From Gammaproteobacteria bacterium (GTDB lineage: Bacteria > Pseudomonadota > Gammaproteobacteria > GCA-001735895): a stretch of DNA of 51,306 bases. The notes under the pieces were generated by a model. The model searched no databases. It was given only the letters and a program-made list of their open reading frames with translations, and was not told the origin of the DNA. The position numbers were made by a program, and so were the translations under genes. The stretch is from the NCBI GenBank assembly GCA_050298595.1, contig JBNKUM010000108.1, positions 1-51,306 of the forward strand, read 5' to 3'. Positions 1-51,306 of the stretch are shown piece by piece. The stretch's first letter is position 1. Each line of letters begins with the position of its first letter.

Positions 1-696
1 AGCGGCTGCATAAGTCGCTGATGCAGTGAGAGAGCCTATGCCCAGGATTTCATCTAAGCGCTGGCAGATTTCATTGTCTTGATTCATCTGCTTAATCCGT
101 TGTTCGCAGGCTTCGAAACGTTGATTGAGCCCCTGTAATTCACCATAAAGCTCGGCGAACAACTCTCGGGCTAAGGGGGTTAAGCCATTCTCAGCATCTT
201 CCAGAATATCCGGTAAACCCTGACTCACTGATCGTATCCCTTTGTGGATGGCGACTCCGTATTCTGCCAATAGTCCTCGAACCTGATTGGCCAGTGCATT
301 GCGTTCTTTTTTGATGCGCTCTCGTTGCCGATGAAAGTTCTGAACATCCTGCTGTTCTATCGATTTGATCGGGACGAAGCGCATCGTCGGACGTTGTGCT
401 GCTTCGGCTATCGCTTCTGCATCGTTGTAATCATTTTTGTTGCCTTTCACGAAAGGCTTGACATATTGAGGGGTTATCAATTTAACCTCGTGCCCCAGCT
501 TCTTAAAGGCTCTTGCCCAATAGTGAGCACTACCGCAAGCTTCCATAACGATCAGACAGGGTTCTATGTTGGCCATATAGGGCATAACCTGATTTCGTTT
601 GAGTTGCTTCTTTTTCAATAAATGGCTTGTTTTACTCTGGGTAATTAAATGAAACACAGTCTTTGCTATATCCAGCCCAATTGTTGTAGTCTTCAT
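1..696 (-). CDS. IS110-family (IS1111-like) transposase, N-terminal 232 aa; runs off the window start
   Basis: Not in the ORF track. Manual translation from ATG at 696: MKTTTIGLDIAKTVFH...IVMEACGSAHYWAR...PQYVKPFVKGNKNDYNDAEAIAEAA.RPTMRFVP, the DEDD RuvC-like motifs of IS110 transposases; no stop to base 1. Confidence 0.93.
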   Translation of the reverse strand, partial: MKTTTIGLDIAKTVFHLITQSKTSHLLKKKQLKRNQVMPYMANIEPCLIVMEACGSAHYWARAFKKLGHEVKLITPQYVKPFVKGNKNDYNDAEAIAEAAQRPTMRFVPIKSIEQQDVQNFHRQRERIKKERNALANQVRGLLAEYGVAIHKGIRSVSQGLPDILEDAENGLTPLARELFAELYGELQGLNQRFEACEQRIKQMNQDNEICQRLDEILGIGSLTASATYAAA

Positions 697-787
697 TTCG
701 ATCCACTCCGCTTTTTAAATGGTTGTTAACGTTTCCATTTTGGCTCTTTTGAAGCCGGTATGAAAGTGGAGTGGGTCCATACCATTA
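697..787 (-). mobile_element. Left non-coding end of the IS1111-type element
   Basis: Minus strand begins TAATGGT-ATGGACCCACTCCAC, i.e. a 7-nt terminus followed by an ATGG-starting subterminal repeat as in IS1111/IS4321-type left ends. Confidence 0.65.
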
Positions 788-1255
788 TCCATCCATGCAG
801 TCGTGCACAAAGCTTCCGCTCCTGCTCACGCTCCTTACCTACGTCCATGTAGGCAACCTCTGCATTTACCATCCCGCAGTGATCTGGTTGGGCTTCGTCA
901 TGTTGGACCCAAATCGCTTCGCGGGGCCGGCTCTACTGACTCGCCCTGCGGTTCGGCCTGATGCAGTTGATTCGCAACATCCCTGTCGCTCACCCTTCGG
1001 GCCAGCTATCGCTGTTTAATATTGCTCCAGGCAATATTGATCTGTTCGTAGGCCCGCAGATTTGCACTCGGGCTTGACCGCCAGGGATGGTGGAAATGCA
1101 GATATTGCAGGACGCAATATATCTGTCTTTCCCACACTCTTCACAGAGCTGCAGTTGCCGTCGGCTAGTACTTTTTAAAGTATTCATTTATGATTACTCC
1201 CAGATAATGTACAGGGGACTTTCACCCCATAAGATCGTGCCCATGCCGGGCACAC
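788..1255 (-). ncRNA. Group IIC(-attC) intron, 5' ribozyme part, interrupted by small inserts and by the IS110 element
   Basis: Minus strand starts GTGTGCCCGGCATGGGCACGATCTTATGGGGTGAAAGTCCCCTGTAC, a typical IIC 5' end with a GGGG-TGAAA-GTCCCC hairpin; later blocks (GTACTAGCCGACGGCAAC, AAGCCCGAGTGCAAA, ACGAACAGA, GGTAAATGC) resemble IIC domains I-III; inserted after TTGT on the bottom strand of an attC site. Confidence 0.8.
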
Positions 1256-1333
1256 ACAATCACATGGACTCGGACAGCAAAAAGCGCCGCTCGTTCCTCG
1301 CTTCGCTTTTTGCTGCCGGTGATGTGAAGCGTT
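1256..1333 (+). mobile_element. attC integron recombination site (R'' split by the intron)
   Basis: ACAAT-CACATGGACTCGGAC-AGCAAAAAGCG...CGCTTTTTGCT-GCCGGTGATGTG-AAGC-GTT: long imperfect palindrome with L''/L' arms and terminal GTT. Confidence 0.75.
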
Positions 1334-1500
1334 GAGGCTGTAGGAAAACCTGTGGATAACTTTTCTATGTTAAAAAGTGAAGAGGAGAGTCGCCTCAAAT
1401 TTTCTTTGCAGTGGTTTAAGCAGTAAAAGATTTACGTACAGTTCCATTTTTCGGCGATTATTTTGCTCGAATTTTGGGGTCGATGTTTTTCTACACTCTC
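1334..1500. mobile_element. MITE with 16-bp imperfect TIRs (IS1182-like termini) inserted at the attC GTT
   Basis: GAGGCTGTAGGAAAAC (1334-1349) vs reverse complement of GTTTTTCTACACTCTC (1485-1500); GTT on both flanks (1331-1333, 1501-1503); family assignment is tentative. Confidence 0.65.
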
Positions 1501-1712
1501 GTTAGTGAACGTCCGCTTCGGGTTGACAGCGGTCATACACAACATTTTTTGGAATGTCTGCTATCTGGAAGTTAAGTTGGTAAATCTAAAAATAAGATGC
1601 AGATTTCCTGGTAAATCCAGAGTTAGCAATTTTCAATCCAGGTTTAACCACTGAAAATCTACTTTTGGGTGTGTTTCTCTGAGCTTCATGTAAACAGAAT
1701 AAACTTTATTGT

Positions 1713-3095
1713 CTATCCCAGCTTGCGCACACGAAACTTACGTCCCTTGATCTTGCCTTCGCTGAGAATTTTCAGCGCCTGTTTGGCGATGGGTCGCTCA
1801 ACAGCAACATAAGCCAGTTTGTCGAAGATATCGATTTTACCTATCTGTTTGCCGGGCAGGGCGGTATTGGCGGTGAGAGCGCCTAGTATGTCTCCGGCTC
1901 GAACCTTGTCTTTACGTCCGCCGCTAATCTGTAATGTCACCATCGGAGGACTGAGCCTGAAATTCTCTCGCATCTTGAGTTTTGAGGTGTTTTCTATTGT
2001 GACAGGGGTCTTCTGGAAGTCTTCAATCGCACTCACCCGACTGACCTCAGAGGGCATGAACAGACTGAGAGCCAGACCCTGATTACCCGCGCGTCCGGTG
2101 CGACCTATGCGGTGTATATGTACCTCAGGGTCATAAGCCAGGTCATAGTTGATGACTGCACTGAGGTCTTTAATGTCCAGTCCGCGTGCGGCGACATCGG
2201 TAGCAACCAGTATCGAACTGCTTTTATTCGAGAACTGTACCAGCACCTGATCGCGTTGCTGTTGCTCCAGATCACCGTGTAAGGCGATGGCATGGAAGCC
2301 CTCTTCCCAGAGTTGCTCAGCCAGCTCCTGGCATTGTTGCTTTCGATTGCAAAATACCACCGTAGATTCGGGGCGGTAATGATGTAGTAGGGCAATCAGT
2401 GATTGCAGGCGCTCTCCTTTATTGATTTCATAGAATATCTGTCGGATGTCTTTATCGTTGTGCAGGCTTTCCACCTGAATATCCACTGGTTTGTTCTGAA
2501 TATTCTGGCTGATGTGTTTTATCTCATCTGGAAAGGTGGCGGAAAATAGCATCAATTGCCGATTGGAAGGGGCTGCATCGATGATCTCCAGCATTTCTTC
2601 GTAAAAGCCCATGTCCAGCATACGATCAGCTTCATCCAGAACCAGAGCTTTAAGCTGGTCAATTTGAAGAGACTGTTTCTTTAAGTGCTTGATAATCCGA
2701 CCCGGTGTGCCAACCACGATATGCGGGCTGAACTCCAGTGAGGCGAGTTGTGGACCGATTGGGGTTCCGCCGCACAGGGTGAGAATACGGGTATTGGGTA
2801 TCGAGCGCGCCAGGCGACGGATTTCCTTGCTAACCTGATCGGCCAGTTCACGTGTTGGGCACAGCACCAGTGCCTGAGTAAAGGCATCGCGGGTATCTAT
2901 GGTCTGTAACAACGAGATAGCAAAGGCAGCTGTTTTACCGCTACCTGTTTTGGCCTGCGCCTGTATATCCTTGCCCTGTAGTAACACCGGTAGGCTTAGC
3001 GCCTGAATAGGCGTCATCGTGTGGTATTCCAGTGCAGTCAAATTGGCTAGAAAGTCGGTCGATAGATCGAGCGAGGCAAAGTCGTTAGCAGTCAT
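1713..3095 (-). CDS. dbpA: ATP-dependent RNA helicase DbpA
   Basis: Q motif, AKTGSGKT, PTRELA, DEAD, SAT, HRIGRTGR and C-terminal DbpA RNA-binding domain (GGRKDKVRAGDILGAL). Confidence 0.93.
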   Translation of the reverse strand: MTANDFASLDLSTDFLANLTALEYHTMTPIQALSLPVLLQGKDIQAQAKTGSGKTAAFAISLLQTIDTRDAFTQALVLCPTRELADQVSKEIRRLARSIPNTRILTLCGGTPIGPQLASLEFSPHIVVGTPGRIIKHLKKQSLQIDQLKALVLDEADRMLDMGFYEEMLEIIDAAPSNRQLMLFSATFPDEIKHISQNIQNKPVDIQVESLHNDKDIRQIFYEINKGERLQSLIALLHHYRPESTVVFCNRKQQCQELAEQLWEEGFHAIALHGDLEQQQRDQVLVQFSNKSSSILVATDVAARGLDIKDLSAVINYDLAYDPEVHIHRIGRTGRAGNQGLALSLFMPSEVSRVSAIEDFQKTPVTIENTSKLKMRENFRLSPPMVTLQISGGRKDKVRAGDILGALTANTALPGKQIGKIDIFDKLAYVAVERPIAKQALKILSEGKIKGRKFRVRKLG

Positions 3096-3352
3096 GTGGA
3101 TCCAGTATGGAGGTGGTTATAAGAAGCGCCATCAGGCAGGTGCCTATAATAACAGAATAAATTTTCGTGAACTTTATTTGTGTGGCTCATTAACCCGGCA
3201 ATGATTTATATGAAGTTCAGTGCGTTTGTTCGCGAGCAGTGTTAGCAGCTGTCACCGTGCTTTAGAGAAACGTCCAGAGTAATTTTGTCCAGAGATTTAT
3301 CGTAATGAATGATCCAGCCCTGTTCCTGTGTGGTGACTACTGAACTAATGCT

Positions 3353-3647
3353 CGAGTTGAAGTGTGCGTTTGCGATGCTGGAGATCAAGGCGTGACGACG
3401 CGGAATAGCGGACTATTCCAGGGAGTTACAAGGCTTCCTTACCTATGTCCCTATATGCAAGGCTTCCGCGTCCTGCTCACGCCCCTTACCTATGTCCCTA
3501 TAGGTAATGCAGAGATACGCCGCCTCAAACGTGCAATTTAGCTCGTAGCGGGATTTCACCTGCTGGGTGAAAGATAAATCTACTGTAATGCTCTACGAAA
3601 CAGTGGGGTGCCCTCTAACGCGAGCGGTCAACTGCGGAATCCAGGTT
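3353..3647. repeat. Composite palindromic MITE-like repeat carrying 1.6 copies of a 47-bp mini-element
   Basis: Core GATCAAGGCGTGACGACGCGGAATAGCGGACTATTCC and terminus AACTGCGGAATCCAGG shared with 6600-6698 and 11955-12049; 47-bp unit at 3461-3507, partial at 3432-3460. Confidence 0.75.
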
Positions 3648-3740
3648 CAGGCGTAGTGTTTGCTGTGAGTGATTAGTTTTTATGTCTTATAATTGGCTAT
3701 TCCATAACTTGATAGCACGCGAGCCTTATTCAATCATGGT

Positions 3741-5291
3741 ATGACGCTTGATATGACTAACCAGAACCTTTACCTGCGCCTTTCTGGCGATCGCTTTAAG
3801 CATGCTGGAGAGCGTCCATTTTTGATGACTCCAGGTCGGGCCCCGTTGATGTATGCCAGTCTTGATGCGGTCTGTGGAAAGATACAAAGCCGTTTGCAGG
3901 CACTAGGCGTTGAGCCCGGTGATAGAGTGATGGTGCAGCTTGACAAGTCAGCTGAAGCCGTTGTGCTGTACCTTGCCTGTTTGCGTGCTGGCGCTATATA
4001 CATCCCGCTGAACACGGCCTATACCACTGCCGAAGTGGAATACTTTATGAGAGATGCTGAACCCAGAGTGTTTGTCTGCCAGCCTGATTCACTGGATAAG
4101 CTAAAGGCTGTAGCAGAACAAGTGAGTGTGCCGCATGTGTTGACGCTAGATACTGAGGGGCAAGGTAGCTTTGTGCAGGGCCTTGATCAGGCTGATCCGA
4201 ATCCGCAAGTGGTTCAGTGTCGTGCTGATGACCTTGCTGCAATCCTGTATACCTCAGGCACGACCGGGCGCTCCAAGGGGGCCATGCTGAGTCATGCCAA
4301 TCTGCAATCGAATGCCGAAGAACTGCATAGCTACTGGCAATGGCAGGATGATACTGATGTGCTGTTACATGCCTTACCTGTCTTTCATGTACACGGGCTT
4401 TTTGTCGCATTGCACTGTGCTTTGCTGGGTGCTGCTCCGGTACACTTTTTGACGCGTTTTAATGTGGAGCAAGTCATCAGCTTGCTGCCTGAATCTAGCG
4501 TGATGATGGGAGTGCCCACTTTTTACACCCGCTTACTTGATAGCCGGGATTTCAATGCAGATGCCTGCAGCAATATGCGTTTGTTCATTTCTGGCTCAGC
4601 CCCGTTACTGGCGGAAACCCATCGTGAATTTGAAGCGCGTACCGGACATAGAATCCTGGAACGTTATGGTATGACTGAGACAGGCATGATTACCTCCAAC
4701 CCCTATGAGGGTGAGCGCGTCGCTGGCACTGTGGGGTTTGCACTGCCCGGTATTCAAGTACGCATCGCCGATGAGCAGGGTAAGGAACTGCCTCGTGGCG
4801 AAACCGGTGTGCTGGAATTGATCGGTCCAAATGTATTCAGGGGCTACTGGCGTATGCCTGAGAAAACTGCGGATGAATTTCGTGCGGATGGCTGGTTTAT
4901 TACCGGAGATATGGCGACGATGGATGCATCGGGAAGAATCTGTATTGTGGGTCGTGCAAAGGACCTGATTATTTCAGGCGGCTATAACATCTACCCTAAA
5001 GAAATCGAGGTTGAGATCGATGACATCCCTGGCGTGCGTGAATCCGCAGTGATTGGTCTGCCACATCTGGACTTCGGTGAAGCTGTGGCCGCAGTGGTTG
5101 TGCCGGATGGCAGTTGTACTCTGGCTGAGGCTGATATCATTCAAGCCTTACAGGATAAACTTGCAAGATTCAAACAACCCAGGCGTGTGTTTCTTGTCGC
5201 TGAACTACCACGCAATACCATGGGTAAGGTGCAAAAGGTACAATTGCGTGAAACCTACAAAGATTCATTCCAATCCAGAGAAGCGAATTAA
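3741..5291 (+). CDS. matB: Malonyl-CoA synthetase (malonate--CoA ligase), AMP-binding family
   Basis: YTSGTTGRSKG, HALPVFHVHGLFVA, MMGVPTFYTRLL, SGSAPL, ERYGMTE, GRAKDLIISGGYNIYPKE, PRNTMGKVQK match the MatB/ACSF3 clade; start may be 3753. Confidence 0.85.
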   Translation: MTLDMTNQNLYLRLSGDRFKHAGERPFLMTPGRAPLMYASLDAVCGKIQSRLQALGVEPGDRVMVQLDKSAEAVVLYLACLRAGAIYIPLNTAYTTAEVEYFMRDAEPRVFVCQPDSLDKLKAVAEQVSVPHVLTLDTEGQGSFVQGLDQADPNPQVVQCRADDLAAILYTSGTTGRSKGAMLSHANLQSNAEELHSYWQWQDDTDVLLHALPVFHVHGLFVALHCALLGAAPVHFLTRFNVEQVISLLPESSVMMGVPTFYTRLLDSRDFNADACSNMRLFISGSAPLLAETHREFEARTGHRILERYGMTETGMITSNPYEGERVAGTVGFALPGIQVRIADEQGKELPRGETGVLELIGPNVFRGYWRMPEKTADEFRADGWFITGDMATMDASGRICIVGRAKDLIISGGYNIYPKEIEVEIDDIPGVRESAVIGLPHLDFGEAVAAVVVPDGSCTLAEADIIQALQDKLARFKQPRRVFLVAELPRNTMGKVQKVQLRETYKDSFQSREAN

Positions 5292-5293
5292 TA

Positions 5294-5731
5294 ATGACCA
5301 GAGATGAGCTAGAGCAGCGTATCCGACAGGGTATTCCCCTGTCGGCGCAAATGGATTTTCGAGTGCTTGATCTGAGCCCTAACTCGATTCAGGTGCGAGG
5401 TGGCGGACAGCAAAATATCAATGTTCATGGTACAGCCTTTGCAGGATCACTTTATACCGTATGCACACTGGCAGCCTGGGGTCTGGTTAGTTCTCATCTG
5501 CCAGAACAGGCATCGCTGGTGATGGCTGAAGGAACAATCCGTTATCGTAAGCCGGTAGTTGGCGATCTTCTGGCCAGTTGTGAAGTATCGAGTCGTGAAA
5601 TGGATAGTTTTCTCAATTCATTGAATCAACGGGGTAAGGCGCGTCTGGTGGCAACGGTTTCAGTACCGTGTAATGGAGAAATTGCTGTGAAATTTTCGGG
5701 TACCCTTTATGCAAGCATAAATAAAGCCTGA
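5294..5731 (+). CDS. YiiD_C hot-dog-fold protein (MadB-like malonyl-thioester decarboxylase / thioesterase)
   Basis: IPLSAQM...NINVHGTAFAGSLYTVCTLAAWG...IRYRKPV is the YiiD C-terminal domain pattern; starts 2 nt after the matB stop. Confidence 0.8.
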   Translation: MTRDELEQRIRQGIPLSAQMDFRVLDLSPNSIQVRGGGQQNINVHGTAFAGSLYTVCTLAAWGLVSSHLPEQASLVMAEGTIRYRKPVVGDLLASCEVSSREMDSFLNSLNQRGKARLVATVSVPCNGEIAVKFSGTLYASINKA

Positions 5732-5823
5732 TCTAAATGAATCATAGCCGAGATGTGAATGGCTTTGACCCTAAATAAGCCCGGTCAGAAAAAGCCCAGG
5801 CCTTTTTCCCTGGAGTATTTTTA

Positions 5824-6582
5824 ATGGAATACAGTTTTGAAATTCTACTGTTCCTGTTTTTTGTGGCCATGCTGGCAGGGTGGGTGGATACCATTGCTGG
5901 TGGCGGTGGTTTACTGACTTTACCGGCCATGCTTTTATGCGGGGTCCCCCCGGCGGTAACTATAGCCACCAATAAAATGCAGGGCAGTAGTGGTACCTTT
6001 ATAGCTGCACTCTATTTCATCAGAAAGGGAGCCGTTAATTTGAAAGAAATGCGGCTTTCAATATTAATGACTTTTCTGGGTTCGATGCTAGGGAGCTGGT
6101 TAATACTGAAATTTAATCCAGAATTTCTTCTGCAATTTATACCGGTGATTTTAATTCTAGTAGGCCTGTATTTTCTGTTCGCGCCCAGAATTTCTGATCT
6201 TGACCGCGAACGCCGAATGGGAGTTATCGTCTTCTCTTTGCTTATCTGCCCTCTGCTTGGTTTTTATGATGGTTTTTTTGGACCGGGGACAGGCAGTTTT
6301 ATGGCGCTCGCACTCGTGACTCTATGTGGATATGGGCTGCCCAAAGCTACCGCTAATACGAAGATATTGAATTTCACCAGTAATATTTCAGCATTAATGT
6401 ACTTCATCTTATTCGGTGAAATTGCGTGGAAGGTTGGAGCGGTGATGATTGTTGGGCAGATGATAGGGGCTACGCTGGGAGCAAAAATGGTCGTTGAAAT
6501 TGGGTCTAGACTGATTAAGCCGGTAATCGTAATAGTATGTTTTGCAATGGCTTCAAGGATACTTTGGCAATCATTTAGCTGA
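5824..6582 (+). CDS. TSUP (TauE/SafE, YfcA-like) transporter
   Basis: AGWVDTIAGGGGLLTLP, ATNK, GFYDGFFGPGTGSF motifs; hydrophobic, 252 aa. Confidence 0.88.
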   Translation: MEYSFEILLFLFFVAMLAGWVDTIAGGGGLLTLPAMLLCGVPPAVTIATNKMQGSSGTFIAALYFIRKGAVNLKEMRLSILMTFLGSMLGSWLILKFNPEFLLQFIPVILILVGLYFLFAPRISDLDRERRMGVIVFSLLICPLLGFYDGFFGPGTGSFMALALVTLCGYGLPKATANTKILNFTSNISALMYFILFGEIAWKVGAVMIVGQMIGATLGAKMVVEIGSRLIKPVIVIVCFAMASRILWQSFS

Positions 6583-6599
6583 AATAAATTAAGGCAGCC

Positions 6600-6698
6600 C
6601 TGTAACTCCCTGGAATCGCCTGCTATTACGCATCGTCGCGCCTTGATCTATACCACCACAAACGCATTACAATTCGGCCAACTGCAGATTCCAGGATT
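6600..6698. repeat. Partial copy of the MITE-like repeat, without the 47-bp insert
   Basis: TGTAACTCCCTGGAATCGCCTGCTATT...GCCTTGATCT...CAAACGCA...AACTGCAGATTCCAGGAT matches 11953-12049. Confidence 0.7.
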
Positions 6699-6736
6699 AA
6701 GGATTACCAACTTCATTTTACTGATACTGGTTCCCC

Positions 6737-6752
6737 TGTGATGTCACTCACA
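6737..6752. promoter_or_regulatory. CRP/Vfr-type binding site
   Basis: TGTGA-TGTCAC-TCACA, perfect TGTGA-N6-TCACA, about 115 nt upstream of the Ig-repeat gene. Confidence 0.65.
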
Positions 6753-6867
6753 AAACTTAATTAAAACAATCAATTAAATACTGCTATCCTCAAAAAATTT
6801 GATATAAGTCCTGATAATTAGCGAAACTGAAACTATGCTTAACTGAGTTTTAATCATTGAGCGTGTT

Positions 6868-9537
6868 ATGCGTATTATCCAGGCCAATAAATGGTTTCAC
6901 TTTTTTCTTGTTGTAATCTTATCCATCACGATTTCAGCCTGTGGTGGAGGTTCCGACGGTTCGACAGTCGATCCAGTCGGTCAGGGAAATCCTACTCCTA
7001 CTCCTACTCCTACTCCTATTCCAGCGGCACGTAATCTTCAGCAGATCGTCATCAGCCCGTATCTGGATAGCGTTGCTAAAGGTGGACAGGTCCACTTTTC
7101 TACTATAGGTATTTACGACGACCAATCCAGTGAAGATATATCTGCAGATGTTATCTGGTCTGTGGATGATGAGACCCTGGCCAGTGTCGATACCAGTGGC
7201 AATGTGTTGCCCTTAAAAGCAGGTATGGTAACGGTATACGCCTCAACTAACGGATTGCAGGCTCAACGTAGCCTGACCATTAATGATGTGAGCCTGGATT
7301 CCATTCAGGTTATCCCTCAGCAGGTTGAGCTAGCTAATGGTATGCAGCAGACATTCCAGGCAATAGGAAATTACTCGGACGGCAGTACACAGGATCTTAG
7401 TCAACAGGTTTTATGGGGTAGTAGCGATACTCAGGTTGTTCAGATGGCTTCAGCAGTTGCACAAGGTAAGTCGGTAGGTTCAGCCATTATTTCGGCTTCA
7501 TTAGATGGAATATCTGGTCAGGCTATTTTGGGTGTGAATAGTGCTCAACTTCAACGTATCGAAATCACACTTAATACCCCGAGTTTGGAGATTGGCTTAA
7601 GCAGCTCGATATCCGTTCAGGGATTTTATAGTGATCAAAGTATTAGCGATGTCACTTCACTGGCCAGCTGGCAGATCGATGACACTTCGGTTATATCGAT
7701 TGATGCATCAACTGAAATTGTTAAGGCGCTAGCGGTTGGTACAGCAACCATTCAAGCCGATGTTTCTGGTTTTCAGGCGAATGTTTCGATCCAGGTGAAT
7801 GATGCGGTACTTAGCAAAATAGAAATTTCACCCGTTAATTCCAGTCTACCCGCTGGCTACAAACAACAGCTTCAAGCCACTGGCATTTACAGTAATCAAA
7901 CTTCACAGGATCTGACACAGCAGGTGACCTGGGTCTCAAGTAATGACGCGGTAGCAGAAATTGATAACCGTTTACTGTCTAAGGGTGAAGTTACTGCAGT
8001 TAACAAAGGTAGTACGATAATCACTGCCTATTTTGCAGGTAAGAGTGCTACTGCTGACTTGACAGTGAGTGATGCAGTATTGACGAGTATTGATGTAACA
8101 CCCTCCAGCAGTAAAGTCGCCATGGGGTTGCAGCAACAGTTCAAAGCTATAGCTCTGTATTCTGATGGGTCACAGACGGTTGTTACTGATAAGGTTGAGT
8201 GGAGTAGTGCTAGTAGTAAAGCGACATTGGTAGGAAGTAATAAGCCAGGCTTGTTTCAGGCAAACACTCAGGGCAATGTATTCATCATTGCAAAATTAAA
8301 TAATGAGCAAGGTTTTACCAGTCTTGAAATAACCAGTGCCACGCTCGACAGTCTGAGTCTGGAGCTGGAGACTGATAAGCAAGCCCTGGGTACAACTCAA
8401 CAGTTAATTGCCAGGGGGCATTACTCTGATGGAAGTAACGTAGAGGTAACTGATCAGGTAAATTGGGGAAGCAGCAATACATCGGTAGCTCGAGTGAGTA
8501 ATGCTGACGGAAGCAAGGGTCTGGTCACAGCCTTGTCCTCGGGCTCAGTCAGTGTTACGGCTCAATTTGAGTCAATACAGGCGAACCAGGCAGTAGAGAT
8601 TACGGCTGCAGTTTTACAGCAAATTCAAATTTCTGCTTCTTCGACAGATGTCTTTTATATCAATCAGCAGCGCACTCTGGGTGCGGTTGGTACTTATTCT
8701 GATGGTAGTACGCAAAGTCTAACCGGACAGGTACAGTGGATTAGTTCATCAGACCAGGTTGTTGCAGTGAGTAATGCTGGTGGTTCGCATGGGTTAATGA
8801 CGGCTTTATCTGCTGGTTTAGCAAGCGTTAGCGCCAGTTTTGCAGGCGTTGACTCGAATGCTCTGTCATTACAGGTTATAGATGATCCAAACCACCCTGC
8901 TTCTATCAGTATTTCTGCAACACCGAATGTGATTCTTAATAATGGCGCAGATTCAACAACCCTGCAGGCAACTATACAAGCGCTGCAATCTCAAGGTGTG
9001 ATCGTCGATGGTACTGAGGTTAACTTTATAATTCAGGAAGATGGTGGAACTCGTACAGTTGCTGCAACGACTGTGGATGGCGTGGCTAGTATAAGTTTAA
9101 CCTCAACATTCAACGGATTTATCCTGGTTACTGCTGAGGTTACAAATACTGATTTGAATGCCACTACAGCGGTTTACAGTACTGACAATTTTGTCCGAGT
9201 ATTACAGGTTGCCCGTGGCTCTAAAGTGGTACTTCTTGAGAATAACACGGTTTACCAGCAGGGTAGTCTGTTTGTGTTGTATATACGAAACCTGTCAAAC
9301 AGGGATTTTAATGTACTTGAGTTCCTGGTTAAGAATGGGGGTGTCGATTTCTCTGATTCACCAGTAACTGATATCGCATATCTCAGTGGAGGAGTGCTAG
9401 AGGGTGGAGAGTATACCGTTGCCGGTTATCAGCTGGATTTAGATACACCTAATAATACAATCAGTATGGAGTATATACTTCAGGATATCCCAAGCCAATA
9501 TAAATTCGGGTTTGGCGTCAACTTCAATACACCGTAG
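6868..9537 (+). CDS. Surface lipoprotein with 7 Big_2 Ig-like repeats, a Big_1-like domain and an unknown C-terminal domain
   Basis: Lipobox ISA-C25, PT linker, seven G.YSD.S..D.T.QV.W.SS repeats, then SATPNVILNNGADSTT...TTVDGVASISLTS. Confidence 0.85.
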   Translation: MRIIQANKWFHFFLVVILSITISACGGGSDGSTVDPVGQGNPTPTPTPTPIPAARNLQQIVISPYLDSVAKGGQVHFSTIGIYDDQSSEDISADVIWSVDDETLASVDTSGNVLPLKAGMVTVYASTNGLQAQRSLTINDVSLDSIQVIPQQVELANGMQQTFQAIGNYSDGSTQDLSQQVLWGSSDTQVVQMASAVAQGKSVGSAIISASLDGISGQAILGVNSAQLQRIEITLNTPSLEIGLSSSISVQGFYSDQSISDVTSLASWQIDDTSVISIDASTEIVKALAVGTATIQADVSGFQANVSIQVNDAVLSKIEISPVNSSLPAGYKQQLQATGIYSNQTSQDLTQQVTWVSSNDAVAEIDNRLLSKGEVTAVNKGSTIITAYFAGKSATADLTVSDAVLTSIDVTPSSSKVAMGLQQQFKAIALYSDGSQTVVTDKVEWSSASSKATLVGSNKPGLFQANTQGNVFIIAKLNNEQGFTSLEITSATLDSLSLELETDKQALGTTQQLIARGHYSDGSNVEVTDQVNWGSSNTSVARVSNADGSKGLVTALSSGSVSVTAQFESIQANQAVEITAAVLQQIQISASSTDVFYINQQRTLGAVGTYSDGSTQSLTGQVQWISSSDQVVAVSNAGGSHGLMTALSAGLASVSASFAGVDSNALSLQVIDDPNHPASISISATPNVILNNGADSTTLQATIQALQSQGVIVDGTEVNFIIQEDGGTRTVAATTVDGVASISLTSTFNGFILVTAEVTNTDLNATTAVYSTDNFVRVLQVARGSKVVLLENNTVYQQGSLFVLYIRNLSNRDFNVLEFLVKNGGVDFSDSPVTDIAYLSGGVLEGGEYTVAGYQLDLDTPNNTISMEYILQDIPSQYKFGFGVNFNTP
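6991..7017 (+). repeat. In-frame hexamer repeat (CCTACT)x4.5 encoding a PT linker
   Basis: cctactcctactcctactcctactcct. Confidence 0.9.
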
Positions 9538-9838
9538 AGTTTGATTCATTTCTGAATTCCGGATAGAGCCGCTCAACAATCTGCTAAAGAAGCGTCTGTT
9601 CCCGCCGGTGGTGTTGGTATGGTGGTGTAAGTGATGATCGATCTTTGATCGTTGTATAAAGCATGTGGCTCTCCTTTCTGTGGAGAGGCACATGCTCACT
9701 AAATATTCTCAGTGCGTATACTGTTTAATGCGATTACCAGAATTAATGGGTGGCCGTTTCCTGAAAAGGAGCTATTCACATTCTGGCCTTGAGTGACTAT
9801 TAAGACCCAATTCAGCCATTCCTGCCAGATCGTAGTGC

Positions 9839-9921
9839 CGTAAGATGTGCTGAGGTACGAACCGCATCATCCCTTCATCGTCCACAATTGATACGGTTCG
9901 CAAAGCTCACCACACCCTACG
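9839..9921. repeat. Degenerate REP doublet (REPIN-like, GTAG family)
   Basis: CGTAAGATGTGCTGAG...GAACCGCATCA paired with TGATACGGTTCG...CTCACCACACCCTACG as inverted arms. Confidence 0.6.
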
Positions 9922-10123
9922 TTTGTCTATGTACCGCACGTTACGAGTTATGTAGAAAAAATACAGTTAAAGTCGAGGCAGTGATGAGGATTAAATCGGA
10001 TCAATATCACACCTAAGAAAGCGGCTTTACATATAGGGTTGAAGAGTAAAGACCTCAGGCTGGATTCAGGTGTTAACCCATATCGGAAAATATGCTAATT
10101 ATCATCTTTTATATCGCAGAGAA

Positions 10124-10137
10124 TTGATTTAGGTCAT
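10124..10137. promoter_or_regulatory. Possible FNR-type box
   Basis: TTGAT-TTAG-GTCAT, 8/10 to TTGAT-N4-ATCAA, about 78 nt upstream of the cytochrome c start. Confidence 0.35.
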
Positions 10138-10214
10138 ATTGAGGTGATTTGGATAAAAAACCTTGTTTTAGTGAGAATATTATTCGTTATGGAAAATCTG
10201 ATAAGGAGATAATC

Positions 10215-10655
10215 ATGTTTAAATATAATTTGTTTAGAAAAATTGCTGTGTTATTAGGTGCAATCTCATTTCTAACAGTGTTTGGAGTTTCTGCACAAGA
10301 AGACTGGGGTACAGATCATATAGGTGAAGCGGCATTTCTGAAAAGCTGTGCAGCCTGCCATGGAGCAGATGGGAAAGGTACTGGACCAATATTAGATATT
10401 CTAAAACAGAAACCGGCTGATTTAACGACTATCAGTAAGAGAAATGGCGGAAAATATCCACAACAAAAAATTTATGCGTGGATAAGGGATCCGGAGAGAA
10501 TCAGAGCTCATGGTTCAGCGGAAATGCCTATTTGGGGTGAAAAGTTTAGCAAGGAGATAATTGAGTCTTATGGACCCTATTATACTGGTCCTGCCTGCTC
10601 GGTACAGGCTCGAATCCTTGAGCTGGTTTTCTATATCGGCACAATACAGAAATAG
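10215..10655 (+). CDS. Periplasmic monoheme cytochrome c
   Basis: RBS AAGGAG before ATG 10215, signal peptide, CAACH, PADLT, AHGSAEMPIWG (candidate Met ligand). Confidence 0.88.
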   Translation: MFKYNLFRKIAVLLGAISFLTVFGVSAQEDWGTDHIGEAAFLKSCAACHGADGKGTGPILDILKQKPADLTTISKRNGGKYPQQKIYAWIRDPERIRAHGSAEMPIWGEKFSKEIIESYGPYYTGPACSVQARILELVFYIGTIQK

Positions 10656-10756
10656 ATTAGAAGCGCTGCCAGTCTAAACGCAGTGATGGCGCTACATCGA
10701 CACGTTGTTTGCTATTGAGCGCGAACACATCAGAGAATTTTGTCCTCCTTGCAGAC

Positions 10757-10842
10757 CTTCAACGGTTAGGGTCACCGGGGAAATATAGCTACATAGCGGA
10801 GCGAAGTAGGTATATTTTCCCTGTGAATGCAATTTTAGTTGT
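10757..10842 (-). mobile_element. Degenerate attC-like site directly downstream of the OMP gene
   Basis: Minus strand ACTAAAATTGCATTCACAGGGAAAATATACCTAC-TTCGCTCCGCTAT-GTAGCTATATTTCCCCGGTGA-CCCTAACC-GTT: palindromic, attC-like layout but with the AAC core eroded. Confidence 0.5.
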
Positions 10843-10847
10843 GATTT

Positions 10848-11459
10848 TTAGAAAGCATAACTTAATGAAAGATAGACATTTGAAACATCAAATTTAGTAC
10901 TGACTTCAATATTACTTGTCGAACCAGTTCCCATCATTTTGTGATCAATATCAGATAAATGAACATTAACACCTGCGTCTAAAAATAATTGATTATCAAA
11001 TTTATACTCATACCCACCTCTAACCAATAGTCCCGTACCACTAGATGATGCAGCAGCAAAACCAATAGCTGCTTTATTTTCAATTTCAATACTAGTAAAG
11101 CCGCCACCAAGAAAAAAACCACGATGAGGACCAGAGATATTGAAAGAGTAATCTACAGATATGGATGTAGCGGTAACGGTAAACATTGATGAATCTTCTT
11201 CTTCGCCAGAAAAATAAGAAAAATTTATTCTATTAGTATCATTTAGAAATACACCAGCGATAAAACCAGAAGCCGTCCCTTCATCTCTTGTTTCGTCGGG
11301 TTGAGTTAAACTAAAACCAGTGCTTAAATTAGTTGCTGTAATTTCACTCCCATTGAGAGAAAAACCATTAATTGAAATGCCAATATAAGGTTGAAATTCA
11401 GCCGAAGAATTTGAGCTGACGCATGAAAGTAAAATGATTGAGAGTGCTGTTTTTTTCAT
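10848..11459 (-). CDS. Outer-membrane beta-barrel protein (OmpA-like/porin-type)
   Basis: Start MKKTAL (11459) with GGAG RBS, signal peptide, alternating beta strands, C-terminal LSLSYAF; visibly AT-rich. Confidence 0.8.
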   Translation of the reverse strand: MKKTALSIILLSCVSSNSSAEFQPYIGISINGFSLNGSEITATNLSTGFSLTQPDETRDEGTASGFIAGVFLNDTNRINFSYFSGEEEDSSMFTVTATSISVDYSFNISGPHRGFFLGGGFTSIEIENKAAIGFAAASSSGTGLLVRGGYEYKFDNQLFLDAGVNVHLSDIDHKMMGTGSTSNIEVSTKFDVSNVYLSLSYAF

Positions 11460-11618
11460 TTTATAACTCCACATCCTGTTGTTAAGAATCTAAGTCTATG
11501 AGTACGAAAAAAATGCAGATTTGTCTGAATTGAAAAGCGTAAACCTTTAATTTTCGATAAACAATAATCTATATTAATTTTCATGCCTACATTCACCCTT
11601 AACATCAGCAGAAACTGC

Positions 11619-11822
11619 CTTAACTCAGTGCTATTTCGCGCCGCAAGATGCGACGAGCTTTGCTCGGCGCGAAATGGTACTTTTATTTAACGTAAAAAAT
11701 GTCATCGCGAGTGACAACGCGGCACATGGATGTGCTGCCTACGAACCTGAGGATGGAATCTCTAACCTTGCCGAAACCCCACTGCCGAAGAGATTGTCAA
11801 GTAGTAAGCTCCTCGTAATGTC
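11619..11822. repeat. Two adjacent palindromic repeats (hairpin MITE-like and GTCAT.GCGAG REP-like), the second with a mini-insert
   Basis: TATTTCGCGCCG/CGGCGCGAAATG inverted pair; GTCATCGCGAG...ATCTC / GAGATT...CTCGTAATGTC inverted pair with CACATGGATGTG insert. Confidence 0.55.
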
Positions 11823-11850
11823 GCTTCATTAGTATTATGGGCAGGTCCGC

Positions 11851-12049
11851 GGAAGCCTTGCCTATAGGGACATAGGTAAGGGGCGAGAGCAGGACGCGGA
11901 AGCCTTGCCTATAGGGACATAGGTAAGGGGCGAGAGCAGGACGCGGAAGCCTTGTAACTCTCTGGAATAGCCCGCTATGCCGCGTCGTCACGCCTTGATC
12001 TACACCACCTCAAACGCACTACAACTCGTCCAACTGCGGAATCCAGGAT
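11851..12049. repeat. Tandem 47-bp mini-element (2 identical copies plus 10 nt) joined to the MITE-like repeat
   Basis: GGAAGCCTTGCCTATAGGGACATAGGTAAGGGGCGAGAGCAGGACGC at 11851 and 11898, partial at 11945. Confidence 0.9.
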
Positions 12050-12107
12050 AATAAATCCTTATATATTTGTAGTTGCATAAAAAACGATTTTTTTTCTTCG
12101 AATATTT

Positions 12108-13307
12108 CTATTTATCTAAGGAGGCTACATAGCTTGGTTGCCAAGCCAGGCCGACGAGCGCAGCTAAACAAAACACGACTCCTGCATAAAACGTGAACGA
12201 TGCGCCAAGTCTATCCCATATCAGCCCGGCTACTCCACTGGCCACCAGCATAGCGATTCCGCTCATAAGATTGAAGAAGCCGTATGCAGTGCCACGTAAA
12301 TCTACAGGTGCGGTATCAGCGATCATTGTTGAGAACAAGCCCTGAGTGATGCCCATGTGTACGCCCCAAAGTGCAATACCAACCATCATACCTCCCCAAT
12401 GCTCGTTGCTGGCGAGCACCAGGTCGGCGGCAATAAGAATCGCCAGACCAAGCGCTAACAGTTTGGTGTGGTTCAAGCGGTCAGAAAGTTTACCGAATGG
12501 ATAGGCTGACGCCGCATAGATCAGATTCATCGCAACCATCACCAGTGGCACCAGCGCTAAGGGAATACCTCCTTGCTGTGCACGAAGCACCAGAAACGCC
12601 TCGCTGAAACGTGCCAATGTGAATACGGCGCCTATTCCAACTACCCACCAATAGGGAGTTCCTAAACGCTGAAGGTTTTCTCTACGTATCGGATTGGAAC
12701 GCTTAATACCTTCATGACGTTCAGGCTCTCGCACACCGAACAAAAGCAAGATCACGGCCATCATTCCTGGAACGGCCGCGACCCAGAACACCGTCTGGAA
12801 GTCATTTGCCCATAGCAGCATCAATCCAACAGCAAGCAGGGGGCCAAGAAATGCGCCGACGGTGTCAAGAGACTGGCGTAGCCCGAAAGCAGCACCGCGT
12901 AGTTGAGGCGGAGTAATGTCGGCAATTAGTGCATCACGCGGTGCACCGCGAATTCCCTTGCCAAGACGATCCGCCAGTCTAGCGATAAGCACAATACCAA
13001 CGGTGGAGGCCATTGCAAACAACGGTTTAGTCAGGGCACCCAGTGCATACCCAAACAGGGCAAGCCCTTTGCGCTTGCCTAGATAATCACTCAGGACTCC
13101 TGAAAACACCTTAACAATCAGAGCGGTTGACTCTGCTAGCCCCTCAATGAGACCTACAGTAAAGACACTAACTCCTAGCGTTGTGACCATAAACAGGGGT
13201 AGCAGGCTGTGAATCATTTCGGAGGAAATGTCCATCAATAAACTAACGAAGCCAAGTACCCATACGCCAGTAGGGATATGACTCAAAGTTTTTGATTTCG
13301 TGGTCAT
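12108..13307 (-). CDS. MFS transporter
   Basis: Likely start MTTKSK at 13307; GVLSDYLGKRK and GKLSDRL motif-A copies, DRLGKGIRGAPRDALIAD, multiple TM segments. Confidence 0.9.
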   Translation of the reverse strand: MTTKSKTLSHIPTGVWVLGFVSLLMDISSEMIHSLLPLFMVTTLGVSVFTVGLIEGLAESTALIVKVFSGVLSDYLGKRKGLALFGYALGALTKPLFAMASTVGIVLIARLADRLGKGIRGAPRDALIADITPPQLRGAAFGLRQSLDTVGAFLGPLLAVGLMLLWANDFQTVFWVAAVPGMMAVILLLFGVREPERHEGIKRSNPIRRENLQRLGTPYWWVVGIGAVFTLARFSEAFLVLRAQQGGIPLALVPLVMVAMNLIYAASAYPFGKLSDRLNHTKLLALGLAILIAADLVLASNEHWGGMMVGIALWGVHMGITQGLFSTMIADTAPVDLRGTAYGFFNLMSGIAMLVASGVAGLIWDRLGASFTFYAGVVFCLAALVGLAWQPSYVASLDK

Positions 13308-13359
13308 CTTATACCTTAATATATGCAGGTAACTTTGATACTTGATTACTGCGCACAGG

Positions 13360-13450
13360 AATGTTTCCTTCTGGCACAGGCTGTGTAAAAACTGCTCCTG
13401 GTGACCGAAGGCAGTATTCGCCACAGTATCAAGCGCCTTTTGATATGCCT
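13360..13450 (-). pseudogene. IS1182-like terminal remnant
   Basis: GGCTGTGTAAAAACT terminus; minus-strand translation FLHSL.QK as often seen at IS1182-type ends. Confidence 0.4.
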
Positions 13451-13718
13451 CGCTTAAATAATCAGGCACAGGAGGATTCTAGGATTATGCCGTTAAGTTC
13501 AATTACAGCAATGAGTCCAAAGCAATTTCAATTCAAACTCGTTTTAGATTTTTTAATCCTCAATAAATGAGGCACAGCAGCGTATGAAGCCTCATCGACG
13601 TCACCTTGATAATGAAGCTCTTTCCCGAGCTCACCCTAAAGTACTTTTTCCTCTTCTATGGTGGTGTCTTCTCAATCGCCAGATTTTGGAACCTGGATGT
13701 TTAGTCTCTTAGCTTTTG

Positions 13719-16700
13719 TCAAATTTTTCCATCCTTTAACAGTAGCTCGCTGATTTCTTCACCAGTAACCGGTTTACTAAAGAGATATCCCTGACCAATA
13801 TCACATCCCAGATTGATTAAATGGGCAAGCTGATCTTCGGTTTCAATACCTTCGGCGATAACTTTTAATCCAAGTCCATGACCCATTGAAATGGCTGCAT
13901 TTATCAATTCTCGGTCGGCTTCATCAACTGAAATATCATTGATAAAGCTGCGGTCGATTTTTAAGGTATTGAAGGGGTAACTTCTCAGGTAACTTAATGA
14001 GGAATACCCCGTTCCAAAATCATCCATTGAGATCCCTATTCCTAGATTTTTCAAAGTATTGATGGTTTCTTCCAGATAGGGATAGCCACTTAGTAGCACG
14101 CCCTCGGTTATTTCAACTTCTAATGCGGCGGCTGGTAAATCATGCTTTTTAAGTAGATTTGAAATGATGGTCGGTAGTTTTTGGTTACGGAACTGTGTCG
14201 GTGATAAATTGACTGCAGTCGAAAATTCGTGGTTTGTCATTGTTCTCCATTTAGCGGTCCACGCCATAGCTTCGGATAAAACATACTGACCAATTTTATC
14301 GATTGAACTACTTTGTTCGGCAACGGGAATGAAATCATCTGGTGATATCGGACCTAATACTGAGCTATGCCATCTGATTAAGGCTTCTACTCCAATGATA
14401 ACTTTAGTTTGTAAATCAATTAGAGGTTGATAAAGAACCGTAAACTCATCACGCGATAATGCTCCATTTAATTGCTCTTCAAGAGCCAGTCTGCGGGAGA
14501 TATCCTTATTCATTGATGCGGTATAATTTTGATAGGTGTTACGGCCCATTTCCTTTGCGCGATACATTGCCGTATCGGCATTACGTAACAGCTCGTCTGA
14601 GTTAGCACCATCTTCTGGATAACAGGCGATACCAATGCTTACCGTAATGACCAGCTCTCGCTCATCCAGAGTGAAAACATTCCTGAACTGAGATAGCAGG
14701 TGTTCAGCAACAAGCTGGGCACCGGAGACTGAGTTAATGCTATGTAATAGAATAATAAATTCATCACCACCCAGTCGACACAAAGAGTCCATTTCACGAA
14801 TCGATTCTGAAAGGCGCCGTGCTACCATCACCAGCAGTCTATCTCCAGCCTCATGCCCCATGGAATCATTAATTCGTTTAAATCCGTCAAGGTCAAGAAA
14901 CAGTACGGCCAGTTTAGTGTTGTTTCGACTGGATTCCCTGACCATGAGGCTTAATCTATCAAGCGCTAAAAATCGGTTTGGTAAATCAGTCAGGTGGTCA
15001 TAATGAGCCTGATAGAGCATCTTTTCATGTTGTATTTTTTTCTCAGTAATGTCTTCTTTAACGCCTACGTAATGTGTGACTTCTCCAGACTCATTAATAA
15101 CCGGAGCAATACGAGCATATTCCCAATAAATATCACCATTTTTATTTTTGTTCTGAATTTCACCTGACCAGGGTTTTTTCTCTAACAGGCAGTTCCACAT
15201 TTCTTTATAACGCTTTAATGGAGTTAGTCCAGACTTGAAAATTCTGGGGTTTTTCCCCTTTACCTCCTGCAGGGTGAAACCTGAAATCTCTTCGAAACTA
15301 TGATTTATGTATTCAATGTTGGCTTGTGTGTCGGTTATGACCACACTTGATGGGCTTTGCTCTATAGCCTGAGAAAGTACTCGGATCATGGCTTGCTTGT
15401 TTTTTAATTCTGTGACATCGAGATGGGTGCCGACCATTCTTATCGCAGTACCTTCTTCATCACGTACGGCATAGGCTCGAGAAAGAATATCTACCCAGTG
15501 ACCATCCTTATGGCGCATTTTTAATTCGAGATTAAAATTATCTCGAGAGCCATTTAGAAATTCGCTCATGACACTCCAGCTCTGTGCCTGGTCAGTCGCA
15601 ACAAAAAGGTCTTTCCAGATCGAAAAGTCATTAGGTAATTCATCGTCTTTATAACCGAGCATGCTCTTCCAGCGAGGGGAGTAATAAATTTCATTTTTGA
15701 CAAGATCCCAGTCATACAGTCCATCATTGGCACCTTTCATCGCCAGGGAAAATCGCTCTTCACTTGCTTTTAGTGCCTGTTCTGCTTCCTTACGTTCGGT
15801 AATATCAACGACTACGGAACCTAAACTGATGATGTGGTTGCTGTTATCAAGAACAGGAAAATAAGATATGCTGAAGTGTGAGATTTTTCCGGGTCTCGAA
15901 GGGATTTCAGTACTAAGTTCTGTATTCAATATTGGTTTCCTGGTTTCAAGAATCTGTTGGAAACAGGGATATGCTATGTTATATATATCGGGTAAAACAT
16001 CCTGCATGGATTTACCGATGTGGTCTTCAACTTTAACTCCATTCAACCCCGCCAATGTTTCATTGATGAGTTGGTAGTGTAAATCTGTACTAAGCAGAGC
16101 CATCCCTGTGGGTGACGCGCTAAAAATGGAAGACAATAGTTGTTCGCTCTTTAATAATTCTTGCTCTATATGTTTGCGGTCAGAAATTTCCTGGATTAAA
16201 GCCTTATTCTTTTCTGATAATTCAATAGTCCCCTGCTGAATTAATGCTTCCCGTTGGTTCACTTCCTCATTTAACTGATTGATCAAAGCGATATTCTTTT
16301 GTTGCAGCTCTAATGCTGTAATGGCACTACGATTTAAATTTATGGTGAACAGGGTGATCATGATCAAATAGATAATAAGGCCCAACGACAGCAGGTAATA
16401 AGGGAGATCATTAAAAAGAAACAAGGTAGCCAGTAAAGAAAAAAACTGAGGATAGGTATAAACGATGAAGGCAGGTAAATAGGCTGATAATAGAATAACG
16501 CTAGTTCCAACAATACCGAATAACAGTAAAGACAGGGCCATGGTAATAACAATATCATTAGCGATATAAATCAGGGGGAAGATAATGCACCAGGATAACC
16601 CCGCCATGGCACTTCCAATCAGGTGGTATCTGAGCCACCGCTCCGAGGAAAAGACCTTAGGCTTCGTTTTGTGTAGATACCAGATAGATAATCGAATTAT

Positions 16701-16973
16701 TGCTGAGGTGCAAAGTAGCAAACACCAGATATTGACAAGAATGGAATCGACTCTTTGCTTTAAAATTATGGTGAACAATAATGCAAGAACTATTATTGCG
16801 CTATTCGATATGGGGGCCTGTAGGTATAGCGTACGTACCTGTTCAATTACACGTAGCCTACGTATATCAGGAGTATATCCTTTTCTAGTGTTGGGGAGAC
16901 TTTGCTGCCTTATTTCCTTTGATTCTTCGATCATTATGGCTACGCTTTTCCATTGAAAAGTAGTTTTACGCAA
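13719..16973 (-). CDS. Membrane-anchored PAS/PAC-GGDEF-EAL diguanylate cyclase/phosphodiesterase
   Basis: N-terminal TM helices, three PAS/PAC modules (DITE/DVTE), intact GGDEF with RxxD (REMD), EAL and DDFGTGYSS; start may be 16934. Confidence 0.93.
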   Translation of the reverse strand: MRKTTFQWKSVAIMIEESKEIRQQSLPNTRKGYTPDIRRLRVIEQVRTLYLQAPISNSAIIVLALLFTIILKQRVDSILVNIWCLLLCTSAIIRLSIWYLHKTKPKVFSSERWLRYHLIGSAMAGLSWCIIFPLIYIANDIVITMALSLLLFGIVGTSVILLSAYLPAFIVYTYPQFFSLLATLFLFNDLPYYLLSLGLIIYLIMITLFTINLNRSAITALELQQKNIALINQLNEEVNQREALIQQGTIELSEKNKALIQEISDRKHIEQELLKSEQLLSSIFSASPTGMALLSTDLHYQLINETLAGLNGVKVEDHIGKSMQDVLPDIYNIAYPCFQQILETRKPILNTELSTEIPSRPGKISHFSISYFPVLDNSNHIISLGSVVVDITERKEAEQALKASEERFSLAMKGANDGLYDWDLVKNEIYYSPRWKSMLGYKDDELPNDFSIWKDLFVATDQAQSWSVMSEFLNGSRDNFNLELKMRHKDGHWVDILSRAYAVRDEEGTAIRMVGTHLDVTELKNKQAMIRVLSQAIEQSPSSVVITDTQANIEYINHSFEEISGFTLQEVKGKNPRIFKSGLTPLKRYKEMWNCLLEKKPWSGEIQNKNKNGDIYWEYARIAPVINESGEVTHYVGVKEDITEKKIQHEKMLYQAHYDHLTDLPNRFLALDRLSLMVRESSRNNTKLAVLFLDLDGFKRINDSMGHEAGDRLLVMVARRLSESIREMDSLCRLGGDEFIILLHSINSVSGAQLVAEHLLSQFRNVFTLDERELVITVSIGIACYPEDGANSDELLRNADTAMYRAKEMGRNTYQNYTASMNKDISRRLALEEQLNGALSRDEFTVLYQPLIDLQTKVIIGVEALIRWHSSVLGPISPDDFIPVAEQSSSIDKIGQYVLSEAMAWTAKWRTMTNHEFSTAVNLSPTQFRNQKLPTIISNLLKKHDLPAAALEVEITEGVLLSGYPYLEETINTLKNLGIGISMDDFGTGYSSLSYLRSYPFNTLKIDRSFINDISVDEADRELINAAISMGHGLGLKVIAEGIETEDQLAHLINLGCDIGQGYLFSKPVTGEEISELLLKDGKI

Positions 16974-17237
16974 CTTGATACAGCATAACGTATTTTCAAG
17001 TGTATGCCATATAACTCCATACTGCAGATAATATTTTTAGAACTATGAAAGTGTGTTTTGCAATGGCCCGCAGAATGATTTGCCAATCATTTAGTGTCGG
17101 TTGAAAACAATATGATCCAAATTATTAACAAAAAATTACAATAAAATAGGCTATGATTAGATAAAAAGTGACTCGTCAGGAACAAATATGGACGAGATCA
17201 AAAGCTACACTTAATTTATTTAATCTGGAGAGTTTAG

Positions 17238-17441
17238 ATGTTTGTTTCATCAATTGGTAGTGCAAGTGCCCAGCAAGTGTTGCAGCCACTATTGACTAGT
17301 GTTGAAAGTATGGCAGAAGGTAGTACCCCAGACGGTGACCGTGACAGGGATGATGTCAGTAACGTTTCTGCAACTACAAATGTAAATAATTCAGCAAATG
17401 TAACAGAGTCAATTGGCCAGAATATTAATGTCTATGCCTAG
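17238..17441 (+). CDS. Small protein, YjfB/putative motility protein-like
   Basis: GGAG RBS; 67 aa, low complexity; C-terminal IGQNINVYA motif. Confidence 0.55.
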   Translation: MFVSSIGSASAQQVLQPLLTSVESMAEGSTPDGDRDRDDVSNVSATTNVNNSANVTESIGQNINVYA

Positions 17442-17457
17442 TTGCTTGGCTGGCTAA

Positions 17458-17616
17458 AGGAACCTCTGATTAATTCTGGGTCGAGGGTGTGGTGAGATGA
17501 AATGGTTCGGATCAAGGCGAAAAGTGCACGTAATAGCAAGCTATTGCGAAACTTTTCAACGCTGAGCCGGATTATTTCAGCCACCACACCGATCCACGAA
17601 TTGATCAGAGGTTCCT
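17458..17616. mobile_element. MITE with 19-bp TIRs and TAA target duplication (IS5-like)
   Basis: TAA|AGGAACCTCTGATTAATTC ... GAATTGATCAGAGGTTCCT|TAA; internal GATCAAGGCG...AATAGCAAGCTATT core. Confidence 0.85.
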
Positions 17617-17761
17617 TAAATTAATCTCACGCAAAGTAACTATAGACTTACTGGATTCCTTTCCCCCCCCGCATCTAATGTATTGCTCTTTAGAAAGTAT
17701 TTGAGCTTCTAAGGCCAAAATCAAAGCTACACTTCTGTTCGATATCGCCTAAAGATGGTTC

Positions 17762-18973
17762 CTACTGCTGTAAAAAAGCATTCTGATCAACCAGGAAGCG
17801 TTCGCTCAGGGGCAGGCTGGCGGCACCTAGCGCGCGAGCGTTGGTTCCAATACTACCTTCGTAGATATCTGGAATCTGTAGTCCAGGTAGCTGCATGTCC
17901 TGCAACTGATGTCTAATCTGGGTTACTATTTCGCTTCGAATATCGCGGGGTAAAGAGCCATCTATTACGCAAGCCTCGAAATCGATGACTGAAATGGAAG
18001 ATACAATCGCGTGAGCGATGCCATGCGAGGTTTGTTGAATCCAGTTCTTCACCTCGGCTGATTCGTTATCCCACTGCTTGTTCTTTTCCCATAAGCTGCT
18101 CGAATTACCACCTGCAGCATCGATGGCTTTTTCCAGTGTTGCCACTGATGCCAGATCAATTAACTGCTGAGTTTTACCGCCTTGCACAGGGATCGGCATG
18201 GAGCCGATGGCACCAGAATTGCCGCCGGGCCCAGTAAACAGGCTGCCATTTAGCACAATCCCGCCACCAATAAAGTAGCCGATATGAAAATACAGAAAAT
18301 TTTCGGGCAGTTGTGAATGACCAAACACCAGCTCAGCAGCACAGGCAGCAGAGACATCATTTTCCATATAAACCGGGAAGTCGCAATGATCAGCAATCAG
18401 GCTACGGATATCCACCACACGCCAGCTATCCATGGCGAGCTGAGTAGTACCGATGAGTTCAGGCCAGTTCCATAACTGAAACGGAATGCCTATACCCATG
18501 CCCGAGATTCGACTGCGCTGCTTTTTCGAGAGACGGCCACAGATGCTGTCAATCGAGGTTTTAACAAATTGCACAATACTGTCTGGAGTAGGGTAGCCAT
18601 AACTCAAGTTCGAGATATCGACTATATCGCCGAGAAAATCTATTAATACGAGGTCACTGCGTCGGCGACCAATCTTGAGGCCAAAAAATAATGCGCCACT
18701 GGCGACCAGTGACATGGGTACCGAGGGTTGCCCGACCTTGCCCTGTATTCGTGTCGGCTCATCGCGTTTGAGTAAGCCATCTTTCTCCAGGTTGCGCATG
18801 ATTACCGATGCGGTTTGAGCGGATAAACCGGTCATGCGTGCAATATCGGATTTGGGCAAGGCGCCATGCCGACGTATTAATGTTAGTACCAGGCGTTCGT
18901 TATAGGCTCGCATGCCACTCTGGTTAGTGCCCATGTTAATGCGATTGATTGTGCCCGAGTTTATTTGATTCAA
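17762..18973 (-). CDS. frcR: ROK-family transcriptional regulator (FrcR-like)
   Basis: N-terminal HTH (KSDIARMTGLSAQTASVI), GQPS, ENDVSAAC, GYFIGGGIVLNG; divergent from frcBCA. Confidence 0.85.
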   Translation of the reverse strand: MNQINSGTINRINMGTNQSGMRAYNERLVLTLIRRHGALPKSDIARMTGLSAQTASVIMRNLEKDGLLKRDEPTRIQGKVGQPSVPMSLVASGALFFGLKIGRRRSDLVLIDFLGDIVDISNLSYGYPTPDSIVQFVKTSIDSICGRLSKKQRSRISGMGIGIPFQLWNWPELIGTTQLAMDSWRVVDIRSLIADHCDFPVYMENDVSAACAAELVFGHSQLPENFLYFHIGYFIGGGIVLNGSLFTGPGGNSGAIGSMPIPVQGGKTQQLIDLASVATLEKAIDAAGGNSSSLWEKNKQWDNESAEVKNWIQQTSHGIAHAIVSSISVIDFEACVIDGSLPRDIRSEIVTQIRHQLQDMQLPGLQIPDIYEGSIGTNARALGAASLPLSERFLVDQNAFLQQ

Positions 18974-19040
18974 GGATTGATAACCGAATTTCTACCAGAT
19001 GTAGAACTTACCTTATGTGCGAACAAAACATAAGTCAATT

Positions 19041-19117
19041 AATAACTATAAGTGAATTATTTATTAATTCAACGATGTTCCGCGCTGTGGTTGATTAGTA
19101 AATATAAATGATTTATT
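19041..19117. promoter_or_regulatory. Two candidate 21-bp ROK (FrcR) operators
   Basis: AATAACTATAAGTGAATTATT (19041-19061) and AGTAAATATAAATGATTTATT (19097-19117); TTGACA follows at 19120. Confidence 0.5.
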
Positions 19118-19241
19118 AATTGACACGGTGCTTTATAGTGTGCTCTTATCCTGTTATGTTGCTGAGTGATAGGCCTTTCTATTGCGGCATCTGAGTTCTC
19201 GGCACAGTTATAAAATCTTATAAATTAACAGAGGAAAGCTC

Positions 19242-20270
19242 ATGAAAAAACAAACCTTAATCAAAAACACACTTGCCCTCGCCGTTCTGGCAATGCTGGG
19301 ATCAAGTCCTTCTATGGCGGCAGATATTGGCGCCTGTTTAATCACCAAAACCGACACCAATCCATTTTTTGTGAAGATGAAAGAAGGTGCGCAGGCAGGC
19401 GCGAAGGCTAATGGTATTTCACTGCAAACTTTTGCCGGTAAGCTAGATGGTGATGTTGAAACTCAGGTCTCTGCGGTAGAAACCTGTATCGCATCGGGCG
19501 CTAAAGGCATCCTGATTACACCATCTGATTCTTCTTCATTGGCACCTGTTGTGAATAAGGCACGTAAGGCGGGGTTACTGGTTATTGCACTGGATACGCC
19601 TTTTGATCCAGCCGATACCGCTGATGCGACCTTTGCTACCGATAACTTCAAGGCGGGAGTGTTAATCGGTCAATGGGCCAAAGCCAAAATGGGCGCAAAA
19701 GCCGCTACGGCTAAAATAGCACTACTCGACCTTAATCCTTCGCAGGTCTCAGTTGACTATCTGCGTGATAATGGTTTTCTTCAGGGCTTTGGTATCGATA
19801 TTAAAGATCCTAAACGTATAGGTGATGAAACCGATCCGAGAATCGTTGGTAATGATGTAACTAATGGTAACGAAGAGGGGGGGCGTAAAGCGATGGAAAA
19901 TCTGATGCAGCTAGACCCTGATATCAATCTTGTTTACACCATTAATGAGCCTGCCGCAGCAGGGGCATATGAAGCGCTGAAAGCATTTGGTAAAGAAAAA
20001 GGAGCAATAATTGTATCAGTAGATGGTGGATGTCCTGGCGTGCAAAACGTTAAGGAAGGTATTATCGGTGCAACTTCTATGCAGTTCCCTCTGCTGATGG
20101 CTTCAAAAGGTATCGAAGCTATTAAAATCTGGGCTGAGAAGGGTGTAAAACCAAAGCCATCACCTGGTCTCGATTTTTTTAATACGGGTGTTGAACTGGT
20201 TACTGATCAACCTGTTAAAGGTTTGCCATCTATTAACTCAAGAGAAGGCCTGAGTAAATGCTGGGGCTAA
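19242..20270 (+). CDS. frcB: Fructose ABC transporter periplasmic binding protein
   Basis: Signal peptide; [40 protein letters not shown]-terminal CWG. Confidence 0.9.
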
Positions 20271-20382
20271 TAGCCTAAATTTATAATGATTTATTAAACA
20301 GGGGCTCCTTGATCTGCTACTTTGGGCAGGTCAGGTCTCCTCTGATATTTCACCATTCTTTAAAGAATTGGAGGAAAGGTTT

Positions 20383-21465
20383 ATGAGTGATAATAACTCA
20401 CAGACAAATGTAAAGCAGGACTTCGAGAAGGTCATTGATAAGGCAGACAGCAAGGTTGCCAGTTTTGACCAGGTAGATGGTGGTGCATTAACCAGGATAC
20501 AGCGCTATCTGCACAGCTACCCGACCATGATTCCAGTGATTGTGCTGTTGTTAAGCCTGGCTATATTTGGTGTGGTGGCAGGCGGACGCTTTTTTTCTGC
20601 ATTCAATATGTCTCTGATTATTCAGCAGGTATCCATTATTGGCATATTGGCGGCGGCTCAAAGTCTCATTGTGCTGACCGCTGGCATTGATCTGTCGGTA
20701 GCTGCCATCATGGTGCTGATGTCGGTAATTGCCGGCAATCTGGCGGTAAACATGGGAGTTCCTGCACCGCTTGCATTACTGATCGCGTTCGCCGGTGGTA
20801 GCGCAGCAGGGTTAATGAATGGCTTGCTGGTTACACGCTTCAAACTTCCACCTTTTATCGTCACGCTGGGCACCTGGAATATCTTTTTTGCCCTCAATCT
20901 TTGGCTATCTGGTGCGCAATCTATTCGCAGCCAGGATATAGACGCCAAAGCGCCTTTGCTGAAATTCTTTGGTCACTCCATCAATATTGGCGGTGCACAG
21001 TTGACCTATGGTTCTTTCCTGATGCTAATTATCTTCATAGTGATGTGGTATATGCTGACAAAAACCGCCTGGGGTCGTCATGTGTATGCGATAGGCGATG
21101 ATAAGGAGTCGGCAGAGCTATCCGGTATTAGAACCGACCGCACAGTGAATTCGGTATATATGCTGGCGGGTTTTATCTGTGCATTAGGTGCCTGGGCATC
21201 GATTGGTCGTGTGGGTTCGGTATCACCGCAAAGTTTTTATGAAGGAAACCTGCAATCGATAACCGCTGTAGTGATCGGTGGGATTTCATTGTTTGGTGGG
21301 CGTGGTTCAATCATGGGGCCCCTGGTAGGGGCGCTTATAGTAGGTGTATTTCAATCAGGGCTACGCCTTTCGGGAGTTGACGTGTTGTGGCAGGTGTTTG
21401 CCATCGGTTGGCTCATTATTATCGCTGTAGCAATCGATCAATGGATCAGGAAGGTATCGGCATGA
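20383..21465 (+). CDS. frcC: Fructose ABC transporter permease
   Basis: GGAGG RBS; LTAGIDLSV, PPFIVTLGT, AVVIGGISLFGGRG, DQWIRKVS. Confidence 0.9.
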   Translation: MSDNNSQTNVKQDFEKVIDKADSKVASFDQVDGGALTRIQRYLHSYPTMIPVIVLLLSLAIFGVVAGGRFFSAFNMSLIIQQVSIIGILAAAQSLIVLTAGIDLSVAAIMVLMSVIAGNLAVNMGVPAPLALLIAFAGGSAAGLMNGLLVTRFKLPPFIVTLGTWNIFFALNLWLSGAQSIRSQDIDAKAPLLKFFGHSINIGGAQLTYGSFLMLIIFIVMWYMLTKTAWGRHVYAIGDDKESAELSGIRTDRTVNSVYMLAGFICALGAWASIGRVGSVSPQSFYEGNLQSITAVVIGGISLFGGRGSIMGPLVGALIVGVFQSGLRLSGVDVLWQVFAIGWLIIIAVAIDQWIRKVSA

Positions 21466-22265
21466 CACTGGCAGAAACTCAGCAACCCATACTTACCGCA
21501 CGCAATGTGGTCAAACGATATGGCCGTGTTACGGCGTTGGATCATGCCGATTTTGATCTGTATCCAGGCGAAGTGCTGGCCGTCATAGGCGATAATGGCT
21601 GTGGTAAATCAACTCTGATTAAAGCGCTTTCGGGGGCCATTCAGATTGATGAGGGAGAGATAGAGCTGGAAGGTAAGCAGATTCACTTTTCATCACCTAT
21701 GGAGGCTCGCGAAGCGGGTATAGAAACGGTTTACCAGACGTTGGCACTATCTTCGGCATTATCGATTACCGATAACCTTTTCATGGGGCGCGAAATTAGA
21801 AAACCCGGTGTGCTAGGGAGCTGGTTCAAAATGCTGGATCACGCTGAGATGGAACGTATTGCGCGTGAGAAATTGAACGAGCTGGGGCTGATGACGATTC
21901 AGAATATTAATCAGGCAGTAGAAACGCTGTCTGGTGGTCAACGCCAGGGCGTCGCTGTAGCTCGTGCAGCAGCATTTGGTTCCAAAGTAGTCATTATGGA
22001 CGAACCGACAGCGGCTCTAGGTGTTAAAGAAAGTCGTCGCGTACTGGATTTGATTCTTGATGTTAAATCGCGCGGTCTGCCTATTGTATTGATTTCACAC
22101 AATATGCCTCATGTATTTGAGATTGCGGATCGAATTCATATCCATCGCATGGGTCGTCGCGCCTGTGTCATCAAGCCACAGGATTATTCGATGTCTGACG
22201 CAGTGGCGATCATGACTGGAGCGATGGATCCACCAGAAGATGATAGTGCTGAAAAAGTGCATTAA
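21462..22265 (+). CDS. frcA: Fructose ABC transporter ATP-binding protein
   Basis: ATGA overlap with frcC; GDNGCGKST, LSGGQRQ, MDEPTAALG, SHNMPHVF. Confidence 0.9.
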   Translation: MTLAETQQPILTARNVVKRYGRVTALDHADFDLYPGEVLAVIGDNGCGKSTLIKALSGAIQIDEGEIELEGKQIHFSSPMEAREAGIETVYQTLALSSALSITDNLFMGREIRKPGVLGSWFKMLDHAEMERIAREKLNELGLMTIQNINQAVETLSGGQRQGVAVARAAAFGSKVVIMDEPTAALGVKESRRVLDLILDVKSRGLPIVLISHNMPHVFEIADRIHIHRMGRRACVIKPQDYSMSDAVAIMTGAMDPPEDDSAEKVH

Positions 22266-22294
22266 TCTTTAATTAGATTTGGGGGCGCTGAGTA

Positions 22295-23215
22295 ATGTTT
22301 TTGATATGTGGCGAAGCCTTGTTTGATGTATTTATGGAGCAGCAACAGCTGGATTCAATCCAGATGAATGCTCGCGTTGGTGGGTCTCCATTCAATGTGG
22401 CGATCGGTCTGGCTCGGCTGGGTCAGGCATCCGCTTTGTTAACCGGTGTATCAACAGATGTCCTGGGTAATCAGTTAACCAATATGCTGGAAAGTGAGTC
22501 GGTATCCACCGATTATCTGCTGCGTTCCGGGCGACGTACCACCTTAAGTCTAATCAACCTTAAACCAGATGGACAACCCGAGTATGTTTTCTATGGGCTT
22601 GGTTCTGCTGATTGTAGCGTGACCGAAGCCGATCTACCCCAGATCGGGCCTGAAGTCACGGGCATTCACTTTGGCTCTTATTCACTGGTGGTGAAACCGG
22701 TGGCGGATGCCTTTGCCTCCATGCTGGACAAATATAGCGACCGTTTTATCTCGGTTGACCCCAATGTGCGCCCCACTATTGAACCTGATATGCAGGTTTG
22801 GCGCGAACGGGTCGCGCAATATGCAAAATATGCCAACCTGTTAAAGATTAGCGCTGAGGATATCGAATATCTTTACCCGCAAAGCAGCGCTGAGCAAATG
22901 GCCGAGCAATGGCTGCAGGCTGGAGTGCAACTGGTTTTTGTCACCGATGGTTCAAAACAGGTTCAATGCTGGACAGCGACTGGACATCACTGTCGAGTAA
23001 CTCCAGTAATCGATAAAGTGGTTGATACTGTCGGTGCTGGAGATACTTTTCAGGCCGCGATTCTTGCACGTTTATCAGAGTGGGGTGACCCGAGAGAAGT
23101 AGTCGCGAAACTTGATGAGGCGAGATTGAAAGAACTGGCTGAGTTTGCTGTTAAAGCAGCTTCGATAACCTGTTCGCGTCGCGGAGCGGATTTGCCACGT
23201 AGAAATGAGTTATAA
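22295..23215 (+). CDS. PfkB-family sugar kinase (probable fructokinase)
   Basis: CGEALFD, GGSPFNVAIGLARLG, DPNVRP, DTVGAGDTF. Confidence 0.88.
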   Translation: MFLICGEALFDVFMEQQQLDSIQMNARVGGSPFNVAIGLARLGQASALLTGVSTDVLGNQLTNMLESESVSTDYLLRSGRRTTLSLINLKPDGQPEYVFYGLGSADCSVTEADLPQIGPEVTGIHFGSYSLVVKPVADAFASMLDKYSDRFISVDPNVRPTIEPDMQVWRERVAQYAKYANLLKISAEDIEYLYPQSSAEQMAEQWLQAGVQLVFVTDGSKQVQCWTATGHHCRVTPVIDKVVDTVGAGDTFQAAILARLSEWGDPREVVAKLDEARLKELAEFAVKAASITCSRRGADLPRRNEL

Positions 23216-23492
23216 AGCGGGCGGATTGAACTAGTTTTTCTGGTCATAAAAATATCGACTGATTATGGTGCATGTCAGTAATAACTATAGTTGTATTAAG
23301 CATTGTGCCGGTGCATTTATAGTGCGGACCGGTAATTTCATGAGAATTGATGTCTTAAGCTGTTAATCTGTTCTTATCGCGCCAATCAATAGCATAGATA
23401 TTTTCCATATGTCGAATGACAAAGCTATGGCATGAAATTTGTGGAATCAATTTGTAGTACTTTATAACCTGTGGCTTAACCGCATAGAGATT

Positions 23493-24965
23493 ATGACCAA
23501 CACTATTATCCCTGTATCTATTTTTGACCTTGTCGTGTTTGGAGCCAATGGGGATCTGGCTCTGCGCAAGCTGTTTCCTGCATTGTTTAGGCGCTATGCC
23601 GATAGTCAAATACCAGAAGGCTCTCGCATTATAGGTGCATCTTTATCCGATTATGGCAGCGATGAATTTCGTTCTGAGGTGTACGAAGCGCTGAAGTTGC
23701 ATCTGGATCCTGAGGAATTTGATGATGATCGTATTCACTTATTCCTGCAGTGTCTGCATTATCAGGGAATCGATGCTACAGATATTTCAACCTGGGGTGG
23801 CTTGACGGCGATTCTTGAACAACAACCAGACCGTACTAGAGTTTATTATCTTTCCGTTGCCCCCTTCCTGTTTGGGCCTATAGCCCAGTCACTGGCTGAA
23901 GCTGGTCTCAATGATAATGGTGCACGCCTGGTGGTGGAAAAACCTTTTGGGCATGATTATAAATCTGCAGTCGAACTGAATGATCAATTGTGTTCTGCAT
24001 TTGATGAGCACTTTATCTATCGTATCGATCATTATCTGGGCAAGGAAACGGTACAGAATTTAATGGCATTCCGATTTGCCAATGCTCTGTTTGAGCCACA
24101 ATGGAACAGTAATGCAGTTGACCATGTACAGATTACAGTGGCTGAAACACTGGGGGTTGGCACTCGGGGGCGATATTACGACAGCGCCGGTGCGATGCGC
24201 GATATGGTACAGAATCATCTGATTCAGTTATTATGTCTGATCGCGATGGAGCCGCCTTATGCCTTTACCGCAGATGCATTGCGCGATGAGAAAATCAAGG
24301 TGCTGCGTTCACTACGTCCATTAACCGGGAAAGAGGCACTGCAAAACACGCGTCGAGGTCAGTACCTTTCAAGCAGAAACGAACCGGCTTATACCGAAGA
24401 AGTTGGTGAGCCCGATAGTCTGTGTGAAACCTTTGTCGCTATTAAGGCGGGTATAGAATGCTGGCGCTGGAGTGGGGTTCCCTTTTATCTACGCACTGGC
24501 AAGAAGCTACGTGAATCGATGGCTGAGATTGCCATTGTATTTAAAAAGCCGCATTACATGTTGTTCGGAAATCTGTCGACCCCGGTACAGCAGAATACCC
24601 TGGTGATACGATTACAGCCGGATGAAGGATTGAGTCTGTCGGTAATGACCAAAGATCCTGGGCCGGGCGGATTCAGATTAAATCAAAGTGTGCTGGATAT
24701 GAGTTTTATTGAGAATCGCCCGGGTGGAAAGCGGGTTCCTGATTCCTATGAGCGTCTGTTAATGGATGTTGTACGTGGCAATCAGACGTTATTCATGCGC
24801 CGCGACGAAGTTGAAGAAGCATGGAAATGGATAGATCCGATCATTGAGGCCTGGAAGGAATCGGGAGAACGACCGGAAAGTTATGATTCGGGTGGCAGTG
24901 GTCCTGCAGGTTCGATGGAATTGATGTCGCAAACCGACCGACGTTGGAGAGATATAAAACTATGA
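23493..24965 (+). CDS. zwf: Glucose-6-phosphate 1-dehydrogenase
   Basis: FGANGDLALRKL, EKPFG, RIDHYLGKE, DMVQNH, GVPFYLRTGK; start at ATG 23493. Confidence 0.96.
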   Translation: MTNTIIPVSIFDLVVFGANGDLALRKLFPALFRRYADSQIPEGSRIIGASLSDYGSDEFRSEVYEALKLHLDPEEFDDDRIHLFLQCLHYQGIDATDISTWGGLTAILEQQPDRTRVYYLSVAPFLFGPIAQSLAEAGLNDNGARLVVEKPFGHDYKSAVELNDQLCSAFDEHFIYRIDHYLGKETVQNLMAFRFANALFEPQWNSNAVDHVQITVAETLGVGTRGRYYDSAGAMRDMVQNHLIQLLCLIAMEPPYAFTADALRDEKIKVLRSLRPLTGKEALQNTRRGQYLSSRNEPAYTEEVGEPDSLCETFVAIKAGIECWRWSGVPFYLRTGKKLRESMAEIAIVFKKPHYMLFGNLSTPVQQNTLVIRLQPDEGLSLSVMTKDPGPGGFRLNQSVLDMSFIENRPGGKRVPDSYERLLMDVVRGNQTLFMRRDEVEEAWKWIDPIIEAWKESGERPESYDSGGSGPAGSMELMSQTDRRWRDIKL

Positions 24966-25636
24966 AGCTCGTTGAATATACCTGTCAGCAGGCTGCAGCA
25001 GAAGGCCTGTCTCAGCTGGTCACGCAGCAGTTGAAATCTACCATCATCGCGCGCGGCATGGCGAGCCTTGCGGTACCGGGGGGATCTACCCCGGGGCCTT
25101 TTTTAAGGCAGTTAGCACAGGCTGAGCTGGACTGGGGCCGAATTAATGTAACTACCACTGATGAGCGGCAGGTACCTATAGATCATGCCCGTTCTAATGC
25201 GCGCCTGATCAGCGAATCTCTGTTACTTAACCCAGATGCGAAGCCCTCTTTTTTTGCCATGAATCAGGGGCTTAGCCTGGATCATCTCAGGCAGCAGTTT
25301 GCGCAATACTTTATTCCACTAGATATCTGTGTGTTAGGCATGGGTGATGATGGGCATACGGCTTCTTTGTTTCCAGGAGTCGATGAAGACTTACTGTCAG
25401 CTGCCAGCCAGCAATTGATTGCCGAAGTTCAACCGCCGGGAGATCTGGAAGCGCGCATTACATTGACTGCACGTGCGCTGTTGATGGCAAAATATATACA
25501 TATCCTGATCCATGGGGTGAACAAAAAAGCGGTACTGGATGTTTCCCTGAATGGTGATGATGTATCGCAGATGCCAGTGCGCAGTATCTGGCAGCATGCT
25601 AATGCGCGAGTAATGATTCACTATGCGCCAAACTAA
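24962..25636 (+). CDS. pgl: 6-phosphogluconolactonase
   Basis: ATGA overlap with zwf; GGSTP, DER, LGMGDDGHTASLFP. Confidence 0.95.
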   Translation: MKLVEYTCQQAAAEGLSQLVTQQLKSTIIARGMASLAVPGGSTPGPFLRQLAQAELDWGRINVTTTDERQVPIDHARSNARLISESLLLNPDAKPSFFAMNQGLSLDHLRQQFAQYFIPLDICVLGMGDDGHTASLFPGVDEDLLSAASQQLIAEVQPPGDLEARITLTARALLMAKYIHILIHGVNKKAVLDVSLNGDDVSQMPVRSIWQHANARVMIHYAPN

Positions 25637-25653
25637 TTGATTCAAAGGTTAAA

Positions 25654-27474
25654 ATGAATTTGCACCCAGTAGTGGCAGAAGTAACTGCTCGAATAGAAAA
25701 GCGAAGCAGCAAGACCCGTTCAGATTATATGGATGGAATTCAACGCGCAAGCGAATCAACAGACTGGAATCGTCAGCTTGGTTGCGGCAATCTGGCGCAT
25801 GCTTTTGCGGCAAGTTGTTCCGCTGATAAAGACTCTCAAACAGGTCAGAGTGCTGGAAACCTGGCTATTATTACTGCTTATAATGACATGCTGTCCGCAC
25901 ATCAGCCTTATGCAGACTATCCCGATATGATTAAACAGGCTGCACGTGAACTTGGTGGTACCGCTCAGGTGGCAGGTGGTGTCCCCGCTATGTGTGATGG
26001 CGTGACTCAGGGGCAGCCGGGTATGGAACTGGCATTATTCTCGCGCGATGTGATTGCGCTAAGTGCTGCTATAGCACTTTCGCATAATGTCTATGACGGT
26101 GCCATCTTTCTCGGTATATGCGACAAGATCGTACCTGGGCTGGTAGTGGCTGCTGCCAGCTTTGGGCACCTGCCCTGTATATTCATGCCGGCGGGTCCGA
26201 TGCCTTCAGGTATTCCGAATAAGCAGAAAGCCAGGGTGCGCCAGAAATATGCAGCAGGTGAAGTGGGGCGTGAAGAATTATTAAAATCTGAAATGCAATC
26301 CTATCATTCACCAGGTACATGCACTTTTTACGGTACAGCAAATACCAATCAGATGTTGATGGAGATCATGGGTATGCAGTTGCCGGGTTCCAGTTTTATC
26401 AACCCAGGTACAGAACTGCGTCAGGCATTTAATATTGCCGGGGTAAAACGTCTGTTTGAAATCGGCAGCAAACAACCGCAATACACCCCGGCAGCCCAGG
26501 TACTGGATATTCCAAATTTTGTGAATGGTATTGTCGGCCTGCATGCAACGGGTGGTTCAACCAATCTGGTACTGCACCTGATGGTGATGGCACGTGCCGC
26601 AGGCATTATTCTTGATTCACAGGATTTTTCTGATCTGTCGCATGTCACTCCCTTAATGGCTCGGGTGTATCCCAATGGTATGGAAGATGTGAATGCCTTC
26701 CAGGATGCTGGTGGTATGAGGTATCTGATTGCTGAGTTACTCGAGGCTGGTATGCTGCATGAACAGGTCAGTACGGTGTTTGGTAAAGGCTTATCCGCAT
26801 ATACTCGTCAACCGAAACTGGATGATGAGGGTCGCCTGAGTTGGAATGAGGTATCGGTTCCCAGTCAAAATACTGAGGTATTAAGGCCTTTTACTGATGC
26901 TTTCCAGCCCTCAGGTGGGTTGAAGGTTTTAACTGGGAATCTAGGGAGTGCCATAATCAAGGTATCAGCATTGCCGCAACAGCGGCAGGTGATTGAGGCA
27001 CCAGCGCGGGTATTTGATTCTCAACAAGCCGTCAAAGAGGCCTTTGACGCCGGTGAGCTTGAGCAAGATTTTATCTGTGTAGTACGTTTTCAGGGGCCTA
27101 AATCTAATGGCATGCCTGAGCTGCATGGCCTGACACCAGTACTCGGTCTGCTACAGGATCGAGGGTATTCGGTAGCGCTGGTTACCGATGGCCGCATGTC
27201 GGGAGCCAGTGGTAAAATCCCGGCAGCTATTCATGTAGCTCCAGAGGCCTGCGATGGCGGCCCTATAGCCTGCATACGAGATGGTGATATGATTCGTCTG
27301 GATGCCAATGCTGAAACTTTACAGGTACTGGCAGATGACTTTTCTGAGCGAGAGCCTGTAATGATAGACCTGTCGGCCAATCAAATCGGTATGGGGCGTG
27401 AATTATTTTCTCATTTTCGCAGGGCTGCTGGTATTACCAGCGAAGGTGCAAGCGTGTTTTTTAATCAGGGGTAG
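25654..27474 (+). CDS. edd: Phosphogluconate dehydratase
   Basis: [44 protein letters not shown]. Confidence 0.96.
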
Positions 27475-27479
27475 GAACA

Positions 27480-29135
27480 GTGATTGATTTAGCAACTATC
27501 TGGAAAGAAGTTGAACAACAGGCTGAGCGTTTGCAGGATAAAACCTTACGTCAGTTGTTTGCTGAAAATACTTCCCGCTTTGACGATTTCTCGTTACAAC
27601 TTGATGACATACTGATCGATTACTCGAAAGAAAGAATCGACCAGCATGCGCTCAGGTCATTATTGGCACTGGCTCGAAGTGCAGGCGTTGAAGCCTACCG
27701 CGAGTGGATGTTTACGGGTGTAAAAATCAATAACACTGAGGGCCGTGCCGTTTTGCATAGCGCGCTACGTGATAGCAGTGATACACCACTGATACTGGAT
27801 AATCGAGACATCAAGCCCGAAGTGCATGGCGTGCTGGATAAGTTTCTCACCTTTGCCGATGCTGTGCGCTCTGGCAAATATACAACCGTCGATGGCAAGC
27901 CATTTACCGATGTGGTGAGCATAGGTATCGGTGGTTCTGATCTGGGTCCTGCGATGGTGACATCGGCATTGGCGCCCTGGCATGATGGGCCGCGCGTACA
28001 TTTTGTTTCTAACGTGGATGGAGCGCATCTGTTCGATACGCTGGCTAAACTGGATGCACGCAGCACGCTACTGATTGTTGCATCCAAAACTTTTACCACT
28101 CTGGAAACCATGACCAATGCGCAAAGCGCACGTGACTGGTTGGCACAGAGTCTGGACGAGAATCAGACCGGTACACATATTGCTGCAGTGTCCACCAACC
28201 TCGAAGCAACCCAGGCCTTTGGTATTGATGACTCACGCGTATTCGGTTTCTGGGATTGGGTGGGCGGGCGTTATTCAGTATGGTCGGCAATTGGCCTGCC
28301 GGTAGCTATAGCCATCGGTGGAGAAGGTTTCCGGGATTTTCTGTCGGGTGCAGAGACCATGGATAAGCATTTTCGTGATGCACCTTTAGAAAAAAATCTG
28401 CCTGTGATGCTGGCGCTTATAGGTATCTGGCGACGCAATTTACTGGGCATGTCTTCGGTGGCTTTGATTCCTTACGATCAGCGTCTGGCACGCTTTGCAG
28501 CATTTATTCAACAACTGGATATGGAGTCAAATGGCAAACAGACACGCCGAGAAGGACAGGGTATCCAGCATGCGACCGGCCCGGTGATCTGGGGTGAAGC
28601 GGGTACCAACGCGCAACATTCATTCTTTCAATTATTGCACCAGGGCAGTGATGTAATACCTGTGGATTTTTTAATCGCCGCCGAGCCTGCTCACTGTGAT
28701 GATCCTGAGCATGCTTTAAATAAGCACCATGATTTGCTAGTGGCGAATGCTTTGGCGCAGGCTAGTGCGTTAGCATTTGGGCGTACAGAACAGGAAGCCC
28801 GTCAGGACATGCAGCAGTCTGGTCTGGCGCAGCAAGATATCGACCGTTTAGCAAGCCATAAAACCTTTGCAGGTAATCGTCCCTCCACCATGATCAGTTA
28901 TCGTAGTCTGGATCCATTCACTCTGGGCCGCCTGATTTCACTGTATGAACACAAGGTTTTTGTTCAAGGTGTGATCTGGGGCATTAATTCTTTTGACCAA
29001 TGGGGTGTAGAGTTAGGTAAGGTGCTGGCGAGTTCAATTGCACCAGCGGTCAGCTCTGCGAAGCATCAGGGTAGTTTCGATTCATCGACTACGGGGCTTT
29101 TAAATCATATTCATGCTTTACGTAAACAGGATTAA
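27480..29135 (+). CDS. pgi: Glucose-6-phosphate isomerase
   Basis: GIGGSDLGP, SKTFTT, DWVGGRYS, DMESNGK, FDQWGVELGK. Confidence 0.96.
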   Translation: MIDLATIWKEVEQQAERLQDKTLRQLFAENTSRFDDFSLQLDDILIDYSKERIDQHALRSLLALARSAGVEAYREWMFTGVKINNTEGRAVLHSALRDSSDTPLILDNRDIKPEVHGVLDKFLTFADAVRSGKYTTVDGKPFTDVVSIGIGGSDLGPAMVTSALAPWHDGPRVHFVSNVDGAHLFDTLAKLDARSTLLIVASKTFTTLETMTNAQSARDWLAQSLDENQTGTHIAAVSTNLEATQAFGIDDSRVFGFWDWVGGRYSVWSAIGLPVAIAIGGEGFRDFLSGAETMDKHFRDAPLEKNLPVMLALIGIWRRNLLGMSSVALIPYDQRLARFAAFIQQLDMESNGKQTRREGQGIQHATGPVIWGEAGTNAQHSFFQLLHQGSDVIPVDFLIAAEPAHCDDPEHALNKHHDLLVANALAQASALAFGRTEQEARQDMQQSGLAQQDIDRLASHKTFAGNRPSTMISYRSLDPFTLGRLISLYEHKVFVQGVIWGINSFDQWGVELGKVLASSIAPAVSSAKHQGSFDSSTTGLLNHIHALRKQD

Positions 29136-29138
29136 GCA

Positions 29139-29759
29139 ATGAAATCAGCCAGAGAGATTTGCACCATGGTGCCGGTTATTCCGGTACTGGTGATCGAACA
29201 ACTGGAGACAGCCCGGCCATTGGCTCAGGCACTGATTCAGGGTGGACTACTGGTACTCGAAGTCACTCTGCGCACTTCGGTGGCACTGGATGCCATTAAG
29301 GCAATGGCCGAGGTGCCTGGCGCAGTAGTGGGTGCTGGTACTGTGTTGACGAAACAGGATTTACTGGCGGCCAAACAGGCCGGTGCTGTTTTTGCCGTTG
29401 CGCCAGGAGCCACCGATGCCTTGCTGCAGGCTGCTGAAGATGAGCAATTCCCATTATTACCCGGTGCTGCTACCGCCAGTGAGGTGATGCGTTTAATGGA
29501 GCGAGGATACGATACACTGAAATTTTTCCCTGCAGAAGCGGCCGGAGGGGTTAAAATGCTTAAATCTCTGGCTGGGCCATTACCTCAGGTGTCGTTTTGT
29601 CCTACTGGTGGGGTAAGTCCACAGAATGTGGGTGAATACCTTTCTCTAAGCAATGTGTTGTGTGTGGGTGGCACATGGATAACGCCATTAGATAAAATTA
29701 ACTCGGGTGACTGGGCTGGGATTCAACAACTGGCTCAACAGGCTTCACAGGTAAAATAA
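29139..29759 (+). CDS. eda: KDPG/KHG aldolase
   Basis: EVTLRT, GAGTV, KFFPAE, FCPTGGV. Confidence 0.95.
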   Translation: MKSAREICTMVPVIPVLVIEQLETARPLAQALIQGGLLVLEVTLRTSVALDAIKAMAEVPGAVVGAGTVLTKQDLLAAKQAGAVFAVAPGATDALLQAAEDEQFPLLPGAATASEVMRLMERGYDTLKFFPAEAAGGVKMLKSLAGPLPQVSFCPTGGVSPQNVGEYLSLSNVLCVGGTWITPLDKINSGDWAGIQQLAQQASQVK

Positions 29760-29761
29760 TT

Positions 29762-31963
29762 TTGACCCATATAAACCAACAGGACATTCAGGCACTGATC
29801 AAAGGAGATTATGACGATGTCTTCTCGATCCTTGGTATGCATGAAACAAAAAAACCACAGGCTCTCGTAGTACGAGCATTTCTGCCGGGTGCTGAGTCGG
29901 TAGAAGTGATTGCCTGCGAGGATGAAAGCGTCGTCGCGCCACTAGAAAAGCTGGATGATAATGGACTTTTTGCCGGTAGTATGGGCGAAAAGCGTCAGCG
30001 ATTCGACTATCGCCTACGTGTGCATTATCCGTTCTTAACTAAAGATATTGAAGATCCCTATCGCTTCCCCTCTCAATTAAGTGCGGATGATATTTACCTT
30101 TTTGGTGAGGGCACACAGGAACGCCTGTATCGCTGGATGGGTGCGCATGCTCGCGTGGTAGATGGTATTAGCGGCATGATGTTTGTGGTATGGGCACCAT
30201 CAGCTAAACGTGTATCACTGGTTGGTGATTTTAATCAGTGGGATGGTCGTCGACATGTAATGCGTAAACACCCTGCCTCAGGTCTATGGGACATCTTTAT
30301 ACCAGGAATGGGTGAAGGAGCATTATACAAGTTTGAAATTCGTGCTGGTGATGGCACCCTGTTACCACTTAAAGCCGATCCTTACGCATATGCTACCGCT
30401 CATGCGCAGGAAACTGCCTGTAAAACCACACGTGACTATGGCTATGAATGGAATGATCATGGCTGGATGTCGGCGCGTAAGCAATTTGATCCTTACCATA
30501 GTGCTATATCAATCTATGAAGTACATGCTGGTTCCTGGCGGCGTAATCCAGATCAGGGTAATCGTTATCTGAGCTACCGTGAGATGGCACAGGAACTGGT
30601 GCCTTATGTGGTAGATATGGGGTTTACCCATATCCAGTTTATGCCGTTATCTGAGTTTCCTTTCGATGGCTCCTGGGGCTATCAGCCGATAGGCATGTTT
30701 GCACCCACCAGTCGTTTTGGTTCGCCGGATGATTTCAAATATTTTATTGACTGTTGTCATCAGAATGGTATCGGTGTGTTGCTCGACTGGGTGCCGGGAC
30801 ATTTTCCGACCGATGAACATGGCCTGGGTCGCTTCGATGGCACGGCGCTATATGAACATCAGGATAAACGTCAGGGTTACCACCCCGACTGGAATACCCT
30901 GATTTATAACTATGGCCGACGTGAAGTAGTCAGTTATCTGTTGAGCAATGCCATGTACTGGCTGGATGTATTTCATATTGATGGTTTAAGGGTGGATGCT
31001 GTAGCTTCCATGCTGTATCTGGATTACAGTCGTAAAGAAGGGGAGTGGCTACCGAATAAATATGGTGGTCGCGAGAATCTGGATGCGATTGAATTACTCA
31101 GACAGGTGAATAGCCGAGTTTATTTCAACTATCCCGGCGTGATGATGATTGCTGAAGAATCAACCGCCTTTCCGGGGGTTTCCAAACCAGTGGTAGATGG
31201 TGGACTGGGTTTTGGTTTTAAATGGAATATGGGCTGGATGAACGATACCCTGCGCTATATCGAGCGCGATCCTATACATCGTCAATACCATCATAATGAA
31301 ATGACCTTTAGTCTGATGTATGCCTTCAGCGAAAATTTTATACTACCCATCAGTCATGATGAAGTGGTGCACGGCAAGGGCTCGTTAATCAATAAAATGC
31401 CCGGTGATGAATGGCAGCAGTTTGCCAATCTGCGTGCTTATCTGGCGTATATGTGGACGCACCCCGGTAAAAAGCTGTTCTTTATGGGGGGCGAGTTTGC
31501 GCAACGTCAGGAATGGAATCACAATTACAGTCTTGAATGGCATCTGTTGCAATATCCTTACCACAGCGGTGTGCAAAAACTGGTACGAGATATCAATCAT
31601 CTTTACCAGCAGCTGCCTGCTTTGCATCAACTGGACTGCGATGGCAATGGTTTTGAATGGCTGGATGTGGAAAACAGTCAGCATTCGATCCTGGCTTTTC
31701 TGCGACGTGGTAAACCAGGATGCGCGCCAGCTCTGGTAGTGGTTAATTTTACTCCGACCCCGCATTTAGCCTATCAGGTAGGTGTGCCTCAGGGCGGTTT
31801 TTATCAGGAACGTTTGAATACCGATTCTGAAAATTATGGTGGATCAAATATGGGCAATGGTAGCGGTGTTGAGGCGGTGCAGGGTGAGTTTAGAAATCAG
31901 CCTTACCATTTGAATCTGGTACTACCCCCTCTGGCAGTACTGGTCTTTGAGGCGAGCGTATGA
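29762..31963 (+). CDS. glgB: 1,4-alpha-glucan branching enzyme
   Basis: TTG start 2 nt after eda; SWGYQP, DWVPGHF, GLRVDAVASM, AEES, SHDEVVHGK. Confidence 0.95.
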   Translation: MTHINQQDIQALIKGDYDDVFSILGMHETKKPQALVVRAFLPGAESVEVIACEDESVVAPLEKLDDNGLFAGSMGEKRQRFDYRLRVHYPFLTKDIEDPYRFPSQLSADDIYLFGEGTQERLYRWMGAHARVVDGISGMMFVVWAPSAKRVSLVGDFNQWDGRRHVMRKHPASGLWDIFIPGMGEGALYKFEIRAGDGTLLPLKADPYAYATAHAQETACKTTRDYGYEWNDHGWMSARKQFDPYHSAISIYEVHAGSWRRNPDQGNRYLSYREMAQELVPYVVDMGFTHIQFMPLSEFPFDGSWGYQPIGMFAPTSRFGSPDDFKYFIDCCHQNGIGVLLDWVPGHFPTDEHGLGRFDGTALYEHQDKRQGYHPDWNTLIYNYGRREVVSYLLSNAMYWLDVFHIDGLRVDAVASMLYLDYSRKEGEWLPNKYGGRENLDAIELLRQVNSRVYFNYPGVMMIAEESTAFPGVSKPVVDGGLGFGFKWNMGWMNDTLRYIERDPIHRQYHHNEMTFSLMYAFSENFILPISHDEVVHGKGSLINKMPGDEWQQFANLRAYLAYMWTHPGKKLFFMGGEFAQRQEWNHNYSLEWHLLQYPYHSGVQKLVRDINHLYQQLPALHQLDCDGNGFEWLDVENSQHSILAFLRRGKPGCAPALVVVNFTPTPHLAYQVGVPQGGFYQERLNTDSENYGGSNMGNGSGVEAVQGEFRNQPYHLNLVLPPLAVLVFEASV

Positions 31964-34092
31964 GTAAATCCCAACAAATGCTGGCAGGCGAAAGTTATCC
32001 TCTAGGTGCTAGCTGGGATGGAGAAGGGGTAAACTTTGCGCTATTTTCAGTGCATGCAGAGCGGGTCGAGCTATGCCTGTTCGATGCCGAGGGAGTGCGT
32101 GAAGTCGCTCGCTATGAGTTACCAGAAAAAACTCATGACGTATGGCATGGTTACTTGCCGCGCGCGTCTGTCGGAACGGTTTATGGTTACCGGGTCTATG
32201 GCCCGTTTGACCCGCTTTCAGGACATCGATTCAACCATCATAAATTATTGCTTGATCCTTATGCGCGTCAGCTGCAGGGCAGATTTGTCTGGGATCAGAG
32301 TCATTTTGCCTATATGCCTGGTGGGGTAGATGAGGATTTAACCTTTGATACGCGCGACAATGCCAGGTATATGTATAAGGGTGTAGTGACATCATTGTTG
32401 GCCCCATCATCCATAGCCAGGCCCAGTATTCCCTGGCACCAGACTACCATCTACGAAACCCACCTACGTGGATTTACGCGCCTGCACCCAGACGTAGTCG
32501 AATCTCAGCGAGGTTGTTTTTCTGCGCTGAGTGACGACAAGGTCATTGATTATATCAAGGCGTTAGGAATTACTACGATTGAGTTATTACCGGTACATGC
32601 TTTTCTCGATGAACAGCATTTGTACACCAAGGGACTGAGTAACTACTGGGGCTATAACACCTTAAGTTATTTTGCCCAGCACCCCGCTTATCAGCGTGCA
32701 CATGGAGTACTGGAATTCCGTCATATGGTCGAACGCCTGCACGATGCAGGGCTAGAAGTGATTCTGGACGTGGTTTATAACCACACTGCTGAAGGTAATG
32801 GTCGTGGCCCGACGCTCAGTTTTCGTGGTATCGATAATCTGTCTTATTACCGGCTACAGGCGGGACAGGCGCGTTATTACGATAACGATACCGGCTGTGG
32901 CAATACTGTGGATCTGAGTCATCCGCGCGTCATGCAATTAGTCATGGACAGTCTGCGCTACTGGTCTGGCGAAATGGGCGTTGATGGTTTCCGTTTTGAC
33001 CTGGCGACTGTACTGGGGCGTGAGGAGAAAGGCTATAATCGTCAAGCGAGTTTTTTTCAGGCACTGGCACAGGATCCGCAGTTATCGCACACAAAGTTGA
33101 TTGCGGAACCCTGGGATATTGGCCCGGGTGGTTATCAACTGGGTAATTTTCCCGGTGGCTGGAGTGAGTGGAACGATAATTATCGCGATACCGTACGCCG
33201 CTTCTGGCGTCGAGAACCCGGCATCCTGCCTACCTTTGCTCGCCGTCTGCATGGCTCCAGTGATATCTTTGAATTTTCCGGGCGTAAACCACGTGCCAGT
33301 ATTAACTACATCACCAGTCATGATGGATTCACATTACGCGATCTAGTGAGTTATAAAACCCGACATAACGAAGCCAATGCTGAAAATAATAATGATGGCC
33401 ACCGCGAAAATCTGAGTGAGAATTTCGGTGTTGAAGGTGAGTCTAATAACCCTGCAGTTGAAATATTACGACGACGTCAGCAACGCAATTTTCTGGCTAC
33501 GCTGATGGTGTCGCAGGGTGTGCCCATGTTGCAGGCGGGTGATGAAAGGAACCGTACTCAAAGAGGCAATAATAATGCCTACTGTCAGGATAACCTGATT
33601 AGCTGGATCGATTGGTCGAATGATGATCCCTGGAACGAACAATTGACCCACTACGTCGCGCATTTATTTAAAATTCGACGTGATTATCCGATGCTCAGCG
33701 CACGTAACTATATTCATCAGCCTCTTGGAGCTGTGAAAACCAGCATTATGTGGGTGAATAGTGATGGTCAGGAAATGAACGAAAAACACTGGCAGGAACA
33801 CCACAGTTTTGTGCTTGGTTATATGGTATCCGCTGCTGACGAACTCACCCAGAAACATATACTGGTGATATTTAATAACTCTAACGAAGAACAGGATTTT
33901 AGTTTACCTATTTGTGACACTGTTCAGCACTGGACCTGGTTGCTGAATAGCGCACTGGAAAGCGGAATACCTGAGTTTACTCAGGTGCCATGTAAAAAAC
34001 CGGTGAAGATTGCTGAGCGTAGTGTTGCAATTCTTTGTACCGATAGCCTGAGAAGCGCTATTACTGATGAAAAACAAAATGAAATTAGATAA
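31960..34092 (+). CDS. glgX: Glycogen debranching enzyme
   Basis: YPLGA, NYWGY, DVVYNHTAE, DGFRFDLA, AEPWD, HDGFTLRD, NNAYCQDN. Confidence 0.95.
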   Translation: MSKSQQMLAGESYPLGASWDGEGVNFALFSVHAERVELCLFDAEGVREVARYELPEKTHDVWHGYLPRASVGTVYGYRVYGPFDPLSGHRFNHHKLLLDPYARQLQGRFVWDQSHFAYMPGGVDEDLTFDTRDNARYMYKGVVTSLLAPSSIARPSIPWHQTTIYETHLRGFTRLHPDVVESQRGCFSALSDDKVIDYIKALGITTIELLPVHAFLDEQHLYTKGLSNYWGYNTLSYFAQHPAYQRAHGVLEFRHMVERLHDAGLEVILDVVYNHTAEGNGRGPTLSFRGIDNLSYYRLQAGQARYYDNDTGCGNTVDLSHPRVMQLVMDSLRYWSGEMGVDGFRFDLATVLGREEKGYNRQASFFQALAQDPQLSHTKLIAEPWDIGPGGYQLGNFPGGWSEWNDNYRDTVRRFWRREPGILPTFARRLHGSSDIFEFSGRKPRASINYITSHDGFTLRDLVSYKTRHNEANAENNNDGHRENLSENFGVEGESNNPAVEILRRRQQRNFLATLMVSQGVPMLQAGDERNRTQRGNNNAYCQDNLISWIDWSNDDPWNEQLTHYVAHLFKIRRDYPMLSARNYIHQPLGAVKTSIMWVNSDGQEMNEKHWQEHHSFVLGYMVSAADELTQKHILVIFNNSNEEQDFSLPICDTVQHWTWLLNSALESGIPEFTQVPCKKPVKIAERSVAILCTDSLRSAITDEKQNEIR

Positions 34093-36538
34093 AGAAGCGT
34101 CACAATCTGTTCCTTATCTTGAAATGGGGGCTAAGTCGGTAACTGAGGATCTGGATCGTCATTTTCGCCTTACACTGGGGCATGATGAAATGGGTGATTC
34201 TCATTATTATCTTTTTAATGCGCTGGCATTAACGGTGAGAGATCGAATGGTAGAGCGCTGGCGTACAACCCGGCAACAATGTGCCCAATCCCAGTGTAAA
34301 AGAATTCAATATCTGTCACTGGAATTTCTTATGGGGCGAACCCTGAGAAATGCACTATTGAATCTGGATATGGAAGAGTCGGTACGTACAGCACTTAACC
34401 AGTATGGCTGTACACTGGAAGAGGTGGTTTCTGAAGAGCATGATGCAGGTCTGGGTAATGGCGGCCTGGGCCGCTTGGCAGCCTGCTTTCTGGATAGTTG
34501 TGCAACCTTAAAACTTCCGGTAACCGGTTATGGTATTCGTTATGAGTATGGCATGTTTCATCAGAAGATAGTTGATGGACAACAGGTCGAATCCCCTGAT
34601 CACTGGTTGCAAAATGGTCATCCCTGGGAAATTGAATGTCCTGAAAATATTCAGCGAGTTCATTTCTTTGGGCATACCGAATTCTTTACTGACAATGAAG
34701 GGCGCGAGCATGCGCGTTGGGCAGAAACACACGATGTTTTAGCCGTTCCTTTTGATGTCCCGATTCCAGGCTACAGGAATGATACAGTGAACACCCTGCG
34801 CCTGTGGAAGTCTGAAGCTACCGATGAGTTTGATCTGGATGAATTTAACGCGGGCAGTTATACAGATGCTGTCGCTGCAAAGAATCTGGCTGAACAGATC
34901 ACTATGGTACTTTATCCAAATGATGCCAGTGAAAACGGCAAAGAACTGCGTTTACGTCAGCAGTATTTCCTCGCTTCTGCCAGTTTACAGGATGTGATTC
35001 AGTACTGGGTTAAAATCTATGGAAATGACTTTAGTCAGTTTGCAGAAAAGAATGGTTTTCAGTTGAACGATACCCACCCGACTATTGCTGTTGCCGAGTT
35101 GATGCGGCTGCTGATGGACGAACATAAACTGGAATGGGGTGAGGCCTGGGAGATTACCACCCAAACCATGGCTTACACCAATCATACGCTGCTGCCTGAA
35201 GCTTTGGAGCGTTGGTCAGTAGCTTTGTTCAAAAATCTGTTACCTCGCCTGCTTGAAATCATCTATGAAATAAATGCGCGCTTTTTGGCTGAAGTAGCAG
35301 CCCATTGGCCAGGCGATATTAACCGTCAGCGTCAGCTTTCTATTATTGAAGAAGGTGATTATCCGCAGGTACGTATGGCTTACCTGGCTATTGTCGGTAG
35401 TTCATCTGTAAATGGGGTCGCAGCGTTACATACGCAGTTGTTGCAGGAGGGTTTGTTTAATGATTTTTACTATCTTTGGCCGCACAAATTTAACAATAAG
35501 ACCAATGGAGTGACACCCAGGCGCTGGTTGGCCCATTGTAATCATGGATTAACCGAGCTGGTATCAGGCAAGCTGGGAAGTCACTGGATTACTGAATTTG
35601 ATGAAATCCAAAATATTGCCAGTTTTGCAGATGATGCAGATTTTCGTTCTTCCTGGCAGCAGGTTAAACATAACAACAAGATTCGTTTGGCAGAATTGGT
35701 AAAGCAGGATTGCGACGTAGAATTCGATCCATCGATGATGTTCGATGTTCAGGTAAAACGCATTCATGAGTACAAACGTCAGTTGTTGAATGTGCTGCAT
35801 GTTATTTATTTGTATGACCGGATTTTACGTGGTGATACTGAGGGTCTTCAGCCCCGTTGTGTGCTAATAGGTGGCAAGGCCGCTCCTGGTTACGCGATGG
35901 CAAAATTGATTATTAAATTGATCAATAATGTGGCCAAAGTGATCAATCGAGATGAACGACTAAAGCCCTGGCTACGTGTTGCGTTTGTGCCAAATTACCG
36001 CGTCACTACTATGGAGGTTATCTGTCCCGGTACTGACTTATCTGAACAGGTTTCTACTGCAGGTAAAGAAGCCTCGGGTACTGGGAATATGAAGTTCATG
36101 ATGAATGGGGCGGTTACCATCGGAACTCTGGATGGTGCCAACATCGAAATACGTGAAGCTGTTGGCGAAGAAAACTTCTTTTTATTCGGACTTGATGCGC
36201 ATCAGGTTGAAGAGACTCGAAAGAGCTATGACCCAGATAGCATTATCGCTAATGATGAAGACTTGATGCGTGTCATGCATTTGCTTGAGGTTGGGCATTT
36301 CAGTATGTTTGAAGAGGGTATTTTTGCTGACGTGATTGCATCCATACGCAGTCCATACGATGCCTGGATGACAGCGGCTGATTTTCGTAGCTATATCGAT
36401 GCTCAACAAGCAGTGGATGCAGCTTATCAGAATACTGATCAGTGGACGCGAATGAGCATCCTCAATACTGCCGCAAGTGCGCGTTTTTCCAGCGACAGGA
36501 CCATAAAAGAATATAGTGAGGACATCTGGCATTTGTAA
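34067..36538 (+). CDS. glgP: Glycogen/maltodextrin phosphorylase
   Basis: LGNGGLGRLAAC, NDTHP, KRIHEYKRQ, EASGTGNMK (PLP lysine). Confidence 0.95.
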   Translation: MKNKMKLDKEASQSVPYLEMGAKSVTEDLDRHFRLTLGHDEMGDSHYYLFNALALTVRDRMVERWRTTRQQCAQSQCKRIQYLSLEFLMGRTLRNALLNLDMEESVRTALNQYGCTLEEVVSEEHDAGLGNGGLGRLAACFLDSCATLKLPVTGYGIRYEYGMFHQKIVDGQQVESPDHWLQNGHPWEIECPENIQRVHFFGHTEFFTDNEGREHARWAETHDVLAVPFDVPIPGYRNDTVNTLRLWKSEATDEFDLDEFNAGSYTDAVAAKNLAEQITMVLYPNDASENGKELRLRQQYFLASASLQDVIQYWVKIYGNDFSQFAEKNGFQLNDTHPTIAVAELMRLLMDEHKLEWGEAWEITTQTMAYTNHTLLPEALERWSVALFKNLLPRLLEIIYEINARFLAEVAAHWPGDINRQRQLSIIEEGDYPQVRMAYLAIVGSSSVNGVAALHTQLLQEGLFNDFYYLWPHKFNNKTNGVTPRRWLAHCNHGLTELVSGKLGSHWITEFDEIQNIASFADDADFRSSWQQVKHNNKIRLAELVKQDCDVEFDPSMMFDVQVKRIHEYKRQLLNVLHVIYLYDRILRGDTEGLQPRCVLIGGKAAPGYAMAKLIIKLINNVAKVINRDERLKPWLRVAFVPNYRVTTMEVICPGTDLSEQVSTAGKEASGTGNMKFMMNGAVTIGTLDGANIEIREAVGEENFFLFGLDAHQVEETRKSYDPDSIIANDEDLMRVMHLLEVGHFSMFEEGIFADVIASIRSPYDAWMTAADFRSYIDAQQAVDAAYQNTDQWTRMSILNTAASARFSSDRTIKEYSEDIWHL

Positions 36539-36600
36539 CATTTGACTAGAGTCTGGCGATACATAAGTAGATTACATAAGCAATATCATGTGGAGGGAGT

Positions 36601-39550
<2,950 letters not shown>

Positions 39551-39566
39551 GAAAGCTGAGTAATTT

Positions 39567-41129
39567 ATGAATATATTAATGGTAGCAGCGGAAAATGATG
39601 CCTTAGCTGGCGGTAAGGTCGGTGGTATCGGTGATGTGGTGCGAGATATTCCGCATGCATTGGCAAACGCAGGTCATCAGGTTTCGGTTATCACACCGGG
39701 TTACGGTACTTTTTCCAGGATAGAAGGTGCGCGCTTTCAGGACCAGGTCGCTATTAGCTTTGCAGGCCACACCGAGATAGTTGATCTGTTTGAAGTTCCT
39801 TCAAGGTATCCGCAGCAAGGTGTACGTTTATGGGTAATGGAACATCCGCTGTTTAACGCAGGCGGTGTAGGCTGTATCTATTGCAATGATCCTTCTGATC
39901 GTCCATTTGCTACTGACGCGACCAAGTTCGCTCTGTTCTGTATGGCGGTGTGTCAGGCTATTATGGATTATCAATTTGGAGATCTGAACGTAATCCATCT
40001 GCACGACTGGCATTCGGCAAGTGTTGCTTTGCTACGTGCCTACGATCCACGTTATGCCCGGCTTCAGCAGCTGCATACGGTATATACCATTCATAATCTT
40101 TCATTGCAGGGTATACGTCCATTAGACGGTGATAGCTCTGCTTTACTGAGCTGGTTTCCAGATTTAACTTTTCAGCAGGAAGTGATCAATGATCCACGCG
40201 TGCCTCATTGCGTTAATTTAATGCGTTGTGGTATTAATCTAAGCGATAGAGTGCAGGCAGTATCTCCCAGTTATGCGCGGGAAATTCTACTACCAAGCCA
40301 TCCTGAGCAGGGTTTTTTCGGTGGTGAAGGTTTGCAGGAAGATTTGCATATGGCCCTGGAGCAAGGGCGTCTGCATGGCATATTAAATGGTTGTGAATAC
40401 CCAGAGCAGTCGCATACGGCTTTACCGCTGAAAAGTCTTTTACAGCTATGCGAAGATGAATTGTTGAAATGGGTCGGAATGGCAGCAGTGGTGGAAAGTG
40501 CGCATATGTTAAGCATGCATCGCCTGTACCGATTGCTAGCTTCAAAACGAAAAAAAGTGCCATTTCTAATGACATCCGTAGGACGTATAACCGAGCAAAA
40601 AGTATTGCTGTTACATCAGGTTATGCCAGGTGGCAAAACAGCCCTGGCAGAGATTCTGGAAGCATTGGGTGATCAGGGTTTATTTCTCATGCTAGGGTGT
40701 GGCGATGCTCATCTGGAACAGATTCTTACTCAGGAAGCCGCTCAGCATAGCAACTTCATCTATCTCAAGGGTTATTCAGAAGCATTACCGGATGCTTTCT
40801 ATAATTCTGGTAATCTTTTCCTGATGCCCAGTTCATTCGAGCCTTGCGGCATCAGCCAGATGCTGGCGATGCGATCAGGTCAGCCCTGCCTGGTGCATGC
40901 AGTCGGTGGTTTGTGTGACACAGTAAAGCACAATGAAACGGGTTTTGTTTTTACTGGTGCTAACCTGTTAGATCAGGCCTATCATATGATCGAAGAATTT
41001 AAACAGGCCTTGAACATGTATCATACCGATCCGGAACAATGGAAAGCTATTGCCAGCAGGGCAGCAGAACAGCGATTCTTATGGTCGGATGCAGGCGAGG
41101 AATATGCTCGTTTACTCTATTCGTATTGA
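39567..41129 (+). CDS. glgA: Glycogen synthase (long, KVGG type)
   Basis: KVGGIGDV, HLHDWH, TIHN, MPSSFEPCGISQM, VGGLCDTV. Confidence 0.9.
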   Translation: MNILMVAAENDALAGGKVGGIGDVVRDIPHALANAGHQVSVITPGYGTFSRIEGARFQDQVAISFAGHTEIVDLFEVPSRYPQQGVRLWVMEHPLFNAGGVGCIYCNDPSDRPFATDATKFALFCMAVCQAIMDYQFGDLNVIHLHDWHSASVALLRAYDPRYARLQQLHTVYTIHNLSLQGIRPLDGDSSALLSWFPDLTFQQEVINDPRVPHCVNLMRCGINLSDRVQAVSPSYAREILLPSHPEQGFFGGEGLQEDLHMALEQGRLHGILNGCEYPEQSHTALPLKSLLQLCEDELLKWVGMAAVVESAHMLSMHRLYRLLASKRKKVPFLMTSVGRITEQKVLLLHQVMPGGKTALAEILEALGDQGLFLMLGCGDAHLEQILTQEAAQHSNFIYLKGYSEALPDAFYNSGNLFLMPSSFEPCGISQMLAMRSGQPCLVHAVGGLCDTVKHNETGFVFTGANLLDQAYHMIEEFKQALNMYHTDPEQWKAIASRAAEQRFLWSDAGEEYARLLYSY

Positions 41130-41152
41130 TCACTGGTTGTTATCTCTCGCAT

Positions 41153-41713
41153 TTATTTCTCCGAACTCTGCTCATTCATCTTATTTTGTGTTTCCTTGTC
41201 TTTTGCACGATGACCTTTGTCATTGATGAGATGGATTTGACGTAGCCCCTCGCCATAAAGTTTGTAGGCCTGAGCGAACCCTCGCACATAGCTGCCTGAA
41301 TTCGGCTCAATTCGGAACAGGTGAAAATCGGTTAATGATCTGAGCATCTGTATAATAGTGCCGAAGCGTTGTTCGAACAGATCAAGAATGCGGTTAAAGT
41401 GTTCGCTGTCTCGTTCAACCTCGTTTGCAGAGCATTCAAGCGTCATGCGTTGGCGTGCGAACAGGTTCTGTGCCTGCTCCTCATTCTCTATAAACAGAAG
41501 ACTGACCTTGCCTGAGTGCATAAGGTTTTCGGTATGTCGGGCCAGTTCGCTGATATAAACATAATAGGCAGAGTCCTGGAACACATAGACAGCGTAGCTC
41601 GCATCTGGATGGCCGTCAGCACTGATGGTGGCCATCATCACCGAATTAAACTCCTCCGGAAAATGGATGTATTCTTCTCGAATGGATTCCAGGTCTATTG
41701 CGGTATCAGGCAT
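41153..41713 (-). CDS. HugZ/HutZ-like heme-binding protein (pyridoxamine 5'-phosphate oxidase-like fold)
   Basis: Start MPDTAI with GGAG RBS; PDASYA, ISELARHTENL, LFARQR, DFHLF, YVRGFAQAY. Confidence 0.82.
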   Translation of the reverse strand: MPDTAIDLESIREEYIHFPEEFNSVMMATISADGHPDASYAVYVFQDSAYYVYISELARHTENLMHSGKVSLLFIENEEQAQNLFARQRMTLECSANEVERDSEHFNRILDLFEQRFGTIIQMLRSLTDFHLFRIEPNSGSYVRGFAQAYKLYGEGLRQIHLINDKGHRAKDKETQNKMNEQSSEK

Positions 41714-42144
41714 TATTGTCTCCAAAATAAATATGCTCGCTAGCCTACCGTTATTGAGTACACAAGAAAAGCCAGATATGGCTTGCACCATAAGGTGACC
41801 AAAAGCATCAATAGTTGAACCTAGGTCTTAAGGCTTTTTTGGTGAGGTTCATCGGTATGTATGGTTTTCCTGGCGGCCTTGCTGGAAAGTGCCCATTGCA
41901 TATGGGTGAGATGAATTTCCACTCATAGATAAATACACGGTTATCAACTAGAGTTAAGAAATATGGCGTTCTAATTCACAAAGACTCAATTTAACTGTCA
42001 TAAATGTTAACAAAGAGACCCGTTTAATTATTTCTTAACGTTAGAGCAGGTATGTTTAACAGGCTGTTTGCAGGTGTGTCTGTAGAGATTGAATGATCAA
42101 AAGGTAGTCAAGAGATGAATAGACTTCATAATCCTCTGATTACT

Positions 42145-42176
42145 TTAAGTTTAATTTAACAGAGTATCCGTAAAAT
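42145..42176 (+). promoter_or_regulatory. Candidate QseB/PmrA-type direct repeat and -10 element
   Basis: TTAAG-N6-TTAAC (42145-42160) followed by TAAAAT (42171-42176) upstream of the cytochrome b gene. Confidence 0.3.
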
Positions 42177-42225
42177 ACCGCCTAAGCTATAGACGAACTT
42201 AAAACAGATATCAGATTAGAGAGTT

Positions 42226-43383
42226 ATGAATAAACAGGCATCAGAACAAAATCACGCGAAGGCGGAAGTGCAAAGTAAAATGGTATGGGATCTTCCGGTC
42301 AGGATTTTTCACTGGTCGCTGGTATTGTTATTTTTCGCTGCCTGGTTCACGGGTGAAGGTGATCGCTGGCTGGATATTCATATCTTTGCGGGTTATGCGA
42401 TTTTAGCTTTGATTGTGTTTCGTTTTGTATGGGGTTTTAGCGGCACGCATTTCGCCCGCTTTAAACAGTTTAGTTATAGCTTTAGCGAAGCATGGGATTA
42501 CGCCCTTAAAGCGTTAAAGGGCCATCCTCCTCGCTACATTGGGCATAATCCGGCGGGTAGCTGGGCGATATATCTGTTATTGCTGGGTATTTTCCTGGTT
42601 GTCTGTAGCGGTTTCTTTGTATTTGGTGCTGAAGAGGGGCATGGTCCAGCAGGTCTTTTGGCTTCTGATCCACTGGGGTGGTTAGCTAAGAATATTCACA
42701 ACGGCGTAGCAACTGCGATGATGATTCTGGTAGCTGTACATGTTGCCGGGGTTGTATTCGAAAGTTATCACCTCAAGGAAAAGCTGGTGTTGAGCATGAT
42801 AAATGGGCGTAAGCTGGTCTCGGAAAACATTCCAGAAGTTTCTCAGCGTAAGGGTGTGGCTCTGGGCATGGTGACGATATTATTGCTATATCTGCTCTCT
42901 GCAGGGATTGGCCTGATACCGGGTAAGGAGGCGTTCGAATCTCAGTTTACAGGTCAGCCACTGGCGACACTGGATGCCTGGGAAGAAGAATGTGGAAGCT
43001 GTCATCTTCCCTACCATCCAAGCCTGTTGCCTGAGCGCTCCTGGGTAGCGCTAATGAAAAAACAGAATGAGCATTTTGGTGAAGACCTGATGATAGATGG
43101 CGAAGTAATCAAGGAGTTGACTGATTTTGCGATAGCCAATTCGGCTGAGCATGGAGAGACTGAAGCAGCACGAAAAATCATGGAAGGAATCAAGCCGTCG
43201 CTGACGCCATTACGAATTAGCGAAACCCGCTACTGGCTCCATAAGCATGAGGAGATTGCTGATGAAACCTGGCAGCAAAGCAATGTGAATGGCAAAGGGC
43301 AATGTAATGCCTGCCATAGCGATGCCATGCAGGGCTGGTTTGAGGATTCAAAAATGACTATTCCTGATGCACCCCAAAAGTGA
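42226..43383 (+). CDS. Cytochrome b (Ni-hydrogenase cytb family) fused to a diheme cytochrome c (DHC) domain
   Basis: VWDLPVRIFHW, GHNPAG, TM histidines; C-terminal CGSCH...LLPERSW...HFG...CNACH. Confidence 0.88.
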   Translation: MNKQASEQNHAKAEVQSKMVWDLPVRIFHWSLVLLFFAAWFTGEGDRWLDIHIFAGYAILALIVFRFVWGFSGTHFARFKQFSYSFSEAWDYALKALKGHPPRYIGHNPAGSWAIYLLLLGIFLVVCSGFFVFGAEEGHGPAGLLASDPLGWLAKNIHNGVATAMMILVAVHVAGVVFESYHLKEKLVLSMINGRKLVSENIPEVSQRKGVALGMVTILLLYLLSAGIGLIPGKEAFESQFTGQPLATLDAWEEECGSCHLPYHPSLLPERSWVALMKKQNEHFGEDLMIDGEVIKELTDFAIANSAEHGETEAARKIMEGIKPSLTPLRISETRYWLHKHEEIADETWQQSNVNGKGQCNACHSDAMQGWFEDSKMTIPDAPQK

Positions 43384-43468
43384 TCGGTTTGACAAGCTGA
43401 TTACAAAAACGGGAATAATTAATCTGCCCTGAGAGGGGTTTTTAATACAACACTTTGGTAAGAGAGTT

Positions 43469-43951
43469 ATGATTTCACGAGCATTAAAAATAATTACTAC
43501 GGTTAGTTTACTGGTCGGACTGGCGCAGGCCAATGCTGCCACTGATCCGGGTGCAGTTATATACCACAATGAATGTAGCCAGTGTCATGTGGCTTACCCA
43601 ACGCAATTTTTGCCGACAGCCTCATGGGATGCTGTGATGAATAATCTAGCTGACCATTTTGGCGACAATGCAGAACTCAGTGCTGAAGATACTGCAGCGG
43701 TAAAGACATTCTTAGACAGGAATAACTACGATCAATCGCGTATCAAGCGCCGATATGGAAATCGTTTCGATAGCAAGGGAACAGTACTTCGTTTGACTGA
43801 GACTCGTTTTTTTCATGCCATTCATCATGAAGTACCAGACAGATTAGTCACTCAAAACCCAAAGGTAAAAACCTACGCAAAATGTGAAGCCTGTCATCGT
43901 GGTGCGCAGAATGGTAACTTTGATGAAGATGAAGTTCGCATTCCTCGCTGA
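43469..43951 (+). CDS. Diheme cytochrome c (DHC)
   Basis: Signal peptide; CSQCH..YP.QFLP..SW...DHFG; CEACH..A..GNFDE. Confidence 0.9.
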   Translation: MISRALKIITTVSLLVGLAQANAATDPGAVIYHNECSQCHVAYPTQFLPTASWDAVMNNLADHFGDNAELSAEDTAAVKTFLDRNNYDQSRIKRRYGNRFDSKGTVLRLTETRFFHAIHHEVPDRLVTQNPKVKTYAKCEACHRGAQNGNFDEDEVRIPR

Positions 43952-44004
43952 AGGCGCATAGTTTATTAAGGATTGAAAAGTCGACTCTGGGTTTATTAGA
44001 CGGC

Positions 44005-44042
44005 GACAATAGGAAAGTATAGTTTCCTATTGTCTTTATTTT
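44005..44042 (+). terminator. Rho-independent terminator
   Basis: GACAATAGGAAA-gtatag-TTTCCTATTGTC, a perfect 12-bp stem, then TTTATTTT. Confidence 0.75.
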
Positions 44043-44173
44043 AAGGACACTGCACTAGAGGCTTATAAATATCGCAAGTTACACAAGGCTTAAAGTCTTG
44101 AGCGAAATTCATGCTGTCAATTTATCATGGCTGCAGTCAAGATCTTATCAAGCTTTATAGATAAGACCTTTTA

Positions 44174-44962
44174 TTACCAACTCCGTTTGCCATTGCCATT
44201 TCCATTTCTACCATTTCCATTTCGGGCATTGCCATTTTTACTATTTCCATTTCTGCCATTCCCATTTGAAGAATTGATTATCTCCTGATATTCCGTTGGG
44301 TCCATATATTGAGGTACATAAGTCACTCCTAGACTATTAAGATTGTTAACAAAGGCTCTTAAATGGTTACGTGATCCCTTTAACAGGTTTTCATACACCA
44401 GAATAATATCATCGTTATCTACAACATGATCAATATGATTATTTATGTCAATCATATCAATTTCTTCGATGGCGGCACCGACCAGCAATGCATCTATTAA
44501 ACTGGAAGATCCAGTAGCCACTAGAGTGTCATATAAGTTTTTCAAGCTGGCATTGTTAAACTCACCTATACCGTTAACTCCAACTGGGTCATTTAAACCG
44601 TAACGGTGAATCAATTCAAGAGTGGCATCAGTGTGAGTTTTTTCACTATTGGTAATATTATAGAAAACGCGTTGTGACCATTTTTCATACAACACTGTAT
44701 AAACATCATGGGCTAACTTTTCTTCTTCGCGCATATAGATTAGACCATCGATTTCTTCCTGAGACAAATCGCCTAATGCAATGGGGTACAGAGCATTTCG
44801 TAAATATGATAATTCAAAAGTTGTGGCACTGGTATCGTTAATTGGCATGATTGAATTGGCTTGCTTAAATCTTCCTCCTGATGCTTCTCCACTGCCTGAT
44901 AGCATTAACATAGGGGCAAGAAAAACAGGTATTAAAATATTTTTCAATGATTTAGTTTTCAT
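44174..44962 (-). CDS. DUF2202 ferritin-like secreted protein with G/N-rich tail
   Basis: Signal peptide; MREEEKLAHDVY, SEKTH, GAAIEEIDM, GSRNHLRAF; C-terminal NGNGR-type repeats. Confidence 0.82.
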   Translation of the reverse strand: MKTKSLKNILIPVFLAPMLMLSGSGEASGGRFKQANSIMPINDTSATTFELSYLRNALYPIALGDLSQEEIDGLIYMREEEKLAHDVYTVLYEKWSQRVFYNITNSEKTHTDATLELIHRYGLNDPVGVNGIGEFNNASLKNLYDTLVATGSSSLIDALLVGAAIEEIDMIDINNHIDHVVDNDDIILVYENLLKGSRNHLRAFVNNLNSLGVTYVPQYMDPTEYQEIINSSNGNGRNGNSKNGNARNGNGRNGNGNGKRSW

Positions 44963-45022
44963 GGTTCAGTCTCCTGATTTAAAAAGTAAAATTGTTTAAT
45001 AAAATTTCGGTAAAGATAAGCA

Positions 45023-45037
45023 GTAAAACAATGTAAA
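45023..45037. promoter_or_regulatory. CpxR/OmpR-type direct-repeat box
   Basis: GTAAA-ACAAT-GTAAA, about 60 nt upstream of the DUF2202 start. Confidence 0.45.
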
Positions 45038-45200
45038 ATCAAAAGCTCATGACCGAAAAAATATTCATGAGTTTATGCCAAGAGTTAACATGCGTTATTC
45101 AATTGACATACTAATTATGCTATTAAACTGTTTCTAAAATATTTCACCTGCAAATAAAATTGTTACAAAATATTTCAAAATCCTGGAGCCAGGTAAGCTC

Positions 45201-45956
45201 ATGCCAGACAAAATACAATCAGCAAAAATTCTAATCGTCGATGATGATATTCAAATGCAAAAATTGCTAACCCGTTATTTGTCGGAACAAGGCTATGATG
45301 CCGAAGCAGTGGGGGATGGAAAAGAGATGGATGCCTGGTTGGAAACTCAGCAGGCAAATTTGATTATTCTCGATTTAATGTTACCCGGTGAAGATGGTTT
45401 ATCCCTTGCACGCCGTATCCGGAACCAGAGGAGCACTCCGATTATTATGCTGTCAGCACGTGGTGAAGAAATGGATAAGATCATTGGCCTGGAGGTGGGT
45501 GCAGATGATTATCTTGCTAAGCCGTTCAATCCGCGCGAATTGCTTGCACGCATTCGTGCAGTATTGCGCCGGGGATGTGATTTGACACACGGTAAGGATG
45601 GAGAGATTCCAGCTGATAATAACAACGCCAGGGTGAGTTCGAACGATAACCTGATAAAGTTTGGAGATTACAGGCTGGATAGTAAGAATCAGATTTTGTT
45701 ATGTAATAATAAGGAAGTCGATTTGACAAGTGGAGAGATGTCATTACTGATCATATTTGCCACCCATCCCTCTCGAGTTCTCAATCGTGATCAATTGATG
45801 GATATGCTTAGTGGAGGTGACTCCGACCCATTTGATCGTAGTATCGATGTACGTATCACACGCTTGCGCAGAAAAATAAATGATAGCGGTAGTAATCCAC
45901 GTTATATCCGAACTGTATGGGGGCAGGGTTATCGTTTTACCCCGGAAATAAACTGA
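45201..45956 (+). CDS. OmpR-family response regulator
   Basis: IVDDD, LDLMLPGEDG, GADDYLAKPF, DRSIDVRITRLRRK, RTVWGQGY. Confidence 0.93.
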   Translation: MPDKIQSAKILIVDDDIQMQKLLTRYLSEQGYDAEAVGDGKEMDAWLETQQANLIILDLMLPGEDGLSLARRIRNQRSTPIIMLSARGEEMDKIIGLEVGADDYLAKPFNPRELLARIRAVLRRGCDLTHGKDGEIPADNNNARVSSNDNLIKFGDYRLDSKNQILLCNNKEVDLTSGEMSLLIIFATHPSRVLNRDQLMDMLSGGDSDPFDRSIDVRITRLRRKINDSGSNPRYIRTVWGQGYRFTPEIN

Positions 45957-45967
45957 CAGGTTAGAAC

Positions 45968-47347
45968 TTGTTCAGATTACCCAACACTATATTAGTTCGC
46001 ACAGCGTCAATTTTAACACTTTCTTTATTATTGTTGGCGCTTATATTTATAGTCAATTCAGTCTATTTTGTAATAGCTCCAGTAGTGAAACGTTCGGCTG
46101 ATGATTTTGCTGCACTGCTGGTGTTGGCTGCGGAAACCTGGTATGAATTACCAGAAAATTCACGCCCTGCATTTGTCGCTGAATTAAGGAAAACACACGA
46201 TATTATTCTGACAGAAGGCGAGCCTGTTGCTATAACAGACAGCAGAATTCCATCACGTATCTATTTAAACCTGTTAAAAGAATCACTACAAACAAGAATT
46301 AAACAAAAAATTCATATCGATTTAGAGAGAGTACAAAAGCTGTCTGATCGTGTTTGGATTCATATACCAGTTGAAAATTCATTTATTCGCTTTGGTATTC
46401 CAGTAGAACGTGTTGGGGCGCGTCCTCCTGTAGCCCTTGTTTCAATAGGGTTGAGCATTTTTCTGTTTGTGATAGGAACAGCTTTAATTATTGCAAGACG
46501 ACTAACCAAACCACTGGAGATGCTATCCAAAGCTACAAGTATGGTAGGAAAAAATCAACAGGAGCTTATACCTGTAGACCGAGGAGCAGAAGAATTCAGG
46601 ACTCTGGCTCAAAATTTTAACCACATGTCTCAGGAAGTGAGAAATTTATTAGAAAACCGCACCACGCTACTGGCTGGTATCTCGCATGATTTGAGAACGC
46701 CACTGACCCGTTTAAGATTGGCTTTGGAAATTAATGCGGTATCAACTGATGCGGAGTTTAAGTATCAGTTGGAAAATAATATTGAAGAAATGGAGCAATT
46801 GCTGGGTCAATCCTTACAGCTGGCTCGCGGCATTAGTAAAGAAGAAAATGTGAAGCAGGTTGACCTTGTTAATATGATATCGACTCTGGCCTCTCAGCTG
46901 GAAGCTCAATACCAGCAGCAGAAACCTTCAGAACATGGCTGGATTTCTTTTCGGACTGATCCTGATATTACAAAAAAACAGGCCTACACCGTAGCTGAGC
47001 AAAGCCTGCTTAGAATATTGCGAAACCTACTTGAAAATGCCTTACGTTATGGTAATGATCAGCCTGTATCCATTCAGCTTGGTTTACTTCAGGGCGATCC
47101 GCTAATAACTATTATGGACAGGGGGCCGGGCATACCCGAGCAAGAGCTGGAAAACATTTTCCGACCATTTTACCGAGTAGAACAATCACGTAATATGAAA
47201 ACTGGTGGAAGCGGGCTTGGGCTTGCAATAGTGCAACAATTAACGCTTGCTTACGGCTGGAAAGTTTCCATGCACGAACGAGTTGGTGGTGGAAATGAAG
47301 CCAGGTTATGGTTAATAAAGACACCAAAAGCTGATCAGTCTGACTAG
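45968..47347 (+). CDS. EnvZ-like sensor histidine kinase
   Basis: Two TM segments, HAMP, SHDLRTPL, NLLENALRY, DRGPGI, GSGLGL. Confidence 0.93.
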   Translation: MFRLPNTILVRTASILTLSLLLLALIFIVNSVYFVIAPVVKRSADDFAALLVLAAETWYELPENSRPAFVAELRKTHDIILTEGEPVAITDSRIPSRIYLNLLKESLQTRIKQKIHIDLERVQKLSDRVWIHIPVENSFIRFGIPVERVGARPPVALVSIGLSIFLFVIGTALIIARRLTKPLEMLSKATSMVGKNQQELIPVDRGAEEFRTLAQNFNHMSQEVRNLLENRTTLLAGISHDLRTPLTRLRLALEINAVSTDAEFKYQLENNIEEMEQLLGQSLQLARGISKEENVKQVDLVNMISTLASQLEAQYQQQKPSEHGWISFRTDPDITKKQAYTVAEQSLLRILRNLLENALRYGNDQPVSIQLGLLQGDPLITIMDRGPGIPEQELENIFRPFYRVEQSRNMKTGGSGLGLAIVQQLTLAYGWKVSMHERVGGGNEARLWLIKTPKADQSD

Positions 47348-47353
47348 CAAGAT

Positions 47354-48108
47354 ATGCGCAGTGTCAATCAGAGCAACAAGCACAGCGAAGGGACAGATCG
47401 CACGCCGTCATCGGTAATCAATATGGCAGGCTAAAGTCCCGCAAGGGGAATTGTTTATCTACCCTGGTAGTAGTGTGGAATAGTGCGTGAGAAATTGTGT
47501 AGTGTAAGTTCCGCGAAGGTGAAGCTGCTGGCCTCAACGAAGTGAATCTGTATTTGCCTCGTTAACATATTGGTGATGTTGACACTCTAACTTGATGGGG
47601 GAAACTGATAATGCCCGACTGACAAAGAGAGTTTCAGGTATATCCTGCGGGATTATAGGAGCTGCATGTAGCGGAAGAATGATTGTGCAGGACGGGACGA
47701 CTAAATGGATTTTGGAGGTAGGGCTACGCAGGAGTTAAAGCTGAGGCCCAATATGGTTGTATTCACATACGAACTATTTTTTTAGCGAAACATTAAGTTA
47801 AAATGGACTGTATTGGAAGTATAAGAGGGTTATAGTACGATTGAGGATAAGCGATAACATGACGACATCCGAAGGACAGGGGGGGCTATTTTTGTTCACG
47901 CTTTTCAGGAGTAAAAGGTGTAGATGATTGCCTTCAGGTTAGAAATATAAGAAAGCTCTCAAGATCACGTCAGAGCGCTTCAAGTTTTACTTTAAAGCCA
48001 GGCGCTAACCCACTGGAAAGGTGTGTATGCTTAAGGAAGAAGAACATAGGAAAGCCATGTGGGGTGAACCGTAAGTCTGGTTTGGTGAGGGGGTGAGATC
48101 TCCTTTAT
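47354..48108 (+). pseudogene. Degenerate, internally deleted (ORF-less) group II intron, class E/F-like
   Basis: 5' ATGCG (eroded GTGCG) then AGCACAGCGAAGGGACAGATCGCACG; vestigial ORF start ATGATTGCC near 47924; domain V-like GAAAGCCATGTGGGGTGAACCGTAAGTCTGGTTTG (48050-48084) followed by GTGAGGGGG and a short domain VI-like tail. Confidence 0.7.
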
Positions 48109-48326
48109 AGGGGGCGTAGTCAGTTGGTCTGATATCATTTAGCAAGCAAAAGCCTGGTCTGTCCTGTTCATCAATTGCCCTTGCCCCGATAAGTATTTTG
48201 TTGAATTTCCAGATACTAAAGCTATATAAAGTTTGTGTGTAGCAAATATTTGAATCGGCTCACGCTTTATGGGCTATTATCAATCATAATTGTAAATAAC
48301 GATTAATTCATCATTACTTCAGCAGA

Positions 48327-49343
48327 ATGGATATGCAATCTTTCAATAGTTTGACCGACTTCAGCAGCGCAGAACTTAATGAGCTGATACAGCTCGCAAA
48401 TAGATTAGATAAAAATCCTGAGCCCCGAGCGCTTGAGGGTAAAGTCCTTTCACTGTTATTTCTAAGTCCATCATTGCGAACGCTGGCGTCATTCCAGGCT
48501 GCAATGGTTCGGTTGGGCGGTGGTACCTTTGTGATTTCACCCGAAATGTCGATTTATGGTCTTGAGTCACGCTCTGGTATTGTGATGGATGGTATCGCCG
48601 CCGAACATATACGTGAAGCCATTCCAGTCATCGCTTCTTACGGTGATGCCATAGGAATACGCGCGTTTGCTCAAAGAGAAAGCCTGGAAGATGATTTGCA
48701 AGATAAGAAGTTTAATGAACTTATTTCTCTGGTCGATAAGCCTTATATCAATATGGAGTCGGCAGTTAATCATCCCTGTCAGGGGCTGGCAGACTGGAAA
48801 ACTCTGGATGATATCAACATGCCAGCTATTGGTGGAAAACTTGTTTTGTCCTGGACCCATCATCCCAGTCCATTACCGTTGGCGGTACCGGTATCGACAC
48901 TACATTTTTCAGCGCTGCGCGGTATGGATATCACGGTGCTTCGACCTGATGGCTTTGAATTGCCAGATTCAATCATGCAGCAAACTCAACAGTTGGCAGA
49001 AGCTAATGGTGGTTCGCTTAATCAGACTAATAACCGTTCAGAGGCCATGCAGGGTGCGCATGTTGTTTATGCTAGTTCGTGGTCTTCAGCAAGGCACTAT
49101 GGGGATAAAATGAATGAGGATAAGCTTAAGCAGGGGCATGAATTTTCAGATTGGTGTATCGATGAACCGTGGTTTGCTAATGCCACAGATGAATGTCGTT
49201 TTATGCACAGCTTGCCGGTGCGTCGCGGCGTTACGGTTGAGGATGTGATTCTTGATGGCCCTAGAAGTATTGTTATTAATGAGGCGCGTAATCGAATGCT
49301 GGTACAAATGGCAGTTCTACACCAGATGTTATCCTGCAAATAA
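48327..49343 (+). CDS. argF: N-acyl-ornithine carbamoyltransferase (ArgF'; AOTCase/SOTCase clade)
   Basis: SLRT carbamoyl-phosphate site, VMDG..AEHIREA, NMESAVNHPCQGLAD, WTHHP.PLP.AV, HSLPVRRG. Confidence 0.8.
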   Translation: MDMQSFNSLTDFSSAELNELIQLANRLDKNPEPRALEGKVLSLLFLSPSLRTLASFQAAMVRLGGGTFVISPEMSIYGLESRSGIVMDGIAAEHIREAIPVIASYGDAIGIRAFAQRESLEDDLQDKKFNELISLVDKPYINMESAVNHPCQGLADWKTLDDINMPAIGGKLVLSWTHHPSPLPLAVPVSTLHFSALRGMDITVLRPDGFELPDSIMQQTQQLAEANGGSLNQTNNRSEAMQGAHVVYASSWSSARHYGDKMNEDKLKQGHEFSDWCIDEPWFANATDECRFMHSLPVRRGVTVEDVILDGPRSIVINEARNRMLVQMAVLHQMLSCK

Positions 49344-49668
49344 CAGTGGTTTCTTCAGAGGCTCTACGGGGACCGTTTGAAGATGTTTTCTGAAGAAACT
49401 GTTTGAACAGTTTTCTAAAAATTAACAGAGGTATGGTCGCCCCGTAATTTTTGATAACGACCTGTTTGGCTTAATTATCGGGTCTTCTCCATTTTTGCTT
49501 CCAAATATTATATTTACTGACTTCACTCTGAAATAAGGGCATCGCTTCTTCGGTTGCGATAACTTGCGCGATAAATTTTGAAGTTATATAAAAGTATTGT
49601 ATTTATACAACTTAAACTGATTAAGTCAAAGAGCTTATTTACCTGAAATAACACAGAAGGCTAACAAC

Positions 49669-50379
49669 ATGACTGATTTTGAAGGTTTTCCCCGCGACTG
49701 CATCCCTTTTCTGGAAGAGCTGGCCAGGAACAATAATCGGAACTGGTTCAATGACAACAAGCAGCGCTACGAATCTCTGGTACGTGAACCGGCGTTGATG
49801 TTTATTGAAGGCATGGCTGATGGACTTAAAAAAATCAGCCCCCACTTCACTGCTATCGCAAAAAAGAGTGGGGGATCATTAATGCGAATCTACCGAGATA
49901 CCCGCTTCTCTAAAGATAAAATACCGTACAAAACAAATATCGGTATCCAGTTTCGCCATGAGCTGGGTAAGAATGTACATGCCCCTGGTTTTTACGTACA
50001 TATTGCAGCGGATGAATGTTTTATCGGAGTCGGAATCTGGCACCCTGAATCAGATGCCTTGAAAGCAATCCGCGAATTCATTCTTGATAATCCCAGTTCA
50101 TGGAAAGATTCCAGGCAGTATCCCCCGTTTAAAAAGAACTTCGAAATGGCTGGCGATTCGCTGAAGCGACCTCCGCGCGGAATTCCGGCAGATCATGAAC
50201 TGATTGAAGATATCAAGCGTAAGGACTTCATTGCGCTGAAAAGCTTTGATGCAAAAAAAATCAATGAAAAAAAGTTTATCCAATTTGTTCTCAGCAGCTT
50301 TGATCAGGCTGATCCTTTTATGCATTACCTGTGTGATGCGGTAGAGGTGCAGTATCGGGAGGCCTCCTGTCTGAGGTAG
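49669..50379 (+). CDS. DUF2461 (TIGR02453-type) protein
   Basis: FLEELARNNNRNWF, MRIYRDTRFSKDKIPYKT, GFYVH, LKRPPRG. Confidence 0.88.
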   Translation: MTDFEGFPRDCIPFLEELARNNNRNWFNDNKQRYESLVREPALMFIEGMADGLKKISPHFTAIAKKSGGSLMRIYRDTRFSKDKIPYKTNIGIQFRHELGKNVHAPGFYVHIAADECFIGVGIWHPESDALKAIREFILDNPSSWKDSRQYPPFKKNFEMAGDSLKRPPRGIPADHELIEDIKRKDFIALKSFDAKKINEKKFIQFVLSSFDQADPFMHYLCDAVEVQYREASCLR

Positions 50380-50547
50380 TTTTTTTCAGAATCATATATT
50401 CATTACTGATCTCTCAAATGATTCAGTAGATAGATCTTGATAATACCCGAGGTATCCTGACTCTATTTTTTCGACAAACTATAAACGGAATCTGAAAAAA
50501 CTCACACTCTGCTAAAGGCCATATATGCCTCTTTATCCTAAGAGAAT

Positions 50548-50577
50548 CCGCCATAACTGATCCATCAGTAATGGCGG
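50548..50577. terminator. Hairpin between convergent genes
   Basis: CCGCCATAACTGAT-CC-ATCAGTAATGGCGG. Confidence 0.55.
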
Positions 50578-50609
50578 CTAAATAGCAAGGTTAGAATCTT
50601 GAGATTATC

Positions 50610-51306
50610 TCAGTTGATCACTTTGCTTACTTCTGGCGAATAAGCACTTTCAATATTCGAAGTATTATAGGCAGTCATAACGAAATACCAGTTCGCAGGT
50701 GCAAGATTTTCTATTAAATAACTGGCCAAACCCGGATTGGCAATCTCAACGCTTTCAGTGTAGTTTCCAGGCTGTGTTCCATAGTAAACCCTATATCCTG
50801 CCAGGTCGGCTAACATTGAACCATCGGTATTTTCAGTAGGCGGGGTCCATGATAACAGGGCTGTTCCTGTATTATTTAAAACCACCGTTACATTAACAGA
50901 GTCACTTGAAGAACCACCTGCGCCACTGCACTCCAGTACAAACTGACTATCAGCGGTGAGCTCATTGATTGTTTCTGAACCGGAACTCTCTTTAGTTCCA
51001 ATCCAGTCACCTGAAGCAGAACAGCTGATTGCATCAGTGCTGTTCCAGCTTAATGTGATTGCCCCACCCTGAGACACGTTGGTAGAAGACGCTGAAAGAG
51101 ACACTGTGGGTGCAGGGGCGGGTTGAACAGTTACACTCACTGACTCATATACGCTTCCACCATTACCGCTACAGGAAAGAGTGAAAACCTGGTCTTCAGT
51201 TAAGGCATTGAAAGTCTCACTGCCTGAAGTAGCTTTTGTTCCTGACCAGTCACCAGATGCTGTACAACTAGTTGCATTAGTGCTGCTCCAGTTTAATGTG
51301 GTTGAA
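50610..51306 (-). CDS. Secreted repeat protein, C-terminal part: tandem Cys-paired Ig-like repeats plus FN3-like domain (runs off the window end)
   Basis: Frame stays open upstream of 51140 to the window end (STTLNWSSTNATSCTASGDWSGTK...LSCSGNGGS), repeating TLSWNSTDAISCSASGDWIGTK...LECSGAGGS; C-terminal LSWTPPTENTDGS.LADLAGYRVYYG. Confidence 0.82.
   Translation of the reverse strand, partial: STTLNWSSTNATSCTASGDWSGTKATSGSETFNALTEDQVFTLSCSGNGGSVYESVSVTVQPAPAPTVSLSASSTNVSQGGAITLSWNSTDAISCSASGDWIGTKESSGSETINELTADSQFVLECSGAGGSSSDSVNVTVVLNNTGTALLSWTPPTENTDGSMLADLAGYRVYYGTQPGNYTESVEIANPGLASYLIENLAPANWYFVMTAYNTSNIESAYSPEVSKVIN

What the first reader, a model, noticed from the sequence alone, without database searches (positions are those of the whole stretch)
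788..12049. Family of tiny (about 40-70 bp) dual-hairpin insertion elements with conserved TCC loops that colonise other structured DNA
Seen: several short inserts differ in their stems but share one layout: a hairpin with a (G/A)TCCT loop, then a hairpin with a (G/A)TCC(A/C)T loop, usually with a 2-5 nt flanking duplication. Copies: 811-856 (gcTCCTgc...cctacGTCCATgtagg, CAA on both sides); 1076-1129 minus (tattgcGTCCTgcaata...ccaccATCCCTggcgg, CTT duplicated); 3461-3507 and partial 3432-3460; 11851-11944 (two identical tandem copies); about 11722-11758 minus (ATCCT...gcacATCCATgtgc); remnant 788-804 (ATCCATgcag); and a variant at 969-1040 (ATCCCT first, then TCCAG loop, TTGAT duplicated). Every copy sits inside another palindromic element (intron, MITE, REP), none in a CDS; the MITE copy at 6600-6698 lacks the insert. 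Inference: a minimal non-autonomous mobile element recognised through loop sequence plus ssDNA structure by a trans-acting HUH (RAYT/TnpA-like) or IS110-type enzyme; the tandem copies could reflect re-insertion at its own junction. I do not know a formal description of this family.
Basis: partly seen in the sequence, partly recalled or inferred. Interest (0 to 1): 0.78.

Follow-up and report, generated by a model that had tools for sequence, protein, structure and literature searches.

The report
Tiny loop-targeting hairpin insertion elements
These are copies of a widespread family of roughly 47-base DNA hairpin modules that have been pasted precisely into the loops of other DNA hairpins, an unusually small and apparently undescribed kind of bacterial mobile DNA whose moving enzyme is still unknown.

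Summary
Six of the seven listed copies are small inserts or remnants. The seventh (1076-1129) is conserved group II intron structure.

The 47-nt unit at 811-856, 3432-3507 and 11848-11954 belongs to a superfamily with this layout: GGCT-N6-TCCTGCT-CGCYC-TACC, then a hairpin with an xTCCxx loop. The genome holds 159 copies, often in tandem or nested.

Paralogous and allelic empty sites fix the ends. The units lie in or beside the loops of other hairpins (a 237-nt TIR MITE, REPs, an intron, each other), mostly at C^T and often beside TCC.

A 48-nt sister type is nearly invariant across Pseudomonas, Shewanella, Marinobacterium and other Gammaproteobacteria. Its second stem covaries. It also occurs in frame inside genes such as E. 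coli pglX.

Tandem arrays grow by local duplication.

No autonomous copy was found. None of five intact RAYT-like genes is flanked by these hairpins, IS200 and IS1111 ends are unrelated, and there is no clear strand bias. A trans-acting HUH/RAYT-like enzyme is therefore my best guess, not a result.

I found no description in the open-access papers or Rfam. The scan has noted analogous tiny nested hairpins in other phyla, but not this family.

The parts
1..790 (-). 5' part of an IS110-family (IS1111-like) insertion sequence. The transposase ORF is 696..1 and continues on contig C53. The element sits in the ATCCAT loop of a type-i element, with AT on both sides.
   Evidence: Pfam PF01548, E 7.8e-18. 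tblastn continuation at C53:1-141. Junction sequences.
791..804 (+). 3' remnant (ATCCATGCAGTCGT) of a 48-nt type-i element that the IS has split.
   Evidence: It matches the 3' end of the type-i consensus. The 5' half is at C53, about 744-785.
811..856 (+). E1-B unit, 46 nt: AGCTTCC..TCCTGCTCACGCTCC..CCTAC-GTCCAT-GTAGG-CAA. CAA lies on both sides. It is inserted in a group II intron fragment.
   Evidence: nhmmer hit 811-856. The same intron site is filled in a Sedimenticola MAG (L074).
857..1262 (-). Fragment of a group II intron, the host of the inserts. 1076-1129 is its own conserved dual hairpin, not an insert.
   Evidence: Rfam RF02001 at 860-968(-), 31.2 bits against a gathering score of 32, E 2.8e-4. 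Alignment of 6 other intron copies.
967..1040 (+). Member of a ~72-nt repeat family with three hairpins (xTCC(x)T loop, TTCG loop, xTCCxG loop). It is an insert relative to the C74 intron copy.
   Evidence: 7 further matches; stems covary.
3340..3650 (-). Copy of the ~237-nt TIR MITE (its right TIR is missing) that hosts the E1 units.
3432..3507 (+). E1-A array: an internally deleted unit (3432-3460) and a full 47-nt unit (3461-3507), at the MITE site TTACAA^CGCAG.
6593..6697 (+). Right part of a MITE copy without any E1 unit.
11660..11847 (+). Copy of host repeat Z (a MITE-like element of roughly 120 nt when empty, by my estimate from the alignment).
11724..11757 (-). Short (32-34 nt) family member: C-ATCCT-N14-GCAC-ATCCAT-GTGC. 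It is inserted in repeat Z.
   Evidence: Four paralogous empty copies and two other filled copies.
11848..11954 (-). E1-A array: a 13-nt partial unit and two identical 47-nt units.
   Evidence: (D5, 100% identical).
11955..12052 (+). Right part of the MITE, with its TIR (..GTCCAACTGCGGAATCCAGG).

Best explanation
The units are members of a superfamily of 46-50-nt non-autonomous mobile DNA modules.

Layout. Each unit has a conserved 5' half, (TC)GGCT-N6-xTCCTGCT-N1-2-CGCYC-(N0-2)-TACC, which is a short or degenerate hairpin with a TCCT loop. It also has a 3' hairpin whose stem is free to vary while its loop keeps xTCCxx. The unit ends in ..CG (types i and ii) or ..GGCAA (E1).

Shown:
- They occur as exact 46-48-nt insertions relative to empty paralogous or allelic sites.
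- They land in or next to the loops of other hairpins: a TIR MITE, REPs, a group II intron, other small repeats and each other.
- The junction is mostly between a C and a T, and often at either edge of a TCC. Because each unit carries TCC loops of its own, it offers new targets, which gives nesting.
- Arrays of 1-3 strict 47-nt units, or 4 more loosely defined (C114), grow by duplication of the neighbouring unit.
- Type i is almost invariant across several orders of Gammaproteobacteria.

Inferred: single-stranded, hairpin-extruded DNA is cut and rejoined by an enzyme supplied in trans. My first choice is a Y1 HUH nuclease of the RAYT / IS200-IS605 kind. That enzyme would bind the hairpins and cut at N^T on the left flank and after ..CG at the right end. 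The unit would then leave as a single strand or circle and re-enter at another exposed C^T.

On the confidence figure: I put about 0.85 on these being, now or in the past, mobile insertion elements, and about 0.35 on the enzyme being a Y1 HUH nuclease. The figure given is for the statement as a whole.
For: Family and copy number:
- 159 nhmmer hits (89 E1, 70 type i/ii) on 58 of 119 contigs.
- The pattern occurs in 10 of 41 related genomes, with 0 hits for the reversed control pattern.

Exact insertions relative to empty sites:
- GGGCGTCC^TGCCC: 3 empty copies (C86, C67, C72) and 3 filled (C22, C103, C110).
- ATGCA^TCCATGCAT: empty copies include C15, C19, C67 and C94; more than 10 are filled.
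- C14 empty against C21 filled; C70 empty against C51, C56 and C100 filled; an E1 unit itself split at GTCC^T (C36, C49).
- MITE site: 5 empty and 24 filled among the 29 copies that have both anchors.
- A second host repeat: 1 empty, 4 single and 2 double.
- Repeat Z: 4 empty and 3 filled.
- E. coli pglX alleles: GGTTG^TCTGC empty in 2 aligned alleles, filled by exactly 48 nt in strain ZF34.
- A relative, G011, has at least 20 listed MITE copies whose two halves lie 3 nt apart, and only 2 E1-core hits in the whole genome.

Structure is selected:
- In the alignment of 48 distinct type-i copies, the four inner pairs of hairpin 2 pair in 47 of 48, with 4-20 double changes each. The covariation score is 0.369 against 0.088, with 0 of 500 shuffles as high. 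TCC is kept in 47 of 48 loops.

Targets:
- TCC lies within 5 nt of the junction in 36 of 95 instances (18 of 23 in this genome), against 474 of 5000 random sites.
- TCC together with a spanning hairpin occurs in 16 of 95, against 49 of 5000.
- The junction is C^T in 57 of 95.

Arrays:
- Adjacent units differ by 0.89 nt, units from different arrays by 2.50 nt. None of 2000 random pair sets had a mean as low.

HUH analogy:
- E. coli TnpA-REP cuts between C and T near a tagged hairpin and can transfer strands in vitro (passages of PMC3479197).
- This genome has 26 Y1_Tnp matches and 5 intact RAYT-like genes.
- Within the genus, element counts rise with RAYT-family matches (rho 0.66 over 14 genomes).
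Against: - No autonomous element was found. None of the 23 Y1 loci I checked has E-type hairpins nearby, and the flanks of the 5 intact RAYT-like genes carry other repeats or none.
- IS200-like ends are unrelated to the element ends.
- A search for split elements enclosing a gene found only nested small elements.
- 0 of 111 flank ORFs beside copies in other genomes matched a transposase family.
- G006 has 13 elements but only one RAYT-family match, and that gene's apparent equivalent (judged from match profile and ORF length, not tested) also matches in element-free relatives.
- There is no replication-strand bias for type i/ii (14 against 13) and only a weak one for E1 (10 against 22, p 0.05). 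IS608-type transposition, from my recall, shows a strong bias.
- The GTAG-like tag (CTACC read on the other strand) lies on the strand opposite the C^T junctions.
- The right end is G^T, not C^T.
- The three types differ in where they sit relative to TCC: before it, inside it or after it.
- The 95 junctions include paralogues and orthologues, so they are not independent events.
- A single E1 insertion into one MITE master copy, followed by MITE spread, is not excluded by the star-like tree.
Confidence: 0.42

Rival explanations
1. The units are mobile, but they are moved by an enzyme that is neither a Y1 HUH nuclease nor an IS110-type recombinase. It could be an unrecognised host or mobile-element nuclease or integrase that acts on hairpin loops.
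For: Every test that tried to link the units to a known transposase failed. The near-invariance of the 27-nt 5' half across orders suggests a conserved partner, whereas, as I recall, REPs and their RAYTs differ from one species to the next. There is no strand bias.
Against: No candidate gene was found. The argument rests only on the failure of the other tests, and those were limited to this genome and to 300-nt flanks elsewhere.
Confidence: 0.22
2. The units are miniature derivatives or passengers of IS110/IS1111-type elements. They would be moved as circles by a DEDD recombinase guided by a bridge RNA, with the short repeats at the junctions (TC, CAA, T) being the shared core.
For: An IS110-family element sits in the loop of one such hairpin in the window, with AT on both sides. 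Type ii and E1 carry 2-3-nt repeats at both junctions, and head-to-tail arrays share one repeat per junction. IS110-family elements are known to target REPs (title and abstract of PMC1525189, listing).
Against: The IS ends (GGATAATGGTATGG.. and ..GGGTCCATAT) are unrelated to the unit ends. Relative G010 (99% complete) has 27 units and no IS110 match at E<=1e-5, while G002 and G007 have IS110 genes and no units; the correlation is rho 0.44, p 0.12. Target flanks are very diverse, which fits poorly with guide-RNA pairing, and type i shows at most 1 nt of repeat.
Confidence: 0.1
3. The units are not transposed at all. They are modules of their host repeats, and their presence, absence and copy number reflect replication slippage, unequal recombination, gene conversion and deletion between short repeats.
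For: 40 of 51 unit loci abut the same MITE site. Array units are near-identical neighbours. The MITE tree cannot exclude a single origin. The filled copies of repeat Z and of the intron site may each stem from one event.
Against: The same unit, with the same ends, occurs in at least three unrelated E1 contexts (MITE, a second repeat, an intron) and in many type-i/ii contexts. These include a protein-coding gene whose other aligned alleles lack exactly those 48 nt. Going from 1 copy to 0 would need deletion between repeats of only 1-3 nt. G011 carries many MITEs and almost no units.
Confidence: 0.1
4. The TCC-loop hairpins are mainly functional sites, for example binding sites for a host protein or RNA-level terminator or stabiliser hairpins. 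Under this reading their conservation reflects that function rather than transposase recognition.
For: Loop conservation together with stem covariation is what a structured functional element shows. REPs are proposed to act in this way (abstract of PMC3733652). Copies are almost all intergenic.
Against: A function does not explain exact insertions into other hairpins, nesting, in-frame copies inside genes, or the 5' half being conserved as sequence rather than structure. This reading does not exclude mobility.
Confidence: 0.08

Closest known systems
REP / BIME / REPIN elements and their RAYT (TnpA-REP) Y1 HUH transposases (PMC3116915, PMC3479197, PMC3733652)
   Same: Both are short, high-copy, mostly intergenic hairpin repeats, and both form clusters and tandem arrays. 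RAYT cuts at C^T near a tagged hairpin, and most junctions here are C^T. A GTAG-like tag (CTACC on the other strand) lies next to hairpin 1. The genome is rich in RAYT-like genes.
   Different: Here the unit is two unlike hairpins in direct order, not an inverted REP pair. The loop (TCC) and a 27-nt non-palindromic half are conserved, rather than the stem. The units are exact insertions inside other hairpins' loops. No RAYT gene is flanked by them. One type is nearly identical across orders.
Cyanobacterial small dispersed repeats ('mobile nanoelements', Elhai et al. 2008).
   Same: Both are very small (tens of nt) repeats that appear as clean insertions inside other repeats, with no transposase of their own.
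   Different: The phylum and the sequences differ. From recall, SDRs are 21-27 nt and sit in heptamer arrays. Here the units are 46-50 nt, have two hairpins and go into hairpin loops.
IS200/IS605 elements and their ORF-less derivatives (PATEs)
   Same: Both have a hairpin near each end, insert next to a short specific sequence without a real target duplication (type i), and have a right end that resembles the target (TTG/TTG for E1, ..GA/..GA for type ii, read on the other strand).
   Different: The units are at most about half the length I would expect such a derivative to need. No parent IS has these ends. There is no strand bias.
REP- and attC-targeting IS110/IS1111 elements (PMC1525189, listing only)
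   Same: Both insert into hairpin repeats, and one such IS sits in a unit's loop in this window.
   Different: Those are 1.2-1.5-kb autonomous elements (size from recall). The units share no end sequence with the IS here.
Rickettsia palindromic elements (RPE) and Neisseria dRS3/NIME mosaics (as filed under CGTC families in PMC3733652, section 6)
   Same: Copies occasionally lie in frame inside genes: pglX, an IS5-type transposase and probably a tRNA ligase. The intergenic regions are mosaics of several nested repeats.
   Different: Here in-frame copies are rare (1 of 159). The sequence and layout are different.

Membership tests
REP / REPIN-RAYT system | A 20-40-nt imperfect palindrome with an unpaired GTAG (or CGTC) tag at its foot | tested here: inconclusive
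   CTACC (GGTAG on the other strand) is invariant or nearly so and precedes hairpin 1 on that strand. In type i, however, hairpin 1 is only a 2-3-bp stem, and type ii ends in ..GGCGTC. The layout does not match the family descriptions I read (PMC3733652, sections 5 and 6).
REP / REPIN-RAYT system | The replicative unit is two REPs in inverted orientation (a REPIN) | tested here: not met
   The unit is two different hairpins in direct order. Arrays are head to tail.
REP / REPIN-RAYT system | A cognate RAYT gene flanked by the repeat (a REPtron) | tested here: not met
   The 5 intact RAYT-like genes (NF047646, 46-88 bits) are flanked by other repeats or by none.
REP / REPIN-RAYT system | Cleavage between C and T | tested here: inconclusive
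   The left or target junction is C^T in 57 of 95 instances, but the right end is G^T, and the instances are not independent. No biochemistry was possible.
IS200/IS605-derived PATE | Ends identical to those of a resident IS200/IS605 element | tested here: not met
   The ends of the IS200-like copies (C101, C46, C71) show no similarity to the units.
IS200/IS605-derived PATE | Strong orientation bias relative to replication (this feature is from my recall) | tested here: not met
   Type i/ii: 14 against 13. E1: 10 against 22, p 0.05. The test used a GC-skew proxy on contigs.
IS110/IS1111 mini-derivative | Termini shared with an IS110-family element, and that element present in the genome | tested here: not met
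   The IS ends are unrelated. G010 has 27 units and no IS110 match.
Classical MITE (DDE transposase) | Terminal inverted repeats and a fixed-length target duplication | tested here: not met
   The units have no TIRs, and the flanking repeat is 0-3 nt depending on type. The host element, by contrast, is a classical MITE with ~20-nt TIRs and a 5-bp duplication.
Rfam RNA families | A match to a curated covariance model | tested here: not met
   There was no match over the units in the window or in 7 loci of other genomes.
Cyanobacterial SDR nanoelements | Sequence families SDR1-8 in STRR heptamer arrays (from recall) | not testable with these tools
   The paper is not held in the library. The resemblance is in behaviour only.

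The most novel reading that the evidence does not exclude
This is a distinct class of bacterial mobile DNA. At 46-48 nt its units are among the smallest known mobile units. They are defined by one conserved half-site plus a free-stem hairpin with a TCC loop, and they home to exposed loops of other hairpins (REPs, MITEs, introns, themselves) at N^T. They are moved by an enzyme not yet linked to any repeat family: either a RAYT acting on something other than a REPIN, or a new loop-specific nuclease or integrase. They spread between orders of Gammaproteobacteria, partly by riding inside mobile introns and defence genes.
Probability: 0.3. Interest if true: 0.85.

Novelty: new variant of a known kind. 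Interest (0 to 1): 0.68.

Why it matters
How REP-like repeats move is still largely inferred. Their ends are hard to define, because REPs rarely show clean filled and empty sites.

This family does give exact ends, exact targets, nested events and a sequence that is nearly the same in culturable Pseudomonas, Shewanella and Marinobacterium. That makes a direct biochemical and genetic test of small hairpin-repeat mobility feasible.

It also shows three further things:
- Hairpin loops are shared landing pads for several kinds of mobile DNA, including an IS110-family element in this window.
- Such units can sit in frame in genes, including a BREX methyltransferase.
- They can inflate and diversify other repeats. 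This matters for assembly, for repeat annotation, and for typing schemes based on intergenic repeats.

Tried and rejected
- Rfam at gathering score on the whole window, and at E-value threshold on 600-1700 and on 7 loci from other genomes. Nothing matched over the units.
- Literature:
  - A motif search with four 11-13-mers returned 33 papers holding one or more of them; the 15 listed were all unrelated.
  - Endozoicomonas/repeat/MITE returned 0 papers. That genus was only my guess.
  - REP/RAYT/nested and related term sets returned only the general REP papers.
- Earlier notes of this scan. The look-up by sequence returned one unrelated note. The look-up by words returned analogous tiny hairpin elements in other phyla, not this family.
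- Search for an autonomous copy:
  - Motif and hairpin scan around 23 Y1 loci.
  - Inverted repeats around 5 RAYT-like genes.
  - Repeats in their flanks.
  - IS200-like ends.
  - Split left and right halves up to 6 kb apart.
  - Pfam scan of 111 of the 183 flank ORFs extracted from loci of other genomes.
  - None gave a candidate.
- The REP that flanks a RAYT in relative G011, near one of its two E1 units, occurs only twice in this genome and never beside its RAYT-like genes.
- Public runs. Only assembled contigs were on hand, and they break at the repeats. They gave no usable evidence on excision, circles or copy-number change. One joint showed an intron variant in which 1076-1154 is replaced by 29 other letters; that variant is not present in this genome.
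- MITE tree mapping filled and empty sites. The tree is star-like (1 starred branch of 26), the 5 empties are scattered, and one origin is not excluded.
- Strand bias against GC skew showed no clear signal.
- Orthologous sites in relatives. The intergenic region at 3165-3749 is about 4.5-4.7 kb longer in G001 and G010, so no simple filled/empty comparison was possible.
- I considered and rejected CRISPR, integron attC, tRNA-like and retron readings. There are no spacers, no GTTRRRY core and no Rfam match. The first two reasons are my own reading of the sequence, not a test.

Full report
**What is at the coordinates**

The window is contig C108 of a 5.49-Mb, 45% G+C genome in 119 contigs. I did not name the organism. 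Other carriers of related elements are Gammaproteobacteria.

The stretch 700-12100 holds 6 perfect-stem hairpins with [GAT]TCC[ACT]?T loops. The mean in 200 dinucleotide shuffles is 0.34, with a maximum of 2.

Genome-wide there are 7385 hairpins with stems of 5 bp or more and 6-nt loops, with 1902 loop types. The four commonest loops are GTCCCT (49), GTCCAT (22), ATCCCT (20) and ATCCAT (20).

**The 47-nt unit (E1)**

The two identical copies at 11848-11941 have 73 blastn-short matches at 51 loci. nhmmer finds 89 E1-type copies.

The variant at 811-856 (E1-B, 46 nt) has CCTAC-GTCCAT-GTAGG. Another variant has CCTAA-ATCCCT-TTAGG. The fifth stem pair therefore changes on both sides.

40 of the 51 loci abut one side of the '105-nt MITE'. 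That MITE is really the right part of a classical element of about 237 nt, with ~20-nt terminal inverted repeats (CCTGGATTCCGCAGTTGAC) and 5-bp target duplications.

Among the 29 MITE copies that have both anchors, 5 have no unit, 13 have one, 8 have two and 3 have three. The empty site reads ..GGAGTTACAA^CGCAGAG...

A relative in the same genus, G011, has at least 20 listed MITE copies whose halves lie 3 nt apart. It has only 2 E1-core hits in its whole genome. G000 has 78 such hits and G001 has 156.

E1 also occurs at CAA in two further contexts:
- A second hairpin repeat: 1 empty copy, 4 single, 2 double.
- A group II intron fragment: window 811-856. The same intron site is filled in a Sedimenticola MAG, locus L074.

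On the other strand the target reads GTTG^ in all three contexts.

**A wider superfamily**

Searching for the conserved core TCCTGCT..CGCYC showed sister types of 48 nt.

Type ii is TCGGCTCTGGCTTCCTGCTTCGCCCTACCA-CCTAC-GTCCAT-GTAGG-CG, with TC at both junctions.

Type i is TCGGCTC(T/G)GGC(A/T)TCCTGCTTCGCYCTACCTC-CTGC-ATCCAT-GCAG-TCG.

E1 aligns with both along its whole length: 12 nt before TCCTGCT and 30-31 nt after it.

nhmmer finds 70 type-i/ii copies. The total is 159 on 58 of 119 contigs.

Clean paralogous filled and empty pairs fix the ends:
- GGGCGTCC^TGCCC
- ATGCA^TCCATGCAT
- GCAAGC^TCCTCGC
- TTTGC^TCGGCAAC
- GCGTCC^TGCTC, inside an E1 unit
- TTCC^TGCTTCGC, inside another type-i/ii unit

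Nesting reaches three or more levels in single MITE copies, for example C1 and C60.

**Other listed copies**

*11724-11757.* This is a shortened member, absent from 4 paralogous copies of its host repeat.

*967-1040.* This belongs to a ~72-nt family with seven further matches in the genome. It carries TCC loops on covarying stems and is missing from the C74 intron copy.

*791-804.* This is the 3' end of a type-i unit. Its ATCCAT loop was hit by an IS110-family element: window 1-790 (PF01548, E 7.8e-18), continued on C53, with AT on both sides.

*1076-1129.* This is different. The block is conserved, with compensatory stem changes, in six diverged intron copies, so it is intron structure. One copy (C96) does have a type-i unit in that very loop.

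**Distribution**

The 27-nt form (type i) occurs in Pseudomonas/Ectopseudomonas, Shewanella, Marinobacterium, Colwellia, Paraglaciecola, Thiohalophilus, Sedimenticola, one Endozoicomonas and many gammaproteobacterial MAGs.

The 28-nt matches in Actinobacteria look like chance matches inside a conserved coding sequence. I left them out of all counts.

Among 41 relatives, 10 carry the pattern. The reversed control pattern gave 0 hits.

An alignment of 48 distinct type-i copies from other genomes shows:
- a nearly invariant 5' half (partly imposed by my search pattern);
- TCC in 47 of 48 loops;
- strong covariation in hairpin 2: score 0.369 against 0.088 in shuffles, 0 of 500 as high, and 0.021-0.093 when the partner columns are slid.

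In Pseudomonas 12 copies sit in the loop of the resident REP, GGCTT^YAGC.

Copies also occur inside genes:
- In E. coli ZF34/ZF31, and on a Salmonella and a Moellerella plasmid, a 96%-identical copy lies inside the BREX gene pglX. Two other pglX alleles lack exactly those 48 nt at GGTTG^TCTGC. Only 2 of 5426 E. coli genomes have a copy.
- In this genome 1 of 159 copies lies in frame, in an IS5-type transposase gene.

**Target rule**

I reconstructed the sites of 95 type-i/ii instances, 23 from this genome and 72 from others.
- TCC lies within 5 nt of the junction in 36 of 95 (18 of 23 in this genome), against 9.5% of 5000 random sites.
- TCC together with a spanning hairpin occurs in 16 of 95, against 1%.
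- The junction is C^T in 57, T^T in 15 and A^T in 9.

These instances include paralogues and orthologues, so the counts describe the family and are not independent events.

The types differ in where they sit relative to TCC. Type i lies 3' of it (TCC^T). Type ii lies 5' of it or inside it (^TCC or TC^C). E1 lies at CAA^C.

**Arrays**

There are 48 strict 47-nt units in 30 arrays: 17 single, 8 double and 5 triple. Adjacent units differ by 0.89 nt on average, and units from different arrays by 2.50 nt. None of 2000 random pair sets had a mean as low.

Arrays therefore grow by copying the neighbouring unit. Re-insertion next door and slippage both fit this.

**Mechanism**

*Shown.* Exact insertion, a preference for loops, conserved loops with free stems, nesting, local array growth and spread across orders.

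*Inferred.* A trans-acting enzyme works on extruded single strands. I favour a Y1 HUH nuclease of the RAYT / IS200-IS605 kind, for four reasons:
- The layout is a miniature of an IS200/IS605 element: a hairpin near each end, a right end that resembles the target, and no true duplication in type i.
- E. coli TnpA-REP cuts at C^T near a tagged hairpin and can transfer strands (passages of PMC3479197).
- This genome has 26 Y1_Tnp matches, with 5 intact RAYT-like genes.
- Within the genus, element counts rise with RAYT-family matches (rho 0.66 over 14 genomes).

*Against this.* 
- No RAYT-like gene is flanked by these hairpins.
- IS200-like ends differ from the element ends.
- I found no split element that encloses a gene.
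- 0 of the 111 scanned flank ORFs in other genomes (of 183 extracted) matched a transposase family.
- There is no clear strand bias.
- The GTAG-like tag lies on the strand opposite the C^T junctions.

*The IS110 alternative.* This is weaker still. The IS ends are unrelated, and G010 has 27 units and no IS110 gene.

*The passive reading.* A module of host repeats does not explain identical ends in unrelated contexts or the pglX allele.

**Comparison and novelty**

The family works like REP/BIME/REPIN elements and, from recall, like cyanobacterial 'nanoelements'. It fails the membership tests for REPIN (no inverted pair, no REPtron), PATE, IS110 derivative and classical MITE.

I found no description in six literature searches or in Rfam. 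I could not see figures or supplements of the REP surveys, nor Elhai et al. 2008.

Earlier notes of this scan report analogous tiny nested hairpin elements in archaea, Patescibacteria and Prevotella, but not this family.

I rate this a new variant of a known kind, with a fair chance that the enzyme or mode of targeting is new.

Noticed in passing
window 1-790 (-), continued at G000 contig C53:1 to about 750: An IS110-family (IS1111-like) element with subterminal inverted repeats (TATGGACCCACTCC) is inserted in the ATCCAT loop of a type-i hairpin, with AT on both sides. The long 3' non-coding part would fit a bridge RNA (that point is from recall).
   Followed up: partly
window 857-1262 (-); locus L074: A group II intron fragment (Rfam RF02001, 31.2 bits, just under the gathering score of 32) carries an E1 unit at the same site as a homologous intron in a Sedimenticola MAG. 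The unit may therefore travel between genera inside a mobile intron.
   Followed up: partly
loci L156, L158, L159 (E. coli pglX): A 48-nt type-i copy lies in frame in the BREX-1 methyltransferase gene pglX of E. coli ZF34/ZF31, and also on a Salmonella and a Moellerella plasmid. The same allele has a separate 30-nt deletion just downstream.
   Followed up: partly
G000 C115:55345-55392 (locus L160:1046-1093): A type-i unit lies in frame inside an IS5-type transposase ORF and adds 16 residues (..TTV|HDCKDAGGRAKQEARAE|EKNITYPTD..). I identified the gene family by eye, not by a family scan.
   Followed up: partly
locus L111 (genome contigs): The 48-mer lies in a frame that is open across the whole 624-nt locus, and the frame matches the tRNA-ligase anticodon-binding domain (PF08264) in two stretches. 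This is probably another in-frame copy in a housekeeping gene.
   Followed up: no
G000 C74:13798-14634 (locus L141): An intact RAYT-like gene (263 aa) is flanked by 34-nt terminal inverted repeats, like the 'TIRYT' genes of PMC3733652. It lies about 700 nt from another copy of the intron. A further RAYT-like gene (C94:869-1570) is preceded by tandem AATAATAGGGGACAGACCACGGTTTATTGA repeats, with up to 14 other matches in the genome.
   Followed up: partly
window 1256-1333: A further palindromic repeat (..CAGCAAAAAGCG..CGCTTTTTGCTG..) has about 7 other copies in the genome. It is unrelated to the TCC-loop family.
   Followed up: no
window 11488-12358: This stretch is 99% identical to a whole 871-nt contig of relative G001. 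Neighbouring genes are only 86-91% identical to G001. That suggests recent exchange, or a mis-binned contig.
   Followed up: no
window 44193-44276: An imperfect tandem repeat of 15-nt period (CCATTTCCATTTC..), unrelated to the finding.
   Followed up: no
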